DNA from: Nesterenkonia sp. Act20
GTDB lineage: Bacteria; Actinomycetota; Actinomycetes; Actinomycetales; Micrococcaceae
DNA: 64,000 nucleotides
Assembly (NCBI RefSeq): GCF_019173455.1
Contig: NZ_JADPQH010000001.1
Coordinates: 1,268,391 to 1,332,390, forward strand
Direction: 5' to 3'
Part shown: positions 1 to 64,000 of the stretch, one piece after another
Position numbering within the stretch: the first letter of the stretch is position 1
Layout of the letters: each line of letters opens with the position of its first letter
Notes under the pieces: model-generated
Database searches by the model: none
The model's input: only the letters and a program-made list of their open reading frames with translations
Told to the model about the DNA's origin: nothing
Translations under genes and position numbers: made by a program

Positions 1-954
1 CACGCTTTCGCTCTGCAGGTTCTCCGAAATGGTGAACAGACCGTTCTCCCGCACCTCATCGGTGACGACCAGGTCCACCTGTACCTCGGCCTGGCGGACC
101 TCCTTCTCCATCTCGAGGTCGAGGTGCTCGCCGTACTGCTCCACCGCCAGTCGCGCTCCCTCTTCAGGGTCGCTGACCGCGTCCTTCCAGCCCTGAATCT
201 CGGCTTCGAGGAAGGACTTGATGAGCTCGGGGTCCTCCTCGATCATCTCCTCCGTGGTGATGAAGGCCTCTGCGACGAAGGGCAGTCCGTTCTCGCTGAG
301 CATCAGGTTGGTGACCTCATTGCCCATGAGCTCCACCGTGAGCGACTCATTGGTCACGAAGGCGAAGAAGCCATCGACCTCACCGTCGACCAGTGGGGCA
401 GGATCGTATTCGACCGGGACCATCTCCACCTCTTCGGGATCGATGTCGTTGGCCTCCAGCAGCGCCTCGAACAGCGCCTCATTGCCGCCGGCCTGCACCC
501 CGATGGTCTTGCCCACGAGGTCCTCGGGAGTGGCGATATCTCCGCCATCTGCCAGGGAAAGAATCGTGAAGGGGTTGCGCTGGTACTTCGCGCCGACGAT
601 CTTCAACGGTGCATCCTCCTCCGCGATGACCTGACCGGTTGCCACGGCGTTGGAAGTGCCGATGCTTGCCTCCCCGGAGGCCACCATGTTCTCGATGGGG
701 CCGGGACCCGGAATGAACTCGACGGAGTCGAATCCGGCCTCCTCGTAGTAGCCGTTCTCCTTGGCGAAGAACTCTCCGGCGAACTCGGCATTCTCGATCC
801 ATGACAGCGCCAGGCTGATATCGCCGTAGCTCTCCTCCCCGCCACCTTCAGCCGCTTCGGACTCGTCACCTCCTGAACAGGAGGTGAGTGCGAGGATTCC
901 GACAGCGGAGACGGCGGCAAGCCGACGACGGCGGGAGTGGGTTCCGGTGTTCAT
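1..954 (-). CDS. ABC-transporter substrate-binding lipoprotein (NMT1/THI5-like, NitT/TauT family), N-terminal part; 5' end at 954, gene runs off window start
   Basis: Reverse-strand translation from ATG (rc of 952-954): MNTGTHSRRRRLAAVSAVGILALTSCSGGDES... Lipobox LTSC, then typical SsuA/TauA-like periplasmic binding fold motifs. Not in the ORF track because there is no stop inside the window; the + ORFs 124..804 and 884..1402 are its antisense shadow. Confidence 0.6.
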   Translation of the reverse strand, partial: MNTGTHSRRRRLAAVSAVGILALTSCSGGDESEAAEGGGEESYGDISLALSWIENAEFAGEFFAKENGYYEEAGFDSVEFIPGPGPIENMVASGEASIGTSNAVATGQVIAEEDAPLKIVGAKYQRNPFTILSLADGGDIATPEDLVGKTIGVQAGGNEALFEALLEANDIDPEEVEMVPVEYDPAPLVDGEVDGFFAFVTNESLTVELMGNEVTNLMLSENGLPFVAEAFITTEEMIEEDPELIKSFLEAEIQGWKDAVSDPEEGARLAVEQYGEHLDLEMEKEVRQAEVQVDLVVTDEVRENGLFTISENLQSESV

Positions 955-1068
955 GTGGTGCTCCTTCATCAGTGGTGCAGTGGACGGTGCGAAGAGTGAT
1001 CGGTGGTGCGGTCCTAGGTTCTGGTGCGGGCTGTGCGCTGCGGCGGCCTGCTCTCTGCCCGGGAGGAC

Positions 1069-2478
1069 TCAGCTGACTCCCTGCATCTGCGCTGCGGCTC
1101 GCGCATGGCGGGGAAGCACATCGTCGAGCGCGCCCAGCTGGAGCTGGCCGGATTCCACGAGGGACTTTCCGGCGACCATGACGCACCAGCCGCTGGCAGG
1201 GCCCGAGCGCAGCCAGCCTTCGACGGGATCGGTGAGCGCGCCGGCCTGGGAGAGGGGCGCGGATTCCCAGATCACCAGGTCCGCACAGGCTCCAGGACGA
1301 AGGTGGCCGATCTCGTCGGCCCAACCGAGGTTCGCCGCGGATCCGCGAGTGGCCATGGACAGCGCCCCACGTGCCGACATCGCTGAGGGTCCGTTGCGAT
1401 AGCGGGCCAGCAGCATCGCTCCGCGGGTCTCCATCCAGAGGTTCGCCGAGTCGGAGGAGGCCGAACCGTCGCAGCCGAGGCCCACCGCCATGCCCATAGA
1501 GCGCAGCGCCTGGGCGTCGGCGGTGTCACCGGCGAGGATCATGTTGGAGCTGGGACACTGCGTCGCGGTGACGCCTGCGGCCGCAAGTCGGCGATTCTCC
1601 TCCTCGTTGCCGTACACATAGTGCGCGACCCAGGACCGGGGCGTGGCCCAGCCGACGTCCTCGAAGTACTCCACGGGGCGCCGCCCGTAGACCTCCAGGG
1701 CGTAGGTGTCCTCGTCCTTGTCTTCAGCGAGGTGGGTATGCAGCCGGACGTCATGCTTCTCGGCGAGCTCGGCGGTCTTGCGCATGATCGACTCGCTGAC
1801 CGAAAACATGGAACACGGCGCCAGTGCCACGCGGGTCATCGCGCCAGGTGTCGGGTCATGGAAGGTGGAGATCAGTCGCTCGGAATCGGCGAGGATGGTC
1901 TCCTCGTCCTGCACCACCGCCTTGGGCGGCAGCCCGCCGTCCTCCACGGAGCGGGTCATCGAGCCGCGGTTGGCCATGAAGCGGAAGCCGATCTCGGTGG
2001 TGGCCTTGATCTGGGCGTCGATCAGGTTCGGCCTCGGGTGCACATACATGTGGTCCGAGGAGGTGGTGCAGCCACTCAGCAGCAGCTCCGCGCAGGCCAC
2101 ATAGGTGGAGAGATAGGTGGACTCTTCGTCCAGCGCCGCCCAGCGCGGGTAGAGGGTGGTGAGCCATTGGAAGAGGCTCCCATTGATGGCCGGGGCGAAG
2201 GCCCTCGTGAGGTTCTGGTACATGTGATGGTGCGTGTTGACCAGACCCGGAGTGATGAGCCGACCGCCGGCGTCGATCACTCGCTCGGCCGCCGGAGGCT
2301 GCACCGACCTCGCCCCAGCACTGTGCACCCGCCCGGCATCGAGAGCGATCCACCCGCCGTCGATCTCCCGGCCGGCCTCCAGCGCCTCCTGCTGCGCCTC
2401 GGGTCCCTCAGTCGCGACGTCGAGCACGATATAGGCGTTGGTGATCAGCGTGTCGACGCGCAGTGCGGCGGGGGGCAT
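1069..2478 (-). CDS. Amidohydrolase-superfamily deaminase (guanine/8-oxoguanine deaminase-like)
   Basis: 469 aa; metal-binding motif GLVNTHHHMYQ, later HTHLAED and DGSASSD motifs typical of the guanine/cytosine deaminase subfamily; position at the head of the purine cluster. Confidence 0.6.
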   Translation of the reverse strand: MPPAALRVDTLITNAYIVLDVATEGPEAQQEALEAGREIDGGWIALDAGRVHSAGARSVQPPAAERVIDAGGRLITPGLVNTHHHMYQNLTRAFAPAINGSLFQWLTTLYPRWAALDEESTYLSTYVACAELLLSGCTTSSDHMYVHPRPNLIDAQIKATTEIGFRFMANRGSMTRSVEDGGLPPKAVVQDEETILADSERLISTFHDPTPGAMTRVALAPCSMFSVSESIMRKTAELAEKHDVRLHTHLAEDKDEDTYALEVYGRRPVEYFEDVGWATPRSWVAHYVYGNEEENRRLAAAGVTATQCPSSNMILAGDTADAQALRSMGMAVGLGCDGSASSDSANLWMETRGAMLLARYRNGPSAMSARGALSMATRGSAANLGWADEIGHLRPGACADLVIWESAPLSQAGALTDPVEGWLRSGPASGWCVMVAGKSLVESGQLQLGALDDVLPRHARAAAQMQGVS

Positions 2479-2656
2479 TCGTCCTCCTGAAGTTGATTGA
2501 CCCCAACCTATGAAACAGATGTTTCTTCCTTCACTCGGCTCGGTTACGGATATGTAAATGCCGGAGCGCGTAACGGCGCTGTAACCCGCGCTTGCCTAAG
2601 CTGGAGCACGATTCCAGCTCATGGCCGCAGCGCCGCGCACTCCCGGAGGAGGCACC

Positions 2657-3700
2657 ATGCTCGACCGCATCACCTCCTACAGCTCCTGCCTCGACGACCC
2701 CGAACACTGGGCGATAGCAACAATCGTTTCGGTGCATGGCTCCTCGCCCAGCCCGGTGGGCACCTCGATGGCGGTCTCTGCCGACCTGGAGATCATCGGC
2801 TCACTCTCCGGGGGCTGCGTGGAGTCCTCGGTGGCCGCATCCGCCCAGGACGCGATCGCTGCCGGGACCGTCCGCCGGGAAGCCTTCGGACCCGACGGCA
2901 CCCCGTTCGGTCAGGCTGGCCTCGGAATCGCGTTGACCTGCGGCGGCGAGATCGAGGTGCTCATCCAGCCCCTGGTGACCGCCGAGCTGGATACGCTGCG
3001 TGAGCTCGCGGAGCGGGATCCACACGTTCCGGCGGAACTGACTCGGATGGTGACAGATCACGCGGGGACCCGTCTGGTCATCCGGGAACAGCGCGCCGGC
3101 TCGCCGCGGCTCATTCTCAGCGGAGTCCATGACTTCTCCACCCAGCTGGCTCAGCTCGCACTGCAGATCGGCTGGAACGTCCACCTGGTGGAGATCCGCC
3201 CCGCCTTCGGCACGCCCGAGCGCGTCCCCACCGGAGCGCAGCTGCACCTGGGACACCCCGGCACGATCATCGCCGAGCTGCTGCAGGACGAGGCCGCGGC
3301 CTGGACCGGTGTGGTCGTGATGACCCACCACCCGGATCTCGACGTCCCGGTGCTGGACGCGGCGCTGAGTCTGGCGAACCGGGCGGACTGGGTCAACGAT
3401 GCCGACGACGACGCAGCCCGCTGCTTTATCGGGGCCATGGGTTCACGCACCTCAGCGGCACGCCGAGACGCCGCACTGCGCGCCATGGGTCACAGCGAGG
3501 CCGCCCGCGAGCGCGTGGTCTCCCCGCTGGGACTGGACTTGGGCGCCGAGACGCCCGGAGAAGCGGCAGTCTCGATGCTCGCCGAGCTCCTCGCAGCGAA
3601 GAACTCCCAGACCAGTGCACAGCCGCTGAGCCTCAGCGAAGGACCGATCAATGCGTCTCGGCCGCGCAGCATCAGCATCATCAGAGAAATGGCAGTGTGA
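2657..3700 (+). CDS. xdhC: XdhC/CoxI-family molybdoenzyme maturation factor
   Basis: GGAGGAGG RBS immediately before ATG 2657 (track ORF begins earlier at 2621). N-terminal XdhC_CoxI domain and C-terminal Rossmann-like XdhC_C (AVSADLEIIGSLSGGCVE...GGEIEV...); stop 3 nt before the XDH gene. Confidence 0.75.
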   Translation: MLDRITSYSSCLDDPEHWAIATIVSVHGSSPSPVGTSMAVSADLEIIGSLSGGCVESSVAASAQDAIAAGTVRREAFGPDGTPFGQAGLGIALTCGGEIEVLIQPLVTAELDTLRELAERDPHVPAELTRMVTDHAGTRLVIREQRAGSPRLILSGVHDFSTQLAQLALQIGWNVHLVEIRPAFGTPERVPTGAQLHLGHPGTIIAELLQDEAAAWTGVVVMTHHPDLDVPVLDAALSLANRADWVNDADDDAARCFIGAMGSRTSAARRDAALRAMGHSEAARERVVSPLGLDLGAETPGEAAVSMLAELLAAKNSQTSAQPLSLSEGPINASRPRSISIIREMAV

Positions 3701-3703
3701 ACC

Positions 3704-6700
3704 GTGGACATCACCAGTGTTGAGACGACCCTGAGCACCGCGGATCCGGAGGATTTCGAGCCCGGGGATTCCAGGCTTGCCGGAGGCACGGTGCTCTACT
3801 CCTATGGCTATGACTTCACGAACCCCGCCCCGCGCAGGCTTCTGGACATCACTGCTGCCGGGTGGGCACCCCTGACCTGGCACGAGCAGGACGCCGGTCA
3901 GGGATGGACGGGCTTGGAGATCGCCGCCACCACGACCATCGCGCAGTTCCACGCCGCCGCCTCGTCTCTGGCCGGGACCGGTGCCGAGGGGCTGCCCGGC
4001 ATCAAGCTCATGGAGGCTGCCGCAGAGTGCTTCGTAGCCTCCTGGAAGGTGTGGAACAGCTCCACCGTGGGCGGCAATGTCGCTACTGCGCTGCCGGCGG
4101 GACCGATGACCTCCTGGCTCTCCGCCATGGAGGCTCAGGCTGTGATCTTTTCCCCCGGCGGGACCCGACGTACCGCGTTGGTCTCGGATCTGGTGCTCGG
4201 CACAGGGTCCACCGCCCTGGAGTCCGGCGAATTAATCCGCGCCTTCTTCGTGCCCGTCAGCGCGCTGGCGCGCCCCACGCTGATGGTGCGGGAATCGCTG
4301 ACCCGCTACGGCCGGTCTGCCGCCCTGCTGCTCGCCTCCCCCCTCCCTGGTGGGGCCCACGGCACCGATCAGGTGCGTCTCACCATCACCGCCAGCACGG
4401 TGCATCCAGTGATCCTGCAGCTTTCCCGCGATGCTGCGGTGGACACCGGAGTGGCGGCCGCAGTGCGCGCCGGGGTCCCCGAGTCGACGTGGAATGACGA
4501 TGTCCATGGCGACCGCGAGTGGCGCATCGAGGTCACGATCCGGCTCGCGCAGGAACTTGCAGAGGCGATCTTCAGCCAGGAGCGCGCCTCTGCACTCGCG
4601 CCACAGGGTGCGGAGGCATCCTCTGCCCAGGCGGAGCTCCCCGAGCCGACTCTGCTGAGCACACATGCTGCGGCCGGGCAGCCAGCCCAGCCAGCCCAGG
4701 TCACGGTGGACGGCAGGCAGCTCGCCTTGGACGCTGATCCCGGGCAGTGCCTGCGCACCTGGCTGCGGGACACCGGCGCGGCCGGGGTCAAACGCGGTTG
4801 TGACGCCGGAGACTGTGGGGCCTGCACCGTGCATCTCGCCCAGCCCGGGCAGAAGCCGACCGCGGTGCACAGCTGCATCGTCCCGGCGCAGCGCGCCGCG
4901 GGAACCGAGGTCACCACCGTGCAGGGGCTGAGTCCGGAAGCCACCGCCCAGGTGCTGTCCTCCCAGCAGGAAGACGGTGCATCACATGATCATGAGGCGT
5001 TCGCGGCCGCCCTGCATCCGACCCAGCGGGACTTCCTCGACTCTCACGGCTTCCAGTGCGGCTACTGCACCGCTGGCTACCTGATGACCGCCACCGCGGA
5101 GAGCCCGTACTCTCCCGGGCCCTCGCCCGCTGACACCAACCCTGGAGGTCCTGCCGAGCGCGAGACCGATGAATCGACCGAGACGGCCACCGGGACGACC
5201 CTGGACGCCGAGGACCCCGCGACGCTTCGTCGATTCAAGGGCAATCTCTGCCGATGCACCGGCTACTGCTCGATCAAGGATGCGCTCACGCAGACCCCAC
5301 GGGTCAGCGCCGAATCAGGCCCCGGAAAGAGCCCGGCACCACCCGCCGGACCCGCCGTGGTCACCGGCACCGCTGCCTTCACCTTTGACCAGGCCGGCGA
5401 GCGACCCCCGGAGGATCCTCTGCACATCGTAGTGATCCGGTCCCCGCATGCCCACGCCCGGATCCAGAACATCGATGCCCGGGCAGCCCTGGACGCGCCC
5501 GGAGTGATCGCCGTGCTCACCCACGAGGACGCCCCCGCTGAGCTCTACTCCTCCGCTCAGCACGAACTGGTGGAGGATGACCCCGCGGACACCCGGGTGC
5601 TCGATGACGTGGTCCGCCACGTGGGGCAGCGGGTCGCCGTCGTCGTCGGGGAATCTCGTCGACAGGCCGAACGCGCCGCGAAGCTGGTACAGGTGGACTA
5701 CGAACCGCTTCCCGCAGTGCTGGATCCACGGACTGCACAGGACACAGGGGCCGCTGCGGTCCACGCGGGAAAGGACTCCGCCACGCACCGGATCCTCGCC
5801 CCGAAGAGGAACCTCGTGGCCGTCGCCTCCAGCTCCCACGGCCAGGCCGAGCAACAGCTCGCCTCGCTCCAGCCCTCTGAAGGCGCGGCACTGTCCACGG
5901 GTGAAACGGGCACCTCCTACACCGGCAGCTTCGAGACCCACCGGACCTCGCATGTGGCACTGGAGACCCACGGCTGCCTGGGGTGGATCGATGAGCTGGG
6001 CCGTTTCACGCTGCGTTCCTCCACGCAGGTTCCCTTCCTGGTGCGGCGCACCCTGTGTCGGATCTTCGGTCTCGCGCCGGAGGCGGTGCGCGTCTTCGCG
6101 CCGAGGGTGGGTGGGGGCTTCGGCTCCAAGCAGGAGGTGCTCACCGAGGATCTGGTGCTTCTGGTGCTGCGCACTCTGCATGAGCGCGGAATCGACCGGC
6201 CGGTGCAGCTGGAGCTCACCCGTTCGGAGGCCTTCGCAGCGACCACCACGCGTCACCCCTATCTGATCGACGTCTCGGTGGGAGCCGACGCTGAGGGCGC
6301 GCTGCAGGCCATGCAGCTGCGGGTGCTCTCCGACACCGGGGCCTACGGCAACCATGGGCCCGGGGTGATGTTCCACAGCGTGACCGAGTCCATGCAGCTC
6401 TACTCGGCCCCGCATAAGCAGGTGCACGCCGAAGTGGTCTACACCAACAATCCCCCGGCGGGCGCCTTCCGCGGCTACGGACTGAGCCAGACCCTCTTCG
6501 CGGTGGATTCGGCGATGGACGAGCTGGCCCACCGGCTGGGTCGGGATCCGCTGAGCTTCAAGGCGGCGAACATCATCGCCCAGGGTGAGACCCTCTTCGG
6601 CGCAGAACATGACGATGTGCTCGTGGAGGTGGACGGGCTGCAGCAGTGCCTGGAGATCATCGGCAAGGAGCTGCGCACCGGCGAGCTGAGTGCTGCGGAG

Positions 6701-7702
6701 CTGGCAGAGTGTGAGGGTCTGCTTGCGGAGGAGCGTCACGGTGCTCTCGAGGCAGCGCCCAGCGACGGTCCCGATGAAGCGCCCGACGGCGCGAAAGCTG
6801 GCCTTTCGCTCGGGGACTGGGCGGTGGGCACCGGCACCGCGGTGGCGATGATCGACACCGTGCCACCCAACGGGCATCATTCCCACGCCACCGTCGCCGC
6901 GCTCGGGTCCGGGCGCTACCAGCTCAAGGTCGGCACCGCGGAGTTCGGCAACGGCACCTCCACCGTGCACCGCCAGGTGGTGGCCGAGGTGCTGGGCACC
7001 ACCGCCGAGAAGATCCACCTGGTCCAGGCCGACACGGACGCCGTGCGTTTCGACACCGGCGCCTTCGGCTCCACCGGCATCACGGTCGGGGTCAAGGCAG
7101 CCCATGCCGCCGCGGAAGATCTGCTCAAAAAGCTCTCCGCCAATCCGGAGGCGGACCCCGCCGGGCTCATCGGCGAGGGCACCTGGTCCGGCACTCCCCG
7201 CTCGGTCTCGTTCAACGTGCATGGTTTCCGGATCGCGGTGGACCGGCGCAGCGGGACCCTGCGCATCCTGCAGTCGGTGCAGGCCGCCGACGCCGGCGTG
7301 GTGCTCAATGAGGCGCAGTGCCGCGGACAGGTCGAAGGCGGTGTCGCCCAGGCGCTGGGCGCGGCGATGTTCGAGGAGCTGGAGATCGATCAGGACGGCG
7401 CCGTCACCACCGACATCCTGCGCAATTACCACATACCCCAGATGGCAGACGTGCCGCGCACCGAAGTCCATTTCGCCCAGACCCGCGATCCCATCGGACC
7501 CCTGGGTGCCAAGTCGATGTCCGAGGCACCGTTCAACCCTGTCGCACCGGCGCTGGGCAATGCGATTCGCGATGCCACCGGGGTCCGCATGACGCGCACG
7601 CCCTTCCGCAAGGACCGGATCGCGGCGGCCCTGCGGAACGCGGAGCTCAGCAAGTCCGGCCTCAGCGAGGCGATCTCTCAGTCCGAGATCTCTGGAGCCT
7701 GA
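3704..7702 (+). CDS. Xanthine dehydrogenase/aldehyde oxidase-family molybdoenzyme, single 1332-aa polypeptide with FAD - [2Fe-2S] - molybdopterin domains in CoxM-CoxS-CoxL order
   Basis: GTG start. N-terminal ~300 aa CoxM-like FAD-binding domain; residues ~330-530 with two [2Fe-2S] motifs ([14 protein letters not shown]; [12 protein letters not shown] ... [11 protein letters not shown]); C-terminal ~780 aa a/b-hammerhead plus Moco-binding large-subunit fold ([17 protein letters not shown]...GGGFGSK...). Translationally adjacent to xdhC. Confidence 0.8.
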
Positions 7703-8376
7703 GCGGCGCGCCACCGCAGCAGGTCCTCAGGCGTGTCGATGTCGGCGGCTTCGGCGCAGTCGGTGAGGTCGATGGCGTCGAGGAGCTCGGGATGGTCGCG
7801 CAGATACGCCCGGGCACCCTCGTCCTGCTGCGCGGCGGCTGCGGCGTCGAGAGCGGCGCGGATCTCGAAGACCACGGGGTGCGTGGGGCGTCCCTGAACC
7901 ACACCGCGCGCAACGCGACCGGGACGGTGCGCGTCGAGGACCCTGCGCAGCGCCTCCGCCCCGATGCCCGGCTGGTCCACCAGAACGACGGCGACCCGGT
8001 CAGCCCGGCGGTCACGGGCAGCCTGGATTCCAGTGCGGAAGGACGCCGAGAGCCCTCGATGCCAGTTCGGGCAGACCACGACCTCCGGGGCTATGGCAGA
8101 CGCTTCGCCCAGCGCTACCGCTTCGTCCAACACTGCGAGGGCCTCCTCGGCGCGGTGGCCCAGCACCAGCAGCGGGACAGTTCCTGCATCCGTCGCCGCC
8201 TGCACCGCGCGCTGCATCAGCGTTCTGCCGTGCACACTCACCAGTGCCTTACCTCGAGAACCGAGCCTGCTTCCCTCCCCTGCGGCGAGGATCACCGTCA
8301 CCGTCCTCAGGGGTTCGGGGTCGGGCCCCAGGGCAGCCGGGCGCGGCACGAGCTGCTGTGGACCCGTCACTGCCAT
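7678..8376 (-). CDS. mocA: MocA-like molybdenum cofactor cytidylyltransferase (MobA-like NTP transferase)
   Basis: Start at internal ATG (rc 8374-8376) of track ORF 7678..8484. [15 protein letters not shown] ... VLVDQP motifs of the MobA/MocA nucleotidyltransferase fold; consistent with MCD-type Moco required by CoxL-type enzymes. Confidence 0.65.
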
Positions 8377-8389
8377 CTTGCACCCTCGC

Positions 8390-8662
8390 TCAGGCGCGCT
8401 CGTTGGCGGCTTGACCCAGCGCGATGAGCTTCTCTCCCAGACCGTAGCTGCGGTCGGCGAGCTGGCGGACATAGCCCTTGGCAATCATGGTGCGCAGCAG
8501 CCTGTGCGCGGTCGGCGCGGGAAGATGAGTCTGTTCTGCCAGTTCGCTGAGGCTCATCTGGCCACCGTGGGCACCGATGGCTTCGAGGATGTCGAACGCC
8601 CGGTCCACTGACTGCACCTTGCGTGGTCCCTCGGTCATGAGCCGCTCCTTGTCATCGGTCAT
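8390..8662 (-). CDS. IclR-family HTH domain-only protein (90 aa; truncated regulator or remnant)
   Basis: SLSELAEQTHLPAPTAHRLLRTMIAKGYV is a canonical IclR N-terminal wHTH; ORF stops at the linker helix with no effector domain; 13 nt gap to mocA. Confidence 0.5.
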   Translation of the reverse strand: MTDDKERLMTEGPRKVQSVDRAFDILEAIGAHGGQMSLSELAEQTHLPAPTAHRLLRTMIAKGYVRQLADRSYGLGEKLIALGQAANERA

Positions 8663-8667
8663 GTGGA

Positions 8668-10101
8668 TCAGCGCTTCATCACGCTGAGCGCAGGGTGGCC
8701 GGTGCCGCGGAGGAACTGTCCCACAGGGGCCAGTGCAGTGGTCGTGTCCCGGGCGGTGAACAGCTCGATGCCGCGCAGCACAGCTCCGATCACGGTGCCG
8801 GTGATCTCGAGATGCTCATAGGCAGAGATCGGATTCTTGTGCGCCAGTCCCACGGCGGAGACCACATTGGTCTCCAGCGGGTCATAGATCACCAGGTCCG
8901 CATCCTTACCCGTGGCGATGGTCCCCTTGCGAGTCAGCCCGGCCAGGGTGGAGGTGTTCTGGGCCATCCACCTGCTGACCTGCTCAAGTCCTATTCCACG
9001 CAGCCGAGCTTCATGGGCCACGGCGGAGAATCCCACCTGCAGCCCGGATATCCCGCCCCATGCCTGCTGCAGGTCAGGGGCTCCGCGGTGCTTCTCCTCG
9101 ATCGTGGAGGGCGAATGATCGCTGACCACCGCGTCGATGAGCCCCTCGCGCAGTCCCTCCCAGAGCGCCTCCCGGTTGCCGGTGTCGCGGATCGGCGGGC
9201 AGCATTTGAACTCGGCGGCCCCATCCGGGATCGAGTCGGCGTCGAAGCAGAGGTAATGAGGGCAGGTCTCTACAGAGAGCGGCAGACCTTCAGCGCGGGC
9301 CGCGCCAATGATGTCCAGAGCACGGGCGGAGGCCAGGTGCAGGATATGTGTCCGGCAGCCCGTCTCGCGGACGGCTTCGATGAGATCGCTGATCGCTGCC
9401 ACTTCGGCATCATGCGGGCGGGTGAGCGCCCAGTCCGCGTAGTGGCTGAGCCGGCGTCGTCGGCCGGTGACCTCGGTGGCACGTTCGATCGTCTCGGCAT
9501 CTTCTGCGTGGACGATCACCAGACCGTCGAATCCGGCCACTTCGGCCATCGCCTCGCGCAGCTGCTCGCCGTTCACCGGTGGGAACTCATCCACCCCGGA
9601 GGGCAGCAGGAAGCATTTGAACCCGAAGGCACCGGCTTCCCAGAGGGGCCTGAGCTGGGCGGTGTTGCCGGGGATGATCCCTCCCCAGAAGCCGACGTCC
9701 ACATAGGTCTGGCCCGCAGCGGCCTGCTGCTTGATCCGCAGCGACTCCACATCCACCGTGGGCGGGATGGAATTCAACGGCATGTCCACCACGGTGGTGA
9801 CCCCGCCCAGTGCCGCCGCCATGGTGCCGGTGGCGAAGCCCTCCCAGCTGGTGCGGCCGGGCTCGTTGATGTGGACGTGGGTGTCGACGTTGCCCGGGAG
9901 CACCTGGTGGGCGGGCCTGACCACGGTCATCCCGGCGCCGGCGCCGACGTCGCTGGCTTTAACGATCTCGGCCCGCCGCCGACCTTCGCCCGGGCTCAGC
10001 CGATGGATCCGGGCGATCTCACCGTCGAGGATCTCCAGGTGCGCGGGAAGGAACTCTCCTTCGAGCAGCACCTGCTCGGCGATGAGGTGTCGCAGCGTCA
10101 A
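8668..10101 (-). CDS. allB: Allantoinase (cyclic amidohydrolase)
   Basis: Track ORF 8668..11100 is an over-extension; probable TTG start at rc 10099-10101 overlapping the permease stop (TTGA). 478 aa; DTHVHINEPGRT metal motif, carbamylated-Lys region FKCFL, dihydroorotase/allantoinase fold. Confidence 0.75.
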   Translation of the reverse strand: MTLRHLIAEQVLLEGEFLPAHLEILDGEIARIHRLSPGEGRRRAEIVKASDVGAGAGMTVVRPAHQVLPGNVDTHVHINEPGRTSWEGFATGTMAAALGGVTTVVDMPLNSIPPTVDVESLRIKQQAAAGQTYVDVGFWGGIIPGNTAQLRPLWEAGAFGFKCFLLPSGVDEFPPVNGEQLREAMAEVAGFDGLVIVHAEDAETIERATEVTGRRRRLSHYADWALTRPHDAEVAAISDLIEAVRETGCRTHILHLASARALDIIGAARAEGLPLSVETCPHYLCFDADSIPDGAAEFKCCPPIRDTGNREALWEGLREGLIDAVVSDHSPSTIEEKHRGAPDLQQAWGGISGLQVGFSAVAHEARLRGIGLEQVSRWMAQNTSTLAGLTRKGTIATGKDADLVIYDPLETNVVSAVGLAHKNPISAYEHLEITGTVIGAVLRGIELFTARDTTTALAPVGQFLRGTGHPALSVMKR

Positions 10102-11588
10102 CGTTCTGCCTCCTTCTCGGCGAGGGTCTCGGCCCCAAGGGCGGGGGCAACGTCTGTGGTCGGTCCAGCCGTTCCCGGCATCTCCGCTCCGACTTCGGCG
10201 ACCTTCGGGGTGGTAGGGAGCACGGCGTTCAGGAGGACGGCGGCGAGCATGGCCGGCACGATGCCCGAGGTGAGCAGGAGCGCGATGTCCGGGTGGAAGG
10301 CGGCCGTGACCTCCTCGGAGGCGAAGGAGAATCCGATGCCCAGGCCCAGCGAGACGGCGACGATCAGCATGGCCCGGCGGTCGAGGACTTGGCTGCTGAC
10401 CACCTGGATCCCTGCGGAGGCCACCATGGAGAACATCACCAGCACCGCTCCGCCGAGCACGGCGTAGGGGATGGTGCTGAAGAAGGCCGCGAACTTCGGC
10501 ACGAACCCTGCCAGAAGCAGCATGCCCCCGGCCATGGCGACCACGAAGCGGCTCACGACGCCGCTGAGCACGACCACGCCGGTGTTCTGGCTGAAGGTCG
10601 TGTTGGGCATCGCACCGAAGAGCGCTCCCAGCGAAGTGCCCACCCCATCCGCCATGACGCCTCCGCTGAGCTGGCGGGAGGTGGGTGATGCCCCGACGGC
10701 GGTCCGGGAGACGGCGGTGAGATCTCCGATGGACTCCATCGAGCTGGCCAGCGCGATGACGGTGATCGCAATGATGGCGGCTCCGGTGAAGTCCATGCCG
10801 AAGTGCAGCGGGGTCGGGGCGAAGAACCAGTCCGCCTCGGCCACGGCGGCGAGGCTGACCATGCCGAAGGCTGCCGCCACGGCGTAGCCGGTGAGCAGAC
10901 CGATCAGCACTGAGGCCACGGAGAGGAAGCCCTTGCCGAACTGGTTGCACAGCACGGTCACCACGACCACCAGGGCTGCGATGCCGAAGTGGAACAGCGC
11001 CCCATAGTCCCCGGCGCTCTGCGCCGGGGCACCGCCTGCGGCGTAGTCGATGGCGGTGGGCATGAGCTTGATGCCGATGATCAGGATGATGATGCCGCAC
11101 ACCAGGGGCGGAAAGAGCCGTGAGATCCAGTGCAGGGCACCGCCGAAGATCACCTGCACGAAGCCTGCGACGAAGGCGCCGCCGAAGACCGCCGCGATGC
11201 CGAACTCCTGAGCGATGGGAATCGCCACCGCCAGGAACGCGAAGCTGGTGCCCTGCATGACGGGCAGCCGAGATCCCACGGGCCCCAGACCCAACGTCTG
11301 CAGCAGCGTGGTCACACCCGAGACGATCATGGCCAGCTGCACCAGCAGCGTGGTCTCCCCGGTGGTCATCCCGATGGCGGTGGCCACGATCAGGGGAGGC
11401 GCCGCATTGCCGACGAACATGGCCAGCAGATGCTGGACCGCCAGCGGAGCTGCGCGGTGCAGCGGGGGCAGCTCATTGACCCGGGCGACCGCCTCGGCCG
11501 CAGTGACCTGCGAAGCAGTCGCGCCGCCGTGGGTCGAGCCCTCGGCCGTATCCGTGGTGTGAGGGGAGGCAGTGGTCTCGGCAGGCAT
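10098..11588 (-). CDS. Nucleobase:cation symporter-2 (NCS2) permease, xanthine/uric acid type
   Basis: 496 aa, ~12-14 predicted TM helices, NCS2 signature regions (VLGGAVLVMF..., QNTGVVVLSGV). Confidence 0.8.
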   Translation of the reverse strand: MPAETTASPHTTDTAEGSTHGGATASQVTAAEAVARVNELPPLHRAAPLAVQHLLAMFVGNAAPPLIVATAIGMTTGETTLLVQLAMIVSGVTTLLQTLGLGPVGSRLPVMQGTSFAFLAVAIPIAQEFGIAAVFGGAFVAGFVQVIFGGALHWISRLFPPLVCGIIILIIGIKLMPTAIDYAAGGAPAQSAGDYGALFHFGIAALVVVVTVLCNQFGKGFLSVASVLIGLLTGYAVAAAFGMVSLAAVAEADWFFAPTPLHFGMDFTGAAIIAITVIALASSMESIGDLTAVSRTAVGASPTSRQLSGGVMADGVGTSLGALFGAMPNTTFSQNTGVVVLSGVVSRFVVAMAGGMLLLAGFVPKFAAFFSTIPYAVLGGAVLVMFSMVASAGIQVVSSQVLDRRAMLIVAVSLGLGIGFSFASEEVTAAFHPDIALLLTSGIVPAMLAAVLLNAVLPTTPKVAEVGAEMPGTAGPTTDVAPALGAETLAEKEAER

Positions 11589-11729
11589 AGGAGCAACTTC
11601 CTGTCACGGTGATGAACCGGCTTGTCTCCTACACGCTATGAGTCCGGTGTTAGGGCCGTGTTTCCACACGATTACCGCCGTAAGAAACATGCGTTCCGTA
11701 TTTCACGCCTATCGGAACGCAGGTTTCAC

Positions 11730-12656
11730 TCAGGCGAAGCCGCCGATCCATTCCCAGGCCTGCGGTCGCGCAGGCGCTGCCCTGCGGGTGACGGAGGCGT
11801 TCATCAGACCGTAGGGGCGGTCCCCCGCCTGGAAGACCTCATTGGGGTTCTCCAGACCGAAGGGACTCAGGTCCACCACATAGTGATGATTGTTCGGCAT
11901 CACGAACCGGATGTCCTCGATCTCCTCCACTGCACCGAGCACGGCCTCGCCTGCGGCGTAGAGCGTCTGCTGCAGGGACAGCGAGTGGACCAGCGCGAAC
12001 TGCTCCATCACGATCTGCTTGACGCGCGCGTAGAGGGCGTCGAAGTCGACCTCCTGTGCGTCGATATCTGCGGCGAAGAGCCAGCGGGCGGTGATGTCCG
12101 TGGCCATCACCCGGTCCCGGGTCTCGGGCAGCGTGGTGTACCGGTCCTTCGGATACCCGGAGAACTCGCTGCCGGTGGTCTTGAGGACGGTGAGGTCGCT
12201 GAATCCGCCCATCAGGTGCTCGTCACCATCCTGGATGGTCAGCGCCGCGGTGCGGATCTCCTGCTTGGACTTCACGAAGGAGTGCTCGTGTTCGGTGAGC
12301 GCACCATCGGACCCCGGGACCTGGATCCGTTCCCAGGGGTAGGACTCAGCACTCCAGCGGCCGCCGTCGACCTCGGCATACTCGACGAAGTGGCGTCCGA
12401 GCAGCAGCAGGAACTGCTCCGGGGTGCTGATCCCGTGCTCCTTGGCGAAGGCGTAGACGGTGTTCTTCTGGGTATCGGTGGCGATGACCCTGCTGTTGTC
12501 ACCCTCGGTGTAGCAGTCGGTGAAGTCTCCACGCAGCATCGAGCTGACGTTGAGATCCATGAGCGTGTGGACCGGGGTGTCCCGGTTCACCCGGACCACG
12601 CGCACCTCGGCCTTCCCGTACTGGTTGGGGCCAAGGACGACGTCGGGACTGCTCAT
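11730..12656 (-). CDS. Urate oxidase (uricase)
   Basis: 308 aa; YGKAEVRVVRV and TQKNTVYAFAK motifs of factor-independent uricase (tunnel-fold). Confidence 0.85.
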   Translation of the reverse strand: MSSPDVVLGPNQYGKAEVRVVRVNRDTPVHTLMDLNVSSMLRGDFTDCYTEGDNSRVIATDTQKNTVYAFAKEHGISTPEQFLLLLGRHFVEYAEVDGGRWSAESYPWERIQVPGSDGALTEHEHSFVKSKQEIRTAALTIQDGDEHLMGGFSDLTVLKTTGSEFSGYPKDRYTTLPETRDRVMATDITARWLFAADIDAQEVDFDALYARVKQIVMEQFALVHSLSLQQTLYAAGEAVLGAVEEIEDIRFVMPNNHHYVVDLSPFGLENPNEVFQAGDRPYGLMNASVTRRAAPARPQAWEWIGGFA

Positions 12657-12756
12657 AGGGATGCTCCTTCAGGGGTGAGTCGGCGTGCAGGTGTCAGTGG
12701 GTGAGGCGTGCGAGGGTCGGGCGCGCGGATCCCCGAACTCGAAGGGCTGGCAATGG

Positions 12757-13083
12757 TCAGCTGCCCCGGTAGGTGCTGTAGGCGAAGGGGCTCAGCAGCA
12801 GGGGCACGTGATAATGCGCAGCCGAGGCCTCCACAGCGAAGGTCAGCGTGACCTCAGGGAAGAAGTGATCCACCGCGCGGGACGCGAAGTACTCTCCGGT
12901 GCCGAAGACGAGCCGGTGCGCACCTTCGGGCAGCGTCTCGGGTCCCAGCTCCGTGATGCGACCATCGGCGTCGGTGGTTCCGGAGGCGATCTGCGCCCCC
13001 TCGGGCCCCAGCAGCTGCACGGTGATTCCTCGTGCCGGAGTCCCGGTGGTGGTGTCCAGGACATGGGTGGTGATGAGACTCAT
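12757..13083 (-). CDS. 5-hydroxyisourate hydrolase (transthyretin-like)
   Basis: 108 aa from internal ATG of track ORF 12757..13179; MSLITTHVLDTTTG... and C-terminal YRGS tetrapeptide diagnostic of HIUase. Confidence 0.85.
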   Translation of the reverse strand: MSLITTHVLDTTTGTPARGITVQLLGPEGAQIASGTTDADGRITELGPETLPEGAHRLVFGTGEYFASRAVDHFFPEVTLTFAVEASAAHYHVPLLLSPFAYSTYRGS

Positions 13084-13111
13084 CGTGGCTCCTCTGCCTT
13101 GTTTCAATCTC

Positions 13112-13999
13112 TCAGCGTTCGAGCTCGTCGAGTTCGTCGTAGGCTTTCGCGATGGCGGAGATGCGCTTCCGGCCAGCACCGAGCTGCCGGTTGAGCACCC
13201 CGTTGGCGAGCAGACTGACCAGGGTCATCGCCGCCGCGTAGCTGTCGAAGGCACCTTCCGAGTCGATGGGGCATTCGATCCAGCAGTCGGCCTCCATGGC
13301 GTAGTGCCGGGAGGTGCTGTCGCCCAGGCAGAGGAGCTGGGCTTCGGAGGACGCCACCGCCCGGACCGCCTTGCCGAAGACCACGGGACGACGGCGGAAG
13401 CCCACCGCCACCACCAGATCCCCGGCTCCGATGCCGGCGAGCTCCTCGCCCAGGGTCTGACCGGGCTGGGGTGCGATCCGCACCCTGGGCCGGGTCTGGA
13501 TGAGCTGCTGGTGCAGATGAAGCGCCACCGGGTAGCTGTTGCGCAGCCCGAGCAGGATCACCCGTTCGGCGCTCGCGAGCATCTCCACCGCCTGTTGAAG
13601 CCTGCCATCGGCCAAGCCTGCGGTCAGCCGCGCGAGGTTATCGTGGTCGCGCGCCTCGTGACGCTGCATTCCGGTGGAGCCTTCGGTGTCGGCGGAGGTC
13701 ACCGGCGCAGCTGTGGGGACTCCTCGGCTGCGCAGCGCGCGAGCGTGATCTTTGACCTCGCGGAAGTCCTCGAAGTCGAGCTTGCGGAACAGCCGAGATA
13801 CCGTGGCCTTCGAGACGCCCGTCTCGCGACTGATATCTGCTGCGGAGAAGATGGCCAGGTCGCCCAAATGCTCCAGCAGGAAGTCAGCCACTCGCCGCTC
13901 CTGCGGGGCCAGCGCCCCGTAGTGGGCGTCGATCCGGGCGTCGATGCGCGTCTCGGGTTCGAGCGGGGGCTGGTTCGCGGCCTCCGGTGGCGGGGTCAT
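13112..13999 (-). CDS. RpiR/MurR-family transcriptional regulator (HTH_6 + SIS domain)
   Basis: 295 aa; N-terminal HTH (AADISRETGVSKATVSRLFRKLDF), C-terminal SIS sugar-phosphate-binding domain; ATGA overlap with upstream allC. Confidence 0.75.
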   Translation of the reverse strand: MTPPPEAANQPPLEPETRIDARIDAHYGALAPQERRVADFLLEHLGDLAIFSAADISRETGVSKATVSRLFRKLDFEDFREVKDHARALRSRGVPTAAPVTSADTEGSTGMQRHEARDHDNLARLTAGLADGRLQQAVEMLASAERVILLGLRNSYPVALHLHQQLIQTRPRVRIAPQPGQTLGEELAGIGAGDLVVAVGFRRRPVVFGKAVRAVASSEAQLLCLGDSTSRHYAMEADCWIECPIDSEGAFDSYAAAMTLVSLLANGVLNRQLGAGRKRISAIAKAYDELDELER

Positions 14000-15249
14000 C
14001 GTCCTGCTCGCTCTCCGTGCTCACGTGCAAGCACCCAGACAGCTTCTTGCAGCGCCTGCAGAGCCAATGCCACATCGGCGGAGATGACGTTCTCCTCCGG
14101 GTGGTGGCTGATGCCGTCCTCGCAGCGGGTGAAGAGCATGCCGATCTCCGTCACCGCCGCCATCGCCATGGCGTCGTGCCCAGCACGCGAGTACAGGGTG
14201 ATCGGGTCGGCGTCCCCGGTGGCGGCCACGCCGGCCGCGAGCGCTCGCGTCATCCGCGGCGAGCAGCCCACGGTGGACGCGGCGTGGATCTCTTCGACCA
14301 CCAGCTCCAAGCTGCGCTGGGCGCAGAACCGGCTCAGCGCAGCGTGGATCTCCTGCCAGGCGGTGTCACGGAGCTCATCAGATTCGGCGCGCAGGTCCAG
14401 GGAGAAGTCGGCCTCTCCCGGCACGACGTTCACCGCACCGGGACGGGTCTCCAGCTGACCGACCGTGGCGATAACACCGCGCTCACGGCCGATCCGTTCC
14501 ACGTCCAGGACTGCCTGAGCGGCCCCGACCAGTGCGTCCCGCCGGCGTTCATAGGGGGTGCCCCCGGCATGCCGGGCCTCACCGAGGATGGCGAGCCGAA
14601 AGCGGCGCGCCCCGGCGATGGAGCTGACCAGCCCCAAGGCCCGATCGGCCGCTTCGAGAGAGGGGCCCTGCTCGATATGGGCTTCGAGGTAGCCGACCAG
14701 ATCCTCAGGCGCCCGGGCGGCGTCGTCGACCTTCTCTGGATCCAGGCCGAAGTCCCAGAAGGCCTGAGCCATGCTGATCCCCTCGGCGTCCACGGCCTCC
14801 CACCAGGCGGGGTCCCAGGTGCCCGCCATGGCACGTGATCCCAGCAGGGTCGCGCCGAACCGGGTGCCCTCCTCATCGGCGAAGGCGATGATCTCCACGG
14901 CGAAGGGAAGGTCCTTCGCGTAGGGGGCCAGCAGACGGACCGTCTCGATTCCCAGCAGCACACCCATGATGCCGTCATAGCGTCCGGCATCGGGAACGGT
15001 GTCGAGGTGGGAGGCGATGATCAGCGCCGGCAGGCCGGGCTCGCGACCCTCGAGCCGAGCACACTGGTTGCCTGCGGCGTCCTGCCAGGTCTCCATCCCC
15101 ACCTCGGCCATCCACGCCGCGGCGAGTGCATTGTGCCGCTGGTGCTCTTCGGTCAGGTAGGCGCGCAGGATCCCGTCGGGGAGAGCGCTGATCGCGGCAA
15201 GCTCGTCACAGCGGGTCATGATGCGGTCGGCCGCAGCGTCGAGGGTCAC
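13996..15249 (-). CDS. allC: Allantoate amidohydrolase (M20 family, AllC-like)
   Basis: 417 aa M20/M28 peptidase-like with dimerisation insert; strongest resemblance to allantoate amidohydrolase/N-carbamoyl-amino-acid hydrolases; context. Confidence 0.7.
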   Translation of the reverse strand: MTLDAAADRIMTRCDELAAISALPDGILRAYLTEEHQRHNALAAAWMAEVGMETWQDAAGNQCARLEGREPGLPALIIASHLDTVPDAGRYDGIMGVLLGIETVRLLAPYAKDLPFAVEIIAFADEEGTRFGATLLGSRAMAGTWDPAWWEAVDAEGISMAQAFWDFGLDPEKVDDAARAPEDLVGYLEAHIEQGPSLEAADRALGLVSSIAGARRFRLAILGEARHAGGTPYERRRDALVGAAQAVLDVERIGRERGVIATVGQLETRPGAVNVVPGEADFSLDLRAESDELRDTAWQEIHAALSRFCAQRSLELVVEEIHAASTVGCSPRMTRALAAGVAATGDADPITLYSRAGHDAMAMAAVTEIGMLFTRCEDGISHHPEENVISADVALALQALQEAVWVLAREHGERAGR

Positions 15250-16613
15250 GGGGAGACCTCCCGAGACTCCAGGGGCCGATCGAACTGCCCAGGCTGGTGG
15301 AGCTGGTCGGACTGACCGGGCTGCCCGGGCTGGTCGAGCTGGTCGAGCTGGTCGAGCTGGTCGAGCTGCCCCGCCTGCCCGCGAGTCGACTGTTCCTGGT
15401 AGATCTCTGCCGCGGCTCCGGTGCCGCCGCCGGCGCGGACCTCAGCGCCACCAGCGCGCAACACCTGTTCCAGCGCCGCGAGGGTGAGCATCACGGCGTC
15501 CTTGCGGGCGTTATAGCCCATGGTGCCGATGCGCCAGACCTTCCCGTGCAGCGGCCCGAAGCTGGTGCCGATCTCGATGCCGTAGTCCTGGAGCATGGCC
15601 GAACGGGCGGCGTCGCCATCGATCCCTGCAGGGATCTCCACGGCGACCACGTTGTTCATCTTGTGCGTGACGTCCCCGAAGACCGCCAGCCCGAGCCCCC
15701 GGACTCCCGCCAGCATGGCCTGGCCATGGAGCTCATGACGGGCGACGGCGGCGTCGATCCCCTCGTCCAGCAGCAGTCGAGCACATTCACGCGCCCCGTA
15801 GAGCATGGAGGTTGCCTCGGTGTGGTGGTTCAGCCGCTGGGGGCCCCAGTAGTCCATGATCATCGCCAGATCGAAGTAGTTCGAGGCGATTCTGGTGCCG
15901 CGGCCTGCAGTGCCGTCGGCGATGCCTGCCTCGACATGCCGACGAGAACGGATGACGTCCACGGCGCGCGGGGAGAGGGTGATCGGCGCCGAACCAGAGG
16001 GTCCCCCGAGGCATTTCTGCAGTCCGGCCGTGACAGCGTCGATCTTCCATGCATCGGCGGAGAACTCATTGCCTGCCAGAGAGGCCGTCACGTCGGTGTA
16101 GAACAGCACGTCGTGGCGCTGGCAGATCTCACCGATGCCGGCGAGCGGCTGATTCATCGTGGTGGAGGTGTCCCCCTGGACGAGAGCAAGCAGCGTGGGC
16201 CGCTCCTCGATGATGGCCGCCTCGATCTCCTCTGGCGTGAAGACCTGGCCCCAGGTCTTCTCGCGGACCGCGACCTCAGCTCCGGCGCGCACGGCGATCT
16301 CGGCGAGCAGGTGACCGAACCGTCCGAAGATCGGCACGAGCACCTTCGAACCGGGCTCGATCAGCGAGACCAGAGCCGCTTCGATGCCGGCCCGGGAAGT
16401 GCCGTCCACCAGGAACGTCGCCTCGTTGTTGGTCTTGAAGACTCCGCGGTAGAGCTCCATGACCTCGTTCATATAACCGGTCATCGCGGGATCATATTGG
16501 CCCACGAGCTGAGCCGACATGGCACGCAGCACGCGCGGATCGGCGTTGATCGGGCCCGGCCCCATGAGCAGCCGGGGTGGCGGATTGATCTGGCGGGAGC
16601 TCATGAGGACCAT
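15246..16613 (-). CDS. Class V (PLP) aminotransferase, PucG-like (S)-ureidoglycine-glyoxylate / alanine-glyoxylate aminotransferase, with repetitive (QLD)n/(PGQ)n C-terminal tail
   Basis: 455 aa; AGT-family fold (SRQINPPPRLLMGPGPIN... , lysine region GLQKCLGGPSG); C-terminal ~55 aa low-complexity tail encoded by a 9-bp tandem array. Confidence 0.7.
   Translation of the reverse strand: MVLMSSRQINPPPRLLMGPGPINADPRVLRAMSAQLVGQYDPAMTGYMNEVMELYRGVFKTNNEATFLVDGTSRAGIEAALVSLIEPGSKVLVPIFGRFGHLLAEIAVRAGAEVAVREKTWGQVFTPEEIEAAIIEERPTLLALVQGDTSTTMNQPLAGIGEICQRHDVLFYTDVTASLAGNEFSADAWKIDAVTAGLQKCLGGPSGSAPITLSPRAVDVIRSRRHVEAGIADGTAGRGTRIASNYFDLAMIMDYWGPQRLNHHTEATSMLYGARECARLLLDEGIDAAVARHELHGQAMLAGVRGLGLAVFGDVTHKMNNVVAVEIPAGIDGDAARSAMLQDYGIEIGTSFGPLHGKVWRIGTMGYNARKDAVMLTLAALEQVLRAGGAEVRAGGGTGAAAEIYQEQSTRGQAGQLDQLDQLDQLDQPGQPGQSDQLHQPGQFDRPLESREVSP
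15294..15383. repeat. 9-bp tandem repeat array (ctgNNcNNN x10; four perfect ctggtcgag copies at 15330-15365) inside the aminotransferase 3' end
   Basis: Read directly: ctggtggag ctggtcgga ctgaccggg ctgcccggg (ctggtcgag)x4 ctgccccgc ctgcccgcg; in-frame, encodes ...QLDQLDQLDQLDQPGQPGQ... Confidence 0.9.
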
Positions 16614-16656
16614 GCTACTGAAACTATTGTTTCATTCGTGAAACAGGTGCGTATCG

Positions 16657-17151
16657 TCATGAGACGACCTGCTCCAGTCGCAGCACTGCGATCTCGGCGA
16701 GCTGCTCGCGTCGGACGACGGCCTCTTCCTCCTCGGTGTTCTGCAGGCGAAGTTCGAGCTGGGTGCGCATCTCACGGTCTGATCGGCCTGCGGCGCGGAT
16801 CAGGAAGATCCGGTCGAAGCGCTGTTCGTAGGCCTCATTGGCGCTGATCCACTCCGCCTGGGCGGTCTCATCGGCGCCGAGGCTTCCCTGTTCTCGTCGG
16901 GAGGCCTCGGCTTCCCGGGAGGAGCCCTGCACCTTCTCTCCGATCCGCGGGTGATGTTCGAGCGCGCCGTCGACCTCGAGGTCGGTCCAGTCCTGTGCGA
17001 GCTCCGCGGCGGTGGTGGTCAGCTCCGCGACGCTCTCGTAGGGCCTCCGGGCGAGGAGCGCGGCGCGCCAGGAGGGAATGGGCGCGCAGGCGGCGAGCGT
17101 CTCCGTCAGCTCCTCCGGGGTGGCCGCATTGAATTCGCTGAGCTTCATCAT
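16657..17151 (-). CDS. uraD: OHCU decarboxylase (2-oxo-4-hydroxy-4-carboxy-5-ureidoimidazoline decarboxylase)
   Basis: 164 aa (MMKLSEFNAATPEELTETLAACAPIPSW...HPRIGE...); lies in the C-terminal part of the artefactual 618-aa track ORF 16657..18513; ATGA overlap with the amidase stop. Confidence 0.75.
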   Translation of the reverse strand: MMKLSEFNAATPEELTETLAACAPIPSWRAALLARRPYESVAELTTTAAELAQDWTDLEVDGALEHHPRIGEKVQGSSREAEASRREQGSLGADETAQAEWISANEAYEQRFDRIFLIRAAGRSDREMRTQLELRLQNTEEEEAVVRREQLAEIAVLRLEQVVS

Positions 17152-18395
17152 CGGATCTCCTGTGTCGACGGCAGCCGGGCGTGGAACTCCTGCGCCCAGC
17201 GGATGAGTGCACGGTCGCTCCCGGCAGCCCCGAGCAGGCAGACGCCGGTGGGAAGTCCCGCTGCCGTGCGCAGCGGGACATTGACCGCGGGCAGCCCGGC
17301 CAGACCGGCCAGGCAGGTGAGCATCATGGTGCCGCGGCGGTGTTCCTCGATGACTTCTCCGCCCAGTGCGGCCTCGCTGCGCAGCGGTGCGGGACCGGCC
17401 GCCGAGGGAAGCGCCAGCACGGAATCGCCGACCCAGTCGCGGATGATTCGGCGTGCCCCGGCGGCCAGCGCCCGGGCCTGCCGCTCCTGATCTGCGGTGA
17501 ACTGGCGGGCCGTGCGGAACCGCGCGCCGACGTCGTCGGCCATCGCCTCCCAGTGGGTGCTGACCCATTCGCCGTGGTTGGCCCAGGCCTCGCGCATCTG
17601 GATGATGCGGAAGGCCTCGAACCAGGCGGCGTGCATCTCCGGGGAGACGCCGGCGATCCGCCTCAGGTGCAGGCGTGGTGGCAGGGCGCTCGGAGGCGCG
17701 GTCACACCGTCCACGGCGGTGCGCACGGCGTCGGCGACCTCCGGCTCCACCTGATCGAAGAGGCCGGGGAGGAGCGTGAGCTCTTCCGGGAGTGCGGCGG
17801 GCTGCTCCGTCTCCGCGCCGGCGGGCAGGAGCACCTCGGCCACGAGGCTCAGCGTCGCGGCGTCGCGGGTCATCCAGCCCACCGCGTCGAAGCTCTGCGC
17901 AAGTGGCAGCAGACCCTCGCGGGAGATGGCGCCGTGGGTGCTGCGTATGCCCCAGAGCCCCTGGTAGGAGGCGGGCACGCGGATCGACCCACCGGTGTCG
18001 GTTCCCAGCCCGATGCTCACCTGACCCAGTGCGACGGCGGCGGCGGAGCCCGAGCTGGACCCCCCGCTGATCCGGTCGGGGGCCGCCGGGTTCGGCGGTG
18101 TCCCGTAGTGCTGATTGGTTCCGGCCAGGGAGAGTGCGAACTCGTCGGTCTGCGCGATCCCGGTGATCGCGGCGCCTGCCTCGAGCAGCTGTCTCACGGG
18201 GGGCGCGGTGCTGGTCTGCTCGGGGGCCTCGGCCAGCCAGGCGGGGTTGCCGGCACCGATGCTGTGTCCCGCAATCGCGTAGAGGTCCTTGACGGCGACG
18301 TTCTGCCCGCCCAGCGGTCCGGTTCCGGAAGACGGGATCAGCGGGGCATCGGGGTCCCCACCCACCCGCCAGATCGTGGGCTCTGCTGTGCTCAT
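17148..18395 (-). CDS. Amidase-signature (AS) family amidase
   Basis: 415 aa with GGSSSGSAAAVA AS-signature and catalytic Ser-cisSer-Lys context (KDLYAIAG). Confidence 0.7.
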   Translation of the reverse strand: MSTAEPTIWRVGGDPDAPLIPSSGTGPLGGQNVAVKDLYAIAGHSIGAGNPAWLAEAPEQTSTAPPVRQLLEAGAAITGIAQTDEFALSLAGTNQHYGTPPNPAAPDRISGGSSSGSAAAVALGQVSIGLGTDTGGSIRVPASYQGLWGIRSTHGAISREGLLPLAQSFDAVGWMTRDAATLSLVAEVLLPAGAETEQPAALPEELTLLPGLFDQVEPEVADAVRTAVDGVTAPPSALPPRLHLRRIAGVSPEMHAAWFEAFRIIQMREAWANHGEWVSTHWEAMADDVGARFRTARQFTADQERQARALAAGARRIIRDWVGDSVLALPSAAGPAPLRSEAALGGEVIEEHRRGTMMLTCLAGLAGLPAVNVPLRTAAGLPTGVCLLGAAGSDRALIRWAQEFHARLPSTQEIR

Positions 18396-19486
18396 CGCAG
18401 CTCCGCGAAGTCTCGGACGGCCACCCGCGCGTGGACTCCTTTGACCAGGTCGACCACCTGGGAGATGTTGAAGTCCGTGGCCGCGGAGAGATAGGCGTAG
18501 GCATGCTCTGCATCGAGGCCCCAGCGGGCCTGCAGCAGCACGATCGCGTTGCGCACGCAGTTCTGCACGGCGATGTCCAGGTCCTCGTCCATCCCGGTGG
18601 GGATGAGGAACTCCGCGGTCTCGGCCAGCGGCCCGATCTGTTCGCCGAAGGCGGCCAAGGCCTGTTCCCGAGGGATGACCTCGAAGCTCAGCAGCCCGCG
18701 CAGGGAGGCCTCCATCGCGGTGAGCGCGACCTCGCCGTCGCCCTGGGCGAAGTGGGGATCGCCCACGTAGGCCAGCGCGCCGGGCACCTGCACGGGCAGG
18801 TAGAGCGAAGTTCCCTCGGTGAGCATCTTGATGTCGATATTGCCGCCGTGGGCCCCCGGCGGCACGGAATGGGGACGGGCCTCCCCCGCTACCGCCACCC
18901 CGATGGTCCCGAAGAAGGGAGCCAGCTCGAAGCTCAGCAGCCTCTCCGCTCCGGTGCGCGGGGCCATACGGCCGCGAGCCTGACCCTGACCGGCCTCTTC
19001 CACGGCGGCGAAGATCGAGACGTTGCGTTCTCCGCGCGGGTACTCCCCGTTGAGCGCTCCCTTGCCGTGGCGGTTGGAGATGATGCCGTAGGGGACGCGG
19101 CGCTGCAGCTGCTTGATGGTCACCTTGAGCAGGTCGCCCGGCATGGCGCCCTCGACATGGAGGGGGCCGGTGTTCACGTGCGGGCCGTCGACGGCGGGGT
19201 CTCGCGGGTGGTCGCTTGCTGCGAGCGCGATCGCGTCGGTGAGCACCTGATCCTCGGGCACGCCGTGTCCGCCGAAATAGGCCAGCGGGTCCCGTCCCTG
19301 ATCCTCGAGAATGCCCTCATGAGAGAGTGTGTCGATGACGACCTGCTCACCGGACTCGATGTGCAGCGCCGGCTCATCGGCGGCGCAGGGCAGCCTCCCC
19401 CAGAAGATGTTCTCCGGGCGCGCCGGGAGGTAGCGGGCACCCTCGGGCAGGTGTTCGCCGGGCTGCAGGATGGGCTGCGGGCTCAT
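18392..19486 (-). CDS. Acetamidase/formamidase (FmdA/AmdA)-family hydrolase; first gene of the long minus-strand operon
   Basis: 364 aa; FmdA_AmdA fold motifs (HGGNIDIKMLTEGTSLYLPV, GDPHFAQGDGE); ATGA overlap with amidase start. Confidence 0.7.
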   Translation of the reverse strand: MSPQPILQPGEHLPEGARYLPARPENIFWGRLPCAADEPALHIESGEQVVIDTLSHEGILEDQGRDPLAYFGGHGVPEDQVLTDAIALAASDHPRDPAVDGPHVNTGPLHVEGAMPGDLLKVTIKQLQRRVPYGIISNRHGKGALNGEYPRGERNVSIFAAVEEAGQGQARGRMAPRTGAERLLSFELAPFFGTIGVAVAGEARPHSVPPGAHGGNIDIKMLTEGTSLYLPVQVPGALAYVGDPHFAQGDGEVALTAMEASLRGLLSFEVIPREQALAAFGEQIGPLAETAEFLIPTGMDEDLDIAVQNCVRNAIVLLQARWGLDAEHAYAYLSAATDFNISQVVDLVKGVHARVAVRDFAELR

Positions 19487-19560
19487 GGATCACTCTCCTC
19501 GTTCCGATCAGTCTGCCCGATCAGGTGTTACAGCAGAGTGACATCTCTGGAATGTCCGTT

Positions 19561-20667
19561 TCAGAGCCGGAGCGTGGCCTTCATGGGCTCGCTCAGCTGT
19601 TCCGCACTGGTCAGGAAGCCGTCATGACCGATCGGCGAGTGGATCGTGTGCACCGGGTGGCCGCCTGGGATGGCATCGGCGATCTGCTGGGACTGTTCAG
19701 GGAAGTACAACCGATCGGTCTCCACAGCTGCGAGGAATGGAACGGCGGTGACCGAGGAGAGAGCCTCGGCCACGCCTCCACGCCCACGCCCGACGTCGTG
19801 GCTCATCAGCGCCTCGGAGAGCACCACATAGGCATTGGGGTCGAATCGCTTGAGCAGCTTCTCGGCCTGGTGGTCCAGGTAGGACTCCACCTGGTAGCGG
19901 CCGCGCCGCCGGTCGGGCCAGCCGAAGGGATCCTCTGCACCCTGCGGGGCGCGTCCGAATCGAGCGCCCAGCTCGGCCTCTGCACGGTAGGTGATGTGGG
20001 CGATCCGCCGCGCGAGCCCGAGTCCGGAATGCGGGGCGGGGCCGCCGTAATAGTCCCCGCCGGCGAAATACGGGTCATTCTCCACCGCCAGCACCTGGGC
20101 CTGCCCGAAAGCGATCTGCTCAGCGGTGGACGCCGCACCGCAGGCGAAGACGGCCACGCCGTCGACCATCTCCGGGTAGGTGGCGGCCCATTCCAGCGCG
20201 CGGGCGCCTCCCATGGATCCACCGATCACCGTGTGGAACGTCTTGATGCCCAGGGCCGCAGCCAGCCGGGCTTCGAGGTGCACGGAATCGCGAATCGTCA
20301 CGAAGGGGAACCGGGAGCCATAGGGCTTCCCGTCGGGATCCAGAGAGGCGGGTCCGGTGGAGCCGTAGCAGCCACCCACCATCGCCGGGGCGATGACGAA
20401 CCAGCGCTGGGTGTCGATCGGTCGACCGGGGCCCAGCAGACCCTCCCACCATCCGATGGAGGGGTCTGCCGGGGTCGCGGCGACATGGGAGTCCCCGGTC
20501 AAGGCGTGCGCCACGAGGATCGCATTGCTGCCGTCCTCGTTGAGCGTGCCCCAGGTCTCGTAGGCGATGGTGACTTCGGGCAGCTGCCCACCTGTCTCGA
20601 ATGTGTACGCCCCCACATCTGCCGTGTTCAGCGCACCCGCAGGCCTGTCCCCAAAGTCATTCAGCAC
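19561..20667 (-). CDS. metX: Homoserine O-acetyltransferase
   Basis: 368 aa a/b-hydrolase, MetX hallmark GGSMGG nucleophile elbow and N-terminal pattern. Confidence 0.85.
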   Translation of the reverse strand: MLNDFGDRPAGALNTADVGAYTFETGGQLPEVTIAYETWGTLNEDGSNAILVAHALTGDSHVAATPADPSIGWWEGLLGPGRPIDTQRWFVIAPAMVGGCYGSTGPASLDPDGKPYGSRFPFVTIRDSVHLEARLAAALGIKTFHTVIGGSMGGARALEWAATYPEMVDGVAVFACGAASTAEQIAFGQAQVLAVENDPYFAGGDYYGGPAPHSGLGLARRIAHITYRAEAELGARFGRAPQGAEDPFGWPDRRRGRYQVESYLDHQAEKLLKRFDPNAYVVLSEALMSHDVGRGRGGVAEALSSVTAVPFLAAVETDRLYFPEQSQQIADAIPGGHPVHTIHSPIGHDGFLTSAEQLSEPMKATLRL

Positions 20668-20682
20668 CCGATCACCCTAACC

Positions 20683-22134
20683 TCAGACCGCGGACGCGGC
20701 TTCTCGCTTCGTCACATTGTCCGCACTCTGGTCATCGGCGGAAGAGTCCTGGTCAGAAGCCTGGCCAGCACTCTGGGTGGTGCTTTGGATGGCGGCCGCC
20801 TTCTCGAGCCCCTGGGCCAGGTCGGCGATGATGTCGTCGATGTGCTCCAGACCCACGGAGAGCCGGACGAGACCTGGCTTGACCCCCGCGGCATGCTGCT
20901 CGGCGGGGCTGAGCTGCCGGTGGGTGGTCGAGGCGGGATGGATCGCCAGCGAGCGCACATCACCGACGTTGGCCACCAGCGAATGCAGCTCCAGCGCGTC
21001 CACCAGCGTCTGGCCCGCGCGGGCCTGCGTGGCGTCGTCGTCCTCGGCTCCGCCGGCAAGCTCGAAGGCCAGCACTGCGCCGGTGCCGCGCGGCAGGTAC
21101 TTCTGCGCCCGCTCGAAGCAGGGGCTCGACGGCAGCCCGGAGTAGTAGACGCGCTTCACGGCCTCGTGGCCCTCCAAATACTCGGCCACCTTCTGGGCGT
21201 TGGCGACGTGGCGCTCGATCCGCAGCGAGAGGGTCTCCAGACCGAGGTTGATCTCAAAGGCGTTGTGCGGAGACAGCGCCGGCCCGAGGTCGCGCAGCAG
21301 CTGCACGCGGGCCTTGAGGATGAAGGAGAGGTTGACTCCGAAGATCCCCTCGGGGCCGAGATCCCGGCCGAAGACCAGCCCGTGGTAGCTCTCATCAGGG
21401 GTGCTGAAGCCGGGGAAGCGCTCCGGGTGGGCGAAGTAGTCGAAGCGTCCGGAGTCCACGATCACCCCGGCGATCGCCGTGCCGTGCCCACCGAGGAACT
21501 TGGTGGCCGAATGCACGACGACGTCGGCGCCGAAGTCGATCGGCTTGATCAGGTACGGGGTAGTCAGCGTGGAATCGATGATCAGCGGCGCACCATGGTC
21601 GTGGGCGACCGAGGCCACCCCTTCGATGTCCAGCACGTCCCCGCGCGGATTGGCCACGGCCTCGCCGAAGAAGGCGACGGTGTTCTCCCGTGTGGCGGCC
21701 CGCCAGGACTCGAGGTCGTCCGGGTCCTCCACGAAAGTGACGTCGATGCCGAACTTCGGAAGCGTGTGCTTGAAGAAGTTCTGCGTGCCGCCGTAGAGGG
21801 TGGGCGAGGCGACGATGTGACTGCCGGACTCGGCGATGTTCAGCAAGGCCAGCGAGGTGGCGGCCTGGCCGGAGCCGACTCCGAGCGCCCCGACGCCGCC
21901 TTCCAGGGCGGCGATCTTGTCCTCGATGGCCTGGACCGTGGGGTTGCCGATGCGGGAGTAGATCGGTGCGATCTCCTCGAGACCGAAGCGACGTGCTGCT
22001 GCGGCGGTGTCGGGGAAGACGAAGGAGGTGGTCTGATGGATCGGCAGGGCCCGTGCTCCGGTGGCCGGATCAGGGGCGACTCCGGCGTGGATCTGCTGGG
22101 TCTCGAACTGCCAGGTGCTGTCGTCGTTGCTCAA
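20683..22134 (-). CDS. metY: O-acetylhomoserine sulfhydrylase (PLP, Cys/Met metabolism family)
   Basis: 483 aa; Cys_Met_Meta_PP fold (SATKFLGGHG lysine region); TTG start at rc 22132-22134 with GGAG 7 nt upstream; acidic C-terminal tail. Confidence 0.85.
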   Translation of the reverse strand: MSNDDSTWQFETQQIHAGVAPDPATGARALPIHQTTSFVFPDTAAAARRFGLEEIAPIYSRIGNPTVQAIEDKIAALEGGVGALGVGSGQAATSLALLNIAESGSHIVASPTLYGGTQNFFKHTLPKFGIDVTFVEDPDDLESWRAATRENTVAFFGEAVANPRGDVLDIEGVASVAHDHGAPLIIDSTLTTPYLIKPIDFGADVVVHSATKFLGGHGTAIAGVIVDSGRFDYFAHPERFPGFSTPDESYHGLVFGRDLGPEGIFGVNLSFILKARVQLLRDLGPALSPHNAFEINLGLETLSLRIERHVANAQKVAEYLEGHEAVKRVYYSGLPSSPCFERAQKYLPRGTGAVLAFELAGGAEDDDATQARAGQTLVDALELHSLVANVGDVRSLAIHPASTTHRQLSPAEQHAAGVKPGLVRLSVGLEHIDDIIADLAQGLEKAAAIQSTTQSAGQASDQDSSADDQSADNVTKREAASAV

Positions 22135-22288
22135 GGAACTGCTCCGTTCAATGCGGTCCTTGGGGCTGAGCCGCGCGTGAACGTCGCTGCCGGTCAGAGG
22201 AGCTCCGGCGTTGAATCCTGTACGGCCCCGTCCTGAGGACTGGGTTTAAGGGCCCGCACTGGTGTGTGGCCCGCGCTTGCCACGTCGA

Positions 22289-22397
22289 TCACCGATGCTC
22301 GGTGATAGCCGCAGCCAGGTCGTCACCCGGGGCACCCCACCGCGAACTGGAGGGTTGCCGGCCAGCAAACCGGGGTTTTGCGCTGGCACTCTTGACC
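22289..22397 (-). ncRNA. SAM-IV riboswitch in metY-metX leader
   Basis: Reverse complement reads GGUCAAGAGUGCCAGCGCAAAACCCCGGUUUGCUGGCCGGCAACCCUCCAGUUCGCGGUGGGGUGCCCCGGGUGACGACCUGGCUGCGGCUAUCACCGAGCAUCGGUGA. This matches the actinobacterial SAM-IV consensus (AGUGCCAGCG...CCCCGG.UUGCUGGCCGGCAACCCUCC...GCGGUGGGGUGCCCCGGGUGA.GACC) nearly base for base; located ~155 nt upstream of metY. Confidence 0.75.
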
Positions 22398-22461
22398 TAG
22401 GGATAAGTCTGCATCGCGGAACGCCGCAGTGCAAGTGCACCCCCTCCTGCGACCCTCCCGC

Positions 22462-22531
22462 GAAAAAATCGTAGACCTCTAGCAAGTCGTAGGGCTATAG
22501 CTCGACGACAACGCGAAAGCTCTACGATTTC
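22462..22531. repeat. Palindromic A-tract/T-tract repeat element, copy A (partly degenerate)
   Basis: gaaaaaatcgtagacctctagcaagtcgtagggctatagctcgacgacaacgcgaaagctctacgatttc; left outer arm intact; 16 nt upstream of lipoprotein ORF1. Confidence 0.85.
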
Positions 22532-22546
22532 TGCCATCCTGGGACG

Positions 22547-22963
22547 ATGCAGCACGAAATCCGTTCGCTGGGCGCAGCCCTCCCGCTGGGCGCGATCTTC
22601 GTCCTCGGCCTCCTGGGCTGTGGTTCAGAACCGAGCACCGCCGATGCGCCCGAGGGCCTCGTCACTCGCGAGACCGACGACGACGGCGGCGACTCAGCCA
22701 TGCTCCAGGGCACCGTCACCCAGTTGGAGGGCTGCTTCTACATCGAGGACGCCCACCCCGAGGGCGAGCTGTGGGTGGCGGTGTTCCCCTCGGATATCGT
22801 CGCCGAACCCTCGGCTGGGGACGGGTTCTCCCTGAACGGGCAGGACTACAACGACGGCGACCAGAGCACCGTCGGAGGCAGCCGCGCCGTCGAGGCGGAC
22901 TACCCAGCGCCCGAGGAATGTGACGAGGAGGCTCCGCAGTGGCAGGTCCATCCGGAGGGCTGA
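22547..22963 (+). CDS. Small secreted lipoprotein, unknown function (paralog 1)
   Basis: 138 aa; signal peptide with lipobox LLGC; conserved blocks DAPEG, GCFY, VAVFP, GxGF..GxDYxDGD..VGGS, PEECDE..QW shared with the next ORF. Confidence 0.6.
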   Translation: MQHEIRSLGAALPLGAIFVLGLLGCGSEPSTADAPEGLVTRETDDDGGDSAMLQGTVTQLEGCFYIEDAHPEGELWVAVFPSDIVAEPSAGDGFSLNGQDYNDGDQSTVGGSRAVEADYPAPEECDEEAPQWQVHPEG

Positions 22964-22964
22964 T

Positions 22965-23405
22965 GTGAGCATCAAAGGTCCAGACCGTGCACGTCGCCGA
23001 CTCGCCGCAGCCGCGCTCCTGGGCGCAGCACTCGGCGCATCGCTGACCGGATGCGCGACAGATCTGCAGGACCCCGATGCACCAGAAGGCGTGCCGAACT
23101 ACATCGTCGACGAAGAGGCCGGTGCCGACGCCGCGCTGGCGGGGCGCGTGGCAGAGATCGATGGCTGTTTCTACGTCCAGGGCCCGGCCCCAGAGCGAAT
23201 TCTCACCCTCGCAGTTTTCCCTGCTCGCGAAGTCACAGACGCGTCGGAGGGGTCAGGATTTGCGTACCTGGGAGAGGACTATGCCGATGGCGACGCCATC
23301 ACCGTCGGCGGAAGCATGTCCGGGTCGACCCTCTACGCCGTTCCCGAGGCGTGTGACGAGGACGTCCAACAGTGGAGGGTCGCCCCGTCGACCCCGGCCC
23401 CCTGA
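22965..23405 (+). CDS. Small secreted lipoprotein, unknown function (paralog 2)
   Basis: GTG start 2 nt after the ORF1 stop, with GGAGGG 5 nt upstream (the track ORF begins at an earlier GTG, 22920); lipobox LTGC, RRR in the n-region; same conserved blocks as paralog 1. Confidence 0.6.
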   Translation: MSIKGPDRARRRLAAAALLGAALGASLTGCATDLQDPDAPEGVPNYIVDEEAGADAALAGRVAEIDGCFYVQGPAPERILTLAVFPAREVTDASEGSGFAYLGEDYADGDAITVGGSMSGSTLYAVPEACDEDVQQWRVAPSTPAP

Positions 23406-23406
23406 C

Positions 23407-23478
23407 GAAAAATCGTAGAGCTATCGCGTTGTCGTAGAGCTATAGCCCCACGATTCGCTAGAGCCCTACGATTTTTTC
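23407..23478. repeat. Palindromic A-tract/T-tract repeat element, copy B (partly degenerate)
   Basis: gaaaaatcgtagagctatcgcgttgtcgtagagctatagccccacgattcgctagagccctacgatttttt; starts 2 nt after the ORF2 stop; right outer arm intact; G-rich right flank mirrors the C-rich left flank of copy A. Confidence 0.85.
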
Positions 23479-23542
23479 GCGAGGGGGGGGCGACGGGGGT
23501 GACGCGGGAGGGCGGGACGTCGCTGGCCTACACTCATCTCTC

Positions 23543-24979
23543 ATGAGCTCCTCTGACAACGATGTCCGCGCAGCCCTGCGCAGCGCCTTCGCGCCCCACG
23601 CCGTGACCACCGACCCGGCGGAGCTCGACTCCCACGCTGTGGACAAGGGGCCGCTGGAGCACTGGCAGGTGCATACCCCGCTCGCGGTCGTCTTCGCGGA
23701 ATCGGTCGCTGAGGTGCAGCAGCTGGTCCAGCTCTCCGCCGAGCACGGCTTCCCGCTGATCACCCGCGGCGCTGGGACCTCCGTCTCGGGCGGGGCCAAC
23801 ACCACAGCAGGCTCGGTGGTGTTGAACCTGACCCGGATGAACCAGATCCTGGCGATGCGCCCCGAGGACGAGGTCGCCGTCGTGGAACCCGGCGTGATCA
23901 ACGCGGATCTGAACACCGCGGCCGCACAGCATGGACTGATGTACGCCCCGGACCCCGCCAGCTACCGCACCTCCACGATCGGCGGCAATGTCGCCACCAA
24001 CGCCGGCGGGCTGCGCTGCGCCAAGTACGGCGTCACCCGGGACTCGGTGCTGGCTCTGGACGTGGTCCTCGCCGACGGCACCCTCATCCATGCCGGACAG
24101 GCCACCTTCAAGGGAGTCGCCGGCTATGACCTGACCAGCCTGTTCGTCGGGTCGGAGGGGACCCTGGGCATCGTCGTCGGCGTCACCGTGCGGCTGCGCC
24201 ACCTGAGTCAGCACACTGAGACCATCGCCGCGTTCTTCGACGAACTCACCACCGCCGCCCAGGGCGTGCTCGACATCGGCAAGGCTCGAGTCCAGCCGGC
24301 GATCACCGAGCTGCTGGACCACCGCACCATGCTCGCCCTCGACGAAGCGCAGGGCTCGGATCTCGCCACCCGCGGGAACACCCTGCTGCTGATCCAGACC
24401 GACGGGCACGGGGCGGGCATCGAAGCCGAGATCATCCGCGAGGTGCTCCGAGCACTCGACGCCACGGTCAGCGACCCCGGCTCCACTGAATCGGAGCGTC
24501 TGATCGAGCTGCGCCGGCACGCCCGGGGCGATGGAATCATCACCGAGGTTCGCGTGGGCGAGGACGTCGCGGTGCCGCGATCCCGGCTGGTGGACTACAT
24601 CCGCGCGATCCAGGACCTCGCAGTGGAGCACGAGGTCCAGCTCAAGGTCGTCGCCCATGCCGGGGACGGCAACCTGCACCCCACCTTCAGCGTGCCGAGC
24701 TCCGAGCTGGCGCCCGAGCCGGACGCAACGGCCGGCGAGCAGAACGACGACGACGGCGCACCCGTCTCAGCGATGTCCCGGCTGCATGCGGCCCTGGACG
24801 GTTCGGTGCGGATCGCACTGGAGATGGGCGGCACGATCACCGGCGAGCACGGCATCGGCACCTATAAGCTGCGCTGGCTGGACTGGGAACAGTCGAACGA
24901 GGTGATCGAGCTGCAGCGCAGCATCAAAAACGTCTTTGACCCTGACTATCGACTCAATCCGGGTCGCGCGATCCTGTAG
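23543..24979 (+). CDS. FAD-linked oxidase (GlcD/D-lactate dehydrogenase-like; FAD_binding_4 + FAD-oxidase_C)
   Basis: 478 aa; PCMH-type FAD-binding domain (ITRGAGTSVSGGA ... GSEGTLGIV). Confidence 0.75.
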   Translation: MSSSDNDVRAALRSAFAPHAVTTDPAELDSHAVDKGPLEHWQVHTPLAVVFAESVAEVQQLVQLSAEHGFPLITRGAGTSVSGGANTTAGSVVLNLTRMNQILAMRPEDEVAVVEPGVINADLNTAAAQHGLMYAPDPASYRTSTIGGNVATNAGGLRCAKYGVTRDSVLALDVVLADGTLIHAGQATFKGVAGYDLTSLFVGSEGTLGIVVGVTVRLRHLSQHTETIAAFFDELTTAAQGVLDIGKARVQPAITELLDHRTMLALDEAQGSDLATRGNTLLLIQTDGHGAGIEAEIIREVLRALDATVSDPGSTESERLIELRRHARGDGIITEVRVGEDVAVPRSRLVDYIRAIQDLAVEHEVQLKVVAHAGDGNLHPTFSVPSSELAPEPDATAGEQNDDDGAPVSAMSRLHAALDGSVRIALEMGGTITGEHGIGTYKLRWLDWEQSNEVIELQRSIKNVFDPDYRLNPGRAIL

Positions 24980-27041
24980 CGGCTGAGACCGGGCCATCAC
25001 CCGGCCCCGCCCCAGCAAGCACCGCGCGCGCCGCGGCGTCCGCGTCGGCGAGGCTGCGCGCCGAGGACTCCGGATCACCACCGGCCTCCGCGGCGATCGC
25101 GGTCCCCCACTGCACGGAGCTCAGCTGCAACCCGAGCACGTAGATCTCCTCCGCCGCATCGTCGGCGGGGATGAGCCGGTGCGGCAGCGGCGTGACGTCG
25201 AAGCCCTTGCCCGATCGAGGGGCCCCCGAGGCGTCGACCAGCTCGCGCGGCCGAGCCATGCCGCTGCGCAGCAGGCCCGCCACCAGCGGTGAGCGGGAGA
25301 GCTGAACCCGGTTCGCCGGCATCATCGCTTCGAGCAGCCACCGCGCCTGATAGGCCGGCGCGGCCACGGCTGGAGATTCCGCGGTGAAGCAACCGGTCTC
25401 CCGGTCGACATCAAAGATCGGCTCCGGCCCCAGGAACTCCACCACCCCCGCCCGGGTCAGCGCTGCCAGCTCCTCGATCCGCTGCAGCGGCGGTCCGCTC
25501 GCGAGGCCTTCGACCAGCGATTCGAACCATCCCTCGATCTCGCTGATCTGGCTGGACTGCGAGACGCGTCCCTGACTGATCAGCGCCTTGACCTCCATCC
25601 GGGCCAGGTGCAGTGCGCCGATCGCCATCTTCACCGGGCTCTGCATCCCTGCCGCCGAGGTGACCGCGTCATCTTCGAGGTAGGTCTGCATATGCTGCTG
25701 GTACTGCTCCGCGGAGTCGAAGGTCAGTCCGCCGAAGGGTCTGCCGAGGGATCGGATGTCGAACCAGAGGACGTCGGGGGCGTGTTCACGCAGCAGACGA
25801 TGCCCCCGCGCCTGCAACACCGCCTCGCCCAGATGAGTGTCCGCGAGCAGAGCATCCAGAGCAGGGAGGAACTCCGCACTGAAAAGTTCCGGCGCGTTCC
25901 GCTCCAAGGTCCGGTAGTAGGTTCGAAGCACGTCGCGTTGGATCAGCGGCCACAGGTGTGCAGAGAAGTCCAGCACGTCGTGACGGCGCTCGGCGGCGGC
26001 CACCGCATCGGCATGCAGGTGATGCAGCGTCACGCCCACGGGCGCGAATCCAGGGGCAGTGGTCAGCGCGGTGGACTTGGCCCGGTAGGGAGTGCCGCGC
26101 CGAGAACCAGCCACCAGGTGCGGCTCGTCTCCGGTGGCGAGGTATTCCAGCCGCTGTCCAGCCGGGCGGTCCGGGTGTTCGTGGAACACTCCGCCGCGGC
26201 CCACGCTGGCCTGGATCATCAGGTCGAAGAAGTTCAGCCCCATGCCGCGGACCAGCACGTTCTCCCCTGCTGGCAGCGCGTGATAGTCCACCTCCGTAGG
26301 AATCGCGGGCGGTTGGTAGTGCAGATCCAGCTCTGCGGCCACCGCGCTGAAGTGCTCGCCGGTCTCGTTCAACCCCGCGGGGATATGCCCCAGCGCGAGC
26401 ACGACGTGCTCGACGCGAAGCCGGCGGGCGTCGTCGTCGTTGTCGGCGTCGTCGTCGATGTCGTTCTCGGCATCAGCGTCGTCGCCCTGCAAGGTCAGCT
26501 CATATCCCACCTGCCCCCGCCGCAGTCCACTGACCTCAGCCTGAATGTGCTCCACCGTGATACCAGGGTGCCGCTGCAGCGCCGCGCAGACCTCGGCGTG
26601 GAGCCAGCTCAGATACTGGCCGTAGGCCGCGCGGGTGGGGTAGTCGGAGTCCTGCCCACCGTGGTCCACTCCGTGGAAGACCGGAGGCTCGAAGCTGTCG
26701 CTCCGCACGGGACTCGCGGTGGCCTCTGCCGCATGCCCCTCCCTCCACTGCGCGAAGGAGCGGGAGACCGACGACGCCGGCAGCCGGCTCTGCGTGTCTC
26801 CGGCCGGCGCCGCAGTGGGAAAGCTGGCGGGGGTGTTCATGAGATACAGCGGCGACTGCCGCGGGTTCCAGACACGGCCCGGGCCATGCGGAGCGGGGTC
26901 GATCACCAGGATGCGCAGCGCAGTTTCCACAGCCTCGCCTGGGGCATGTTCTACGGCAGCGAGGAGTCGTTCGAGGAACGAGGTGCCACGGGGTCCGGCG
27001 CCGATCACGGCAACTCTTCGTTCCTGCGTCAGACGGGGCAT
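24954..27041 (-). CDS. FAD/NAD(P)-binding oxidoreductase (NAD_binding_9-like), with acidic low-complexity insert
   Basis: Probable start at internal ATG (MPRLTQERRVAVIGAGPRGTSFLERL = Rossmann GxGxxG); the Arg-rich + strand ORF 25608..27386 is its antisense. Insert DDADAENDIDDDADNDDDA. Confidence 0.6.
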   Translation of the reverse strand: MPRLTQERRVAVIGAGPRGTSFLERLLAAVEHAPGEAVETALRILVIDPAPHGPGRVWNPRQSPLYLMNTPASFPTAAPAGDTQSRLPASSVSRSFAQWREGHAAEATASPVRSDSFEPPVFHGVDHGGQDSDYPTRAAYGQYLSWLHAEVCAALQRHPGITVEHIQAEVSGLRRGQVGYELTLQGDDADAENDIDDDADNDDDARRLRVEHVVLALGHIPAGLNETGEHFSAVAAELDLHYQPPAIPTEVDYHALPAGENVLVRGMGLNFFDLMIQASVGRGGVFHEHPDRPAGQRLEYLATGDEPHLVAGSRRGTPYRAKSTALTTAPGFAPVGVTLHHLHADAVAAAERRHDVLDFSAHLWPLIQRDVLRTYYRTLERNAPELFSAEFLPALDALLADTHLGEAVLQARGHRLLREHAPDVLWFDIRSLGRPFGGLTFDSAEQYQQHMQTYLEDDAVTSAAGMQSPVKMAIGALHLARMEVKALISQGRVSQSSQISEIEGWFESLVEGLASGPPLQRIEELAALTRAGVVEFLGPEPIFDVDRETGCFTAESPAVAAPAYQARWLLEAMMPANRVQLSRSPLVAGLLRSGMARPRELVDASGAPRSGKGFDVTPLPHRLIPADDAAEEIYVLGLQLSSVQWGTAIAAEAGGDPESSARSLADADAAARAVLAGAGPGDGPVSAATGSRDPD

Positions 27042-27178
27042 GGGCGGCGCGGTCTCCTGGTGGGCTCTTCGGCGGATTCGTCCCGACCAGAGTACTGCGG
27101 GCACGCGCTTTGTCAGTTCCCTGACCGAACCGCTAGTCTAGACGGGCGCATGAGAACGGCTCGCCGCAATCGTGGGCA

Positions 27179-27270
27179 CAGGAGGCGTGCCAGAGCGGCC
27201 GAATGGGCTTCACTGCTAATGAAGTGTCCGCCTCAAAGCGGACCGGGGGTTCAAATCCCCCCGCCTCCGC
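27179..27270 (+). tRNA. tRNA-Ser (anticodon GCU), class II with long variable arm, CCA encoded
   Basis: ggaggcgtgccagagcggccgaatgggcttcactGCTaatgaagtgtccgcctcaaagcggaccgggggttcaaatccccccgcctccgcca: 7-bp acceptor stem ggaggcg/cgcctcc, anticodon loop cuGCUaa, T-arm gggggTTCaaatccccc. Confidence 0.85.
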
Positions 27271-27277
27271 CACGTGA

Positions 27278-27317
27278 TCGAAGAACCCCTGTCGGGAATG
27301 CACCTGACGGGGGTTCT
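27278..27317 (+). terminator. Stem-loop after tRNA-Ser
   Basis: gaagaacccctgtc-gggaatgcacct-gacgggggttcttc (13-bp stem) followed by tgtgtctgg. Confidence 0.5.
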
Positions 27318-27395
27318 TCTGTGTCTGGCACCCCACGCAACCCGCACCCCACGTCCCCCGCTCCACTCCCCGTCGATTCTGGCTAGGCTCGGAGC

Positions 27396-28352
27396 ATGAG
27401 AACTTCTGCAGACTTCCCGGCCGAGGAATCCCCTGCTCCGCGAGCCGTGCTGGTCGGCTGCGGCGATGTCGGCACGCGCATCGGACATCGCCTGCTCGAA
27501 CGCGGCTTCTCCGTCACCGGATGGCGACGCAGCCCGGAGCGGCTCCCCGCTGAGTTCGACGGCGCGGCGATGGACCTCACCGAGCCCGACTCCGTGCCCC
27601 AGCCGCCTGCTGACACCGCGGCACTGGTCTTCTCCCCCGCCGCCGGCAGCCGAGATCCGCAGCGCTACGAGCAGGTCTATCTCCAGGGTCTGAGCACCGT
27701 GCTGGACCGCCTGGAACAGGCAGGCCTCGCGGGTTCAGTGCGGGTCCTGCTGGTCTCCTCCACCTCGGTGATGGGCGACGCCGAAGGCATGCTCGACGAA
27801 TCCGCTCCGCTCACGCCGGCCAGTCCGACGGGCGAGATCCTGGCCCGTACCGAGGAGCTGCTGGCGAGGTGGCGCACCGCTGGGGCCGATGCGTCTCCGC
27901 GGCGACGCAGCAGCACGCTGCGCCTCTCCGGCATCTACGGTCCGGGCCGAGACCGCATCCGCAAGCAGCTGCGCGCGGGCTCGGTGGGCGAGGCCGCAGG
28001 TCAGGACACCCAGGATGCCTGGAGGATCTCCAACCGGATCCATTCCGATGACGCCGCCCGCGCCGCCGTCGAGCTGTTGACCCACCCGGCCCCGCCGGAA
28101 CTCGTGCTGGGAGTGGATGAGCTCCCCATCCCCATCGGTGTGGTGCAGAACTGGATGGCCGATCAGCTTGAGCTGCCCCGACCGTGGAGCGATCCGCGTC
28201 TGGAACCGGCGCTGCTGGAGAGTTCCCGGCCGATGGATCTGCTTGCCGCGGGTCATGGCAAGTCGCTCGACGGGTCCCGGCTTCGCGGGCTGCTCGGCGA
28301 GCTGCTGCACCGGGACTTCCGCTCGGGCTACGCCGCGATGCTGAGTGATTGA
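27396..28352 (+). CDS. NAD-dependent epimerase/dehydratase (atypical SDR)
   Basis: 318 aa; N-terminal Rossmann VLVGCGDVGTRIG; SDR-like core. Confidence 0.6.
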   Translation: MRTSADFPAEESPAPRAVLVGCGDVGTRIGHRLLERGFSVTGWRRSPERLPAEFDGAAMDLTEPDSVPQPPADTAALVFSPAAGSRDPQRYEQVYLQGLSTVLDRLEQAGLAGSVRVLLVSSTSVMGDAEGMLDESAPLTPASPTGEILARTEELLARWRTAGADASPRRRSSTLRLSGIYGPGRDRIRKQLRAGSVGEAAGQDTQDAWRISNRIHSDDAARAAVELLTHPAPPELVLGVDELPIPIGVVQNWMADQLELPRPWSDPRLEPALLESSRPMDLLAAGHGKSLDGSRLRGLLGELLHRDFRSGYAAMLSD

Positions 28353-28444
28353 TCGGCGCCACCCCAGGAATGAGCCGCCCCACGCGTCTGCGTTCCACCT
28401 CGTGTGCTTGACATCACATCTGCTCCGGTGCTTCAGTTGACTTA

Positions 28445-28460
28445 CTGACCATTCGGTCTG
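28445..28460. promoter_or_regulatory. PaaR-type operator-like motif upstream of paaI
   Basis: actgaccattcggtctgg, related to the sites at 34977 and 56270. Confidence 0.45.
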
Positions 28461-28481
28461 GAAATGCGATGAGGAGCACCG

Positions 28482-28940
28482 ATGACTGAATCCACCCAGC
28501 TCGCCCCGGCGGGTCATGAGAGCTCCCACCAGGGCCCGCGGCACCGGATGCTGGAGAACGATCGCACCTCGCAGGCGCTGGGGATCGTGGTTCTGCAGGC
28601 TGATCCCGGCCACGCGAAGATCAGCATGACGATCCGTGAGGACATGACCAACGGCTTCGACATCGCCCACGGCGGGATGATCTTCTCGCTGGCCGACACC
28701 TGCTTCGCGATGGCCTGCAACCACCCCGAGCTGGACGAGGGCACGATCACCGTGGCCTCCGGCGTCGACATCAATTTCCTGAAGCCCGCCCTGCTCGGCG
28801 ACGAGGTCGTCGCCGAAGCGATCGAGGTGGCGCACACCGGACGCAGCGGCTTCACTGATGTGACGATCAGCCGCGGCGACGACCTCATCGGCATCTTCCG
28901 TGGCCGCTCACGCACCATCGCCTCCCCCGGAAAGAAGTGA
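28482..28940 (+). CDS. paaI: Hotdog-fold thioesterase PaaI (phenylacetyl-CoA pathway)
   Basis: 152 aa; PaaI/4HBT signature (HGGMIFSLADTCFAMA). Confidence 0.8.
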   Translation: MTESTQLAPAGHESSHQGPRHRMLENDRTSQALGIVVLQADPGHAKISMTIREDMTNGFDIAHGGMIFSLADTCFAMACNHPELDEGTITVASGVDINFLKPALLGDEVVAEAIEVAHTGRSGFTDVTISRGDDLIGIFRGRSRTIASPGKK

Positions 28941-28944
28941 ACCC

Positions 28945-30276
28945 ATGAGCATCCTCAACACCGAGACCGACGAGGCCGCCGCGACCGAACCCGGCCAGCC
29001 CGACCCCGCCGAGCTGATGACCCGCGAGGAGATCGAGGCGCTGCAGCTCACCCGGCTGAAGGCCACCATCCGCCACGCCTACGAGAACGTCGCGGCCTAC
29101 CGCGAGCTCTATGACGCACACGGCGTCGGCCCCGACGACCTGCAGACACTGGACGATCTCGCGAAGTTTCCCTATACCGATAAGGAGTTCCTGCGCGCGG
29201 CCTACCCCTTCAAGGCGTTCGCCGTGCCGATGGAGCAGGTCCGTCGCGTCCATGCCTCCTCCGGCACCACGGGCCGTCCCACGGTGGTGGGCTACACCGA
29301 TGAGGACATCGACACCTGGGCCACGTTGCTCGCCCGCTGCCTGCGCTTCTCCGGCGTGCGCCCCGGAGACCTGGTGCACAACGCCTACGGCTACGGACTC
29401 TTCACCGGCGGCCTTGGAGCCCACTACGGGATCGAGAAGCTCAAAGCCACGGTGATCCCCATGTCCGGCGGTCAGAGCGAGAAGCAGGTCCAGCTGATCC
29501 AGGACTTCAAGCCCAGGGTCATCCTGTGCACCCCGACCTACCTGCTCGCGCTGGCAGACGCCTTCCGCAACGCCGGGGTGGATCCGCGAGAGACCTCGCT
29601 GGAAGTGGCAGTCCTCGGCGCGGAGCCCTGGACCGACAAGATGCGCCACGAGATTGAGCAGACCTTCAACCTCACAGCCTGTGACATCTATGGACTCTCC
29701 GAGGTCATGGGCCCCGGCGTGGCAGGTGAGTCCGGAGAACGCCAGGACGGCTCCACCATCTGGGAAGACCACTTCCGCCCCGAGATCATCGACCCGATCA
29801 GCGAAGAGGTGCTGCGCACCGGCGAACACGGCGAGCTGGTGTTCACCACGCTGACCAAGCAGGCGCTGCCCATCATCCGCTATCGCACCCACGACCTCAC
29901 CCGGCTGCTGCCCGGCTCGGACCGGCCCGGTCACCGCCGGATGGGCCGGATCACCGGCCGCAGCGATGACATGATCATCCTGCGCGGGGTCAACCTCTTC
30001 CCCTCCCAGATCGAAGAGATCGCCCTGGAGATCCCCGGGCTCTCCCCGCATTTCCAGCTGCGCCTGGCTCGGCCGGAGAAGATGGACGAGATGACCGTGC
30101 ACATCGAGCGGCGCCCGGAGACCAGCCTCGAAGCCGCTGAGGCCGCAGGCGCAGAGCTGGGCCGGCAGATCAAGGTCAAGGTCGGCTCCAGCTGCCGGAT
30201 CACCGTGGAAGAGCCCGGTTCGCTGGCCCGCTCCTCCGGCAAGCTGCGCCGGATCTATGACCAACGCCCGAAATAA
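28945..30276 (+). CDS. paaK: Phenylacetate-CoA ligase
   Basis: Start at internal ATG (MSILNTE...) 5 nt after the paaI stop; AMP-binding motif SSGTTGRPTVVGYT, PaaK fold. Confidence 0.8.
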   Translation: MSILNTETDEAAATEPGQPDPAELMTREEIEALQLTRLKATIRHAYENVAAYRELYDAHGVGPDDLQTLDDLAKFPYTDKEFLRAAYPFKAFAVPMEQVRRVHASSGTTGRPTVVGYTDEDIDTWATLLARCLRFSGVRPGDLVHNAYGYGLFTGGLGAHYGIEKLKATVIPMSGGQSEKQVQLIQDFKPRVILCTPTYLLALADAFRNAGVDPRETSLEVAVLGAEPWTDKMRHEIEQTFNLTACDIYGLSEVMGPGVAGESGERQDGSTIWEDHFRPEIIDPISEEVLRTGEHGELVFTTLTKQALPIIRYRTHDLTRLLPGSDRPGHRRMGRITGRSDDMIILRGVNLFPSQIEEIALEIPGLSPHFQLRLARPEKMDEMTVHIERRPETSLEAAEAAGAELGRQIKVKVGSSCRITVEEPGSLARSSGKLRRIYDQRPK

Positions 30277-30288
30277 TCCGCCGCTAGT

Positions 30289-30918
30289 GTGGGAGCCATG
30301 ACAAGCACTTCCACGACTGCCGGCACCTCGCGCCGGGGGCGTCCCGGCTATGACCGCGAGGGGCTGATCACCGTGTGCGTGGAGGCCTTCAACAGGCATG
30401 GCTATGAGGCCACGTCCATGGGCGCACTCTCCCGTGAACTGGGCATCTCCAAGTCCGCAATCTATCACCACGTGGACTCCAAGGAAGAGATCCTTGACAT
30501 CGCGCTGAACCGCTCGCTTGCCGAGCTGGAACGCGTGGTCTCCGAGGCGGAGGCGCTGGAGGCTACGGCCGTGGAGGAGCTCGAGATCATCCTCAGCGAA
30601 TCGGTCAAGGTGCTGACCACGTCACTGCCCTATGTGACGCTGCTGCTGCGGCTGCGCGGGAACTCCGAGATGGAGGTCAAGGCGCTGCAGCGACGTCGCG
30701 AGATCACTCTGCGCATCGCGGAGCTGATCCGTCAGGCCCAGGAGAACGGTGACCTGCGCAGCGACATCGATGCACGCACCGCTTCCCGCCTGGCCATGGG
30801 CACGATCAATTCGATCGTGGACTGGTACCGCCCCGTGGGCGGCGCCCCGGACGCCGCCCTGGCCGAGACGGTAAAGCAGATGGTGCTCGGCGGGCTGCGC
30901 GCAGCGTCCTCCAGCTAG
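30289..30918 (+). CDS. paaR: TetR-family regulator (PaaR-like)
   Basis: 209 aa; TetR HTH (ATSMGALSRELGISKSAIYHHV); immediately downstream of paaK. Confidence 0.7.
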   Translation: MGAMTSTSTTAGTSRRGRPGYDREGLITVCVEAFNRHGYEATSMGALSRELGISKSAIYHHVDSKEEILDIALNRSLAELERVVSEAEALEATAVEELEIILSESVKVLTTSLPYVTLLLRLRGNSEMEVKALQRRREITLRIAELIRQAQENGDLRSDIDARTASRLAMGTINSIVDWYRPVGGAPDAALAETVKQMVLGGLRAASSS

Positions 30919-31282
30919 CCCTCACGAGAAACTTTTCATTGCATCGGGCAACTGCCTGAAGTCCCGCCACGGCAGCGATGCAGGCGCGCACACTCCCCCG
31001 TGAGGCGTCATTTTCGCGGTGAACGGCACCGCACACCTGTTGACCGTCGAGTTTTGTTCAAGCTAGCGTCGAACCAAATCAAGGGTGCCGCTCACGTGTT
31101 TTCACTTGTCAGTGACACTCTCAGTCCACCCAGGGCTGGTCCTGGGAATCTTTTGTGTCCTCGATCCATCGAAGATCTGAAGATTTCAGTCGATTCCGCG
31201 ACAGATGCCTGTCCCGGAGTGCAGCCACTCCAGCTCACCATCGACCAGGTCTGATCACACCTGCGCATGGAGGTACCAACGG

Positions 31283-32719
31283 ATGGATATTCTGACGACG
31301 GGCGGCACACTCGCCCTGGTGATCGCTCTGCTGGTGGCCGCGGTGGTGATCGGCGCCGTGGTGCTGCTGATGATGCGGGCCTGGACCAAAGTCGCCCGGG
31401 CCGATGAGGCACTCGTGGTCACCGGCAAGTCCTCCCGGTCCGATGTGCCGGGTTCGCGACCCAAACAGGTCATCGTCAACGGACGAGCCATGGTCAACCC
31501 GATCCGACAGCGGCACGAGATCATCTCGCTGCGCTCCCGGCAGGTCCTGATGACGGTCACCGCGCAGAGTCACGACAACGTGACGATCAACGCCGAGGCC
31601 GTGGCGCTGGTCAAGATCGGCAGCGCGGACGAGGACGTCAAGGCAGCCTCGGAGCGCTTCGCCTCCCAGGACGACGCCGTGGTCGAGTACACCCAGGACC
31701 AGCTCGAAGGTGCTCTCCGTGGGCTGATGGCCCAGCAGACCGTCATCCAGCTGATGCGCGACCGACAGAAGTTCTCCGATGAGATCTCCAAGTCGATCTC
31801 CCCCGAGCTGCTCACCCAGGGCCTCCTGCTGGACTCCTTCCAGATCCGTGAGATCACTGACGATTCGGGGTACATCTCCTCCCTGGGCGCTCCGGAGATC
31901 GAAGCCAAGCGCCAGGCCGCCGAGATCGCCGCGACGAATGCCGAGCGTGCGATCGCCAAGGAGCGGATCTCCAACAGCGAGCAGAACCTGGTCGAGGAGA
32001 CCGAGTACGACTCGAACAAGGCCGCTGCGGCTTCGCGAGTCGGTCAGGCACGAGCTCAGGCCGAGCAGGCGGAGGCCCTGGCCGGGGAGAAGGCTCGGCA
32101 GGAGGTCCTCGGACAGCGCGCGGAGAACCGCCAGGCTGAGCTCGACGCCGAGGTGAAGCGTGTCGCCGACGCTGATCTCTACAAGCAGCAGAAGCGCGCC
32201 GACGCCGAGGCCTACGACCGCACCAAGGCCGCCGAGGCGGAGGCACTGGTCGCCGAATCAGAGGCACGCGCGCGCCTCCAGCGCTCTGAGGCTGAGGCCA
32301 CCGCCATACGTGCCGAGGGCGAGGCGAAGGCTTCTGCAATCCGTGCCGAGGCTGAGGCGCTGCGCGAGAACCAGGAAGCCGTATTGGCCCGTGAGGCCCT
32401 CTCCGTGCTCCCCCAGCTGATGGAATCCTTCGCAGCCGGCTATGCCAACGTCGGATCCGTGACGCTCATCGGTGGCAGCGGCGAATCGGGTGCCGCGAAG
32501 CACTTCGACGGTGAGTCCTCGGTCGCCCTGGCAGGAGTCTTCAAGAGCGTCGAGGCCACCACCGGGATCGATCTCGGGTCGATTCTGCAGTCGAAGGCCC
32601 AGGGAACGGCGATCGGTGAGGCACTGGCCGAGTCCAGTTCCGGCATCGGCACCGGCACCGGCACCGGCACCGGCACCGGCACCGGCACCAAGGAAGCGGA
32701 GAGCACACAGAACGAGTAG
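31283..32719 (+). CDS. Flotillin-like SPFH/band-7 membrane protein (YqiK/FloT-like) with (GT)7 tail
   Basis: Start at internal ATG MDILTTGG of track ORF 31205; N-terminal TM helix, SPFH domain, long A/E-rich coiled-coil (EA repeats), C-terminal GTGTGTGTGTGTGT. Confidence 0.75.
   Translation: MDILTTGGTLALVIALLVAAVVIGAVVLLMMRAWTKVARADEALVVTGKSSRSDVPGSRPKQVIVNGRAMVNPIRQRHEIISLRSRQVLMTVTAQSHDNVTINAEAVALVKIGSADEDVKAASERFASQDDAVVEYTQDQLEGALRGLMAQQTVIQLMRDRQKFSDEISKSISPELLTQGLLLDSFQIREITDDSGYISSLGAPEIEAKRQAAEIAATNAERAIAKERISNSEQNLVEETEYDSNKAAAASRVGQARAQAEQAEALAGEKARQEVLGQRAENRQAELDAEVKRVADADLYKQQKRADAEAYDRTKAAEAEALVAESEARARLQRSEAEATAIRAEGEAKASAIRAEAEALRENQEAVLAREALSVLPQLMESFAAGYANVGSVTLIGGSGESGAAKHFDGESSVALAGVFKSVEATTGIDLGSILQSKAQGTAIGEALAESSSGIGTGTGTGTGTGTGTKEAESTQNE
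32648..32689. repeat. Hexanucleotide microsatellite (ggcacc)x7 inside the flotillin 3' end
   Basis: Read directly; in-frame, encodes (Gly-Thr)7. Confidence 0.9.
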
Positions 32720-32827
32720 GTACCCAGCAGTCCAGATGGTCTTGCCGCGTTCCCCCGTGCGTGAGATTCTGCCCTGAGTCAGACGTCCCCCTCGGGGACG
32801 GTCGTTCAGCGCAGAGGGAGTCGAGCA

Positions 32828-33562
32828 GTGCTCAGCAGTGAGATCGCCGATCTCGCGGGGGTCACCGTGCGCACGCTGCGCCACTACCATCACATCGGAG
32901 TGCTTCCCGAGCCCCCTCGCAGCTCCGCCGGCTACCGCCACTACGACATCAGCCATCTGGTTCAGCTCTTGCGCATCAAGAGACTGACCGCACTGGGCTT
33001 CCCACTGGCAGACCTAGAGACGGCCCTGGATGTTCCTTCGGCCGCCGAGAACCTGCTCGAGGAGCTTGACCTGCAGGCCGCCGCCGAGATCGAGCGTCTC
33101 AACGCGCGCCGTGCACGCATCGCTGAACTGCGCAGCAGCGGATCCCCGGCTGATCTCTCACCCGAACTGGCAGCCTGGCGCTCGGCTCCAGAGGCGCTTC
33201 TCTCCGAAGAGATTTCGCAGCTCGAACACGAACAGCTGGTGCTGCTCGGGCACCTCCTGGGGGACGGCGGGCACGAGACCTTCTCGGCCGGTTTCGCAGC
33301 GCTGAACACCCAGTTGATCACACCGCTCACGGCGCGCTTCGCCGCCCTCGACACCGACACACCCGACACCGAGATCGAGGCTCTGACCCAGGAGATGATC
33401 TCTGTCCTGCGCCCTGTGAATAAGAGGTTCGCGGATCTTCCGCCCTTGGATGACCAGGTCATCGCGCTGATGGACGAATTGGCTGAGCAGAGGCTGCATC
33501 CTGTCCAGCGTCGTGTTCTGCGCCAGATCCAGCAGGTGATGGAACAGCTCGAGGACAGCTGA
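32828..33562 (+). CDS. MerR-family transcriptional regulator
   Basis: 244 aa; N-terminal MerR HTH (LSSEIADLAGVTVRTLRHYHHIGVL), C-terminal effector domain. Confidence 0.75.
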   Translation: MLSSEIADLAGVTVRTLRHYHHIGVLPEPPRSSAGYRHYDISHLVQLLRIKRLTALGFPLADLETALDVPSAAENLLEELDLQAAAEIERLNARRARIAELRSSGSPADLSPELAAWRSAPEALLSEEISQLEHEQLVLLGHLLGDGGHETFSAGFAALNTQLITPLTARFAALDTDTPDTEIEALTQEMISVLRPVNKRFADLPPLDDQVIALMDELAEQRLHPVQRRVLRQIQQVMEQLEDS

Positions 33563-33605
33563 ACCTCCGAGGACTTGACCCTGACGCGACGTCATAGCCT
33601 GAACT

Positions 33606-34838
33606 GTGCGCATGAACAGAACCTCGCTCTTCTACTTCGCCTCATTCGTCGCCTCCCTGCTGGGCAATTCGATCACCACCATCGCCCTGCCGCTGCTCGT
33701 GCTGTTCACGACCGGCAGTCCGCTCGACGCCGGAATCGTGGCGATCGCCGCCTCGGTGCCGGCCGCGATCGCCGGGCTGCTGATGGGTTCGCTCATCGAC
33801 CGGATCAATCGACGCACCGCATCGATCATCGCGGATGTCATCTCCGCCCTCGCACTGCTCATCCTGCCCATCGTCGAACTGACGGTCGGGCTGAACCCGA
33901 GCTGGTTCATCGCCGTGGCGGTATCGAGCTCCTTCGGAGACGTCCCCGGAATCACCGCCCGGGAAGCGATGCTCCCGGCCGTCGCGAAGGCGGCGGGAGC
34001 GGAGCCGTCGCGGCTCATCGGCCTGCGCGAAGCACTCACCGGGGTGACCATGCTCATCGGTCCGGCCATCGCCGGCGTGCTGGTCGCAGCCCTGGAGCCG
34101 GTGACGGTCCTGTGGTTCACCTCCGGCCTAGCGGGCCTGGCGGTGCTGCTCACCCTCGGCATTCCGTCCAGGGCGACGGCGCATCAGCGTGACCGCGACG
34201 CGGAGACCTCGACGCAGGGCATGAGCTCGGTCTTCAACGGCCTCAACATTCTGCTCCGCTCCCCGCTGCTTCGCGGAATGCTGCTGCTGGCCATCACGCT
34301 CGGGGTCGTGCTCGCGGCCATCCAGGGCATGGTGGTGCCGGTCCACTTCGCCTTCCAGAATGAACCTCAGTACGTCGGATTCGTGCTCAGCTCACTCGCC
34401 GCAGGCCTGCTTGTAGGCGGTGGCCTCTTCGCGGCCCTCGCCAACAGATTCCCGCGCAGGGTCTGGTTCATCTCCGGCATCGTCATTCTGGCGGTGGGTT
34501 TCGGCGGCCTCGCCTTCCTCGGCCCGGTCTGGACGATCTTCGCCTCGGCCGCAGTCGCTGGTCTCGGCGGTGGCGCCATGAACGCCGTCGTCGGACTGAC
34601 CTTTGTGGAGAACGTCGACGAGTCCCAGCGTGGCAGGGTCCTGGGCGCACAGAACGCGATCTTGACCCTCGCACCGGCGCTGGGCATCGGCGGTGGGGCT
34701 GTCCTGATCGATACCGGCAGTCTGCACCTCGCGACCACGGCCTTCGTCGCAGCCTGGGTGGTGGTCTCGCTCGGATCCCTGTTCAACCCGCTGATCCGCA
34801 GACTCGGCGAACCCTCCCGTGAGCTCGTCGATGCGTGA
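33606..34838 (+). CDS. MFS transporter (efflux type)
   Basis: 410 aa, ~12 TM helices; paired with the MerR regulator. Confidence 0.75.
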   Translation: MRMNRTSLFYFASFVASLLGNSITTIALPLLVLFTTGSPLDAGIVAIAASVPAAIAGLLMGSLIDRINRRTASIIADVISALALLILPIVELTVGLNPSWFIAVAVSSSFGDVPGITAREAMLPAVAKAAGAEPSRLIGLREALTGVTMLIGPAIAGVLVAALEPVTVLWFTSGLAGLAVLLTLGIPSRATAHQRDRDAETSTQGMSSVFNGLNILLRSPLLRGMLLLAITLGVVLAAIQGMVVPVHFAFQNEPQYVGFVLSSLAAGLLVGGGLFAALANRFPRRVWFISGIVILAVGFGGLAFLGPVWTIFASAAVAGLGGGAMNAVVGLTFVENVDESQRGRVLGAQNAILTLAPALGIGGGAVLIDTGSLHLATTAFVAAWVVVSLGSLFNPLIRRLGEPSRELVDA

Positions 34839-34976
34839 ACACGCTTGACCACGGGGAGGGAGCCCACTCAGCCGCAGCGACGCAACAGCCCGACACTCGG
34901 CTCAGGAGGGCTCCCCACCCCGGACCTCCGATCTTTCGCTGGCTCTGCGTGTTGACCGTCACACCTCCAGTGCTAT

Positions 34977-34998
34977 ACTGAACGAACGGTCGGTAAAT
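34977..34998. promoter_or_regulatory. PaaR-type operator-like motif upstream of paaA
   Basis: actgaacgaacggtcggtaaat ~20 nt upstream of the paaA ATG; near-identical to 56270-56292. Confidence 0.5.
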
Positions 34999-35016
34999 AA
35001 TGCGACGGAATCGAGG

Positions 35017-36054
35017 ATGACCATGTCACCCCAGAACCACCAGCACGCGCCCCTTCGCCTCGCCGATGAGGCAGATGCCGCTGCGGCGCGCGACGAGGCA
35101 GAGTCCGGACAGCACCGCTTCGACGAGATCATCGCCGATGACTCTCGCATCGAGCCGCGGGACTGGATGCCGGAGTCCTACCGGAAGTCTCTGGTGCGAC
35201 AGGTCTCCCAGCACGCCCACTCCGAGATCATCGGCATGCAGCCCGAAGGCAACTGGATCTCCCGCGCGCCCAGCCTCAAGCGCAAGGCCATCCTGATGGC
35301 CAAGGTCCAGGACGAGGCGGGCCACGGGCTGTACCTCTACTCCGCCGCCGAGACCTTGGGCACCCCCCGCGAAGACATGTATGACCAGCTCTACAGCGGC
35401 AAGGCCAAGTACTCATCGATCTTCAACTACCCGGCACGCACCTGGGCCGACGTCGGCGCCATCGGCTGGCTGGTCGACGGCGCCGCGATCGTCAATCAGG
35501 TGCCGCTCTGCCGCGCCTCCTACGGACCCTATGGCCGCGCCATGGTCCGCATCTGCAAGGAGGAGTCCTTCCACCAGCGCCAGGGCTGGGAGATCCTCTA
35601 CTCGCTGTCCCACGGCACGCAGGAGCAGCGCGAGATGGCCCAGGCCGCCGTGGACCGCTTCTATGGGCCGGCGCTGCAGATGTTCGGACCACCGGACGGA
35701 GACTCCCCGAACTCGCAGCAGTCGATGGCGTGGAACATCAAGCGCTTCACCAATGACGAGCTGCGCCAGCGCTTCGTGGACATGATCGTCCCGCAGGTCG
35801 AGGCCCTGGGCCTCACACTCCCCGACCCCGAGTTGAAGTGGAACGAAGAACGCGGTCACTACGACTTCGCCGAGCTGGACTGGGACGAGTTCTTCGCCGT
35901 GATCAAGGGCAACGGCCCCTTGAGCCGCCAGCGCCTGGAGCACTACCGCAGCGCACGCGACGAGGGAGCCTGGGTCCGCGAGGCCGCCGTGGCCTATGCG
36001 AACCGCGTGTCCCAGGAGCAGGACCGCGACCAGGCAGCCTTGATCGGCGCCTGA
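35017..36054 (+). CDS. paaA: 1,2-phenylacetyl-CoA epoxidase subunit A
   Basis: 345 aa ferritin-like di-iron protein ([15 protein letters not shown] motifs). Confidence 0.85.
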
Positions 36055-36128
36055 GCGTCACCCACTCCCCCACCACCCCCGCACGCTGACCGACCCGACG
36101 TCGTCACCACCGCAAGAAAGGCGAGGCC

Positions 36129-36428
36129 ATGTCCTCCAGCGCAGATTCGAGCTCCTGGCCTCTCTGGGAGGTCTTCATCCGAGGCTCCCGCGGCCTCTCC
36201 CACGTCCACGCCGGCTCCCTGCATGCCCCCGATGCCACGATGGCGATCCGCAATGCCCGGGATCTCTACACTCGGCGCAACGAGGGCACCTCGGTGTGGG
36301 TCGTCCCGGCTGAGGCGATCATGGCCTCGGATCCGGACTCCAAGGGCGGCTATTTCGAATCGGCCCAGGGCAAGAGCTACCGCCACGCCACCTATTACAC
36401 CCAGTCAGAAGGGGTGAAGCACCTGTGA
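36129..36428 (+). CDS. paaB: 1,2-phenylacetyl-CoA epoxidase subunit B
   Basis: 99 aa; PaaB signature LWEVFIRG. Confidence 0.85.
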   Translation: MSSSADSSSWPLWEVFIRGSRGLSHVHAGSLHAPDATMAIRNARDLYTRRNEGTSVWVVPAEAIMASDPDSKGGYFESAQGKSYRHATYYTQSEGVKHL

Positions 36429-37252
36429 GCTTCGCATCGCATGACTCCGCCACCCGGCAGTCCCAGGGCGAGGCGATCACCGCTGAGGAGATCGCAGCCT
36501 CAGGTGCCACGGCCGATGAGGCCACCGCCCGCTATGCCCTGATCCTGGGCGACGACGCGCTGATGCTCTCCCAGCGACTCGGCGCCTGGGTCTCTCGTGC
36601 ACCGGAGCTGGAGGAGGACGTGGCCCTGGCGAACATCGCGCTGGATCTGCTGGGCCACGCCAGGTTCCTGCTCACCTACGCCGGCACCGCCTGGGGCAAG
36701 TCCGAGGATGACCTCGCCTACTTCCGCGAGGAGGAGGAGTTCCGCTCCTGCCGCCTGGTGGAGCAGGAGAACGGGGACTTCGGCAAGACCATCGCCCGGC
36801 AGCTGATCTTCAGCTTCTACCAGCACGAGCTCTACAGCCGACTTGTGCACTCCACGGACGCCACTCTCGCGGCGATCGCGGAGAAGGCGCTCAAGGAGGT
36901 GGACTACCACCAGGACCACGCCGCCCAGTGGGTGCTGCGCCTGGGACTGGGCACCGAGGAGTCCTCGCGACGCATGCAGGCCGGCCTGGACTCAGTCTGG
37001 TCCTATGTGGAGGAGCTCTTCACCGATGTGGAGCCCATCACCGAGCTCGGCGACGTCGCAGTGCTGCCCTCGACTCTGCGCGAACCCACGCTGAACCGGC
37101 TGCACCAGGTCATCGAACAGGCCGATCTGAGCGTGCCAGACATGTCCGGCGCCCACGGAGCCGACCGATCCGGACGCCACTCCGAGCAGCGCGGATTCAT
37201 CCTGGCCGAGATGCAGGTCCTGGCCCGCCGCCACCCTGGAGCCACCTGGTGA
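36425..37252 (+). CDS. paaC: 1,2-phenylacetyl-CoA epoxidase subunit C
   Basis: 275 aa ferritin-like, overlaps the paaB stop. Confidence 0.8.
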   Translation: MSFASHDSATRQSQGEAITAEEIAASGATADEATARYALILGDDALMLSQRLGAWVSRAPELEEDVALANIALDLLGHARFLLTYAGTAWGKSEDDLAYFREEEEFRSCRLVEQENGDFGKTIARQLIFSFYQHELYSRLVHSTDATLAAIAEKALKEVDYHQDHAAQWVLRLGLGTEESSRRMQAGLDSVWSYVEELFTDVEPITELGDVAVLPSTLREPTLNRLHQVIEQADLSVPDMSGAHGADRSGRHSEQRGFILAEMQVLARRHPGATW

Positions 37253-37263
37253 GAGGAGCAGTC

Positions 37264-37776
37264 ATGGGGACGTTGAGACCAGAAGCCGTGACCCTTCCCG
37301 CAGACGCCACCGTGTGGGAGGTCGCCGCCACCGTGAATGATCCGGAGATTCCGGTGCTCAGCATCGCCGATCTCGGAATCCTGCGCGAGGCACGGCTGGA
37401 CGAGGACGGCACCGCCGTCGTCGTCATCACGCCCACCTACTCGGGCTGCCCCGCCATGGACACGATCCATGCCGATGTCACGGCGGCGCTGCGCCACGCC
37501 GGGCACGAAGCCGTGCGCGTGGACACCGTGCTGCAGCCGGCCTGGACCACCGACTGGATGACCGATGAGGGCAAGGCGAAGCTGCGTGAGTACGGCATCG
37601 CCCCGCCGACCGGCAAGGCGGCCCTCGGGCCGGTCCGAGTGGGCCTGAGCGTGAAATGCCCGCGTTGTGACTCCCCCAATACCCGTGAGATGACCCGCTT
37701 CGGCTCCACCGCATGCAAGGCGCTCTACCAGTGCCGCGACTGCCTGGAGCCCTTTGACCACTTCAAGGTGCACTGA
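37264..37776 (+). CDS. paaD: 1,2-phenylacetyl-CoA epoxidase subunit D (DUF59/SufT-like)
   Basis: 170 aa from internal ATG of track ORF 36928; C-terminal CPRC...CRDC zinc-ribbon. Confidence 0.8.
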   Translation: MGTLRPEAVTLPADATVWEVAATVNDPEIPVLSIADLGILREARLDEDGTAVVVITPTYSGCPAMDTIHADVTAALRHAGHEAVRVDTVLQPAWTTDWMTDEGKAKLREYGIAPPTGKAALGPVRVGLSVKCPRCDSPNTREMTRFGSTACKALYQCRDCLEPFDHFKVH

Positions 37777-38927
37777 TGTCGACGACCACCCGCCGCCGCG
37801 CGAGCTTCTCCACGCTGACCGTCTCCGAAGTGCGCCCACTGACCTCGGACTCGGTGGAGGTCACCTTCGCCGTTCCCGAGGAGCTGCAGGAGGACTTCGA
37901 CTACGCACCCGGCCAGTACGTCGCGCTGCGCACCGAGCTGGACGGCCAGGAGGTCCGCCGCTCCTACTCGATCTGCACCGAGCCCACCCCCGGAGAGATC
38001 CGCGTTGCGATCAAACGTGACATCGGTGGCCTGTTCTCCAACTGGGCCAACGAGTCGCTGAAGCCCGGAGATCAGATGGAGGTGATGAACCCCTCCGGGG
38101 CGTTCGTCTCCAAGACGGCGATCACCTCGATGAACAATCCCGCGAAGCTCGCGGAGGAGGCGGTGGCGCTGCGCTCGGACGTGCACCTGGTCGCCTTCGC
38201 CGCAGGATCAGGGATCACTCCGATCATGGCCATCGCACGCTCCGTGCTGGCCGCCTCAAAGGACTCCACCTTCGACCTCGTCTACGCCAACCGCTCCGCG
38301 GGTGACGTGATGTTCGCCGAGGAGCTGGGTGATCTCAAGGACCGTTATCCCTCCCGGCTCGCGGTGCACCATGTGCTCAGCCGGGAGCAGCGCATCAACC
38401 CGCTGCTCACCGGGCGGATCGACGAGGAGAAGCTCAGCGATCTGCTGGACAAGGTGCTGCGCGTCCAGGACACCGATGAGTGGTTCCTCTGTGGGCCCTT
38501 CGAGCTGGTGCAGATGGCCCGGGACTTCCTCGCAGCCCGCGGAGTGGATGAGAATGACGTCCGCTTCGAGCTGTTCACCACCGGACGCCCGGACCGCCCC
38601 GAAGGTCAGCAGGGCCGCAAGGTGGAGGCCGATCCGGAGGGCGAGAACGTCCAGATCGAGTTCACCCTCGACGGACTCACCGGCCAGGTGGCCTCGCCGA
38701 CGGGTTCGGGAGAGACCGTGCTCAACGCCGCACTGCGCGCCCGCTCGGACGTGCCGTTCGCCTGCGCGGGCGGAGTCTGCGGCACCTGCCGCGCGAAGGT
38801 CGTTTCTGGAGATTTCGAGATGGAAGAGAACTTTGCGCTGGAGTCCGACGAGGTCACGGCGGGCTACATCCTGACCTGCCAGACCCGTCCCACCTCCGAG
38901 AAGCTCGTGGTCGACTACGACGCCTGA
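37776..38927 (+). CDS. paaE: 1,2-phenylacetyl-CoA epoxidase reductase subunit (FNR-like + plant-type [2Fe-2S])
   Basis: 383 aa; FAD (RSYS), NAD and C-terminal CAGGVCGTCRAKV ferredoxin motifs; 1-nt overlap with the paaD stop. Confidence 0.85.
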   Translation: MSTTTRRRASFSTLTVSEVRPLTSDSVEVTFAVPEELQEDFDYAPGQYVALRTELDGQEVRRSYSICTEPTPGEIRVAIKRDIGGLFSNWANESLKPGDQMEVMNPSGAFVSKTAITSMNNPAKLAEEAVALRSDVHLVAFAAGSGITPIMAIARSVLAASKDSTFDLVYANRSAGDVMFAEELGDLKDRYPSRLAVHHVLSREQRINPLLTGRIDEEKLSDLLDKVLRVQDTDEWFLCGPFELVQMARDFLAARGVDENDVRFELFTTGRPDRPEGQQGRKVEADPEGENVQIEFTLDGLTGQVASPTGSGETVLNAALRARSDVPFACAGGVCGTCRAKVVSGDFEMEENFALESDEVTAGYILTCQTRPTSEKLVVDYDA

Positions 38928-38953
38928 GCGCCACCACCGACACAGGAGCTGCC

Positions 38954-39724
38954 ATGATCAACCTCACCATCGTCGACGGCGTCGCCGAGATCGTCCTCGA
39001 CGCCCCCAAGAAGCTGAACTCGCTGGATGAGCAGGCCATCGACGACCTCGACGCGGCCTACCAGGAGGCCGAACAGGCAGAGGTCCGCTCCCTGCTGCTG
39101 CGCGGCGAGGGCAAAGGCTTCTGCGCCGGGCGGGACATCTCCGAAGTCGTGCCGGCCACCGACGACGCGCTCGGCTTCCTGCAGGGGAAGGTCACCCCGC
39201 TGATGCGCCGGATGGCCGCCTTCCCGGCACCGACCTTCGCCGCGGTCCAGGGCGCGTGCCTGGGCGTCGGGCTGGGACTGGCCATCGCTACAGACGTGGT
39301 CTATGTCGCCGAGAACGCGAAGATCGGCTCTCCCTTCGCAGCACTGGGCGCCACGCTGGATTCCGGGGGTCACGCCCTGTTCGTGGAGCGTCTCGGTGCC
39401 CACCGCACCCTGGATCTGATCTACACCGGGGACCTGATGTCCGGAGCTGAGGCGGTCGCGGCCGGGCTCTTCTCCCGTGCCGTGGATCCGGAAGAGCTCC
39501 TCGAGTTCACCCGAGGGAAGGCCGCCGTCGCCGCCCAGGGGGCCACGCTGGCCTTCCGCGAGTCGAAGGCACTCGTGGCGACGCTGCGGGACCAGCGCAT
39601 CGGACTCTGGGAGTCGCTGAAGGATGAGAACCACGCCCAGGGTCGGCTGTGCGACTCCGCGGATTATTCGGAGGGTTTCGCCGCCTTCCAGTCCAAGCGG
39701 AAGCCCATCTTCCACGGTCACTGA
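38954..39724 (+). CDS. paaG: Enoyl-CoA hydratase/isomerase (PaaG/PaaF-like)
   Basis: 256 aa crotonase fold (GFCAGRDI oxyanion-hole motif). Confidence 0.7.
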   Translation: MINLTIVDGVAEIVLDAPKKLNSLDEQAIDDLDAAYQEAEQAEVRSLLLRGEGKGFCAGRDISEVVPATDDALGFLQGKVTPLMRRMAAFPAPTFAAVQGACLGVGLGLAIATDVVYVAENAKIGSPFAALGATLDSGGHALFVERLGAHRTLDLIYTGDLMSGAEAVAAGLFSRAVDPEELLEFTRGKAAVAAQGATLAFRESKALVATLRDQRIGLWESLKDENHAQGRLCDSADYSEGFAAFQSKRKPIFHGH

Positions 39725-39788
39725 AACGTGACCCGGGGAATACCCGCGCAGGCTTGCCGAGAGGCAGGCGCAGGTCTAGCCTTCTCGC

Positions 39789-40016
39789 ATGGAAGCCATT
39801 GAGTTCATTGAAGCGGTCATCCTCGGCATCTGGGTGCTTGGCATCGTCGCGGCGCTGGTCGCCGTCCCGCTGACCAACACGAAGACCCACGCACTGGTGA
39901 TGTTCCTGGTCGCCTTCGCGCTGCCGATCATCGGCTCGGTGGTCGCGATCACCACCGCGGCCGAGCTGCGTTGGGAGCTGCACCAGGACCGCAGGAATGC
40001 CCGCCACCACGTCTGA
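39789..40016 (+). CDS. Small two-TM membrane protein, unknown function
   Basis: 75 aa; two hydrophobic helices, basic C-terminus. Confidence 0.4.
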   Translation: MEAIEFIEAVILGIWVLGIVAALVAVPLTNTKTHALVMFLVAFALPIIGSVVAITTAAELRWELHQDRRNARHHV

Positions 40017-40040
40017 GGCTTCCCCGAGGGGCAGACCTGT

Positions 40041-41003
40041 TTAGCCGCCGATGATCTGTCGGCGAAATTCGCCCGGCGAGACACCGTACTCATGCTTGAA
40101 TGCACGGCTGAAGCTCGACGCGTCCGGGTAGCCCCAGCGGGCCGCCACCGCGCTCACTGATCGACGCGACTGTGCCGGGTCACCGAGTTCTATGCGACAG
40201 CGCTCCAGCCGACGACGACGGATCCACTCGCTGATCGTCGTTCCCTCCTGCGCAAAGACGCCCTGCAGATAGCGCAGTGAGACATGCAGGGCCCGCGCCA
40301 CAGCTTCGACCCCGAGGCCGGGGTCGCTCAGGTGGTCGTCGATATGTCTGACCGCCTCCAGGTAGACCACGTCCCTGGTGGGAACATCTGAGGTGGGCCT
40401 GAAGCGCGAGAGCAGCGTCGCCTGGACCAGCTGCAACACTGCCGAAGCCGCACGCGGATCCGGGGCCATCTCCCCCTTCTGCAGCTGATCGTCAAGGCTC
40501 CCCAGCAGCGAAGATGTCAGGGCTCCCAACCCCGCACTTCCTGGGATCCGCTGAGCCACCACCTCTCGCGCCTGTTCGGCGGAGAGACCGAGATGCTCCA
40601 CTGCGATCTGCACGACGAACATTCGGTAGGCGCCATCGAAGACGAGGTCATAGGGTCGGCGAGTGTCATAGATGACGAGGTCTCCTGGTGAGAGCAGGGC
40701 CTCGCGTCCATCCTGTCGCGTGAGTGAACTCCCCTCGACCTGCAGAGCGAACTTGAAGACTCCTGGGTCCCCTGCGGCGATCGTCTGCCGACTTCGACGC
40801 ACTGTCACGGCATCCCCGCCCACCCCGGCCACGCTCAATGAGCCGAGAGCCAGCCCGGTGAGAGAGCCGTGGAACTGAGCAGGGTGCTCCGTCCTGGCAT
40901 CGAGCGGGACGAAAGCGGTGTTCACGGCGTGGCGCCACGCTTCGAAGCGCTCACCAGGCGCCAGCGGGTCGGGGTCGAAGGACACCTGCCCCGTCGTCAT
41001 CAT
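40041..41003 (-). CDS. AraC/XylS-family transcriptional regulator (FeaR-like)
   Basis: C-terminal double HTH (AVAARWGYPDASSFSRAFKHEYGVSPGEFRR); start taken at MMTTGQ (the track ORF extends to 41093, so the exact start is uncertain). Confidence 0.7.
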   Translation of the reverse strand: MMTTGQVSFDPDPLAPGERFEAWRHAVNTAFVPLDARTEHPAQFHGSLTGLALGSLSVAGVGGDAVTVRRSRQTIAAGDPGVFKFALQVEGSSLTRQDGREALLSPGDLVIYDTRRPYDLVFDGAYRMFVVQIAVEHLGLSAEQAREVVAQRIPGSAGLGALTSSLLGSLDDQLQKGEMAPDPRAASAVLQLVQATLLSRFRPTSDVPTRDVVYLEAVRHIDDHLSDPGLGVEAVARALHVSLRYLQGVFAQEGTTISEWIRRRRLERCRIELGDPAQSRRSVSAVAARWGYPDASSFSRAFKHEYGVSPGEFRRQIIGG

Positions 41004-41186
41004 GCTTGCCCACCGGCCTCTTTCCTGCTGATCTGCATGCTCCCAGTCTTCCACCTTATTGTGACCCGAGACACAATCATGCGCATGGTGCACAGGTCCG
41101 TGCGTCTGAGATCAAGGCGGGTGCCTGATCTGCGGAGATGCTGGTCTCCTCACCGCAGGACGGCGATTCAAGGAGACGAGAAGACG

Positions 41187-42710
41187 ATGGATGCACCCCG
41201 GACAAGCGAATACATCGTGATCGGCGCAGGGTCAGCTGGCTCGGCGATCACTCGGCGCCTGCTCGATGCCGGACACAGCGTGCACGTGATCGAGGCTGGC
41301 GGCCAGGATGAGGACCCCAACATCCACAGCCCCCAAGGCTGGCCCCTGCTCATGCAGGGACCGTCGGACTGGGCACTGACCACTGTGCCTCAGGTGCATG
41401 CGGACAATCGCAGCATCGCCTGGCCGCGCGGCAAGGTGTTGGGAGGGTCAGGCTCGCTCAACGGCATGATCTATATCCGTGGTCACCGTTCGGACTACGA
41501 CAAGTGGGCCGCTGCAGGATGCGAGGGCTGGGCGTGGGAGGACCTGCTGCCACTGTTCAGGCGTTCGGAAGACCACGAAGACGGAGCCTCCGAGTTCCAC
41601 GGCGCCGGCGGACCGCTGCACGTGGAGAAGATCGTGCACCGCCACGCGAGCTCCGAAGCGTTCGTCGAGGCGGCAGGAAGCGTCGGAATCCCCGAGACCC
41701 AGGACTTCAACGGCGAGCAGATGTCCGGAGCCGGGTTCAACCATACGACCACTAAGGACGGGAAGCGGCACAGCCCCTGGCGCGCGTTCATCCAACCGAT
41801 CCTGGGGCACGAGCGGCTCACCGTCACCACTGACGCCATGGTGCACCGGATCACCCACGAATCCGGGCAAGCCACCGGGGTGGAGTACAGCACCGCGTCT
41901 GGGGCTCACATCGCCCGCGCTGAGGCGGAGATCATCCTCTGCGGCGGAGCAATCGGCTCCCCCTCGATCCTGCAACGCTCCGGCATCGGTGATCCGTCTG
42001 ATCTTCGCCAGGCGGGCATCGATTCGGCGCTGGAGCTTTCCGGCGTCGGCAAGAACCTGCAGGATCATGTGCTTGCAAGCGTCATCTACGAGGCCCCCGA
42101 GCCGCTTGCCGAGGGACGGCACAATCTGCTGGAGGCGCAGCTCTTCGCGCACAGTCGACAGACCGACGAGGAGGCACCCGACATCCAGCCGCTCTTCATG
42201 CATTTCCCGTATCCCACCGACGGCGGAGAGGTGCCCGCAGCTGGCTTCACCATCAACGCCGGGATCGTCCGTCCGCGCTCCCGCGGGACGCTGCGGGTGA
42301 CCAGCTCCGATCCAAAGGCCTCTCCGCTGCTGGATCCGAATCTGCTGGCCGAGGAGTATGACCTGGAGGCTCTCTGTGACGCGATCGAGCTCTGCCGCGA
42401 AATCGGCGAACAGGATGCTCTAGCCCCCTATCGCAGAGCCGACTTCAACCCTGCCGGACCGTTGAAGACCCGCGACCAGGTCCGCGACCACGCCCGGGCC
42501 ATGGCGGGGACGTACCACCACCAGGCCGGCACATGCCGGATGGGCGTGGACGACCTCTCGGTGGTTGACCCCCAGCTGCGTGTGCGCGGAGTGACCGGCC
42601 TGCGCGTGGCCGACGCCTCGATCATGCCCGCACTGCCCAGCGGCAACACCAATGCCCCGTCGATCATGATCGGCGAGAAGGCCGCCGACCTGCTGCTGCA
42701 GAGTCGCTGA
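41187..42710 (+). CDS. GMC-family FAD oxidoreductase (choline/alcohol dehydrogenase-like)
   Basis: Start at MDAPRTSEYIVIGAGSAGS (ADP-binding bab motif) with AGGAGACG upstream; the track ORF start at 40869 is an over-extension. Confidence 0.8.
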   Translation: MDAPRTSEYIVIGAGSAGSAITRRLLDAGHSVHVIEAGGQDEDPNIHSPQGWPLLMQGPSDWALTTVPQVHADNRSIAWPRGKVLGGSGSLNGMIYIRGHRSDYDKWAAAGCEGWAWEDLLPLFRRSEDHEDGASEFHGAGGPLHVEKIVHRHASSEAFVEAAGSVGIPETQDFNGEQMSGAGFNHTTTKDGKRHSPWRAFIQPILGHERLTVTTDAMVHRITHESGQATGVEYSTASGAHIARAEAEIILCGGAIGSPSILQRSGIGDPSDLRQAGIDSALELSGVGKNLQDHVLASVIYEAPEPLAEGRHNLLEAQLFAHSRQTDEEAPDIQPLFMHFPYPTDGGEVPAAGFTINAGIVRPRSRGTLRVTSSDPKASPLLDPNLLAEEYDLEALCDAIELCREIGEQDALAPYRRADFNPAGPLKTRDQVRDHARAMAGTYHHQAGTCRMGVDDLSVVDPQLRVRGVTGLRVADASIMPALPSGNTNAPSIMIGEKAADLLLQSR

Positions 42711-42753
42711 ACATCTTCCTCGATCACCACCGCTGACCCTTTAGGAGAACACC

Positions 42754-44151
42754 ATGACCACCACCCTGCTCGAGCAGATCCAGTCCACTGACGGCCCAGA
42801 GATCCTCGACCCCGCCACCGGTGAGTTCATCGCCCGGGCGCCGCAGACCTCCCCCGCAGACCTCGACGACGCCGTCGCCCGTGCCGTGCGCGCCCAGGTC
42901 TCCTGGGCTGCCACGCCAGACGCCGAGCGGCAGGCCGCACTGCAGTCCGCCGCCGACGCGGTCGAGGCTCACGCCGAGGAACTCGCCCAGCTGCTCTCCC
43001 GTGAACAGGGAAAGCCGCTCAACGGCCCCAATGCGCGCTTCGAGGTCGGCGCCTGCGTGGCCTGGCTGCGCACCGCCGCATCGATCCCGGTGGAGCCTGA
43101 GGTCCTCCTCGACGACGAGTCCGGGCACGCCGAGCTGCACTACCGTCCGCTTGGCGTCGTCGGCGCGATCGGACCCTGGAACTGGCCGATGATGATCTCC
43201 GTGTGGCAGATCGCCCCCTCGCTGCGCATGGGCAACACGGTGGTCATCAAACCCTCCGAATACACCCCGCTCAGCGTGCTGGCCCTGGTCAAGGTCCTGA
43301 ACTCGGCCCTGCCGGAGGATGTGCTCATCGCGGTTCCAGGTGACGGCTCACTGGGCAAGCAGCTCACCGAGCACGCCGATATCGCGAAGATCATGTTCAC
43401 CGGTTCGGTGGCCACGGGCAAGGCCATCATCAAGACTGCCGCCGACACGATGAAGCGGATGACCATGGAGCTCGGCGGCAACGACGCCGGGATCGTGCTG
43501 GACGACGCCGATCCGGCGGCCATCGCGGAGGACCTGTTCTGGGGCGCGTTCATCAACACCGGTCAGACCTGCGCGGCACTGAAGCGACTCTACGTGCCGG
43601 ACTCGATCTACGACGAGGTCTGCCAGGCACTGACGGCGGTCGCGGCGAAGATGCCGATGGGCGTCGGCCTCGAGGAGCAGAATGTGCTGGGACCGCTGCA
43701 GAACGCCAAGCAGCGTGACATCGTGGCCCGTCTCGTGGACGCCGCGAAGGACTCCGGTGCGCGCGTGCTGATCGGCGCCAACCCCGACGACGACGCCGCA
43801 GGCTTCTTCTATCCCGCCACCCTCGTGGCAGACATCGACCAGCAGAACCCGCTGGTCACCGAGGAGCAGTTCGGCCCGGCCCTGCCGATCATCCGTTACA
43901 GCGACCTGGACCAGGCCATCGAATGGGCCAACGGTCTCGAGGTCGGTCTCGGCTCCTCGGTCTGGTCCTCAGACGTCACGCGTGCCACCGAAGTCGCCTC
44001 CCGGCTTCAGGCCGGCACCACGTGGATCAACAAGCACGGCGCGATCGATCCACGAGTGCCCTTCGGCGGAGCCAAGCAGTCCGGCTTCGGACTGGAGTTC
44101 GGGCTGCAGGGACTCAAAGAGGTCGCTCAGCCGCACGTGATCCAGCGCTGA
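42754..44151 (+). CDS. NAD(P)-dependent aldehyde dehydrogenase
   Basis: 465 aa ALDH fold (ELGGNDAGIV, catalytic Cys region GQTCAALKRLYV). Confidence 0.85.
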   Translation: MTTTLLEQIQSTDGPEILDPATGEFIARAPQTSPADLDDAVARAVRAQVSWAATPDAERQAALQSAADAVEAHAEELAQLLSREQGKPLNGPNARFEVGACVAWLRTAASIPVEPEVLLDDESGHAELHYRPLGVVGAIGPWNWPMMISVWQIAPSLRMGNTVVIKPSEYTPLSVLALVKVLNSALPEDVLIAVPGDGSLGKQLTEHADIAKIMFTGSVATGKAIIKTAADTMKRMTMELGGNDAGIVLDDADPAAIAEDLFWGAFINTGQTCAALKRLYVPDSIYDEVCQALTAVAAKMPMGVGLEEQNVLGPLQNAKQRDIVARLVDAAKDSGARVLIGANPDDDAAGFFYPATLVADIDQQNPLVTEEQFGPALPIIRYSDLDQAIEWANGLEVGLGSSVWSSDVTRATEVASRLQAGTTWINKHGAIDPRVPFGGAKQSGFGLEFGLQGLKEVAQPHVIQR

Positions 44152-44172
44152 GCAGTCTCCCCCGCCGCCCCC

Positions 44173-44247
44173 GCAAAAAAATCGTAGACCTCTAGCATGT
44201 CGTAGAGCTATAGCTCTACGACATGGCCGGAGGTCTACGATTTTTTG
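44173..44247. repeat. Palindromic A-tract/T-tract repeat element, copy C (near-perfect); bidirectional terminator-like
   Basis: gcaaaaaaatcgtagacctctagcatgtcgtagagctatagctctacgacatggccggaggtctacgattttttgc; outer 18-bp and inner 12-bp inverted repeats; between convergent ALDH and GH13 genes. Confidence 0.85.
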
Positions 44248-44264
44248 CCTCAGGAGTCAGCTAC

Positions 44265-45920
44265 CTACGCTATCCACACAGTCGCGTCAGGGTTCAAAAG
44301 ACCATCGGTCAACGCATCAGGGACCGACATCAAGATCACTTCACCCGCTGGCAGCGCAGCAGGCGCAGTGGAGAGGTTTGCCACCACTGTCACCTCACCC
44401 ACGCGGAACTCGAGAACGTCCTCGAGGGAATCGCTTTCCCCCCTCCCCGTCCCCCACGTCAGGTCAGATCCAGCGAGGGCGTAGTCACGCCGCATAGCAA
44501 GCGTTGTTCGGTAGAAGGAGAGAGTCGAATCCGACTCCTTCTCCTGAAGATCAACGGCGAGTGCCCCGAAGCTCTCGGGCTGCGGCAGCCAAGTGCGCGG
44601 CGATGAAGAAAACCCGAAAGCCACGTCATCGGCGCGCCAAGGAAGGGGCACACGACAACCATCGCGACCCCGGATGGCATGGCCAGATCGCTCCCACACC
44701 GGATCCTGACGGACCTCATCGGGAAGCATCGTGGCCTCCGGGAGGCCGAGTTCTTCCCCTTGGTAGAGGTAAGCGGAACCCGGCAGGGCTAGCATTATGG
44801 CGGTCGCGGCGCGTGCACGGCGCAGGCCGAGGGCATCGTCAGGTTGAGGATCCTCTGGACCCACACCTGCTTCGAGGTTCACCGGGCCCTGGTATCCGAA
44901 GCGGCTCGCATGTCGCATCACATCGTGGTTGGAGAGCACCCAGGTAGTCGGGGCGCCCACCGCTTCATTCGCAGCAAGGGATGTGGCGATGGTCTCACGG
45001 ATCTCAGCGCAGTCCCATGGCAGAGACAGGTAGGCGAAGTTGAAGGCCTGGTGCATCTCCCCCTCACGGACTATGCGCGCAGTCCGCTCCGGGGGGAGCC
45101 ATGCCTCTGCACATAGGATTCTGGTGCCGGAATAGCTGTCGAGAATCTCTCGCCAATGGCGGAAGATGTCGTGGATGCCCTCCTGGTCCCACATCGGTGG
45201 CATGAGGCCATCTATGGGCTCGACCACACCGTGAGCCGCGTGCGGCCAGCTGGGGAGGCCCGGAGCCTTCACCATGGCGTCGCATACATCGACTCTGAAC
45301 CCGTCGACGTCGCGGTCCAGCCAGAATCTCAGCGTCGTGTCGAACTCGGACCGCACCCGGGGGTTGTCCCAGTTCCAATCGGGCTGACCAGAGTCGAAGA
45401 GATGCAGATACCACTGACCCGGGGTCCCATCGGCTTCGGTGACCCGTGTCCACGCGGGGCCGCCGAACATGCTCTCCCAATCATTCGGTGGAAGCGACCC
45501 CTCGGGCCCCGTCCCCTCTTTGAAATGGAAGAGGGACCGCTCAGGGCTCCCCGGCGCCGCGGCGAGTGCCTCTTTGAACAGCACGTGCTCCCAGGAGCAG
45601 TGGTTGGGCACAAGGTCAACGATTACTCTCAGTCCCAGCTCATGAGCCCGGTCGACCATCTCATCGAAGTCAGCGAGGGTTCCGTACCTTTCGTCGACGT
45701 CGCGGTAGTCGGCCACGTCGTAGCCCCCGTCACGTTGCGGGGACGGATAGAAGGGGGACAACCACACGGCGTCCGCCCCCAGATCCGCGACATGGCTGAG
45801 TCGCTGGGAGATTCCTCTCAGATCGCCGGTTCCGTCGCCGTCGCTGTCGGCGAACGAGCGGGGGTAGACCTGGTAGATGACGGCCGTGCGCCACCATTCG
45901 GAGTCGTTGATGTCGATCAT
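44265..45920 (-). CDS. GH13 alpha-glucosidase / oligo-1,6-glucosidase-like
   Basis: 551 aa; GH13 regions (DLVPNHCS, GFRVDVCD, catalytic EAW..). Confidence 0.8.
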   Translation of the reverse strand: MIDINDSEWWRTAVIYQVYPRSFADSDGDGTGDLRGISQRLSHVADLGADAVWLSPFYPSPQRDGGYDVADYRDVDERYGTLADFDEMVDRAHELGLRVIVDLVPNHCSWEHVLFKEALAAAPGSPERSLFHFKEGTGPEGSLPPNDWESMFGGPAWTRVTEADGTPGQWYLHLFDSGQPDWNWDNPRVRSEFDTTLRFWLDRDVDGFRVDVCDAMVKAPGLPSWPHAAHGVVEPIDGLMPPMWDQEGIHDIFRHWREILDSYSGTRILCAEAWLPPERTARIVREGEMHQAFNFAYLSLPWDCAEIRETIATSLAANEAVGAPTTWVLSNHDVMRHASRFGYQGPVNLEAGVGPEDPQPDDALGLRRARAATAIMLALPGSAYLYQGEELGLPEATMLPDEVRQDPVWERSGHAIRGRDGCRVPLPWRADDVAFGFSSSPRTWLPQPESFGALAVDLQEKESDSTLSFYRTTLAMRRDYALAGSDLTWGTGRGESDSLEDVLEFRVGEVTVVANLSTAPAALPAGEVILMSVPDALTDGLLNPDATVWIA

Positions 45921-46777
45921 GCAGTGAGGGTTCCCTTTCGGTACAAGTCAGGTCGTCGGTCGGCAAGCAGACCGTTGTGCGGGGAGATTGATTTGTCCTC
46001 GGCGAGATGAAGCGAGAGTGACGCACGGGCGACCGGGCGGGCCCCCGAAGCGTCTGGAACATCGGCCACAACCCAACCGTATTGACTCACGATCACGGTG
46101 GCTTCGTTCCACGATTGACCCCGCTCAATCCCGGCTCGATCACAGCAGGCGATAAAGACGCCGTTGGTCCGCGCCGCCGCTTGAGCTGCGATCACCTCGG
46201 CAGCACGCTCGGCCACGGGATGCTCTCCCGAGGGCCAATTCGTGGGGACAGCGATGAGATCAGCCCCTGCGAGAGCGAGGAGCCGCGGCATCTCGGGAAA
46301 CTCCATGTCGTAGCAGATCAACAGGCCTATCCTGCCGTGCACCGTGTCAACCACGGGAGGCAGATCATTCCCCGGCTCGAATACCTGGGTCTCGCGATCC
46401 CAGAGATGCGTCTTTCGATAGACCGCGCTCACACCGTCGGCGTCGATCAACGCCGCACTGTTGTAGAGCACCTCACCCCCGTCCTCGCAGAACCCCACGA
46501 CGACAACCAGCGAAGTACCTCCAAGCGCCGCGGAAGTCTCGGCGAAGAAGGGGTGATCCGTGGTCATTGCGACGCTGCGAGCCTCCGCCCGGCTCCTGAA
46601 CACATAGCCCGACGTGGACAGTTCGGGCAGCACGAGAACATCCGTTCCGTCGGAACAGGCTTCCGCGACTGCCTCGCCGATCAGGGTGAGATTTCCTTCG
46701 AGGTCACCCACCATGGGTGTGAGCTGGTGACACGCGACATTCGTCAGCTTCCGCTCAAGAGCAGCACCCGGACTCAT
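45917..46777 (-). CDS. Carbon-nitrogen hydrolase family (nitrilase/amidase superfamily)
   Basis: 286 aa; E-K-C triad context (LPELSTSGY, RKTHLW, LLICYDMEFPE); ATGA overlap with glucosidase start. Confidence 0.75.
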   Translation of the reverse strand: MSPGAALERKLTNVACHQLTPMVGDLEGNLTLIGEAVAEACSDGTDVLVLPELSTSGYVFRSRAEARSVAMTTDHPFFAETSAALGGTSLVVVVGFCEDGGEVLYNSAALIDADGVSAVYRKTHLWDRETQVFEPGNDLPPVVDTVHGRIGLLICYDMEFPEMPRLLALAGADLIAVPTNWPSGEHPVAERAAEVIAAQAAARTNGVFIACCDRAGIERGQSWNEATVIVSQYGWVVADVPDASGARPVARASLSLHLAEDKSISPHNGLLADRRPDLYRKGTLTA

Positions 46778-47580
46778 TTGACGGCCCCTTCGGTGATCCC
46801 AGAGATGAGGCGACGCTGCAGCACCACATAGGCGCTGACGATCGGCAGCGCCACGAGGACTGCCGCGGCAGCTGTGATGTTCGGGTCGGAAGCACGAGCG
46901 GCGCCAGAGAAGAAGGACAAAGCTAGCGGCGCCGTCTGGACGGCTTCGTTCTGGGGAACAAGGATCAAGGCGAGGAGGAATTCATTCCAGGTGAAGAGGA
47001 ACAAGATGGTCACCAAAGTAGCGATTGCCGGTCCCGCGATGGGCATCAGCACACTCCTGAAGATGATGAACCTCGACGCCCCGTCCATCCGCGCCGCTTC
47101 CAAGAGTTCCTTGGGCACGGACGCGAAGAACGCACGCATCCAGAACACTCCTAACGGTACGGAGAGGCCGATCTGGGGCAATATGAGAGCGAGATATGTG
47201 TCGATGAGATTCCAGTCTGCCAACATCTGATAGAGCGGCAAGACGGTGACCTCATACGGAAGCACCAACCCCAGCAGCATCGCGCCCAGCATGATCTTGA
47301 CCCCGGGGACCCTCATGTGGGCCATGGCATAGCCAGCCAAACAGGCCACGGCGACGGTCACAGCGACGACGGCGGTGGTCACCAAGGCGCTTGAGGCCAG
47401 TGCCGATCCGAAGCCGCCTCTCGTCCACGCCTCGGCGTAGTTCGCGAACGTGAGAGACCCAGAGGAGTCCGATCCACGGAGCGAGGAAATCACAATTGAG
47501 AGGAACGGGAAGACGGCGATGGCCGTTGCGATGAGGAGGAGAGTATGGGTGATGACAACTTCGCTGCGTGCAACCTTCAT
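46774..47580 (-). CDS. ABC transporter permease (carbohydrate, MalG-like)
   Basis: 268 aa, 6 TM, EAA loop (EAARMDGASRFIIFRSVLMP). Confidence 0.8.
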   Translation of the reverse strand: MKVARSEVVITHTLLLIATAIAVFPFLSIVISSLRGSDSSGSLTFANYAEAWTRGGFGSALASSALVTTAVVAVTVAVACLAGYAMAHMRVPGVKIMLGAMLLGLVLPYEVTVLPLYQMLADWNLIDTYLALILPQIGLSVPLGVFWMRAFFASVPKELLEAARMDGASRFIIFRSVLMPIAGPAIATLVTILFLFTWNEFLLALILVPQNEAVQTAPLALSFFSGAARASDPNITAAAAVLVALPIVSAYVVLQRRLISGITEGAVK

Positions 47581-48566
47581 GAGTTTCTCTCCTCCTTGCC
47601 GGGGGCCTGCGCCGGCTCCGGCGTCGAGCGTGGAGCTCGGTCGGGCGACTCTCGCAGCGCAAGCTGAACGATGCCGACGATCACCAAGGTGAGCACGGTA
47701 AGCACAACCGCCAGCGCCGAAGCCTCCCCGAGCAATCTGTTCTGGAACGCGTCCTGGTAGATGTAGACGCTGGGGACGGCCGTAGAGGTGCCGGGGCCGC
47801 CCTGAGTGGTGTTCCAGATCAGATCGAAGTTCCTCAGCGCGAACGTGATGGTGAGAATCAGTGCGATAGATATCTGCGGGCGCAGGGATGGCAGAGTGAT
47901 GCTGACGAACTCTCGGATGGGACCCGCGCCGTCAAGCCGCGCAGCCTCGTACAGCGAACGGTCGATCGAGGCGATGCCGGAGAGGAAGAGCAGCATGCAC
48001 AACCCGTACTCCACCCAGGTTCCTATCCCGCCGATGGCTGGCAGCGCAGTGCCGAAATCTCCGAGCCAGGCACGCGTGATCGACCCAAGACCGACAGCGC
48101 GCAGAGTCTCGTTGAGCGGTCCATCGATCGCGAGAATATCTCGCCACGAGACAGCAACGACCACGCTCGAAAGGATCTGCGGGAGGAACAACAGCGCCCT
48201 GAACCAGGTCAACCCGTAGATCCTGATCCGAGACATGAGCCCCGCAAGAAAGAGACCAATGACCACAGGAAGGGCCGCATAGAAGAACAGCAGCACCAAG
48301 GAGTGGCTGAGCGCCTCTCTCATGGCCGGATTGGTGAAGACCTCCACGTAGTTCGAGAAGCCAACCGGAGTTGCCGCGGTGATGCCGTCCCAGCGGTAGA
48401 AGGAGATTCGCACCGACTGCACGATCGGGACGATCACAAACACGATGAAGAACGCCAGCGCGGGCGCGACATAGAACAACGAGGACCAGGAGTATCTGGA
48501 TGAACCCTGCCTGCGTCGCTTCGAAGAAGCCTCGGGTCTTTTCGCTTCGGCCCTCGACACGGTCAT
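47577..48566 (-). CDS. ABC transporter permease (carbohydrate, MalF-like)
   Basis: 329 aa, EAA loop (EAARLDGAGPIREFVSITLP). Confidence 0.8.
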   Translation of the reverse strand: MTVSRAEAKRPEASSKRRRQGSSRYSWSSLFYVAPALAFFIVFVIVPIVQSVRISFYRWDGITAATPVGFSNYVEVFTNPAMREALSHSLVLLFFYAALPVVIGLFLAGLMSRIRIYGLTWFRALLFLPQILSSVVVAVSWRDILAIDGPLNETLRAVGLGSITRAWLGDFGTALPAIGGIGTWVEYGLCMLLFLSGIASIDRSLYEAARLDGAGPIREFVSITLPSLRPQISIALILTITFALRNFDLIWNTTQGGPGTSTAVPSVYIYQDAFQNRLLGEASALAVVLTVLTLVIVGIVQLALRESPDRAPRSTPEPAQAPGKEERNS

Positions 48567-49918
48567 CCGTGCGCCTCGGCCCAGACCTCTTGGACCTGCT
48601 CGGTGAATTCCTCCGGGCTCACCCGTCCGGCCATCACTTCCTGCAACGTTCCACCCATCTGATTCAGCATGTCGGTGGTCGCCCAGTCGTAATATCCGAC
48701 CTGGGTTCCCGCTTCGATCGTCTCCTCGAGAGCCGTCAGCGTCTGTTCCTCCAACGGGTCGTCAGCTGTGACTCCGTCGGTCACAACAGGCAGTCGACCG
48801 GTGTCGAGAATCTGCTGGCCCACCTCCGGAGAGTGCAAGGTCTCCAGAAAAGCGATCGCGGGGAGTTCCGCGTCGGTGCTGCTGCTGATGTGCCATGGCG
48901 ATGCCGTGGCACCGACGCCACCCGAGGTGAGTGACCCGAAACCGAACTCTTCGGAGTTCAGCGGGGCACCGTTCCATGATCCACCGACGAAGTAGACCCC
49001 CTCACCGTCGGCGAACCGAGCAATGGCGTCTTGGTTGCTGATGCCGTCATAGCCGGGTCCGAAGTATCCCGCATCCGCCCAAGCTGCCATCGTCTGAGCC
49101 GCCTCAGCATTTCCTTCCGTCTCGAACGTTGCGTCTGGATCGCCGCCGATCCACGCTGCAATATCCGCTGGATCCTGAGTGGTCGCAGCGATGTCGGAGA
49201 AGATATGCGTTGCGGCGTACTGGTCGGAATTGCCGAGCATGATCGCCTGCTCTCCAGCCTCGTCTGCCGCTGCGGCGCCAGCTTCCAGATCCTCGACGGA
49301 ATCCGGAGCCGTGAGGTTCAGTTCCTCGAGCTTTTCCTTGTTGTAGTAGATGCCCTGCACTTCGCTGATGGGTGACATGCCGTAGAGGGTTCCACTGCCG
49401 AAAGCTGATCCCTCGTCGTTCCATCGTGCCGGATCGAGGGTGCTTGCTCCGGTGCCTTCTTCCCAGCCGTAGACGTCGGCCACATCGTCAAGTGGGCGGA
49501 CGAGGTCTCCCTTCACAAGTGCTCCGTCGACTGCGTGTCCGATGTTGCCCTGGAACAGGTCAGGCGGGGAGCTGCTCGCTGCAGCATTCACTACGGTGGC
49601 GATGAGATCATCGAAGCTCTTGTACGTCACGTCAACGGTCACGTTCGGGTATTCGTCCTCGAATGCTGGGACGACCTCTTCCATCAGCCCTTCTTCGGCC
49701 TGGTCGGCCCAGACTGACAGCGTGACATCCCCAAGATCCGCGATCTGTTCAGGCGTCACTTCCTCGGTGATGGACTGGCGATCTTCATCTGATGATTCTG
49801 CGGCAGCACCGCTGCCAGGGGCCCCACATCCGGAGAGTGCGAGCAGCGCTACCACCGACGTGGTGAGCGGCATAGACATGAATCGTGCACGGTGACCTGC
49901 TCGAACGCTGTGTCTCAT
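48563..49918 (-). CDS. ABC transporter solute-binding lipoprotein (family 1, sugar)
   Basis: 451 aa; lipobox LSGC; SBP_bac_1 fold. Confidence 0.75.
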   Translation of the reverse strand: MRHSVRAGHRARFMSMPLTTSVVALLALSGCGAPGSGAAAESSDEDRQSITEEVTPEQIADLGDVTLSVWADQAEEGLMEEVVPAFEDEYPNVTVDVTYKSFDDLIATVVNAAASSSPPDLFQGNIGHAVDGALVKGDLVRPLDDVADVYGWEEGTGASTLDPARWNDEGSAFGSGTLYGMSPISEVQGIYYNKEKLEELNLTAPDSVEDLEAGAAAADEAGEQAIMLGNSDQYAATHIFSDIAATTQDPADIAAWIGGDPDATFETEGNAEAAQTMAAWADAGYFGPGYDGISNQDAIARFADGEGVYFVGGSWNGAPLNSEEFGFGSLTSGGVGATASPWHISSSTDAELPAIAFLETLHSPEVGQQILDTGRLPVVTDGVTADDPLEEQTLTALEETIEAGTQVGYYDWATTDMLNQMGGTLQEVMAGRVSPEEFTEQVQEVWAEAHG

Positions 49919-51261
49919 GACTGTTCTCCTGTGGTGTTTCCGACGGTTTCAAATGAGGCGAGACGCATGGTCGCGGTTGCCTCGTGCGCAGACATGCCCT
50001 CGCTGTTGGAGATCACTGCGACGGCCTCGGCCAAGGCTGGCGTCGCCTCCCTAGTGATGCGCTGGTAGGTGAGCGGCTTGAGGAACCTCGAAACGGAGAG
50101 TCCAGCGCTGTGCTTCGCGCCACCAGCAGTAGGGAGCGTGTGGTTCGTGCCCGCCATGCCCTTGTCAGAATAGGCAACGGTACTCCAATGGCCCATGAAG
50201 AGTGAGCCATAGTTGGTGAGGTGGTCGTGGTACCATGCGTCATCTGCGGTCTGGACCTCCAAATGTTCCGGCGCCAGCTCGTCCATGACTAGAACTGCGT
50301 CTTCCGGCGACTCGACGACGACTACCGAACCGAAATCTCTCCAGGCAGGTCCGCAGATGTCACGCGTGGATAGCTCCAGGATCTGACGTTCGACCGCCGC
50401 GATGACCTGCTGCCCCAACGACCTGGATGTCGTCACGAGTGCCGCAGGAGAGTTGGGGCCATGCTCTGCCTGTCCAAGCAGGTCAGCGGCGACTATCTCT
50501 GCGTCGGCGGTCTCATCAGCAATCACCGCGACCTCGGAGGGCCCAGCCAAGAGATCGATGGCGACCGCGCCGAAGAGCTGCCTCTTGGCTTCAGCGACGT
50601 AGGCATTGCCCGCACCGACGATCATGTCAACCGGCGCCTCTCCCAGGAGTCCGAATGCCATCCCCGCGAGGGCCTGCACGCCACCCAGCAGGTAGAGATG
50701 ATCCACCCCGGAGAGGTGTGCGGCATAGCTCACCGCATCGTTGGCCCGTCCGTCCGGCTGCGGCGGAGTGCAACCCAGGACGGAAGGCACTTGGGCGGCC
50801 TTGGCGACTCCAATGCTCATCAGCGCACTCGCAGTGAGCGGAAAGCGTCCGGCAGGAAGGTAGGCCCCGACGCTATTGATCGGAATGTAGCGCTGTCCCA
50901 CAGTAAGTCCTGGGACCATCTCCGCTTCGAAGTCGAAGAGGTGTTCGCGCTGAAGGGCCGCGAACTGTCGGGTTCGTTCGGAGCCAAGCTCGATCGCGGC
51001 CCGCAGCTCCGGGTTCAGTCGATCGCCGCTCGAGGCAATCGAGGCGGCATCCAGTTCGAACGTCGATAGCTCAGAGCCATCGAGATCCTTCGCGTATTTG
51101 CGAATCGCCTGCATGCCGTGACGTTCGATATCGAGCAGCATCTCGCTGACTCTGGCGGCGACCGCAGGGTCGCGTTGGGCGGGGGGCGCGTCGACTTTCG
51201 GCGCTTTGAGCTCATCAAAGCGCTCACCATGTACGGACCTGAACTGTGGGCTAATTCTCAT
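49915..51261 (-). CDS. Histidinol-dehydrogenase-family NAD-dependent dehydrogenase (HisD paralog, non-histidine context)
   Basis: HisD fold with Zn-ligand regions (GQAEHGPNS, HLEV..); probable start MRISPQF (track ORF starts at 51297); first gene of the sugar ABC operon. Confidence 0.65.
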   Translation of the reverse strand: MRISPQFRSVHGERFDELKAPKVDAPPAQRDPAVAARVSEMLLDIERHGMQAIRKYAKDLDGSELSTFELDAASIASSGDRLNPELRAAIELGSERTRQFAALQREHLFDFEAEMVPGLTVGQRYIPINSVGAYLPAGRFPLTASALMSIGVAKAAQVPSVLGCTPPQPDGRANDAVSYAAHLSGVDHLYLLGGVQALAGMAFGLLGEAPVDMIVGAGNAYVAEAKRQLFGAVAIDLLAGPSEVAVIADETADAEIVAADLLGQAEHGPNSPAALVTTSRSLGQQVIAAVERQILELSTRDICGPAWRDFGSVVVVESPEDAVLVMDELAPEHLEVQTADDAWYHDHLTNYGSLFMGHWSTVAYSDKGMAGTNHTLPTAGGAKHSAGLSVSRFLKPLTYQRITREATPALAEAVAVISNSEGMSAHEATATMRLASFETVGNTTGEQS

Positions 51262-51333
51262 GAACCCGACTATTCCGGGTTGGAAGATGAAGGACAACTG
51301 CAGGTTTTCAACGGATTCCTATAGCCTGAAGCT

Positions 51334-52233
51334 ATGTCTTTGAACCAGATGCGGGCTTTTCTCATGGTCGTCTCCATGGGGAGCTTCTCCGGGGCAGCAA
51401 CAGAGATGCAGATGGCGCAGCCTTCGGTGTCTGGAATGATCAAGAGAATCGAACAGGCCTACGGCGTGCGGCTTTTCACCAGGGGGCCGCGACGCCTCGT
51501 CTTGACCAACGCAGGCCAGGAGCTTCTCCCGTATGCGAAAGCGGCCGTGGAAGCGGCGGACAACGCCGACGTCGCGCTTCGATCCCTCACGTCTCTCGCT
51601 GGCGGGGTCGCCACCTTCGGACTGCTGCGCAACGCAAACTACTACTTCCTCTCACGCCTGCTCGAAACATTCACGACGCGGTTTCCGGATGTGCGCCTGA
51701 GGGTCTTCGGCCTCAACTCAGCCGAAGTTGCAGAAGCAGTAGCGGCTGGCGATCTGGAAGCAGGCCTCGTCGTGCTGCCGATCGACTCAGAGGGCTTGCA
51801 GGTGACGCCTCTGATGAGAGACGAAGTCTTTTACGCCTCGGCAGACCCCTCGCGCACGGCAAGCCCCGTCACGATCCGAGACCTCTCGCAGGCCGATCTG
51901 ATCCTCTACGACGCGCATTACGGCTGGCGAGATCCTACACGGCGGCAACTCGCAGAGCGCGCCAACCTCGAAGGGGTGACTCTCACGGCTCGAATCGAAG
52001 TGGAACACGTTGAATCTGCGCTGGACATGGTGCAGCACGGACACGGCGACACGATCATCTCAGGGGCAGTCAGAGCAGGGAAAGCCTTCCCCCCATCGAT
52101 CCATACCGCCCCATTTGCTGAACCGATGTATGACACGATCGCCCTTGTTCAGAGACCCGGAGCGGTACTCTCACCCGCCACGCGTGAACTCACCAGACTC
52201 GCTCAACGGATGCTGCTCCAACCGAATTTCTAA
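51334..52233 (+). CDS. LysR-family transcriptional regulator
   Basis: 299 aa; N-terminal LysR HTH (MRAFLMVVSMGSFSGAATEMQMAQPSVS); divergent from the ABC operon. Confidence 0.8.
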   Translation: MSLNQMRAFLMVVSMGSFSGAATEMQMAQPSVSGMIKRIEQAYGVRLFTRGPRRLVLTNAGQELLPYAKAAVEAADNADVALRSLTSLAGGVATFGLLRNANYYFLSRLLETFTTRFPDVRLRVFGLNSAEVAEAVAAGDLEAGLVVLPIDSEGLQVTPLMRDEVFYASADPSRTASPVTIRDLSQADLILYDAHYGWRDPTRRQLAERANLEGVTLTARIEVEHVESALDMVQHGHGDTIISGAVRAGKAFPPSIHTAPFAEPMYDTIALVQRPGAVLSPATRELTRLAQRMLLQPNF

Positions 52234-52334
52234 GCGCTGTCAGTTGTGGCCTCGCGATCCACCGCAGGAAGGTGCCGGAGCGGAGGTCCGTCGCCTGTCG
52301 GGAATCAGCGCAATTCTCAAGAACCGTCTCCCCC

Positions 52335-52404
52335 GAAAACATCGTAGACCTCCGGCGATGTCGTAGAGCTATAGCTCTACGATTCGCTAGAGGTCTACGA
52401 TTTT
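52335..52404. repeat. Palindromic A-tract/T-tract repeat element, copy D
   Basis: gaaaacatcgtagacctccggcgatgtcgtagagctatagctctacgattcgctagaggtctacgatttt; C-rich left/G-rich right flanks; between convergent LysR and sulfatase genes. Confidence 0.85.
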
Positions 52405-52422
52405 CTCCGGGAGGGGGCGGGG

Positions 52423-54033
52423 TTACGGGGTGACGTCTTCGCCGACCCAGGCGTCCTCGTAGAACTGCGAAGACCTGGACTTCAACAGCTCGGTGTACGC
52501 CTCGTCGGGGAGCGACTGCGCTGAATCCTCGGGCACCTCGGTGGTGAACGCTGACACGCCCAGACCGGCCTCGTGGTCCTCCACGTTCAGCCCGGCGATC
52601 TCCAAGAGGGTGGGGAACATGTTCAGCTGGTCCATGTCCGAACGCAGCGGGGCCTCCTCCCCGCCCGGAACCCAGATGCGATTGAAGAGAGCGCGGGTCT
52701 CGTCATCGCCCAGCTCTTCGTGGAAGGCATCGCCGGCGTCCACAGGCTTGAGGTGGTCACCCATGATCACCACGGCTGTGTCCTCGAGGTAGCCCTGCTC
52801 CTCCATATGCTTCACGAGTCCGGCCACCTGATCCATCGAGCATGCATACACCGAGGTGGCTTCCTTCTCTGTGTCCACTGTGCAGTAGTCATGGACGTGC
52901 ACAGGCTCGTGCGTGTCGAGGGTGAGCACTGAGAGGTTGAAGGGCTCGCCCGTCACCTCGGACTCGGCATGCAGGGCATCGAGCTCGTCCTTGGCGTATT
53001 CCATGAGCCGCTGGTCACTCAGGCCCCAGTCGCTGCGGAAGCTGCTGTCGGGCTCTCCCCGGTCGCGCCAGTCACCTCGGCCCAGCACCTTCGAGTAGCC
53101 ATGATCGCCGAGCATGGTGTCCTTCGCCGCAAAGGAGGGGTTGGCACCTCCGAGGAAGACGTTGGTGTAGCCGTTGTCCTTGAGGATGTCACCGAAGCAG
53201 GTCAGCCCACCGAGATAGGTCTCGGTCCCCACGCCGCTCTCGGCATAGGATCCGCTGCTCGCTGCGGAGAGGATGCCGTCGAGCGGAACTCCGCACTGCG
53301 TCGAGACCAGTCCGGCCATGGTCCAGCCGCTGCCGTCGTACTCACGCAGATCATCGATGCTCTGCCACCCATCTTCAGCGCGGGTGACCTCCTTCAGCGA
53401 AGCATAGGCATCCTTCTCGAAGACCTCGTCATCCCCGAGCGCCGCCTCGCCAGATTCGAGATACACCATGACCATATTGCGCTCGTCACCCTCGCTGGTG
53501 ACGTTCGGCTTCACGTAGTGGTCGCCGATCTCATAACTGGAGTCGGCGGCGTCGATGTAGTCCGTGACCTGGACCGTGCTGACGAATGCAGCGGGCCCGC
53601 CGATGATGAGCGTGAGAACCACGACGGCGTACATTCCGCGTCCGAACCATGTGGGGCGAGTGTGGTCCGACGCAGACTGATGGGTCCGGGTCTTGGAGCT
53701 GCGGTGACGCAGTCGACGCATGATGGACGGCCAGAACATGATGGCGATGGTCAGCAGCAGCGGCACGACGCCGATGCCCAGGATGCAGACCCAGACGATG
53801 ACGCCGCCTCCGCCGCCGATCTCCATCGACATGAGGTTCATGAGCACCTGGACCACGGTGACCTTGCCCCAGTGATAGTGGATGATGGCCGCCGCGATGA
53901 GCAGCGCCATTCCCAGCCAGGTCAGCGTGAACAGCAGCACGCCAGCAAGGACCCTGCCGATCCGCCCGGTCGTGGATCGAGCCCGCCGGGAACCGGCAGC
54001 ATCCCGCGATCCAGATGCATGCATGTCCGTCAT
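52423..54033 (-). CDS. Membrane-anchored sulfatase-family protein (LtaS/phosphoglycerol-transferase-like, alkaline-phosphatase superfamily)
   Basis: 536 aa; N-terminal multi-TM segment then extracytoplasmic sulfatase domain. Confidence 0.65.
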   Translation of the reverse strand: MTDMHASGSRDAAGSRRARSTTGRIGRVLAGVLLFTLTWLGMALLIAAAIIHYHWGKVTVVQVLMNLMSMEIGGGGGVIVWVCILGIGVVPLLLTIAIMFWPSIMRRLRHRSSKTRTHQSASDHTRPTWFGRGMYAVVVLTLIIGGPAAFVSTVQVTDYIDAADSSYEIGDHYVKPNVTSEGDERNMVMVYLESGEAALGDDEVFEKDAYASLKEVTRAEDGWQSIDDLREYDGSGWTMAGLVSTQCGVPLDGILSAASSGSYAESGVGTETYLGGLTCFGDILKDNGYTNVFLGGANPSFAAKDTMLGDHGYSKVLGRGDWRDRGEPDSSFRSDWGLSDQRLMEYAKDELDALHAESEVTGEPFNLSVLTLDTHEPVHVHDYCTVDTEKEATSVYACSMDQVAGLVKHMEEQGYLEDTAVVIMGDHLKPVDAGDAFHEELGDDETRALFNRIWVPGGEEAPLRSDMDQLNMFPTLLEIAGLNVEDHEAGLGVSAFTTEVPEDSAQSLPDEAYTELLKSRSSQFYEDAWVGEDVTP

Positions 54034-54122
54034 CCCTGCTCCACCTCAAGTTCACCTGAAAGTCATTCAGCGAACCACGATACTCTTTCTTGCTCGGTGT
54101 GATGCGGAACAGGGTTCGAGGG

Positions 54123-56231
54123 TCACACCCACTCGGGCTTGTTCTCCTTCGCCACACGGGTCAGCACGTCATAGGTGGCCACGATCTCGTCATGCTGGTT
54201 GTGCAGCACCGTGTCCCAGCGGACCTCGCCGTAATCATCGGTCTCGCGCGGGATGATCTGCTTGGCGGTCAGGGTCACTCGGATCGAGTCGTCGTAGGTC
54301 ACCGGGGTCTGGAAGGAGAGGTTCTCCAGGCCGGTGTTCGCCAGCACCGGCCCCGGTGCCGGCTCCACGAAGAGCCCCGCAGCCCAGGCCACCAGCAGGT
54401 AGCCGTGCGCCACCCGGCGCGGGAAGAACGGGTTCGCGGTCGCGGCCTCTTCATTGGTGTGCGCGTAGAAGGTGTCTCCGGTGGACTCGGCGAAGGCGGT
54501 GATGTCCTCCAGCGCCACAGTGCGCAGGCCCGAGGCGAACTGGTCGCCGATGCGCAGCTCCGCCAGGGACTTGCGGAACGGGTGCACCGCCGTGCCCTCG
54601 GCCACCGTCTCCGGCGTCGCCGTGACGGCCTTCGCTCCGCGGTGCCAGACTCCGGTCACGCCGGTGAGGAGATCGGGCGAGCCCTGGACCGCGGTGCGCT
54701 GCATATAGTGCTTCACTGCGCGGATGCCGCCCAGCTCTTCGCCGCCCCCGGCCCGGCCGGGACCGCCGTGGACCAGATGCGGCAGCGGGGATCCGTGCCC
54801 GGTGGAGGTCTTCGCGTCGTCGCGGTCGAGGAAGAGCACCCGGCCGTGATGGGAGGCGATCCCCCGGGTGAACTCCGCGGCGATCTCCGGGTCGTGGGTG
54901 CAGACCGTTGCCACCAGGGAACCGCCGCCGAGCGCGGCGAGGTCAACGGCGTCGTCGATGTCGGCATAGCCGAGCACCGAGGTGACCGGCCCGAAGGCCT
55001 CGACCGAGTGCACCGCGGGGGTGCGGGGCTCGGCGAAGGAGAGCACGGTGGCCGGGAAGAATGCGCCCCGTGCAGCATCGGCCGAGCCGGTGCCTGATTC
55101 GGGTCCGCCCACCCGCACCGCGCCGCCGGCGCTGACCAGCGTGTCCACCGCCCGGGCGACCTCATCGCGCTGGTCGGTGGAGGCCAGCGGCCCCATCGTG
55201 GTGTCGGCGTCACGCGGATCACCGAGGACCACACGGGACTCGAGCCGGGCACGCAGCGCCTCCACCACAGGGTCCACCTGGGCGGAGGGCACGATGACGC
55301 GGCGGATGGCGGTGCACTTCTGTCCCGTCTTCGCGGTCATCTCCAGGGTCACCGACTTGATGAAGGCCTCGAACTCCACGGTGTCAGGCGCCGCATCGGG
55401 GCCGAGGATGGCGGCATTGAGCGAATCGGTCTCCGCGGTGAAGCGCACGCCCTGGTTCGCCACATTCTCATGGGAGCGCAGCAGCTGGGCGGTGTTCGCG
55501 GAACCGGTGAAGGCCACGTGATCTCGATGATCCAGGTGATCGAGCAGGTCGCGGGCGGATCCGGAGATCAGCTGCAGCGCACCGGCGGGGATCAGTCCGG
55601 AATCGATCATCAGCCGCACACAGGCCTGCGTGACATAGGCGGTCTGTGAGGCGGGCTTCACGATGGTCGGGACCCCGGCGATGAAGCTGGGGGCAAACTT
55701 CTCGAGCATCCCCCAGACGGGGAAGTTGAAGGCGTTGATCTGCACCGCGACACCGGTCAGCCTGGTGTAGATGTGTTCACCCAGGAAGGATCCGTCCCGG
55801 GAGAGCTGCTCCACCGCCCCGTCGACGATGACGTTCGCGTTCGGCAGCTCCTTGCGCCCCTTGGAGGAGAAGGTGCGGATCGTACCGATGCCGCCGTCGA
55901 CGTCGACCAGGTGGTCCCGACGCGTGGAGCCGGTCCGGTCGGAGAGCTCGTAGAGCTCCTCGCGGTGCTCGTGGAGGTAGGCCGCCAGGTGCTTGAGCCG
56001 CAGCGCACGCTGGTGGATCGTCAGCTGCCCCAGACTGGTCTGACCTGCCGAGCGGGCATGGGCGACGGCGGCCGCCGTGTCCACCCCCTCCGTGGAGACC
56101 TGGCAGACCGGCTCACCGGTGGACGCGTCGAGGATCTCGCTGACCCGCTCCGGGCTCTCCGGGGTCCACCAGGAGTCCTGGATGTAGCTGGGCAGCAGGC
56201 GCGGAGCCGCAGAAGTTTCAATGGCAGCCAT
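54123..56231 (-). CDS. paaZ: Bifunctional PaaZ (ALDH domain + MaoC-like hydratase: oxepin-CoA hydrolase / 3-oxo-5,6-dehydrosuberyl-CoA semialdehyde dehydrogenase)
   Basis: 702 aa; N-terminal ALDH fold, C-terminal MaoC hotdog (last ~150 aa). Confidence 0.8.
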
Positions 56232-56269
56232 GGGGTCCTCTCGATGAGCGTGGGACAGACCGGAGCAGA

Positions 56270-56292
56270 ACTGACCGATCGGTCGGTAATTT
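56270..56292. promoter_or_regulatory. PaaR-type operator-like motif upstream of paaZ
   Basis: actgaccgatcggtcggtaattt with near-perfect 14-bp palindrome TGACCGATCGGTCg, ~40 nt upstream of the paaZ start. Confidence 0.5.
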
Positions 56293-56356
56293 ATCCCATC
56301 CTAACGTGGGATCTCCGGATGTGACACCCCACACACAGCGCCAGCGGCGAGCCGGG

Positions 56357-57373
56357 TCAGCTCGCGAGATTCACCACGGTGCGGCCACGGACCTTGCCGG
56401 CGAGGATCTGCTCCGCCTGCTCGAACACCCCGTCCAGAGCGATCTCCTGGGTCATCTCATCCAGCAGCTCCAGGGGCAGGTCAGCGGCAAGCCGCGCCCA
56501 GGCCTCTTCGCGCAGCGACTGCGGCGCGGTCACCGAATTGATCCCGGCGAGCGTGACCCCGCGCAGGATGAACGGCATCACGGTGGTGGGCAGGTCGTGG
56601 CCCTGTGCGAGCCCGCAGCTGGTGACGGTGCCGCCGTCGTCGGTCTGGGAGAGGATGTTCGCCAGCGTGGCCGAACCGGCCGAATCCACGCCGCCCGCCC
56701 AGCGGCGCTTCTGCAGCGGGGCGCCGGGCTCGGCGAACTCCGCGCGGTCCAGCAGCGCGCTGGCACCGAGGCGACGGAGGTAATCGCCCTCGGTGTCCGC
56801 ACGCCCGGTCACCGCGCTCACCTGGTAGCCGAGCTTCGCCAGAAGTGCGATCGCCACCGATCCCACACCCCCGGCAGAACCGGTGACGACGACGGCGCCT
56901 GCCTCAGGCCGCACTCCCCCGCGCTCCAGCGCAAGCACCGAGAGCATCGCGGTGAACCCTGCTGTGCCGATGGCGGCGGCCCGGCGCGGGGTCAGCCCCG
57001 CGGGGAGCCTCACCAGGTGCTGACCCGACACGCGGGCCCGCTGCGCGAGGCCACCGTGGGCCGACTCCCCGATGCCGCCACCGGTGAGCACCACCTCGTC
57101 ACCGATGTCGAACTGCGGGTCCCCCGAGGCGGTCACCTTCCCGACCAGATCGATGCCGGGGATCAGCGGAGAGGTGCGGGCGACCCCCGGCTTGCCCGCC
57201 AGAGCAAGCCCGTCCTTGTAGTTGATCCCGGAGTAGTGGACGTCGATGTCCACCGGGGCGTCGCCGCCGGAGTCGGCGAGGAAATCTTCCTCGAGATCGA
57301 TCAGTTCTGCCTGATGCTCCTGGACTCGGCCCTTGTTCAGGGTCTGCTGGATCAGTGCTGCGCGAAAGGTCAT
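56357..57373 (-). CDS. MDR-superfamily NADPH:quinone/acrylyl-CoA reductase-like oxidoreductase (YhdH/AcuI family)
   Basis: 338 aa; zinc-free MDR pattern (VVTGSAGGVGS Rossmann). Confidence 0.65.
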   Translation of the reverse strand: MTFRAALIQQTLNKGRVQEHQAELIDLEEDFLADSGGDAPVDIDVHYSGINYKDGLALAGKPGVARTSPLIPGIDLVGKVTASGDPQFDIGDEVVLTGGGIGESAHGGLAQRARVSGQHLVRLPAGLTPRRAAAIGTAGFTAMLSVLALERGGVRPEAGAVVVTGSAGGVGSVAIALLAKLGYQVSAVTGRADTEGDYLRRLGASALLDRAEFAEPGAPLQKRRWAGGVDSAGSATLANILSQTDDGGTVTSCGLAQGHDLPTTVMPFILRGVTLAGINSVTAPQSLREEAWARLAADLPLELLDEMTQEIALDGVFEQAEQILAGKVRGRTVVNLAS

Positions 57374-57867
57374 GACTGCCTCCTTGGCATTGGGTGCTCA
57401 TGCTGAGTGTGGTCGTCGAAGATCAACGCCGTCTGTGAGGACTGGACGCAGGCCAGGGACTGGATCCGCTCGAAGATCACCCGGCGAAGCTCCTCCACGG
57501 TCCGGGTGCGGACCAGCAGTACGGCGTCGTACTGTCCTCCCACCAGGGCCAGGTGCCGCACCGCAGGCTCATCGGCGAGCGCGCCGCGCAGCACCTCCCA
57601 GTCATCCTGCTTCAGCGTGAGGAAGACATAGGCGGCAGTGGCCATCCCGGCGGCGCGGGAATCGATCACGGCGGTGTAGCCCTCGAGCACTCCCGATCGA
57701 CGCAGGCGAGAGATGCGCTCGTAGGCGTTGGCGCGGGAGAGGTGGAGCCCGGCGGCGATGGCCGAGACCGACTGACGGGCGTCCACACTGAGCGCATGCA
57801 GGATCCGGTGATCCACTGAGTCCAGTGAGATGTCGCGTTCTGTCGGTCTGTCTCGTCCCTGGCCCAT
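57370..57867 (-). CDS. Lrp/AsnC-family transcriptional regulator
   Basis: 165 aa; N-terminal HTH (LDSVDHRILHALSVDARQSVSAIA) plus RAM domain; ATGA overlap with the downstream gene. Confidence 0.8.
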   Translation of the reverse strand: MGQGRDRPTERDISLDSVDHRILHALSVDARQSVSAIAAGLHLSRANAYERISRLRRSGVLEGYTAVIDSRAAGMATAAYVFLTLKQDDWEVLRGALADEPAVRHLALVGGQYDAVLLVRTRTVEELRRVIFERIQSLACVQSSQTALIFDDHTQHEHPMPRRQS

Positions 57868-58050
57868 AGTTCTGGACGATACCAGCGTTGCCGCATCTCA
57901 ATCATGCAGTTCGTCCAGCCTCAGCCTCCTCGCGGCAGACCCTGTCTCGGATCCGCGGCGCGGATAGCTCAATGCAGGTGAGCTCAGCCACACTCATACC
58001 AAGAGTGTGATGCACCACACGTGCCATTGACGTCTTTTGAGGAGGCTGGG

Positions 58051-59236
58051 CATGACCAGCGACACAGCGCCGGGGTCCACCGAACAGGGCTCCCACATCC
58101 GGGACACCAGCAGCAGCTTCGGGATCACGCCGGAGCAGTACATGCTCCCGGCTGCCCAGCAGATTCGCATGCTCGGCCCCGACGGGAGACTGATCCCCGA
58201 GGAGGAGCAGGGCACCAGCCCGGGACACGAGTACCCGATCCCGGAAGACGACGCGCTGCTTGCAGCCTATGAGGCGCTGGTGGTGGGCCGCCGCGTCAAT
58301 GACCAGAACTACGCCCTGGTCCGGCAGGGTCGGCTCGCCGTCTACCCCTCCTCCCACGGCCAGGAGGCCTGCCAGGTCGGGGCCGCGCTCGCATTGGGCG
58401 ACGGGGACTGGATGTTCCCCACCTACCGCGACACTGTGGCCACCATCAGCCGCGGCGTCGACCCGTTGGAGGTCATGGTCTCGTTCCGCGGGGACTGGCA
58501 CTGCGGCTACGACCCGCTGCAGTACAAGATCTCGGCGATGTCGACCCCGCTGACCACCCAGCTGCTGCATGCAGTCGGGGTCGCCCATGCGGCCAAGCTG
58601 CGCGGGGAGGACACCGTGGTCCTGGCCATGTGCGGCGACGGCGCCACCAGTGAAGGCGATTTCCATGAAGCGCTGAACTTCGCCGCCGTCTTCGAGGTCC
58701 CAGTCGTCTTCTTCGTGCAGAACAACGGCTACGCCATCTCGGTGCCGCTCTCACATCAGACCGCCGCCCCCTCGCTGGCTCACAAGGCGATCGGCTATGG
58801 AATGGCCGGTGAGCAGGTCGACGGCAATGACATGGTGGCCGTGCTGGCCACGCTGCGCCGCGCCGTCGACCTCGCTCGCAAGAATTCGATGCCGCTTCTG
58901 CTCGAGGCCATCACCTACCGCATGCAGGCCCACACCAACGCCGACGACGACTCCCGCTACCGCGAGTCCGATGAGGTCGAGCAGTGGAAGCAGCGCGATC
59001 CGCTGCAGCGCATGCGCACCTTCCTCACCGATCGCGGCGTGCTCGATGAGAACGCGGAGACCCGCATCAGCGGCAAGGCCGAGGAGGTCGCCGCGGCCCT
59101 GCGGCTCGCCATGACCACCGAACCGGCCATGGACCCGCTGGAGATCTTCGACCACGTCTATTCCGCTCCCACCGCCCAGCTGCGCGAACAGCGCGCCCAG
59201 CTGGCCGATGAGCTCGCTCGAAACCAGGAGGGCTGA
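58051..59236 (+). CDS. 2-oxoacid dehydrogenase E1 component alpha subunit (branched-chain/pyruvate type, TPP)
   Basis: Start at MTSDTAPG after GAGGAGG; TPP-binding GDGATSEGDFHEALNFAAV motif. Confidence 0.8.
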
Positions 59237-59239
59237 CCC

Positions 59240-60316
59240 ATGGCCACCACGACCACCACGCCCGCAGCGGCCGAGACCGCGACGGCCGCCAAGCCCACCA
59301 CCTTCGCCGCAGCGCTGAACACTGCGATGTCCGATGCCATGGAGCGCGAGGCCTCGGTCTGCGTCTTCGGCGAGGACGTCGGCACGCTCGGCGGTGTCTT
59401 CCGCATCACCGACGGGCTGACCCAGCGCTTCGGCAAGGGCCGCTGCTTCGACACTCCGTTGGCCGAATCGGGCATCGCCGGCATGGCCATGGGCATGGCG
59501 ATGAACGGCATGCGCCCGGTCATCGAGATGCAGTTCGACGCCTTCGCCTATCCGGCGCTGGAACAGATCTTCAGCCACATCGCCAAGACCGCGAACCGCT
59601 CCCGCGGGCGGGTCCGCCTGCCCATGGTCATACGCATCCCCTACGGCGGCGGAGTCGGCGGGGTGGAGCACCACTGCGACTCCTCCGAGGCCTACTACGC
59701 GCACACTCCCGGGCTGAAGATCTACACCCCGGCCACCGTGAGCGACGCCTACCTGATGCTGCGCGAGGCCATCGACTCCCCCGATCCCGTGGTCTTCTTC
59801 GAGCCGAAGAAGCTCTACTGGACCAAGGAGAGCGTGGATCTCAGCGCGCTGCGAACCCAGTACGAGTCCGCCGCAGAGGATTCCACGACGCCGGCCGCCG
59901 GAGTCGGAGCCGAGGGCCGCGCCGTCGTCGTCCGGGAGGGCACCGACGTCTCCTTCATCAGCTACGGGCCCAGTGTGTCCACCGCGCTCAAGGCTGCCGA
60001 GGCCGCCGCAGAGGACGGGATCTCTGCGGAGGTCCTGGACCTGCGCAGCATCGTCCCTTTCGACGACGCCGCCCTGGCCGCCACGGTGGCCAAGACCGGA
60101 CGCGCGATCGTGATCGCCGAGGCGCAGGGCTTCGTGTCCGTGGCCTCGGAGATCGTCGCCCGGATCCAGGAGCGCAGCTTCCATTCGCTCTCCTCCCCGG
60201 TCAAGCGCGTGACCGGCTTCGACATTCCGTATCCGTCGCCGAAGCTCGAGGAGCACCACCTGCCCAGCGTGGACCGCATCCTGGACGCTCTCGACGAACT
60301 GCAGTGGGAGGACTGA
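59240..60316 (+). CDS. 2-oxoacid dehydrogenase E1 component beta subunit
   Basis: 358 aa transketolase-like pyrimidine-binding and C-terminal domains. Confidence 0.8.
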   Translation: MATTTTTPAAAETATAAKPTTFAAALNTAMSDAMEREASVCVFGEDVGTLGGVFRITDGLTQRFGKGRCFDTPLAESGIAGMAMGMAMNGMRPVIEMQFDAFAYPALEQIFSHIAKTANRSRGRVRLPMVIRIPYGGGVGGVEHHCDSSEAYYAHTPGLKIYTPATVSDAYLMLREAIDSPDPVVFFEPKKLYWTKESVDLSALRTQYESAAEDSTTPAAGVGAEGRAVVVREGTDVSFISYGPSVSTALKAAEAAAEDGISAEVLDLRSIVPFDDAALAATVAKTGRAIVIAEAQGFVSVASEIVARIQERSFHSLSSPVKRVTGFDIPYPSPKLEEHHLPSVDRILDALDELQWED

Positions 60317-60317
60317 G

Positions 60318-61859
60318 ATGACCACGTTCAATCTGCCCGATCTGGGCGAAGGACTCACTGAGGCCACGCTGCTGAGCTGGCTGGTGGCCGAGGGCGAGAC
60401 GATCGTGGTGGACCAGCCCATCGCCGAGGTCGAGACCGCGAAATCCGCGATCGAGGTCCCCTCCCCGTATGCCGGAGTCGTCACCACGCTCCACGGCGCC
60501 GTGGGCGAGACCATGATCGTCGACCAGCCGCTGATCACTGTGGACGGCGAGGGTGCCGAGGGCGGTGCCACCGACTCCAGCGATGATGCCGCCCCGACCG
60601 GTGCCGCTGAGGATGCCGGAGCGCTGAGCTACCGTGAGGAGGAGCGCGCCGGCACCACCCCCGCCACCGGGGACGTCTCCCACCCCGAGGAAGGTTCCTC
60701 CGGTGAGGAGGACGAGGGATCGGGCAACGTCCTGATCGGCTACGGCACCTCCACCTCCTCGAACAGCCGACGACGACGCCGGCGCAACGGTGCTGTGCGC
60801 CAGACCGACGCCGCCGGCAGCGGTGAGAACACGCCGGCGGGTCCCGCCGTCCCGACCGCCCAGCAGAAGGCCCCTCGGGTCTCCTCCCCGCTGGTGCGCC
60901 GCCTCGCACGGGAGCACTCCGTTGCACTGAGCGAACTCAGCGGTTCCGGCCCGGACGGAATGATCCTGCGCGCCGATGTGCAGGCAGCGATCAGTGTCTC
61001 CTCGAAGCAGGACGCAACCGCTGCGCAGAGCATTCCAGCAGCGGATCGGGCTGCGACCACCGGGGCTCCGGCGGCGTCTTCGAAGACCGCCGCGGCCCCT
61101 AAGGCAGCAGCCGGCTCCACGACGGCGGCCGCTCCCGGGGGTCTCGAGGTGCGCGAGCGCGTCCCGATGTCCGGGATGCGCAAGGCCGTGGCCACCACCC
61201 TGTCCCGCTCACGTCGCGAGATCCCCGAGGCGACCGTCTGGCAGGACGTGGACATGACCGAGGTCCTCGCCCTGCGTGCCCGCCTCAAGGAACAGGCGGC
61301 CAAGGACGGCGGCGCGGCACCCTCGTTGCTCGCTCTGCTGAGTCGATTCGTGCTGGCCGGGCTCTCGCGCTATCCGGATCTTGCCACCCGGCTCGAGGAG
61401 CGCGAGGACGGCGGTCAGGAGATCGTGCACTTCGACGGGGTGAACCTCGGGTTTGCGGCGCAGACTCCGGGCGGTCTGGTGGTGCCGGTGATCCGGCACG
61501 CCGAACGGCTCTCGGCCCGGGGGCTGCACACCGAGATCGGACGGCTCGTCGGCGAGGCTCGCGAGGGGTCGATCTCTGGCAAGGAGCTCACCGGGGGGAC
61601 CTTCACGGTGAACAACTACGGGGTCTTCGGCTCGGACGGGGCCACGCCGATCATCAACCATCCAGAGGTGGGCATCCTGGGCATCGGTCGAATCCTGGAC
61701 CGCGCCTGGGCCGTCAACGGGGAGCTGGCAGTGCGCAAGGTCGCGACGCTGACCATCGCCTTCGACCACCGGGTGTGCGACGGCGGCACCGCCGGTGGGT
61801 TCCTCAACTTCGTGGCGACCTGCCTGGAGGACCCATCCTCCGCGCTGGCTGATCTGTAG
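60318..61859 (+). CDS. Dihydrolipoamide acyltransferase E2 (lipoyl domain, E3-binding domain, catalytic domain)
   Basis: 513 aa; lipoyl-Lys motif VETAKSAIEV, PSBD (SPLVRRLAREHSV), catalytic DHRVCDG. Confidence 0.85.
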   Translation: MTTFNLPDLGEGLTEATLLSWLVAEGETIVVDQPIAEVETAKSAIEVPSPYAGVVTTLHGAVGETMIVDQPLITVDGEGAEGGATDSSDDAAPTGAAEDAGALSYREEERAGTTPATGDVSHPEEGSSGEEDEGSGNVLIGYGTSTSSNSRRRRRRNGAVRQTDAAGSGENTPAGPAVPTAQQKAPRVSSPLVRRLAREHSVALSELSGSGPDGMILRADVQAAISVSSKQDATAAQSIPAADRAATTGAPAASSKTAAAPKAAAGSTTAAAPGGLEVRERVPMSGMRKAVATTLSRSRREIPEATVWQDVDMTEVLALRARLKEQAAKDGGAAPSLLALLSRFVLAGLSRYPDLATRLEEREDGGQEIVHFDGVNLGFAAQTPGGLVVPVIRHAERLSARGLHTEIGRLVGEAREGSISGKELTGGTFTVNNYGVFGSDGATPIINHPEVGILGIGRILDRAWAVNGELAVRKVATLTIAFDHRVCDGGTAGGFLNFVATCLEDPSSALADL

Positions 61860-61890
61860 CGCTGACTCTGCCCGCAGAGCTGAGCAAGGA

Positions 61891-61927
61891 GGGGCCGGCG
61901 TCGACAGGGGCTGTCGATGCCGGCCCC
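61891..61927 (+). terminator. Stem-loop terminator after the E2 gene
   Basis: ggggccggcgtcgacag-ggg-ctgtcgatgccggcccc followed by tgctcttcgtctc. Confidence 0.5.
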
Positions 61928-62008
61928 TGCTCTTCGTCTCAGGAGATGCGGTGCAGGCCGCGGGGTAGTAGGAATGGAGGCTCGTGGACGAACCTTCGAG
62001 GAGTCAGC

Positions 62009-62899
62009 ATGACCGACGACCCCAGCACACACCCCAGCGCACCCCCCGACGCACCCCGCCGCTATGCTCAGCCCGCGGCGTATCAGTCACGTCCCGGTTC
62101 ACCGCTCGATCTCGATCGCGGCTTCTACTCGGGTATGGCCGCGGCAGACCGCACGCTCACCCAGGAGTTTGAGATCCCGGTCCGTTCTGCGCAGGCATGG
62201 GAGGTCAAGGCAGGGTCGATCGTGCGAATCCATGCGGTGGAAGGGCCTCAGGTCGGTGACCTGAATCTCTGGAACCTGCACAACCCTCGCGAACATTTCT
62301 GGGCGGCGCGGACCCGGCAGCTGCAGCGCGCGTCGATGACCACCTATGACCGCTTCTGGTCCACGCTGCCGTACCTGCGGCCCATGGCGACCGTGGTCGG
62401 GGACTCTCTGGCCGATCATCCCGACGCCGAGGTCATCCATGACCTCTTGGGCACGCGCTGTGATCCCTATGTCAATCGCATGCTGAGCGGGGAGGACTTC
62501 GATCTGCACTGTCATTCGAACCTCACACGGGCGGTGCTGGATCATGGCCTCGCCGAATCCGACATCCACGATGTGCTCAACGTCTTCCAGTTCGCGGGCC
62601 TGAACGAGAAGCGCGAGTACTTCATGGACACCTGTCCCACGCAGCCCGGCGACTTCTTCGAGTTCTTCGCCGAGATCGACCTGCTCTGTGCACTCTCCAC
62701 CTGCCCGGGCGGAGATCTCTCCATGCACATGTGGGGACCGGAGGCGGCGACCCCGCAGGAGCAGCTGGAGCACTGTCACCCGCTCGGCGTCCAGGTCTTC
62801 TCCGTGGCCGAGGATGCGCTCCGCGGCTGGGCACAGCCGCAGACCGCAGCGTATCGCGGCAAGAACGGTCGCCACGGGCTGCAGCGGCACTCCGCCTAG
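62009..62899 (+). CDS. DUF1989-family protein (urea-carboxylase-associated-like)
   Basis: Start at MTDDPST after GAGGAG; conserved DUF1989 blocks (GDLNLWN, HCHSNL, FFAEIDLLCALSTCPGGD). Confidence 0.6.
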   Translation: MTDDPSTHPSAPPDAPRRYAQPAAYQSRPGSPLDLDRGFYSGMAAADRTLTQEFEIPVRSAQAWEVKAGSIVRIHAVEGPQVGDLNLWNLHNPREHFWAARTRQLQRASMTTYDRFWSTLPYLRPMATVVGDSLADHPDAEVIHDLLGTRCDPYVNRMLSGEDFDLHCHSNLTRAVLDHGLAESDIHDVLNVFQFAGLNEKREYFMDTCPTQPGDFFEFFAEIDLLCALSTCPGGDLSMHMWGPEAATPQEQLEHCHPLGVQVFSVAEDALRGWAQPQTAAYRGKNGRHGLQRHSA

Positions 62900-62947
62900 A
62901 ACTCGAGCTTCATCCTGCCTAGAACTGGGAGAAGACCACGTGAGACA

Positions 62948-62988
62948 CGAGCGGGCCCGGGGCGATCAGAGATCACCCCGGGCCCGCT
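62948..62988. terminator. Bidirectional stem-loop between convergent DUF1989 and glpK genes
   Basis: gagcgggcccgggg-cgatcagagatca-ccccgggcccgctc (14-bp perfect stem). Confidence 0.55.
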
Positions 62989-63016
62989 CCACTCACCTGA
63001 ATCAGGTGGCTGCTGA

Positions 63017-64000
63017 TTACTTGACGTCGTCGTCCACCCAGTCGAAGGTCCGCGTCACGGCCTTCTTCCAGAGTCGCAGCTGACGGTCGCGCTCTGCCTC
63101 GTCCATGGCAGGCTCCCAGCGCTTGTCCTCGGCCCAATTGGCCGCCAACTCGTCCGTGTCATTCCAGAAGCCCACCGCGAGACCCGCAGCGTAGGCCGCG
63201 CCCAGCGCTGTGGTCTCGGTGACCTTCGGACGGACCACGGGAATGCCGAGGATATCGGCCTGGAACTGCATCAGGGCGTCGTTGGCCACCATGCCGCCGT
63301 CGACCCTCAGGTCCTCCATGTCGACCCCGGAGTCGGCATTTGCGGCATCCAGCACCTCGCGGGTCTGGAAGGCAGTGGCCTCCAGGGCTGCACGGGCGAT
63401 GTGACCCTTGTTCACGAAGCGTGTCAGGCCCACGATGGCTCCTCGCGCCTCGCCGCGCCAGTAGGGAGCGAACAGACCCGAGAACGCCGGCACGACGTAC
63501 ACGCCACCGTTGTCCTTGACGGACTTGGCCAGCTGCTCCACCTCCGGGGCCGTCTTGATGAAGCCCAGGTTGTCGCGCAGCCACTGGATCAACGATCCGG
63601 TCACCGCGATGGAGCCTTCCAGGGCGTAGACCGGCTTGGCATCACCGAGCTTGTAGCAGACCGTGGTCAGCAGTCCGTTCTCCGAGCGGACGATCTCCTC
63701 ACCGGTATTGACGATCAGGAAGTTGCCGGTCCCATAGGTGTTCTTGGCACCGCCCTTTTCGAACGCAGCCTGCCCGAAGGTGGCGGCCTGCTGGTCGCCC
63801 AGGATTCCGGCCACCGGGGTCTCGCGCAGCAGCTGCGCGCCGTGGACCTTGCCATAGACCTCGGAGGATGACTTGATCTCCGGCAGCATCGAAAGCGGCA
63901 CACCGAAAGCCTCCAGGATGTCTTCATCCCAGGTGAGCGTCTCGATGTCCATGAACATGGTTCGGGAGGCGTTGGTGACATCGGTGATGTGCACACCACC
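63017..64000 (-). CDS. glpK: Glycerol kinase, C-terminal ~325 aa (gene continues beyond window end)
   Basis: FGGY-kinase C-terminal domain; [45 protein letters not shown] motifs. Confidence 0.85.

Follow-up and report, generated by a model that had tools for sequence, protein, structure and literature searches.

The window analyzed here, a 64-kb stretch of DNA with a GC content of 66.5%, carries a Nesterenkonia purine-catabolism cluster, as mapped with Pfam and NCBIfam (Table 1), and the best matches of its proteins are Nesterenkonia proteins with 88-92% identity. The class-V aminotransferase of the cluster, which we take to be HpxJ/PucG-like, and the allantoate amidohydrolase (13996-16613, minus strand) would, judging by shared gene order, be co-transcribed with the gene for an RpiR-type regulator. 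No RNA family was matched in the gap between the deaminase gene and xdhC. Beyond the cluster, metX and metY are located behind a SAM-IV riboswitch, and the remainder of the window is unrelated, including for example phenylacetate catabolism genes.

Table 1. Genes, dyad sites and promoter-like elements of the purine-catabolism cluster (positions in the window).
Feature	Position	Strand	Remarks
NMT1-type binding protein	1-1068	-	Pfam/NCBIfam
Amidohydrolase, named 8-oxoguanine deaminase by the sources (here, deaminase)	1069-2478	-	528.7 bits, slightly below the cut-off of 532
Shine-Dalgarno AGGAGG	2483-2488	-	After TAGGTT; followed by the deaminase ATG at 2478
-10-like hexamer TAGGTT (TAnnnT)	2505-2510	-	1 nt after site 1, deaminase strand
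Site 1	2512-2525		Perfect dyad GAAACAGATGTTTC; gap between divergent amidohydrolase and xdhC
GlnR-like repeat GTTAC-n6-GTAAA	2543-2558		Beside site 1
GlnR-like repeat GTAAC-n6-GTAAC	2570-2585		11 nt before -10-like TAAGCT
XdhC	2657-3700	+	Pfam/NCBIfam
Possible fifth site	2717-2730		GCAACAATCGTTTC, 1 mismatch; xdhC codons 21-25 from the 2657 start; matrix score 17.5
Single-chain xanthine dehydrogenase	3704-7702	+	Pfam/NCBIfam
MocA/PucB-like protein	7678-8484	-	Pfam/NCBIfam
IclR-type HTH-only protein, 90 aa	8390-8662	-	Pfam/NCBIfam
Allantoinase	8668-10101	-	Pfam/NCBIfam
Purine permease	10098-11588	-	Pfam/NCBIfam
GlnR-like repeat GTAAT-n6-GAAAC-n6-CTAAC	11675-11649	-	10 nt before -10-like TAGCGT
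Site 3a	11684-11697		GAAACATGCGTTCC, 1 mismatch; uricase-permease gap; matrix score 21.0
Site 3b	11714-11727		GGAACGCAGGTTTC, 1 mismatch; 30 bp from site 3a
Uricase	11730-12656	-	Pfam/NCBIfam
HIU hydrolase (HIUase)	about 12757-13083	-	Pfam/NCBIfam
RpiR regulator, 295 aa	13112-13999	-	Pfam HTH_6 + SIS
Allantoate amidohydrolase	13996-15249	-	NCBIfam NF006775, 530 bits, cut-off 479
Class-V aminotransferase	15246-16604/16613	-	Pfam
-10-like hexamer TAGCAT	16612-16617	-	2 nt after site 2, gene strand
Site 2	16620-16633		Perfect dyad GAAACTATTGTTTC; 43-bp gap upstream of class-V aminotransferase
Extra GAAAC (GTTTC on gene strand)	16640-16644		6 nt upstream of site 2
OHCU decarboxylase	16657 to about 17150	-	Pfam/NCBIfam
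Amidase	17148-18395	-	Pfam/NCBIfam
FmdA/AmdA-family protein	18392-19486	-	Pfam/NCBIfam
Site 4	19549-19562		GGAATGTCCGTTTC, 2 mismatches; matrix score 17.7

Dyad Sites in the Purine Cluster

An inverted repeat, GAAAC-N4-GTTTC, is found in four intergenic gaps that head or separate operons of the cluster. The initial annotation had listed four such sites, of which sites 1-3 (here 1, 2 and 3a) were recovered at the coordinates it gave, whereas site 4 had been placed 10 nt away, at 19539-19552. Site 3b and the candidate within xdhC were absent from that annotation. The gene contexts it described (deaminase/xdhC gap, aminotransferase, uricase-permease gap, and the first gene of an operon, for sites 1-4 respectively) agree with the Pfam gene map, in which an FmdA/AmdA-family gene is the first gene of the operon downstream of site 4, and the AT-richer setting that it noted is borne out by a GC content of 0.42-0.54 in the four site-bearing gaps vs. 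0.665 for the window overall. The further half-site that it mentioned near site 2 corresponds to the GAAAC at 16640-16644, which may serve as an auxiliary half-site or belong to a -35-like element (TTCACG).

Based on position, site 1 is a proposed operator of the promoter for the minus-strand deaminase operon, and site 2 is a proposed operator for an operon that would comprise, in this order, the genes for the aminotransferase, allantoate amidohydrolase, RpiR, HIUase and uricase. Since the RpiR gene lies inside the operon headed by site 2, the regulator would control its own gene.

Exact dyads occur twice in the window compared to 0.00 expected from 100 dinucleotide-preserving shuffles of the 64 kb, while dyads with up to two mismatches (13 vs. 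9.4 expected in the window) are not significantly enriched. Because the latter count is close to background, the sequence of site 4 is by itself insufficient to identify it as a site. Two-mismatch matches at 3560, 13812, 15458, 22366, 31146, 57878 and 61442 belong to this background-level class and were discarded as noise. The match at 22366 sits within the SAM-IV riboswitch and that at 31146 is upstream of an unrelated SPFH-domain gene. We also scanned the window with a scoring matrix built from actinobacterial sites, with the symmetrized form t-GAAAC-r-n-n-y-GTTTC-a. The best seven matches were all located at 2.5-19.6 kb, corresponding to the 17-kb purine cluster, with none in the other 44 kb, and site 1 had the highest score in the window (28.3).

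The published GlnR box, gTnAc-n6-GaAAc (or GTnAC-n6-GTnAC), which consists of direct repeats with a 6-nt spacer (PMC10704036), likewise has GAAAC as its b-site, and conserved direct repeats of this form were observed near the dyads at 2543-2558, 2570-2585 and 11649-11675. These include some of the extra half-sites reported around site 3 in the initial annotation; the half-sites are present, but some of them are separate conserved direct repeats resembling GlnR boxes. It is nevertheless extremely improbable that the GAAAC/GTTTC pentamers of the dyads are themselves GlnR boxes serving global nitrogen control. The GlnR boxes of actinomycetes share GAAAC and a link to nitrogen metabolism with the dyad, but they are direct repeats with an 11-bp period, whereas the half-sites of the dyad are inverted and stand 4 nt apart. 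In addition, the dyad is conserved in Gammaproteobacteria, while GlnR is described as an actinobacterial regulator. We rejected this assignment on repeat geometry and regard the GlnR-like repeats as separate elements adjacent to the dyads, an arrangement that points to dual control by pathway and nitrogen status.

Conservation in Other Nesterenkonia

Orthologous copies of all four window sites were found in other Nesterenkonia. Site 1 is perfect in 7/7 aligned Nesterenkonia sequences, with the N4 spacer alone varying, and the TA and final T of the adjacent TAGGTT hexamer are invariant in the same alignment. The gap containing site 1 shares 97% identity with its N. halotolerans counterpart, compared to 82-88% for the flanking coding DNA. 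For site 2, a perfect dyad is located upstream of the aminotransferase in all six of the other Nesterenkonia loci that have this gene, and the extra GAAAC is kept as tGTTTCAt in L002, L081, L082, L084 and L086. Sites 3a and 3b are both conserved in L002 and L081, the two examined relatives with the permease gene.

Each column of site 4 lines up with the perfect dyads GAAACAGCTGTTTC (L002, position 4262) and GAAACAGCGGTTTC (L081, position 4331), the relatives with a perfect dyad here being Nesterenkonia sp. E16_10 and sp. CF4.4. This alignment with two relatives rescues site 4 as a site, and it indicates that the window copy lost one half-site. Site 4 is thus a decayed copy upstream of the FmdA-like/amidase/OHCU decarboxylase operon, and it may no longer bind the regulator. 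In Nesterenkonia sp. NBAIMH1 the regulator gene is unlinked to the cluster, and a perfect dyad was found 28 nt upstream of this gene, with additional copies at HIUase and in the gap between xdh and the deaminase gene.

The possible fifth site, within xdhC, is 205 bp from site 1. It is written in rare codons (GCA, 11% of Ala; ACA, 3% of Thr; GTT, 2% of Val) and is retained in three close relatives, L087-L089. In L084 and L086 (N. muleiensis and N. alkaliphila) there is no xdhC copy, and the peptide ATVVS is encoded with common codons, compared to ATIVS in the window; these two species have a one-mismatch intergenic dyad on the xdh side instead. As a lead, these patterns hint that the DNA sequence itself is under selection and that an xdh operator has been relocated.

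Co-occurrence of Dyad and RpiR Gene Across Two Phyla

For comparison, 80 genome loci were chosen by RpiR protein homology alone. They comprise Actinobacteria (Micrococcaceae, Microbacteriaceae, Nocardioides, Aeromicrobium and Brachybacterium) and Gammaproteobacteria (including Klebsiella, Enterobacter, Pantoea, Serratia, Carnimonas, Kushneria and Alteromonas), and six further Nesterenkonia loci were added to give 86 loci with 1.70 Mb. RpiR, aminotransferase and allantoate amidohydrolase genes are grouped in most of the 80 loci, in both phyla. An exact dyad is present in 21/80 loci and a dyad with at most one mismatch in 77/80. The 86 loci contain 33 exact dyads (0.7 expected), 173 one-mismatch dyads (24 expected, the count being slightly inflated by copies of ATGAAACTTAAGTTGC) and 427 two-mismatch dyads (380 expected, a background level), although, the loci being phylogenetically related, there were fewer independent events than these raw counts imply. 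The recurrent ATGAAACTTAAGTTGC, found in enterobacteria about 1.2-1.7 kb past the RpiR start, was set aside as probable coding conservation, as it reads as a gene start (MKLKLQ...). Based on the expected counts, chance was ruled out as the explanation for the exact and one-mismatch sites.

The position of the dyad tracks the operon of the regulator, whatever genes neighbour it. In 58 of the 66 loci with full flanks a site is located within -3.0 to +1.6 kb of the RpiR start, with the outer flanks at background. The gene preceded by the dyad is that for the aminotransferase in Microbacteriaceae and Nesterenkonia and that for OHCU decarboxylase in Nocardioides, and enterobacteria have copies both upstream of the RpiR gene and in the gap just downstream. 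In most other actinobacterial loci, the place equivalent to site 2 is occupied by a dyad with no more than one mismatch. In an unbiased ranking of all 5-N(0-10)-5 palindromes in the 220-bp region surrounding the aminotransferase start, GAAAC-N4-GTTTC ranked first, with exact copies in 15/73 loci compared to zero in the coding controls. The two control loci, from Georgenia and Streptomyces (21 kb each), which have the deaminase ortholog and no RpiR gene within 10 kb, contained no site with at most one mismatch, though a regulator could lie elsewhere in these genomes. The dyad sites thus exist, are non-random and conserved, and co-occur with the regulator gene across phyla. The suggestion of the initial annotation, a shared operator with the embedded RpiR as its regulator, is supported by this co-occurrence in loci of two phyla.

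The cluster also encodes a small protein (8390-8662, minus strand) with an IclR-type HTH, which could bind the dyads in place of RpiR. IclR-family proteins commonly bind palindromes, and the ORF is conserved within Nesterenkonia purine clusters. Its homologs were found in just 7/86 loci, essentially those of Nesterenkonia, against a dyad in nearly all of the loci selected for RpiR (77/80, as above), and the dyad stands beside RpiR also in Microbacteriaceae, Nocardioides, Brachybacterium and Gammaproteobacteria. A protein of such narrow distribution cannot explain the cross-phylum pattern, and we rejected it as the binder, considering this reading very unlikely.

Promoter Geometry and Paired Sites

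In 34 of 82 unique actinobacterial sites, a -10-like TAnnnT hexamer begins 1-2 nt after the motif (background 0.0007 per position). With TAnnnT abutting the motif in this way, the dyad sits in the promoter spacer immediately upstream of the -10-like hexamer. At site 2, L002 and L081-L086 retain equivalents of the TAGCAT hexamer (TACGAT, TACCAT, TAGGAT and TATGAT). The ATG at 16613, at the head of the long aminotransferase ORF, is part of TAGCAT, and a start point about 7 nt downstream of this hexamer would coincide with the in-frame ATG at 16604, so that the aminotransferase mRNA is probably leaderless from this second ATG. The called gene start in L081 is likewise 7 nt past the end of the hexamer. 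Sites 3a, 3b and 4 have no abutting -10-like hexamer and are located roughly 55-85 bp upstream of likely promoters, a placement less commonly associated with simple occlusion. Site 1 lies about 80 bp upstream of the likely xdhC promoter, which makes its direct control of xdhC-xdh uncertain.

These positions bear on whether RpiR would act at the dyads as an activator and not as a repressor. The location of sites 3 and 4 upstream of likely core promoters is compatible with activation, and some RpiR-family members, GlvR and GlaR, are listed as activators. At sites 1 and 2, as in the 34 actinobacterial sites above, the dyad abuts the -10-like hexamer, a position typical of repression, and the characterized homolog HpxU is reported as a repressor (PMC11014249). 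By position, sites 1 and 2 are unlikely to mediate activation, and for the system as a whole we judge it to be a distinctly unlikely mode of action.

Dyads are frequently paired. Among the 61 site pairs at most 120 bp apart in all loci, 29 are spaced 29-31 bp, with a peak at 30 bp, in actinobacteria as well as enterobacteria. This distance corresponds to about three helical turns and would suit a dimer of dimers bridging two dyads. Sites 3a and 3b have this spacing and jointly form an inverted repeat with 15-nt arms directly past the uricase stop codon. On the minus strand (11670-11735) a 14-pair hairpin is predicted past this stop codon (-24.8 kcal/mol, z = -3.9), followed by UUUCUUAC, which raises the question of whether the elements act as RNA hairpins or terminators, with the site 3 pair terminating the uricase operon. 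The predicted hairpin has a 14-nt loop and no U-run, and a terminator scan of 11400-11900 returned zero terminator-like sites. A lone dyad yields only a 5-bp stem, the half-sites in L002 and L081 are conserved while their N4 spacers are not kept complementary, and sites 1 and 2 are upstream of the inferred transcription start points. Furthermore, 30-bp pairs recur in several families, both upstream of the aminotransferase gene and in the gap that follows the RpiR gene of enterobacteria. We therefore rejected the site 3 pair as an intrinsic terminator despite its stable hairpin. A secondary terminator role of site 3 is possible, but as the main explanation an RNA function is highly improbable.

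Relationship of the Window Regulator to HpxU

The closest matches to the window RpiR are Nesterenkonia proteins (92% and 90% identical). It is also 39% identical over its full length (E = 1e-74) to an RpiR protein of K. pneumoniae ATCC 13883 (L041), and GVSKATVSRLF is present in the HTH region of both. The Klebsiella gene is flanked by an upstream divergent operon and by downstream ABC transporter, aminotransferase and amidohydrolase genes, which corresponds to the position of hpxU, and from this gene order we take its product to be a putative HpxU; NCBIfam has no model specific to HpxU. If this assignment is correct, the window regulator is an HpxU homolog with the same HTH_6 + SIS architecture. 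A regulator of this type would be expected to be linked to genes for an HpxK-like allantoate amidohydrolase and an HpxJ-like ureidoglycine aminotransferase, and both regulator genes adjoin aminotransferase and allantoate amidohydrolase genes, the three genes being adjacent in the window. The operator of HpxU is reportedly TGAA-N8-TTCA and its inducer allantoate; our literature search on TGAA-N8-TTCA found no paper. The extended consensus tGAAAC-N4-GTTTCa matches this reported HpxU motif, and so do the extended sites 2 (TGAAACTATTGTTTCA) and 1 (TGAAACAGATGTTTCT). As would be expected of an HpxU-type regulon, the window has the inverted repeat at the likely promoters of the predicted target operons and of the regulator's own operon, and in L041 related dyads (TGAACGTTTCGTTTCA, TGAAACGAAAGTTACA and AGAACCTTTTGTTTCA) were found in both gaps flanking the regulator gene.

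The two systems differ in several respects. The host is an actinobacterium here and Klebsiella in the case of HpxU, and both half-sites are perfect at window sites 1 and 2, in contrast to enterobacterial dyads, in which one half is usually weaker. The predicted window regulon would also be wider than that of HpxU, adding the deaminase and ABC transporter genes, uricase, HIUase, OHCU decarboxylase, the purine permease, allantoinase and possibly xdhC-xdh. The functions added here have other regulators in Klebsiella (HpxR, HpxS). HpxU is described in PMC11014249, with reference to Guzman et al. 2013 (Int Microbiol 16:165), as an RpiR-type repressor of the K. pneumoniae gene cluster for allantoate catabolism.

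The window RpiR has the same domain architecture as HexR, MurR and RccR, RpiR/MurR-family repressors with palindromic operators. It scores 39-51 bits against the NCBIfam HexR and MurR/RpiR models, far under their cut-offs of 296-355. The HexR operator is TGTA-N-TACA-like, unlike the window dyad, and tetramers of the HexR/MurR/RccR type bind paired operators. The effector of the window RpiR is predicted to be a ureide, in contrast to the phosphosugars of the HexR/MurR/RccR group. The general logic in RpiR/MurR-family repressors is that of a repressor released by a metabolite (PMC11014249), and the window RpiR is predicted to share it.

Proposed Regulation of Purine Catabolism

Taken from sequence comparison, the best explanation is that the dyads (tGAAAC-r-nn-y-GTTTCa) are operators of the cluster RpiR (13112-13999, minus strand), an actinobacterial HpxU homolog, and we hold this to be likely with good confidence; binding, repression, oligomeric state and inducer are predicted properties. 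In the proposed mechanism, an RpiR dimer would bind each 14-bp dyad, and a tetramer would probably bridge dyads about 30 bp apart, as at 11684 and 11714, on one helix face. At sites 1 and 2 the dyad would fill the spacer upstream of TAnnnT, where bound protein would block RNA polymerase, and control of the regulator-containing operon from site 2 would result in negative autoregulation. An intermediate of the pathway, by analogy with Klebsiella allantoate, would bind the SIS domain and release the protein. Release would jointly induce the genes for the deaminase, the urate-to-allantoin and allantoin/allantoate steps and transport, and the amidase operon would be coordinated with them as well.

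A more far-reaching proposal, which we regard as tentative and on balance doubtful, is that the HpxU-type RpiR and its 14-bp dyad, with two operators 30 bp apart, form an ancient module of Actinobacteria and Gammaproteobacteria. In Nesterenkonia this module would have become the master switch of the whole purine-to-ammonia pathway, including the deaminase named for 8-oxoguanine and xanthine dehydrogenase, with a rare-codon operator in xdhC looping over 205 bp to site 1. It would be layered on putative activator sites resembling GlnR boxes, giving dual control by pathway and nitrogen.

The element is of a known kind, the palindromic operator of a pathway-specific RpiR-type repressor as in the HpxU system, and is a fairly ordinary example of it that leaves the understanding of this regulator class unchanged. 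Compared to the literature searched, its presence in Actinobacteria, its conservation across phyla and the wider predicted regulon appear to be new: our search returned no regulator described for purine or urate catabolism in Micrococcaceae, Microbacteriaceae or Nocardioides, nor did it yield any relevant account of purine control by an RpiR-type protein in actinobacteria. An operator of an RpiR-type ureide regulator that is conserved across phyla is useful for regulon annotation and for the design of urate- or allantoate-responsive biosensors. For Micrococcaceae, Microbacteriaceae and Nocardioides, the dyads and their predicted regulator provide a concrete regulon model for purine and urate catabolism.

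Divergent deaminase-xdhC region

The start codon of xdhC is probably the ATG at 2657 rather than the ATG at 2621; the former has a strong Shine-Dalgarno sequence, GGAGGAGG, 5 nt upstream and agrees with the called starts in three relatives. With xdhC starting at 2657, the divergent gap between the deaminase gene and xdhC would be 178 bp long. This gap (2479-2656) was found to be 97% identical to the corresponding region of N. halotolerans (9823-10000 of locus L088), and the adjoining coding DNA 82-88% identical; either the regulatory region is strongly constrained or this is a patch of recombination. Within xdhC itself, a one-mismatch copy of the GAAAC-N4-GTTTC inverted repeat (dyad) is kept in three relatives, and two species without this intragenic dyad carry an intergenic one on the xdh side instead.

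Additional features of the purine cluster and neighboring met genes

Direct repeats with the form of a GlnR box were observed in both the deaminase-xdhC and uricase-permease gaps (see table). The -10-like hexamers TAAGCT (2597-2602) and TAGCGT (11633-11638) lie 10-11 nt downstream of these repeats, and the key bases of the repeats are invariant in two Nesterenkonia alignments (A3 and A4). These putative activator sites may place xdhC-xdh and the permease operon under nitrogen control.

Features identified in the window
Feature	Position	Strand	Detail
GTTAC-n6-GTAAA direct repeat	2543-2558	+	GlnR-box form
GTAAC-n6-GTAAC direct repeat	2570-2585	+	GlnR-box form
One-mismatch dyad inside xdhC	2717-2730		Rare codons GCA, ACA, GTT
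Xanthine dehydrogenase	3704-7702	+	One 1332-aa polypeptide; FAD, 2Fe-2S and molybdopterin domains
ORF, IclR-type HTH domain only	8390-8662	-	90 aa
GTAAT-n6-GAAAC-n6-CTAAC direct repeat	11649-11675	-	GlnR-box form
SAM-IV riboswitch	22268-22397	-	97 bits (gathering score 38)

A putative second regulator within the cluster would be the small IclR-type HTH-only protein, encoded between the allantoinase gene and a MocA/PucB-like gene; Nesterenkonia purine clusters keep this ORF, with proteins of 85-107 aa. Xanthine dehydrogenase is a single polypeptide in the window, and at several other loci the tblastn matches to it are divided among two or three distinct segments. The metY-metX operon (20683-22134 and 19561-20667) has a SAM-IV riboswitch upstream, and the two-mismatch motif match at 22366 is accounted for by its position within this riboswitch.

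Deaminase and salvage loci in other genomes

Deaminase orthologues are also present in Georgenia (L091) and Streptomyces (L092), at loci that lack both the dyad and an RpiR gene in the vicinity. An upstream element, GGTGACGATCCGG...CCCGGGACAGGG, is conserved between the two (about 9880-9960 in L091 and about 9810-9860 in L092). Rfam searches of both loci gave no match at gathering score, nor did a permissive search of the Streptomyces upstream region. This may be a different cis-regulatory element serving the same deaminase gene. In N. halotolerans, a further perfect dyad and a one-mismatch dyad (20590-20603 and 20701-20714 of L088) were found in the interval that separates a gene for adenosine deaminase from a second gene for an NMT1-type transporter, which suggests that in some species the regulon extends to nucleoside salvage genes.

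Follow-up and report, generated by a model that had tools for sequence, protein, structure and literature searches.

A single-chain molybdenum hydroxylase gene of Nesterenkonia sp. Act20 with the domain order FAD-FeS-Moco, probably formed by in-frame fusion of two genes

The same four redox centers are carried in the order S-M-L (FeS, FAD, and Moco parts) by eukaryotic members of the xanthine oxidase family and as M + S-L or M + S + L by most bacterial ones, and they appear as M-S-L in the gene described here. Eukaryotic xanthine oxidoreductase and aldehyde oxidase are single chains of approximately 1,330 amino acids, nearly equal in length to the protein of this study, with an FAD domain of the same fold and homologous Moco domains; their order, however, is FeS-FAD-Moco, and their cofactor is MPT without a dinucleotide. 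Because the domain orders differ, the eukaryotic and Nesterenkonia chains are independent, permuted fusions. The CoxMSL/CutMSL, QorMSL, and KdhMSL enzymes have the gene order M-S-L, i.e., the domain order of the fused protein, and their medium subunits are the closest to its FAD domain in profile and fold, but they consist of separate polypeptides and act on different substrates, and the CODH loop AYRCSFR is absent from the fused protein. Desulfovibrio gigas MOP (907 amino acids) has the same S-L fusion, and residues 333 to 1311 of the fused protein align with residues 6 to 906 of MOP, which lacks any FAD domain and whose substrates are aldehydes.

In Escherichia coli, YgfM and XdhD (b2880-b2881) are likewise encoded as M + S-L, by genes that overlap by 4 nt and lie in a purine-related cluster to which mocA, guaD, and xanQ also belong, and both XdhA and XdhD resemble the fused protein in their GGGFG[NS]KQD and catalytic Glu motifs. 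The E. coli enzymes are nevertheless multisubunit (the gene order of XdhABC, b2866-b2868, is L-M-S), the Moco part is just 29 to 31% identical to that of the fused protein, and the YgfM match is marginal (E = 1e-4 over 45 residues). The split actinobacterial orthologues, such as that of Arthrobacter sunyaminii (locus L003), consist of an FAD subunit of approximately 280 to 330 amino acids and an FeS-Moco subunit of approximately 910 to 960 amino acids, which are 49% and 48 to 53% identical to the corresponding parts of the fused protein, respectively, with identical motifs and cysteines. Like the fused locus, loci of the L003 type combine a deaminase-like amidohydrolase gene, xdhC, and the enzyme with uricase, HIUase, and permease genes nearby; unlike it, they encode two polypeptides from genes that overlap or abut (GTGA in L003), without a linker and without the Nesterenkonia-specific insertions of the FeS and Moco parts.

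The window, a 64,000-nt stretch of the Nesterenkonia sp. Act20 genome, contains an uninterrupted ORF with a GTG start and 1,332 codons (1,332 amino acids), as described in the initial annotation. Pfam places an FAD domain, two [2Fe-2S] domains, and the Moco domains in this order in the product, and both junctions (FAD/FeS and FeS/Moco) are in frame with no stop codon, which bears out the single polypeptide with FAD-FeS-Moco order that had been proposed. Homologues begin with MDITSV, which supports the start at 3704. A public protein of Nesterenkonia sp. Act20 is 100% identical to the fused product and was deposited simply as "molybdopterin cofactor-binding domain-containing protein"; the protein is already known under a generic name. 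The gene and its parts are as follows.

3704 to 7702, forward strand: fused FAD-[2Fe-2S]x2-Moco gene of the xanthine dehydrogenase family (ORF, translation, Pfam order, and identical Act20 protein)
3704 to 4579, forward strand: predicted CoxM-type FAD-binding domain, residues 1 to 292 (profile matches, AF2 model with Foldseek, and conservation)
4580 to 4696, forward strand: FAD-to-FeS linker, residues 293 to 331, rich in Ala, Pro, Gln, and Ser, with a genus-conserved LPEPT
4697 to 4939, forward strand: plant-ferredoxin-type [2Fe-2S] domain, residues 332 to 412 (Pfam Fer2), with ligands Cys366, Cys371, Cys374, and Cys391
5012 to 5293, forward strand: second [2Fe-2S] domain (Pfam Fer2_2), residues 437 to 530, with ligands Cys452, Cys455, Cys516, and Cys518
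5102 to 5227, forward strand: lineage-specific insertion inside Fer2_2, residues 467 to 508 (pLDDT < 50)
5294 to 7699, forward strand: FeS-to-Moco linker, then the molybdopterin-binding part (hammerhead, MoCoBD_1, and MoCoBD_2; Pfam and PDB alignments)

The Pfam matches of Fer2 and Fer2_2 cover residues 333 to 379 and 435 to 528, respectively. All eight cluster cysteines, in the C-X4-C-X2-C-Xn-C and C-X2-C-Xn-C-X-C arrangements of the two-cluster family, are invariant in 21 fused proteins, and the second cluster motif bears a 33-residue insertion, the CGYC-to-CRC spacing being 61 here versus 28 in 95 of 120 relatives. In the Moco part, Ald_Xan_dh_C (residues 570 to 670), MoCoBD_1 (739 to 956), and MoCoBD_2 (up to 1251) score 92.5, 220.3, and 152.3 bits, respectively, all above the gathering cutoffs for the family, and the PDB matches of the fused protein are 4-HBCR, MOP, CoxL, and QorL (E of approximately 1e-59 to 1e-50). 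The active-site motifs are 803-GGGFGSKQE-811, 921-AFRGYG-926, and 1270-KSMSE-1274, and GGGFG[GS]KQE, AFRGYG, and KSMSE are conserved in 114 to 117 of 120 relatives (KSMSE in 114). In the alignment with D. gigas MOP, Glu1274 pairs with the Glu of GVGELP, the catalytic glutamate near the C-terminus in this family (MOP Glu869, bovine Glu1261), and Arg923 pairs with the arginine of the MOP AFRGYG. Gln810 occupies the position of bovine Glu802 and Rhodobacter capsulatus Glu232, on the assumption that the bovine motif is GGGFGGKE; the arginine of the Glu802/Arg880 pair is present as Arg923, and with Gln810 in place of Glu802 the classical substrate-binding pair of XDH is incomplete. A regular-expression search of the fused protein for the CODH active-site loops of form I (VAYRCSFR) and form II (AYRGAGR) gave no match, and the protein lies far below the cutoffs of the NCBIfam CODH models.

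The fused gene is surrounded by the following genes.

1069 to 2478, reverse strand: guanine/8-oxoguanine-deaminase-like amidohydrolase gene, divergent from xdhC (NCBIfam 8-oxoguanine deaminase, 528.7 bits versus a cutoff of 532)
2621 to 3700, forward strand: xdhC-type Moco insertion/sulfuration chaperone gene (Pfam XdhC_CoxI and XdhC_C)
7678 to 8484, reverse strand: MocA/PucB-like nucleotidyltransferase gene (Pfam NTP_transf_3), convergent with the fused gene with a 25-nt 3' overlap
8668 to 15249, reverse strand: purine-catabolic gene block (NCBIfam and Pfam), consisting of the next six genes
8668 to approximately 10090, reverse strand: allantoinase (NCBIfam 488, cutoff 358)
10098 to 11588, reverse strand: xanthine permease pbuX (NCBIfam 418, cutoff 414)
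11730 to 12656, reverse strand: uricase (NCBIfam urate hydroxylase 347, cutoff 168; Pfam Uricase)
12757 to 13179, reverse strand: HIU hydrolase (Pfam Transthyretin)
13112 to 13999, reverse strand: RpiR regulator (Pfam HTH_6/SIS)
13996 to 15249, reverse strand: allantoate amidohydrolase (NCBIfam 530, cutoff 479)

The xdhC stop codon lies 3 nt upstream of the GTG of the fused gene, and the XdhC-related NCBIfam matches of its product are below the equivalog cutoffs. The true start of the MocA/PucB-like gene is likely the ATG at 8376; its product scores 131 bits for NboR, 89 for MocA (cutoff 186), and 77 for PucB (cutoff 235), all below cutoff. The deaminase-like and xdhC positions are also filled in the Arthrobacter loci L003 and L028, and a MocA/PucB-like homologue lies downstream of fused genes in Arthrobacter (L028, L035, and L041) and Nesterenkonia (L004 and L008). 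The Arthrobacter split orthologue adjoins uricase, HIUase, OHCU decarboxylase, and permease genes, and a fused Arthrobacter locus is accompanied by deaminases, a permease, XdhC, and a MocA-like gene. The previously reported placement in a purine/urate/allantoin island, beside xdhC and a mocA-like gene, is confirmed, with Pfam matches for both flanking genes. The view that the gene heads the urate/allantoin pathway stands as adjacency; since those genes are on the other strand, it is positional only, and the fused gene is not the literal head of that operon. The MCD cofactor expected earlier from the mocA-like neighbor is a presumed form; this neighbor scores below both the MocA and PucB equivalog cutoffs.

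None of the NCBIfam equivalog cutoffs was reached by the fused protein: NF043082, NF007426, and TIGR03196 gave 458.6 (cutoff 780), 429.1 (916), and 293.3 (783.65), respectively, the best match being XdhA_XDHase at 458 bits versus a cutoff of 780. By the NCBI criterion, the protein is a nonmember and a lineage related to the E. coli XdhA/Bacillus subtilis PucD type, and its FAD-FeS-Moco order departs from the classical order of XdhAB and the eukaryotic enzymes (FeS-FAD, then Moco). The literature yielded no biochemical data for the fused protein or any close relative. From the gene context, xanthine/hypoxanthine is the likely substrate, and the xanthine-to-urate step suggested earlier is the most plausible one in this purine island. 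It is unlikely that the fused enzyme, though real, hydroxylates some different N-heterocycle or an aldehyde in the manner of MOP, PaoABC, and the hydroxylases of the nicotine pathway. The missed equivalog thresholds, Gln810 in place of the Glu of the classical XDH pair, top PDB sequence matches to 4-hydroxybenzoyl-CoA reductase and the D. gigas aldehyde oxidoreductase, the NboR (nicotine-blue pathway) match as the best of the neighboring transferase, and a Streptomyces fused locus (L075) without obvious purine context would fit such a substrate. They are outweighed by the density of the purine island (deaminase, xanthine permease, uricase, HIUase, allantoinase, and allantoate amidohydrolase), by the same synteny at split and fused Arthrobacter loci, by the two best NCBIfam models, which are both XdhA xanthine dehydrogenase models, by the KQ[DE] motif that the fused protein has in common with XdhA and XdhD of E. 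coli, whose annotations are both purine linked, and by the absence of the CODH active-site loop.

Pfam FAD_binding_5 covers residues 69 to 185 as a partial, weak match (45 bits), CO_deh_flav_C has no Pfam match in the fused protein, and single-sequence phmmer against the PDB found no FAD subunit at E ≤ 1e-5. The AF2 confidence is low at residues 27 to 41, beside the AGGT motif, and residue 24, at which Trp is conserved in at least 90%, is Arg in the Act20 strain (W24R). These features would be expected if the N-terminal domain were a decayed remnant without flavin binding and the enzyme worked in a MOP-like manner with another redox partner, which we regard as very improbable. A profile of the N-terminal 292 residues matches PDB entries of FAD subunits, among them CoxM, KdhM, and QorM (E = 9e-11 to 1e-6), and the AF2 model of residues 1 to 292 (pLDDT 81.6, pTM 0.85) superposes over its full length on QorM, CutM, CoxM, and HcrB (Foldseek E = 1e-12 to 1e-10, TM 0.64 to 0.70), so that the whole fold matches flavin-bearing medium subunits. 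There is little or no variation in the segments 26-AGGTV-30 and 121-TVGGN-125, with G27, G28, T29, T121, G123, G124, and N125 invariant among fused relatives; the two segments correspond to AGG(T/H)x and T(I/V)GG(N/D), whose assignment to FAD binding follows the published CoxM structure. The mean column identity of the domain is 53 to 56%, and GGT and T.GGN are invariant in fused and standalone forms. Over its whole length, the domain is 49% identical to standalone FAD subunits of an Arthrobacter and one further assembly, whose genes sit directly upstream of the FeS-Moco gene, and the retention of standalone orthologues as separate genes in 68 genomes argues for FAD-domain function. With both segments and a complete predicted CoxM-type fold, the N-terminal part matches the CoxM-type FAD domain of the xanthine oxidase/molybdenum hydroxylase family and would bind flavin.

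The fused form was found in every Nesterenkonia match (53 to 100% identity) and in some Arthrobacter and Streptomyces, and it accounts for 10 of the 78 complete genome loci sampled, the other 68 being split. The initial annotation would have counted a common, annotated M-S-L fusion in public actinobacterial genomes against its reading, and this is partly the case: the fused form is present in public records, under generic names, but in a minority of these loci. In the split layout, a frequent one in Micrococcales and Streptomyces that E. coli ygfM-xdhD shows as well, the standalone FAD gene ends within approximately 8 nt of the start of an already fused FeS-Moco gene and often overlaps it: the junction is an ATGA/GTGA overlap at 21 loci, an overlap of the form ATG...TGA or TTGA, a few nucleotides long, at 10, and a spacer of 1 to 3 nt at most of the other 39. 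The proposed fusion of a three-gene CoxM-CoxS-CoxL operon has to be given up, given that S-L is already joined in the FeS-Moco proteins (approximately 910 amino acids) that Arthrobacter and Streptomyces encode, as it is in XdhD of E. coli; judging from these sequences, the immediate ancestor is the two-gene M + S-L layout, and the M/S-L junction is the sole new one.

The fused proteins fall into three separate clades in a neighbor-joining tree of the FAD domain, and in the bootstrapped tree of the S-L part, the Nesterenkonia and the Arthrobacter fused clades have 100/100 support each and a clade of all fused forms 0/100; both trees are neighbor joining only, with bootstraps for the S-L part. 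The trees of both halves and the unrelated linkers indicate at least three independent fusions, in Nesterenkonia, in an Arthrobacter clade, and in a Streptomyces. One ancient M-S-L fusion followed by many fissions might be suspected from the confinement of all fused forms to one actinobacterial subfamily and from the simplicity of the trees, but it is scarcely probable, as the fused clades are nested separately among split Arthrobacter and Streptomyces forms in both trees, linker sequence and length show no relation among the three clades, and E. coli ygfM-xdhD is a split M + S-L pair outside Actinobacteria. A sequencing or assembly artefact, in which an indel error joins what are really two or three genes, is hardly credible even though most relatives (68 of 78) are split and one wrong base could fuse genes that overlap or lie no more than approximately 8 nt apart, because at least 13 named, independently assembled Nesterenkonia species and several metagenome contigs carry the fused ORF as well (53 to 89% identity), the linker lengths vary by whole codons with a conserved motif inside, and the linker (39 amino acids here, approximately 40 to 70 genus-wide) exceeds the M tail plus the S-L head of the split relatives shown, which also excludes a simple read-through.

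We consider it probable that 3704 to 7702 encodes a true single-chain molybdenum hydroxylase, belonging to the xanthine oxidase family, that arose by in-frame fusion of an FAD gene and an FeS-Moco gene. Two adjacent, translationally coupled genes, one for a CoxM-type FAD protein and one for the fused FeS-Moco protein, would have been joined in frame. Such a fusion could easily recur, since the stop of M overlaps the start of S-L or lies within approximately 8 nt of it, and one small indel close to where M ends would suffice. The ORF, its domains, their conservation, the split relatives, the polyphyly, and the gene context are established from the sequences; for the enzyme, we infer the substrate, cofactor form, electron acceptor, oligomeric state, and linker role. 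Hypoxanthine or xanthine would be hydroxylated at a sulfurated Mo-pterin center, probably in the cytosine dinucleotide form, with Glu1274 as the general base. Two electrons would pass first through the Fer2_2 cluster (Cys452/455/516/518) and next through the plant-type cluster (Cys366/371/374/391) to the FAD of the N-terminal domain, which would then reduce NAD+ or a different acceptor. In three dimensions, the enzyme is expected to be arranged as the multisubunit enzymes are, with a largely disordered linker of approximately 40 residues and its conserved LPEPT patch presumably tethering the FAD domain, at its C-terminus, to the FeS domain, at its N-terminus.

The protein is an architectural variant and no new kind of enzyme, and the view of molybdenum hydroxylase chemistry is unchanged. 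It offers a natural experiment on how multicofactor electron-transfer enzymes tolerate differing chain connectivity, with close split and fused relatives available for comparison, and it points to tightly coupled overlapping genes as hot spots of recurrent fusion. A single-gene bacterial XDH would also be easier to express than a two- or three-subunit enzyme, e.g., for biosensors or biocatalysis. It is a tentative and rather doubtful proposal that the FAD-FeS-Moco chain is a functional, naturally permuted counterpart of eukaryotic xanthine oxidoreductase that evolved at least three times in Actinobacteria, with linker motifs selected as docking elements and an advantage of the fusion in assembly or stability. 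If so, the linker motifs would route the tether across the enzyme surface, and the advantage would explain why all Nesterenkonia found, members of a salt- and alkali-tolerant genus, have the fused form.

The linker differs in length and sequence among species, and the frame is always kept. The AF2 pLDDT is below 50 at residues 295 to 308 and 320 to 329 and approximately 75 around residues 310 to 319, and the linker is predicted to be largely disordered; P313 is nearly invariant. Clade-specific linker motifs were observed, namely, LPEPT in Nesterenkonia and VVVSGDFWPP in Arthrobacter. The GC3 of the fused gene ranges from 0.82 to 0.90 across the main folded domains, except for 0.77 in the short segment at the C-terminal side of Fer2_2, and from 0.69 to 0.79 in the linkers and insertions.

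The xanthine-dehydrogenase-family gene at 3704-7702 on the plus strand is a single unbroken open reading frame of 1,332 codons that starts with GTG. As the initial annotation described, the encoded protein carries its FAD, iron-sulfur (FeS) and molybdenum cofactor (Moco) parts in that order in one chain, and the Pfam domains are arranged as follows.

Residues 69-185, FAD_binding_5
Residues 333-379, Fer2
Residues 435-528, Fer2_2
Residues 570-670, Ald_Xan_dh_C
Residues 739-956, MoCoBD_1
Up to residue 1251, MoCoBD_2

The folded domains, the linker, and the insertions share one common frame. The main folded domains have a GC3 of 0.82-0.90 and the linker and insertions one of 0.69-0.79; the value for the short C-terminal stretch of Fer2_2 is 0.77. 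A gap of 3 nt separates the stop codon of the upstream xdhC-type gene from the GTG at 3704, which is supported as the start because homologues across the genus begin with MDITSV. In the public annotation, the identical protein of this strain (P0001, 1323 aa) begins nine codons further on, with CTG read as Met (window 3704-3733).

The best database match is the 100% identical Nesterenkonia sp. Act20 protein, annotated as "molybdopterin cofactor-binding domain-containing protein." The search also gave fused proteins of 1243-1369 aa, 53-89% identical to the window protein, from N. halotolerans, N. lutea, N. sandarakina, N. jeotgali, N. aurantiaca, N. ebinurensis, N. muleiensis, N. alkaliphila, and N. 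populi and from several other strains and metagenome contigs; the fused form of N. flava was added through a genome scan. An assembly or indel artefact is ruled out, because one such error cannot be common to all of these independent assemblies, in which linker lengths vary among species in whole-codon steps; the proposed lack of frameshifts at the subunit boundaries is thus borne out. N. populi apparently has two fused paralogues (P0021 and P0026, which share 62% and 53% identity with the window protein), and if it does carry both, the duplication is later than the fusion. In another fused homologue, P0040 (1234 aa), the end of the FAD domain is scrambled and an N-terminal extension resembles the C-terminus of an amidohydrolase, which suggests a mis-called or frameshifted gene model rather than a further fusion.

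The N-terminal FAD domain was tested directly because its FAD_binding_5 match covers the profile only in part (positions 64-169 of 170; 45 bits), no CO_deh_flav_C domain was detected in the window protein with Pfam, and a single-sequence phmmer search of PDB with the full protein gave no FAD subunit at E <= 1e-5. The best PDB match of a 13-sequence profile of this domain is the medium (FAD) subunit of Mycobacterium smegmatis CO dehydrogenase (E = 9e-11), and the same profile also matches the FAD subunits of 6-hydroxypseudooxynicotine dehydrogenase, quinoline oxidoreductase, and nicotinate dehydrogenase as well as the FAD domain of Rhodobacter capsulatus XdhA; the alignments extend as far as the C-terminal subdomain. 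The AlphaFold2 (AF2) model of residues 1-292 (pLDDT 81.6, pTM 0.85) superimposes over its full length on QorM, CutM, CoxM, and HcrB (Foldseek E = 1e-12 to 1e-10, TM 0.64-0.70). A degenerate FAD domain, raised by the empty single-sequence PDB search, is rejected, since the profile and the AF2/Foldseek comparison clearly recover medium subunits. The segments 26-AGGTV-30 and 121-TVGGN-125, which we take to be the FAD-contacting AGGHS and TIGGD segments of the CoxM structure, are invariant or nearly so among fused and standalone relatives. Judged from the profile and the model, the domain is complete though divergent, and flavin binding is predicted. One residue ahead of the AGGT FAD motif, residue 24 is Arg (codon AGG, window 3773-3775), where at least 90% of fused and standalone FAD subunits have Trp; either a substitution peculiar to this strain or a base error could explain the difference.

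All eight cluster cysteines are invariant, and the GGGFGSKQE, AFRGYG, and KSMSE motifs of the Moco part (residues 803-811, 921-926, and 1270-1274) are kept in 114-117 of 120 relatives, fused and split alike. Glu1274 lines up with the catalytic Glu of Desulfovibrio gigas MOP, and Arg923 with the arginine of the MOP AFRGYG motif. The position of Glu802 in bovine xanthine dehydrogenase (XDH), placed via its GGGFGGKE motif, is presumably that of Gln810 in the window protein. Escherichia coli XdhA (GGGFGNKQD) and XdhD (GGGFGSKQD) likewise have Gln followed by an acidic residue, and the window protein is therefore grouped with the XdhA/XdhD lineage and not with the Rhodobacter/eukaryote type. None of the curated NCBIfam equivalog cut-offs was reached (the best was XdhA_XDHase, 458 bits versus 780), and the CODH active-site loop is absent from the window protein. 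The enzyme is predicted to operate like any FAD-containing molybdenum hydroxylase. Eukaryotic xanthine oxidoreductase has nearly the same length but the order FeS-FAD-Moco, so that the window enzyme is its permuted counterpart.

Relatives outside Nesterenkonia are mostly proteins of ~910-960 aa with FeS and Moco domains only. In Arthrobacter sunyaminii, the gene order is an amidohydrolase on the minus strand, xdhC, a 287-aa FAD_binding_5 gene (M), and a 941-aa FeS-Moco gene (S-L), with uricase, HIU hydrolase, OHCU decarboxylase, and permease genes beside them; this order agrees with the synteny of the window, and a second NCBI assembly has the same succession of xdhC, FAD gene, and FeS-Moco gene. 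Residues 1-292 of the window protein share 49% identity over their whole length with the standalone FAD subunits of these two loci. In A. sunyaminii, the stop of the FAD gene and the likely start of the S-L gene share GTGA, preceded by AAGGAGG. The M/S-L junctions scored over 70 split loci fall into three classes.

ATGA or GTGA overlap, 21/70 loci
Slightly longer overlap, scored TTGA, with the sequence ATGGCAATTGA in most, 10/70 loci
Other, mostly a 1-3 nt spacer of the TGAgcATG type, 39/70 loci

The ygfM-xdhD pair of E. coli has the same layout of M and S-L genes, which overlap by 4 nt. The S-L junction is already fused in XdhD as in the window protein, and D. gigas MOP, whose alignment with the window protein begins at residue 333 and continues to the C-terminus, is joined in the same way. 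Because these proteins and the split actinobacterial relatives are all S-L fused, the S-L junction is old and only the M/S-L junction is new in Nesterenkonia. The fusion of a three-gene CoxM-CoxS-CoxL operon proposed in the initial annotation is thus replaced by the joining of an M gene to a pre-fused S-L gene. With genes that overlap or abut, one small indel close to the 3' end of M would be enough to join the frames.

The genome scan, in which the FAD-domain alignment was searched against a single genome for each GTDB species, kept 80 loci of 600 matched stretches, 78 of them with a complete M frame. Among the matches listed, 10/78 loci are fused, which is a sample figure and no census, and 68/78 are split. 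The ten comprise five from Nesterenkonia, four from Arthrobacter (A. nanjingensis, sp. SW1, sp. RAF14, and sp. NPDC090010), and one from Streptomyces. The single-chain form therefore also occurs outside Nesterenkonia, deposited under generic names, but it is a minority among the loci listed. The best 150 FAD-domain matches in a 50%-identity representative library included one fused protein (P0026, from Nesterenkonia) and none of the Arthrobacter and Streptomyces fused forms. The missing forms are probably hidden in clusters represented by S-L proteins, and for this reason the genome scan, and not the library, was used for the frequency estimate.

In a neighbor-joining (NJ) tree of the FAD domain, the fused loci form three separate clades, and those of Arthrobacter and Streptomyces are nested within split congeners. 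A bootstrapped NJ tree built from 901 columns of the S-L part in 77 taxa gave the following support; both trees are distance-based.

Nesterenkonia fused clade, 100/100
Arthrobacter fused clade, 100/100
All fused taxa together, 0/100
Nesterenkonia and Arthrobacter fused taxa together, 0/100

The linkers of the three fused clades are unrelated to one another.

Nesterenkonia, roughly 40-70 aa, with LPEPT
Arthrobacter, roughly 60-90 aa, with VVVSGDFWPP (scan loci L018, L028, L035, and L041)
Streptomyces, a proline-rich segment of roughly 45 aa

From the trees and the linkers, at least three independent fusions is the parsimonious reading. The LPEPT region of the window protein (window 4628-4645, residues ~309-314) contains the nearly invariant P313 in an otherwise variable linker. 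In the AF2 model of residues 1-560, which is informative for linker disorder only and not for the tether path, the linker is predicted to be disordered (pLDDT < 50 at 295-308 and 320-329) except for the LPEPT stretch, which has a pLDDT of ~75. The clade-specific motifs LPEPT and VVVSGDFWPP may be docking patches. Fused linkers mostly exceed in length the M tail plus the S-L head of the split relatives inspected, which hints at a minimum span needed to bridge the C-terminus of M and the N-terminus of S.

Lineage-specific low-complexity or acidic insertions are located between the two FeS domains, within the Fer2_2 loop, and in the Moco part (window 4940-5011, 5102-5227, and about 6650-6810). 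The CGYC-to-CRC spacing in the Fer2_2 loop is 61 in the window protein and 28 in 95/120 relatives, with a range of 27 to 61 within Nesterenkonia. Residues 468-547 have an AF2 pLDDT < 50.

Nothing specific came up in literature searches on a FAD-FeS-Moco single-chain bacterial enzyme, Nesterenkonia XDH, and the gene structure of actinobacterial xanthine oxidases, and none of the papers found reports a bacterial enzyme with this order. The one related statement is a general remark in a comparative-genomics paper (PMC6147048), according to which hundreds of bacteria and eukaryotes have FAD-binding subunits fused to Moco subunits. The fused proteins are already public under generic names, with their Pfam domains visible, and the relevance of the architecture is modest, chiefly for questions of protein evolution and enzyme engineering.

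The neighbors of the fused gene are a guanine/8-oxoguanine-deaminase-like gene, xdhC, a MocA/PucB-like transferase gene, and a HIU hydrolase gene, and allantoinase, xanthine permease, uricase, and allantoate amidohydrolase each score above the NCBIfam cut-off. Related gene contexts are found in Arthrobacter. This purine-catabolic context points to xanthine/hypoxanthine as the substrate, and the assignment of the fused enzyme as an XDH is quite probable. The purine-catabolic genes do adjoin the fused gene, but it does not head a urate/allantoin pathway as had been suggested: the downstream pathway genes lie on the minus strand and are therefore neighbors that are not co-transcribed with it. From family knowledge, the enzyme would be expected to use an MCD cofactor and NAD+ as the acceptor and to be homodimeric.

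The divergent amidohydrolase at 1069-2478 (minus strand) scores 528.7 bits with the 8-oxoguanine deaminase model (cut-off 532) and only 141-146 with guanine deaminase models, and the purine island may therefore convert both guanine and 8-oxoguanine to urate. A 90-aa open reading frame at 8390-8662 (minus strand) encodes only an IclR-type HTH (Pfam HTH_IclR, 74 bits) without the usual effector domain, and 13 nt separate it from the probable ATG of the downstream MocA/PucB-like gene (7678-8376, minus strand). The pair is also present in N. aurantiaca (locus L004) and N. sandarakina (locus L008), in which the HTH is 88% identical. Both frames were aligned by tblastn in relatives, and a single frameshifted gene was considered; it was dropped because the ATG at 8376, 13 nt past the HTH stop, is an ordinary two-gene arrangement. 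Past the allantoate genes, a run of hydrolase genes at 17148-22134 (minus strand) contains an amidase (NF006169, 402 bits versus a cut-off of 391), an FmdA/AmdA-type formamidase, an alpha/beta hydrolase, and a Cys/Met PLP enzyme, and it may extend the nitrogen-scavenging island.

Follow-up and report, generated by a model that had tools for sequence, protein, structure and literature searches.

A candidate hydrolytic route from oxalurate to oxalate in the purine catabolic cluster of Nesterenkonia sp. Act20

Two adjacent amidase genes of Nesterenkonia sp. Act20 probably encode the hitherto missing enzymes for release of the final two uric acid nitrogens, i.e., a counterpart of HpxXYZ plus HpxW of Klebsiella. 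The genes lie in a 64-kb stretch of DNA from this strain, referred to here as the window (Table 1). In our main reading, to which we assign a probability of roughly 60%, they would encode the closing hydrolytic steps of an HPX-type pathway for purine nitrogen, with the amidase-signature (AS) amidase acting on oxalurate and the FmdA-like amidase on oxamate; this reading draws on gene context and on analogy to AtzE/AtzH and HpxW. The oxalurate/oxamate role of the pair is well supported by comparative genomics, and the FmdA-like protein was assigned to oxamate by elimination.

Table 1. Features of the purine catabolic locus in the window (positions refer to the 64-kb stretch).
Feature	Position	Strand	Remarks
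FmdA_AmdA-family amidase, 364 aa	18392..19486	-	PF03069; candidate oxamate amidohydrolase
Amidase-signature (AS) amidase, PRK08310 subfamily, 415 aa	17148..18395	-	PF01425, NF006169; candidate oxalurate amidohydrolase
OHCU decarboxylase UraD, 164 aa	16657..17151	-	PF09349 123 bits; TIGR03180 149 bits vs cut-off 139
Perfect palindrome, candidate operator	16628..16645	.	TGTTTCA-TTCG-TGAAACA
(S)-ureidoglycine aminotransferase, HpxJ/PucG orthologue, class-V, 455 aa	15246..16613	-	PDB 3NNK, 3ISL matches
Allantoate amidohydrolase, AllC/HpxK type, 417 aa	13996..15249	-	NF006775 530 bits vs cut-off 479
RpiR/MurR-family regulator, HpxU-like, 295 aa	13112..13999	-	HTH_6 + SIS domains
HIU hydrolase	12757..13179	-	upstream pathway step
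Uricase	11730..12656	-	upstream pathway step
Xanthine permease	10098..11588	-	upstream pathway part
Allantoinase	8668..about 10167	-	upstream pathway step

Both amidase ORFs have the positions and lengths (364 and 415 aa) given in a first-pass annotation of the sequence, and the two ATGA couplings described there could be read directly: the FmdA-like and AS genes overlap at 18392-18395, and the AS gene and uraD at 17148-17151. Further overlaps join the aminotransferase gene to the allantoate amidohydrolase gene (GTGA) and the latter to the RpiR regulator gene (ATGA). A 43-nt gap separates uraD from the aminotransferase gene and contains the AT-rich perfect palindrome, which has a single match in the 64 kb (0.02 expected); in other genera, related sites sit upstream of aminotransferase or AllB genes. 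Upstream of the FmdA-like gene, metX lies only 74 nt away on the same strand. A consensus scan of positions 12600-19700 returned no promoter-like or terminator-like sites, the sigma-70 consensus being of little use since the genome has 68% G+C. Because of the gap with its palindrome, the proximity of metX and the empty scan, we regard it as plausible rather than established that the FmdA-like and AS genes are the first genes of one operon with the aminotransferase gene.

By sequence similarity, the enzymes leading up to oxalurate are all encoded nearby. Urate is predicted to be converted to allantoin by uricase, HIU hydrolase and UraD, and further to allantoate by allantoinase. AllC is then predicted to yield (S)-ureidoglycine, NH3 and CO2, and the HpxJ/PucG aminotransferase to form oxalurate. 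The latter had been annotated as PucG-like, in line with its matches to Klebsiella HpxJ (3NNK; 600 bits) and B. subtilis PucG (3ISL; 449 bits), and it shares 68-70% identity with Klebsiella HpxJ. The RpiR regulator is 39% identical to Klebsiella HpxU over its full length (E 1e-73). The HPX-type trio of allantoate amidohydrolase, ureidoglycine aminotransferase and RpiR-type regulator is thus clustered at this locus. As a side observation, the C-terminal tail of the aminotransferase is repeat-encoded, by a 9-nt tandem repeat at 15293-15368. Homologues of AllE, AllA, AllD, AllFGH, AllK, gcl/hyi/glxR/glxK, GGT/HpxW, HpxX and HpxZ were not found in the 64-kb window, and the same alternative-route homologues are almost absent from the 80 related loci described below, where GGT has one distant match (locus L053).

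For the last two nitrogens, we propose that the PRK08310-type AS amidase would hydrolyse oxalurate at the terminal amide of its ureido group, yielding NH3 and N-carboxy-oxamate, which would then lose CO2 to give oxamate. N-carboxy-oxamate is the aza-analogue of oxaloacetate. In most relatives, an AtzH/HpxZ-like domain, fused to the amidase, would decarboxylate this intermediate. The domain appears to have been lost in Nesterenkonia, where decarboxylation would presumably be spontaneous or the work of an unlinked protein. The FmdA-like enzyme, filling the slot of the GGT-family HpxW in Klebsiella, would finally hydrolyse oxamate (oxamate + H2O -> oxalate + NH3). All four ring nitrogens would in this way be freed without urea, urease or carbamoyl phosphate. 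No oxalate-metabolising genes were recognised among the conserved neighbours or in the rest of the window.

The AS amidase matches PF01425 over residues 25-397 (194.3 bits, cut-off 27) and carries intact triad motifs, i.e., VKDL at 35 (K36), GGSSSGS at 111-117, and TDTGGSIR at 132-139 (S137). Its best subfamily assignment is PRK08310 (NF006169; 402.5 bits, cut-off 391), aligned over profile positions 19-392 of 395; Rhodococcus and Streptomyces relatives also pass this cut-off, and for the amidases of Pseudoalteromonas and of loci L007 and L036 the same model is by far the best match, with scores just under the cut-off. Solved structures include no close homologue (best match 127 bits; 2DC0 was aligned). 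Membership in the AtzE/HpxY family was rejected (NF006631, 180 bits vs 461; TIGR02715, 168 vs 426), whereas Klebsiella HpxY itself scores 773 bits on the family model; in a BLASTP comparison with HpxY, the catalytic core alone aligns. A tblastn search with Klebsiella HpxX, which at 61 aa has limited sensitivity as a query, gave no match in the window or the 80 loci. GatA was rejected as well, as gatB and gatC genes are lacking and the context is one of purine catabolism.

The AS protein of the window is a shortened form of the protein usual in relatives, a point that the first-pass annotation had missed when it proposed the two amidases for oxalurate and oxamate. In 65 of the 80 related loci, the AS protein begins with an in-frame AtzH-like domain (PF11533), which also matches the NCBIfam entry 'oxalurate catabolism protein HpxZ'. 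The fused domain conserves Arg73 as well as Tyr22 and Arg46, the latter two being required for AtzH catalysis (residue roles from PMC6219798). An AtzH/HpxZ-like component is absent from the 64-kb Nesterenkonia window. AtzH strips the N-carboxyl group left once AtzE has deamidated a ureido compound (PMC6219798), and the fusion therefore indicates deamidation of a ureido group by the AS domain.

This chemistry leaves room for a different ureido substrate: the AS amidase, with its AtzH-like domain, could deamidate ureidoglycolate, ureidoglycine or allophanate, and the FmdA-like protein could act on another small amide. Deamidation followed by decarboxylation is chemically workable on ureidoglycolate too, relatives of the AS protein include allophanate hydrolase and AtzE, and such a reaction could generate glyoxylate, the amino acceptor of the aminotransferase. 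The source of glyoxylate is in fact not evident, because homologues of ureidoglycine aminohydrolase and of ureidoglycolate lyase, hydrolase or dehydrogenase are absent from the window and the related loci. We nevertheless consider this explanation unlikely, as the PRK08310 amidase accompanies the aminotransferase in three phyla and replaces HpxXYZ (NCBI 'oxalurate catabolism proteins') in otherwise equivalent clusters. The allophanate variant is further opposed by model scores far under the cut-offs (TIGR02713/NF006043, 169 bits vs 511 and 487) and by a length of 415 aa, the C-terminal domain of allophanate hydrolase (about 600 aa) being missing.

The FmdA-like protein, which is 100% identical to a Nesterenkonia sp. 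Act20 protein, matches PF03069 (115 bits, cut-off 27) and lacks a signal peptide; orthologues across Micrococcales and Propionibacteriales are 63-89% identical. Its matches in the PDB (3B9T, 2II1, 3TKK, 2F4L, 5UBU, and 2WKN) include no close homologue, the best scoring 103 bits. Foldseek with the AlphaFold model retrieved FmdA-family structures only (E 2e-19 to 6e-15). With a mean pLDDT of 72 and its least confident regions in the conserved catalytic loops, the model speaks for the family fold and is not informative on the active site. The motifs GGNID and GDPHFAQGDGE, which are common to FmdA-family structures, are invariant across the subfamily, so that fold and motifs (GGNxD, GDxHxxxGDGE) are shared with FmdA/AmdA and the Delftia gamma-lactamase; these enzymes act on small amides, as the FmdA-like protein is likewise proposed to do. 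In structure-based alignments, however, it is only 22-27% identical to the solved FmdA_AmdA structures, and Arg and His residues invariant in the subfamily (e.g., R130, R139, H140, R204, and H206) are unmatched in the alignments with 2II1 and 3B9T. Membership in the GGT/HpxW family was rejected, as the protein has no GGT domain, and its relation to HpxW is one of functional analogy only.

We then analysed gene neighbourhoods (+/-10 kb per related genome) in 80 loci, gathered by similarity to the FmdA-like protein alone and spanning Micrococcaceae, Microbacteriaceae, Dermabacteraceae, Cellulomonadaceae, Nocardioidaceae, Propionibacteriaceae and others. An AS gene immediately follows the FmdA-like gene in 77 loci, the aminotransferase gene is present in 69, and AllC in 65. 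Of the 64 loci whose sequence extends 6 kb or more downstream, 64 have AS, 60 the aminotransferase and 59 AllC. The co-occurrence with the aminotransferase gene, suggested beforehand as a check, was therefore clearly positive, and most of the 80 loci, from several families, preserve the order FmdA-AS-aminotransferase-AllC. In three Subtercola loci, the FmdA-like gene adjoins the aminotransferase gene and an AS gene is lacking. FmdA-AS pairs also occur outside purine clusters. They are carried by a Rhodococcus plasmid, with monooxygenase and ABC transporter genes around them, and are present in Streptomyces, whose FmdA partner has a Tat signal and just 44% identity. Because of the Subtercola loci and these pairs, the substrate of the FmdA-AS pair may be broader or different. 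Plasmid-borne FmdA homologues of Acinetobacter and Palleronia (47-48% identity) were uninformative, as their contexts are unrelated.

The pairs outside purine clusters could point to generic two-step scavenging of amides or diamides (formamide, short-chain amides, oxamide, or biuret-like compounds) that merely takes place beside purine genes, and those FmdA-family proteins that have been characterised or named are indeed formamidases, acetamidases and a gamma-lactamase. Such a role appears decidedly improbable given the conserved gene order and the translational coupling of the window genes to uraD. Moreover, a formamidase assignment was rejected by a score far under the cut-off (NF045496 equivalog; 81.4 bits vs 500), and the fixed purine-catabolic context distinguishes the subfamily from formamidases and acetamidases.

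Aminotransferase-linked clusters in other bacteria suggest which amidase takes which step. In Klebsiella, hpxX, hpxY and hpxZ, whose products are homologues of AtzG, AtzE and AtzH (HpxX and AtzG being small DUF4089 proteins), and the GGT-type hpxW are neighbours of the allantoate amidohydrolase gene, hpxU and hpxJ (see also PMC6219798). In Pseudoalteromonas and Photobacterium, a PRK08310-type amidase gene precedes those for GGT, aminotransferase and AllC; the Nesterenkonia AS amidase shares 35% identity with the Pseudoalteromonas protein along its full length. In Bacillus sp. CMF21, AllC and the aminotransferase are accompanied by a PRK08310-type amidase (39% identical to that of Nesterenkonia) and an FAH-family protein. 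Sphingomonads combine AtzE, GGT, (AllC,) aminotransferase and HpxZ, and in Enterococcus the aminotransferase is paired with AllFGH/AllK. The Pseudoalteromonas/Photobacterium pairing therefore places PRK08310 in the oxalurate slot and the FmdA-like protein in that of GGT. The Zymomonas and Bacillus clusters lack an oxamate amidase altogether, and further degradation of oxamate is therefore not obligatory.

The same clusters bear on a reversal of roles, in which the FmdA-like protein would attack oxalurate, giving oxamate and carbamate or oxalate and urea, and the AS amidase would hydrolyse oxamate. Both proteins are amidohydrolases of unassigned specificity, and the FmdA-like protein is the more conserved (63-89% identity) and the more constantly linked to the aminotransferase, being kept in Subtercola without AS. 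The reversal would, however, give Pseudoalteromonas and Photobacterium two oxamate amidases (PRK08310 and the GGT/HpxW-type) and no oxalurate enzyme, and the AtzH-like fusion makes sense only with an N-carboxylated product of the AS domain, i.e., with ureido deamidation. We thus judge it quite unlikely and retain the assignment of AS to oxalurate and FmdA-like to oxamate. That the two amidases together process the oxalurate formed by the aminotransferase is strongly supported by the gene neighbourhoods across phyla.

How far this assignment is new depends on the family. In the passage of PMC12625717 that cites Huynh & Stewart 2023, Klebsiella HpxY, an AtzE-type AS amidase, is named oxalurate amidohydrolase, and its partners carry the NCBI name 'oxalurate catabolism protein HpxX/HpxZ'; these names and that citing paper are the basis for HpxXYZ acting on oxalurate. 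HpxW, of the GGT/Ntn-hydrolase family, is given as a characterised oxamate amidohydrolase, an experimental assignment, where PMC5270733 cites Hicks & Ealick 2016. The novelty initially claimed for both families consequently falls for the AS family at large and appears to stand for the FmdA_AmdA family and the PRK08310 subfamily, as full-text literature searches returned no paper in which either group was connected with oxamate or oxalurate.

Compared with Klebsiella HPX, the context of RpiR regulator, aminotransferase and allantoate amidohydrolase is alike, and so would be the chemistry, with oxalurate converted via oxamate to oxalate and 2 NH3 and 1 CO2 freed. The first step likewise falls to an AS-family amidase, with an AtzH/HpxZ-like module in most actinobacterial relatives. 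The systems differ in the AS subfamily (402 bits for PRK08310 vs 180 for the AtzE family, cut-off 461), in the lack of an AtzG/HpxX-like small subunit, in the AtzH-like module, which is fused in relatives and missing from the window, and in the second enzyme, which belongs to the FmdA_AmdA instead of the GGT family, with unrelated folds. AtzE-AtzG-AtzH of the cyanuric acid pathway in Pseudomonas sp. ADP follows the same logic: an AS amidase deamidates a ureido/biuret-type terminal amide, and the NTF2-fold AtzH then takes off the N-carboxyl group (PMC6219798). There, the substrate is 1-carboxybiuret instead of the proposed oxalurate and the AS subfamily differs; AtzG is missing here, as is the AtzH-like domain in the Nesterenkonia window. 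AllFGH (oxamic transcarbamylase) and AllK (carbamate kinase) of E. coli and Enterococcus share the proposed substrate oxalurate and product oxamate, and the Enterococcus gilvus genes for them are linked to the same aminotransferase (PMC11326118). Their route is phosphorolytic, yields ATP, uses unrelated proteins and ends with excretion of oxamate, whereas hydrolysis is proposed here.

What becomes of oxalurate and oxamate is less settled than any other part of purine breakdown in bacteria. The identification of oxamic transcarbamylase dates only from 2024, and to our knowledge the hydrolytic oxalurate route has been worked out, in part, in Klebsiella alone. A wider reading, which we hold tentatively and at slightly less than even odds, is that the FmdA-like subfamily comprises the first oxamate amidohydrolases of the acetamidase/formamidase fold and PRK08310 a second, independently recruited set of oxalurate amidohydrolases that work without an AtzG-like subunit. 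The latter would be found in Actinomycetota, Gammaproteobacteria and Bacilli, with N-carboxy-oxamate decarboxylated by a fused AtzH-like domain, by an FAH-family protein (Bacillus), or by no dedicated protein (Nesterenkonia), and the oxalurate branch would be modular, having been put together on at least three occasions out of different components. If the roles proposed for the two amidases are right, this would amount to a clear example of non-orthologous displacement and of domain fusion or loss in a short pathway. It would also give a specific function to members of two large families labelled just 'amidase' and 'acetamidase/formamidase family protein', for which searches with the two proteins returned 6,063 and 7,580 homologues at E <= 1e-10. 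Finally, it would improve metabolic reconstruction for the Actinobacteria concerned and explain how many soil- and plant-associated members recover all four purine nitrogens without urease.

We favour, with a probability of roughly 0.6, a joint assignment in which the amidase-signature (AS) protein would act on oxalurate and the FmdA-like protein on oxamate, as judged from gene context and from analogy with known pathways. The 64-kb window is of high G+C content, and both proteins are 100% identical to proteins of Nesterenkonia sp. Act20. The first-pass annotation had placed both ORFs exactly, in coordinates and in length (364 and 415 aa). The class-V aminotransferase of the same cluster reached 600 bits against the Klebsiella ureidoglycine–glyoxylate aminotransferase (3NNK) and 449 bits against B. 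subtilis PucG (3ISL), shares 68–70% identity with Klebsiella HpxJ, and by homology is a true HpxJ/PucG orthologue. The predicted route, established by homology, leads from urate via allantoin and allantoate to ureidoglycine (formed by allantoate amidohydrolase, AllC), which the HpxJ-type aminotransferase converts to oxalurate.

Positions of features in the window and in comparison loci (locus labels precede positions outside the window)
Feature	Position	Strand	Remarks
Fused xanthine dehydrogenase	3701–7702	+	one ORF, ~1,330 aa; FAD-binding, two [2Fe-2S] and molybdopterin domains; upstream, other side of cluster
Guanine-deaminase-like amidohydrolase, XdhC, MobA-like protein			upstream, other side of cluster
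HIU hydrolase, uricase, xanthine permease, allantoinase		−	further downstream
RpiR regulator	13112–13999	−	39% identical, full length, to Klebsiella HpxU
Allantoate amidohydrolase (allC)	13996–15249	−	NF006775, 530 bits vs. cut-off 479
Class-V aminotransferase	15246–16613	−	downstream of uraD
9-nt tandem repeat	15280–15368		8.4 copies; + strand consensus GCTGGTCGA
Palindrome	16628–16645		in 43-nt gap
uraD	16657–17151	−	start overlaps AS stop
AS amidase	17148–18395	−	415 aa; Pfam amidase-signature family, 194 bits
FmdA-like protein	18392–19486	−	364 aa; Pfam FmdA_AmdA, 115 bits
Lower-G+C stretch	44000–54000		G+C 0.61–0.63 vs. 0.65–0.70 in most of remaining window
Sixth ORF	44265–45920		abuts the five ORFs
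Five overlapping ORFs	45917–51297	−	
Membrane protein, ~255 aa	L004 9200–9892; L007 9060–9854; L024 8242–8982; L027 12209–13075		and 13 further loci
Fused AS proteins	L036 11092–12717 (Isoptericola); L007 11064–12614		516–541 aa
Rhodococcus plasmid pair	L081 8980–11606		FmdA-like + PRK08310 amidase
Streptomyces pair	L086 6516–9335		FmdA-like + PRK08310 amidase
Bacillus sp. CMF21 plasmid pair	L092 11685–13741		PRK08310-type amidase, then FAH-family protein

Several further observations concern the window itself. The tandem repeat encodes a low-complexity (QLD)n/(QPG)n C-terminal tail of the aminotransferase, which finishes in the overlap with allC; the protein comprises 455 aa, compared to 409–413 aa in Pseudoalteromonas and Klebsiella. 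The single-ORF xanthine dehydrogenase is flanked by XdhC and the MobA-like nucleotidyltransferase. The lower-G+C stretch with its ORFs may be an acquired operon, and the rest of the window contains phenylacetate catabolism genes (PaaA/PaaC-like, a reductase, a PaaK-like ligase, and a PaaZ-like aldehyde dehydrogenase–MaoC fusion) as well as a GMC oxidoreductase with an aldehyde dehydrogenase.

The AS protein, with intact Lys, cis-Ser, and Ser motifs, exceeded the cut-off of the NCBIfam equivalog NF006169 (PRK08310, ‘amidase’; 402.5 bits vs. 391). Assignments to the AtzE family (180 bits vs. cut-off 461), to allophanate hydrolase (169 bits vs. 511), and to GatA (far under the model cut-off) were rejected. 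The same applies to the FmdA-like protein and the formamidase equivalog (81 bits vs. 500); solved acetamidase, formamidase, and gamma-lactamase structures are only distant relatives of this protein. No characterised member was found for either subfamily.

The two amidase genes had been described as the first genes of one operon with the aminotransferase gene. ATGA overlaps occur at the FmdA-like/AS and AS/uraD junctions. A 43-nt gap containing the palindrome separates uraD from the aminotransferase gene, and metX lies 74 nt upstream of the FmdA-like gene on the same strand. Co-transcription of the three genes is plausible. Further downstream, the aminotransferase gene overlaps allC by GTGA and allC overlaps rpiR by ATGA. 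Scans for consensus promoters and terminators yielded nothing. The palindrome (TGTTTCA-TTCG-TGAAACA) is perfect and AT-rich, lies 15–32 nt before the aminotransferase start codon, and has no second match in the window, the number expected by chance being 0.02. Similar sites (GTTTCA/GTwACA-N4-TGAAAC) are found ahead of aminotransferase or allB genes in several other genera: before the aminotransferase gene in Brachybacterium, Agreia, Subtercola, and further Nesterenkonia, and in the divergent uraD/allB region of Microbacterium. Given this operator-like appearance, transcription of the aminotransferase unit may be started and regulated separately. The palindrome is probably the operator of the purine-catabolism regulator, which would be the HpxU-like RpiR protein, or another regulator in Microbacterium.

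GTDB (one genome per species) was scanned with an alignment of 18 FmdA-like orthologues, revealing 573 places with a relative. The best 80 of these (63–85% identity) were kept irrespective of context and span Micrococcaceae, Microbacteriaceae, Dermabacteraceae, Cellulomonadaceae, Promicromonosporaceae, Sanguibacteraceae, Nocardioidaceae, and Propionibacteriaceae. The AS gene lies directly downstream of the FmdA-like gene in 77 of the 80 loci, and in all 64 with at least 6 kb of downstream sequence. AllC genes are present in 65 loci (59 of the 64), and the usual order is FmdA-AS-AT-AllC, AT being the aminotransferase gene. Co-occurrence with pucG, suggested earlier as a check, was confirmed in this context-blind selection by aminotransferase genes in 69 loci (60 of the 64). 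Conserved gene order and translational coupling both argue against a generic amide-scavenging module of the two enzymes, which we therefore disfavour. Pairs away from purine genes nevertheless exist and count against the joint assignment: a two-gene module on a Rhodococcus plasmid (FmdA partner 62% identical; amidase with an AtzH-like domain) and a pair in Streptomyces, whose FmdA partner is only 44% identical, comprises 476 aa, and carries a twin-arginine (Tat) signal. A further counterpoint comes from the three loci missing the AS gene, all from Subtercola (L019, L031, and L035), in which the aminotransferase gene directly follows the FmdA-like gene and an AS amidase is found nowhere in the locus. 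In 17 loci, the immediate neighbour of the FmdA/AS pair is a conserved predicted membrane protein without counterpart in the window, which could transport an intermediate or an end product of the pathway.

Homologues of AllE, AllA, AllD, AllFGH, AllK, glycerate-branch enzymes, HpxX, and GGT are absent from the window and the best 80 loci, apart from a distant GGT match in L053. The FmdA-like protein is a candidate for the oxamate step by elimination. An AS enzyme acting on ureidoglycolate or another ureido intermediate would fit the observation that these loci offer no evident amino-acceptor source for the aminotransferase, but we consider this less likely than the joint assignment.

Independently of the FmdA-based loci, annotated plasmid and chromid records were searched with the aminotransferase.

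Enzymes accompanying the aminotransferase in other clusters
Organism	Oxalurate slot	Oxamate slot
Klebsiella (L089)	HpxX, HpxY (AtzE type), HpxZ	GGT-type HpxW
Sphingobium, Novosphingobium (L097, L096)	AtzE, HpxZ nearby	GGT
Zymomonas (L091)	AtzH, DUF4089, AtzE	none
Pseudoalteromonas (L090)	PRK08310-type amidase (35% identical to window AS; best model NF006169, 374 bits)	GGT
Photobacterium (L095)	PRK08310-type amidase	GGT
Bacillus sp. CMF21 (L092)	PRK08310-type amidase (39% identical to window AS) + FAH-family protein	none
Enterococcus gilvus (L093)	AllFGH + AllK, with AllE and AllD	none

These clusters reveal that the modules accompanying the aminotransferase are interchangeable. By sequence family, a PRK08310 amidase stands in for HpxXYZ next to a GGT/HpxW-type enzyme, and in Actinobacteria the FmdA-like protein stands in for GGT/HpxW. 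The Klebsiella record holds hpxZ, HpxY, hpxX, a GGT-like ORF, hpxU, an ABC transporter, hpxJ, and an AllC homologue, with HpxY (‘AtzE family amidohydrolase’) reaching 773 bits on NF006631. PMC12625717, citing Huynh & Stewart 2023, refers to HpxY by the name oxalurate amidohydrolase, and according to Hicks & Ealick 2016 (cited in PMC5270733) HpxW is the characterised oxamate amidohydrolase. Unlike this HPX pathway, E. coli uses oxamic transcarbamylase AllFGH and carbamate kinase (PMC11326118). The Zymomonas and Bacillus clusters, without any oxamate amidase, are a counterpoint to the oxamate step. In the Bacillus plasmid, the amidase and the fumarylacetoacetate-hydrolase (FAH)-family genes overlap stop to start and adjoin allC and a PucG-like aminotransferase gene. 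As N-carboxy-oxamate is an aza-analogue of oxaloacetate, the FAH-family protein might be a decarboxylase replacing AtzH/HpxZ in this cluster.

In most of the 80 loci, ~400 nt separate the end of the FmdA-like gene from the onset of AS similarity. An AtzH-like domain (PF11533), also matching NCBIfam NF033625 (‘oxalurate catabolism protein HpxZ’), was found N-terminally in 65 of the 80, every time in frame with the amidase. In an alignment with Pseudomonas AtzH (6BJT), the domain retains Tyr22 and Arg46, both reported as required for catalysis (PMC6219798), and also Arg73. Nesterenkonia AS proteins, including that of the window, have no such domain, their N-terminus coinciding with the linker, and no AtzH-like sequence was found anywhere in the window. 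Amidases without the domain are also encoded in two loci each of Cryobacterium and Microbacterium and in some of Arthrobacter, among others, which suggests repeated loss. Swapped roles of the AS and FmdA-like enzymes are disfavoured, being opposed both by this fusion to the AS amidase and by the PRK08310 + GGT clusters.

In the proposed mechanism, the AS amidase would deamidate the ureido group of oxalurate to N-carboxy-oxamate, by analogy with AtzE and AtzF acting on their own substrates. The AtzH-like domain, where present, would decarboxylate this product to oxamate; in Nesterenkonia, decarboxylation may be spontaneous or rely on an unlinked protein. Oxamate would then be hydrolysed to oxalate and ammonia by the FmdA-like enzyme; oxalate-handling genes were seen neither among the conserved neighbours nor in the rest of the window. 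Domain loss would be tolerable because decarboxylation of N-carboxy-oxamate can only give oxamate. In the cyanuric acid pathway, in contrast, uncatalysed breakdown of intermediates leads to dead ends (PMC6219798).

Regarding novelty, which the first-pass annotation had claimed for both families, the pathway chemistry and an AS amidase for oxalurate are already known or proposed from the HPX pathway, and the part that appears to hold concerns the FmdA_AmdA family and the PRK08310 subfamily of AS amidases. A full-text literature search, with the main review outside the searched texts, found no paper making the following four links. A candidate role of the FmdA_AmdA family in the oxamate step appears to be new, as does the PRK08310 AS subfamily as a candidate second lineage of oxalurate amidohydrolases, found in three phyla. 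Two further points likewise appear to be new: most Actinobacteria carry an AtzH-like domain fused to the AS amidase, and Nesterenkonia has lost this domain.
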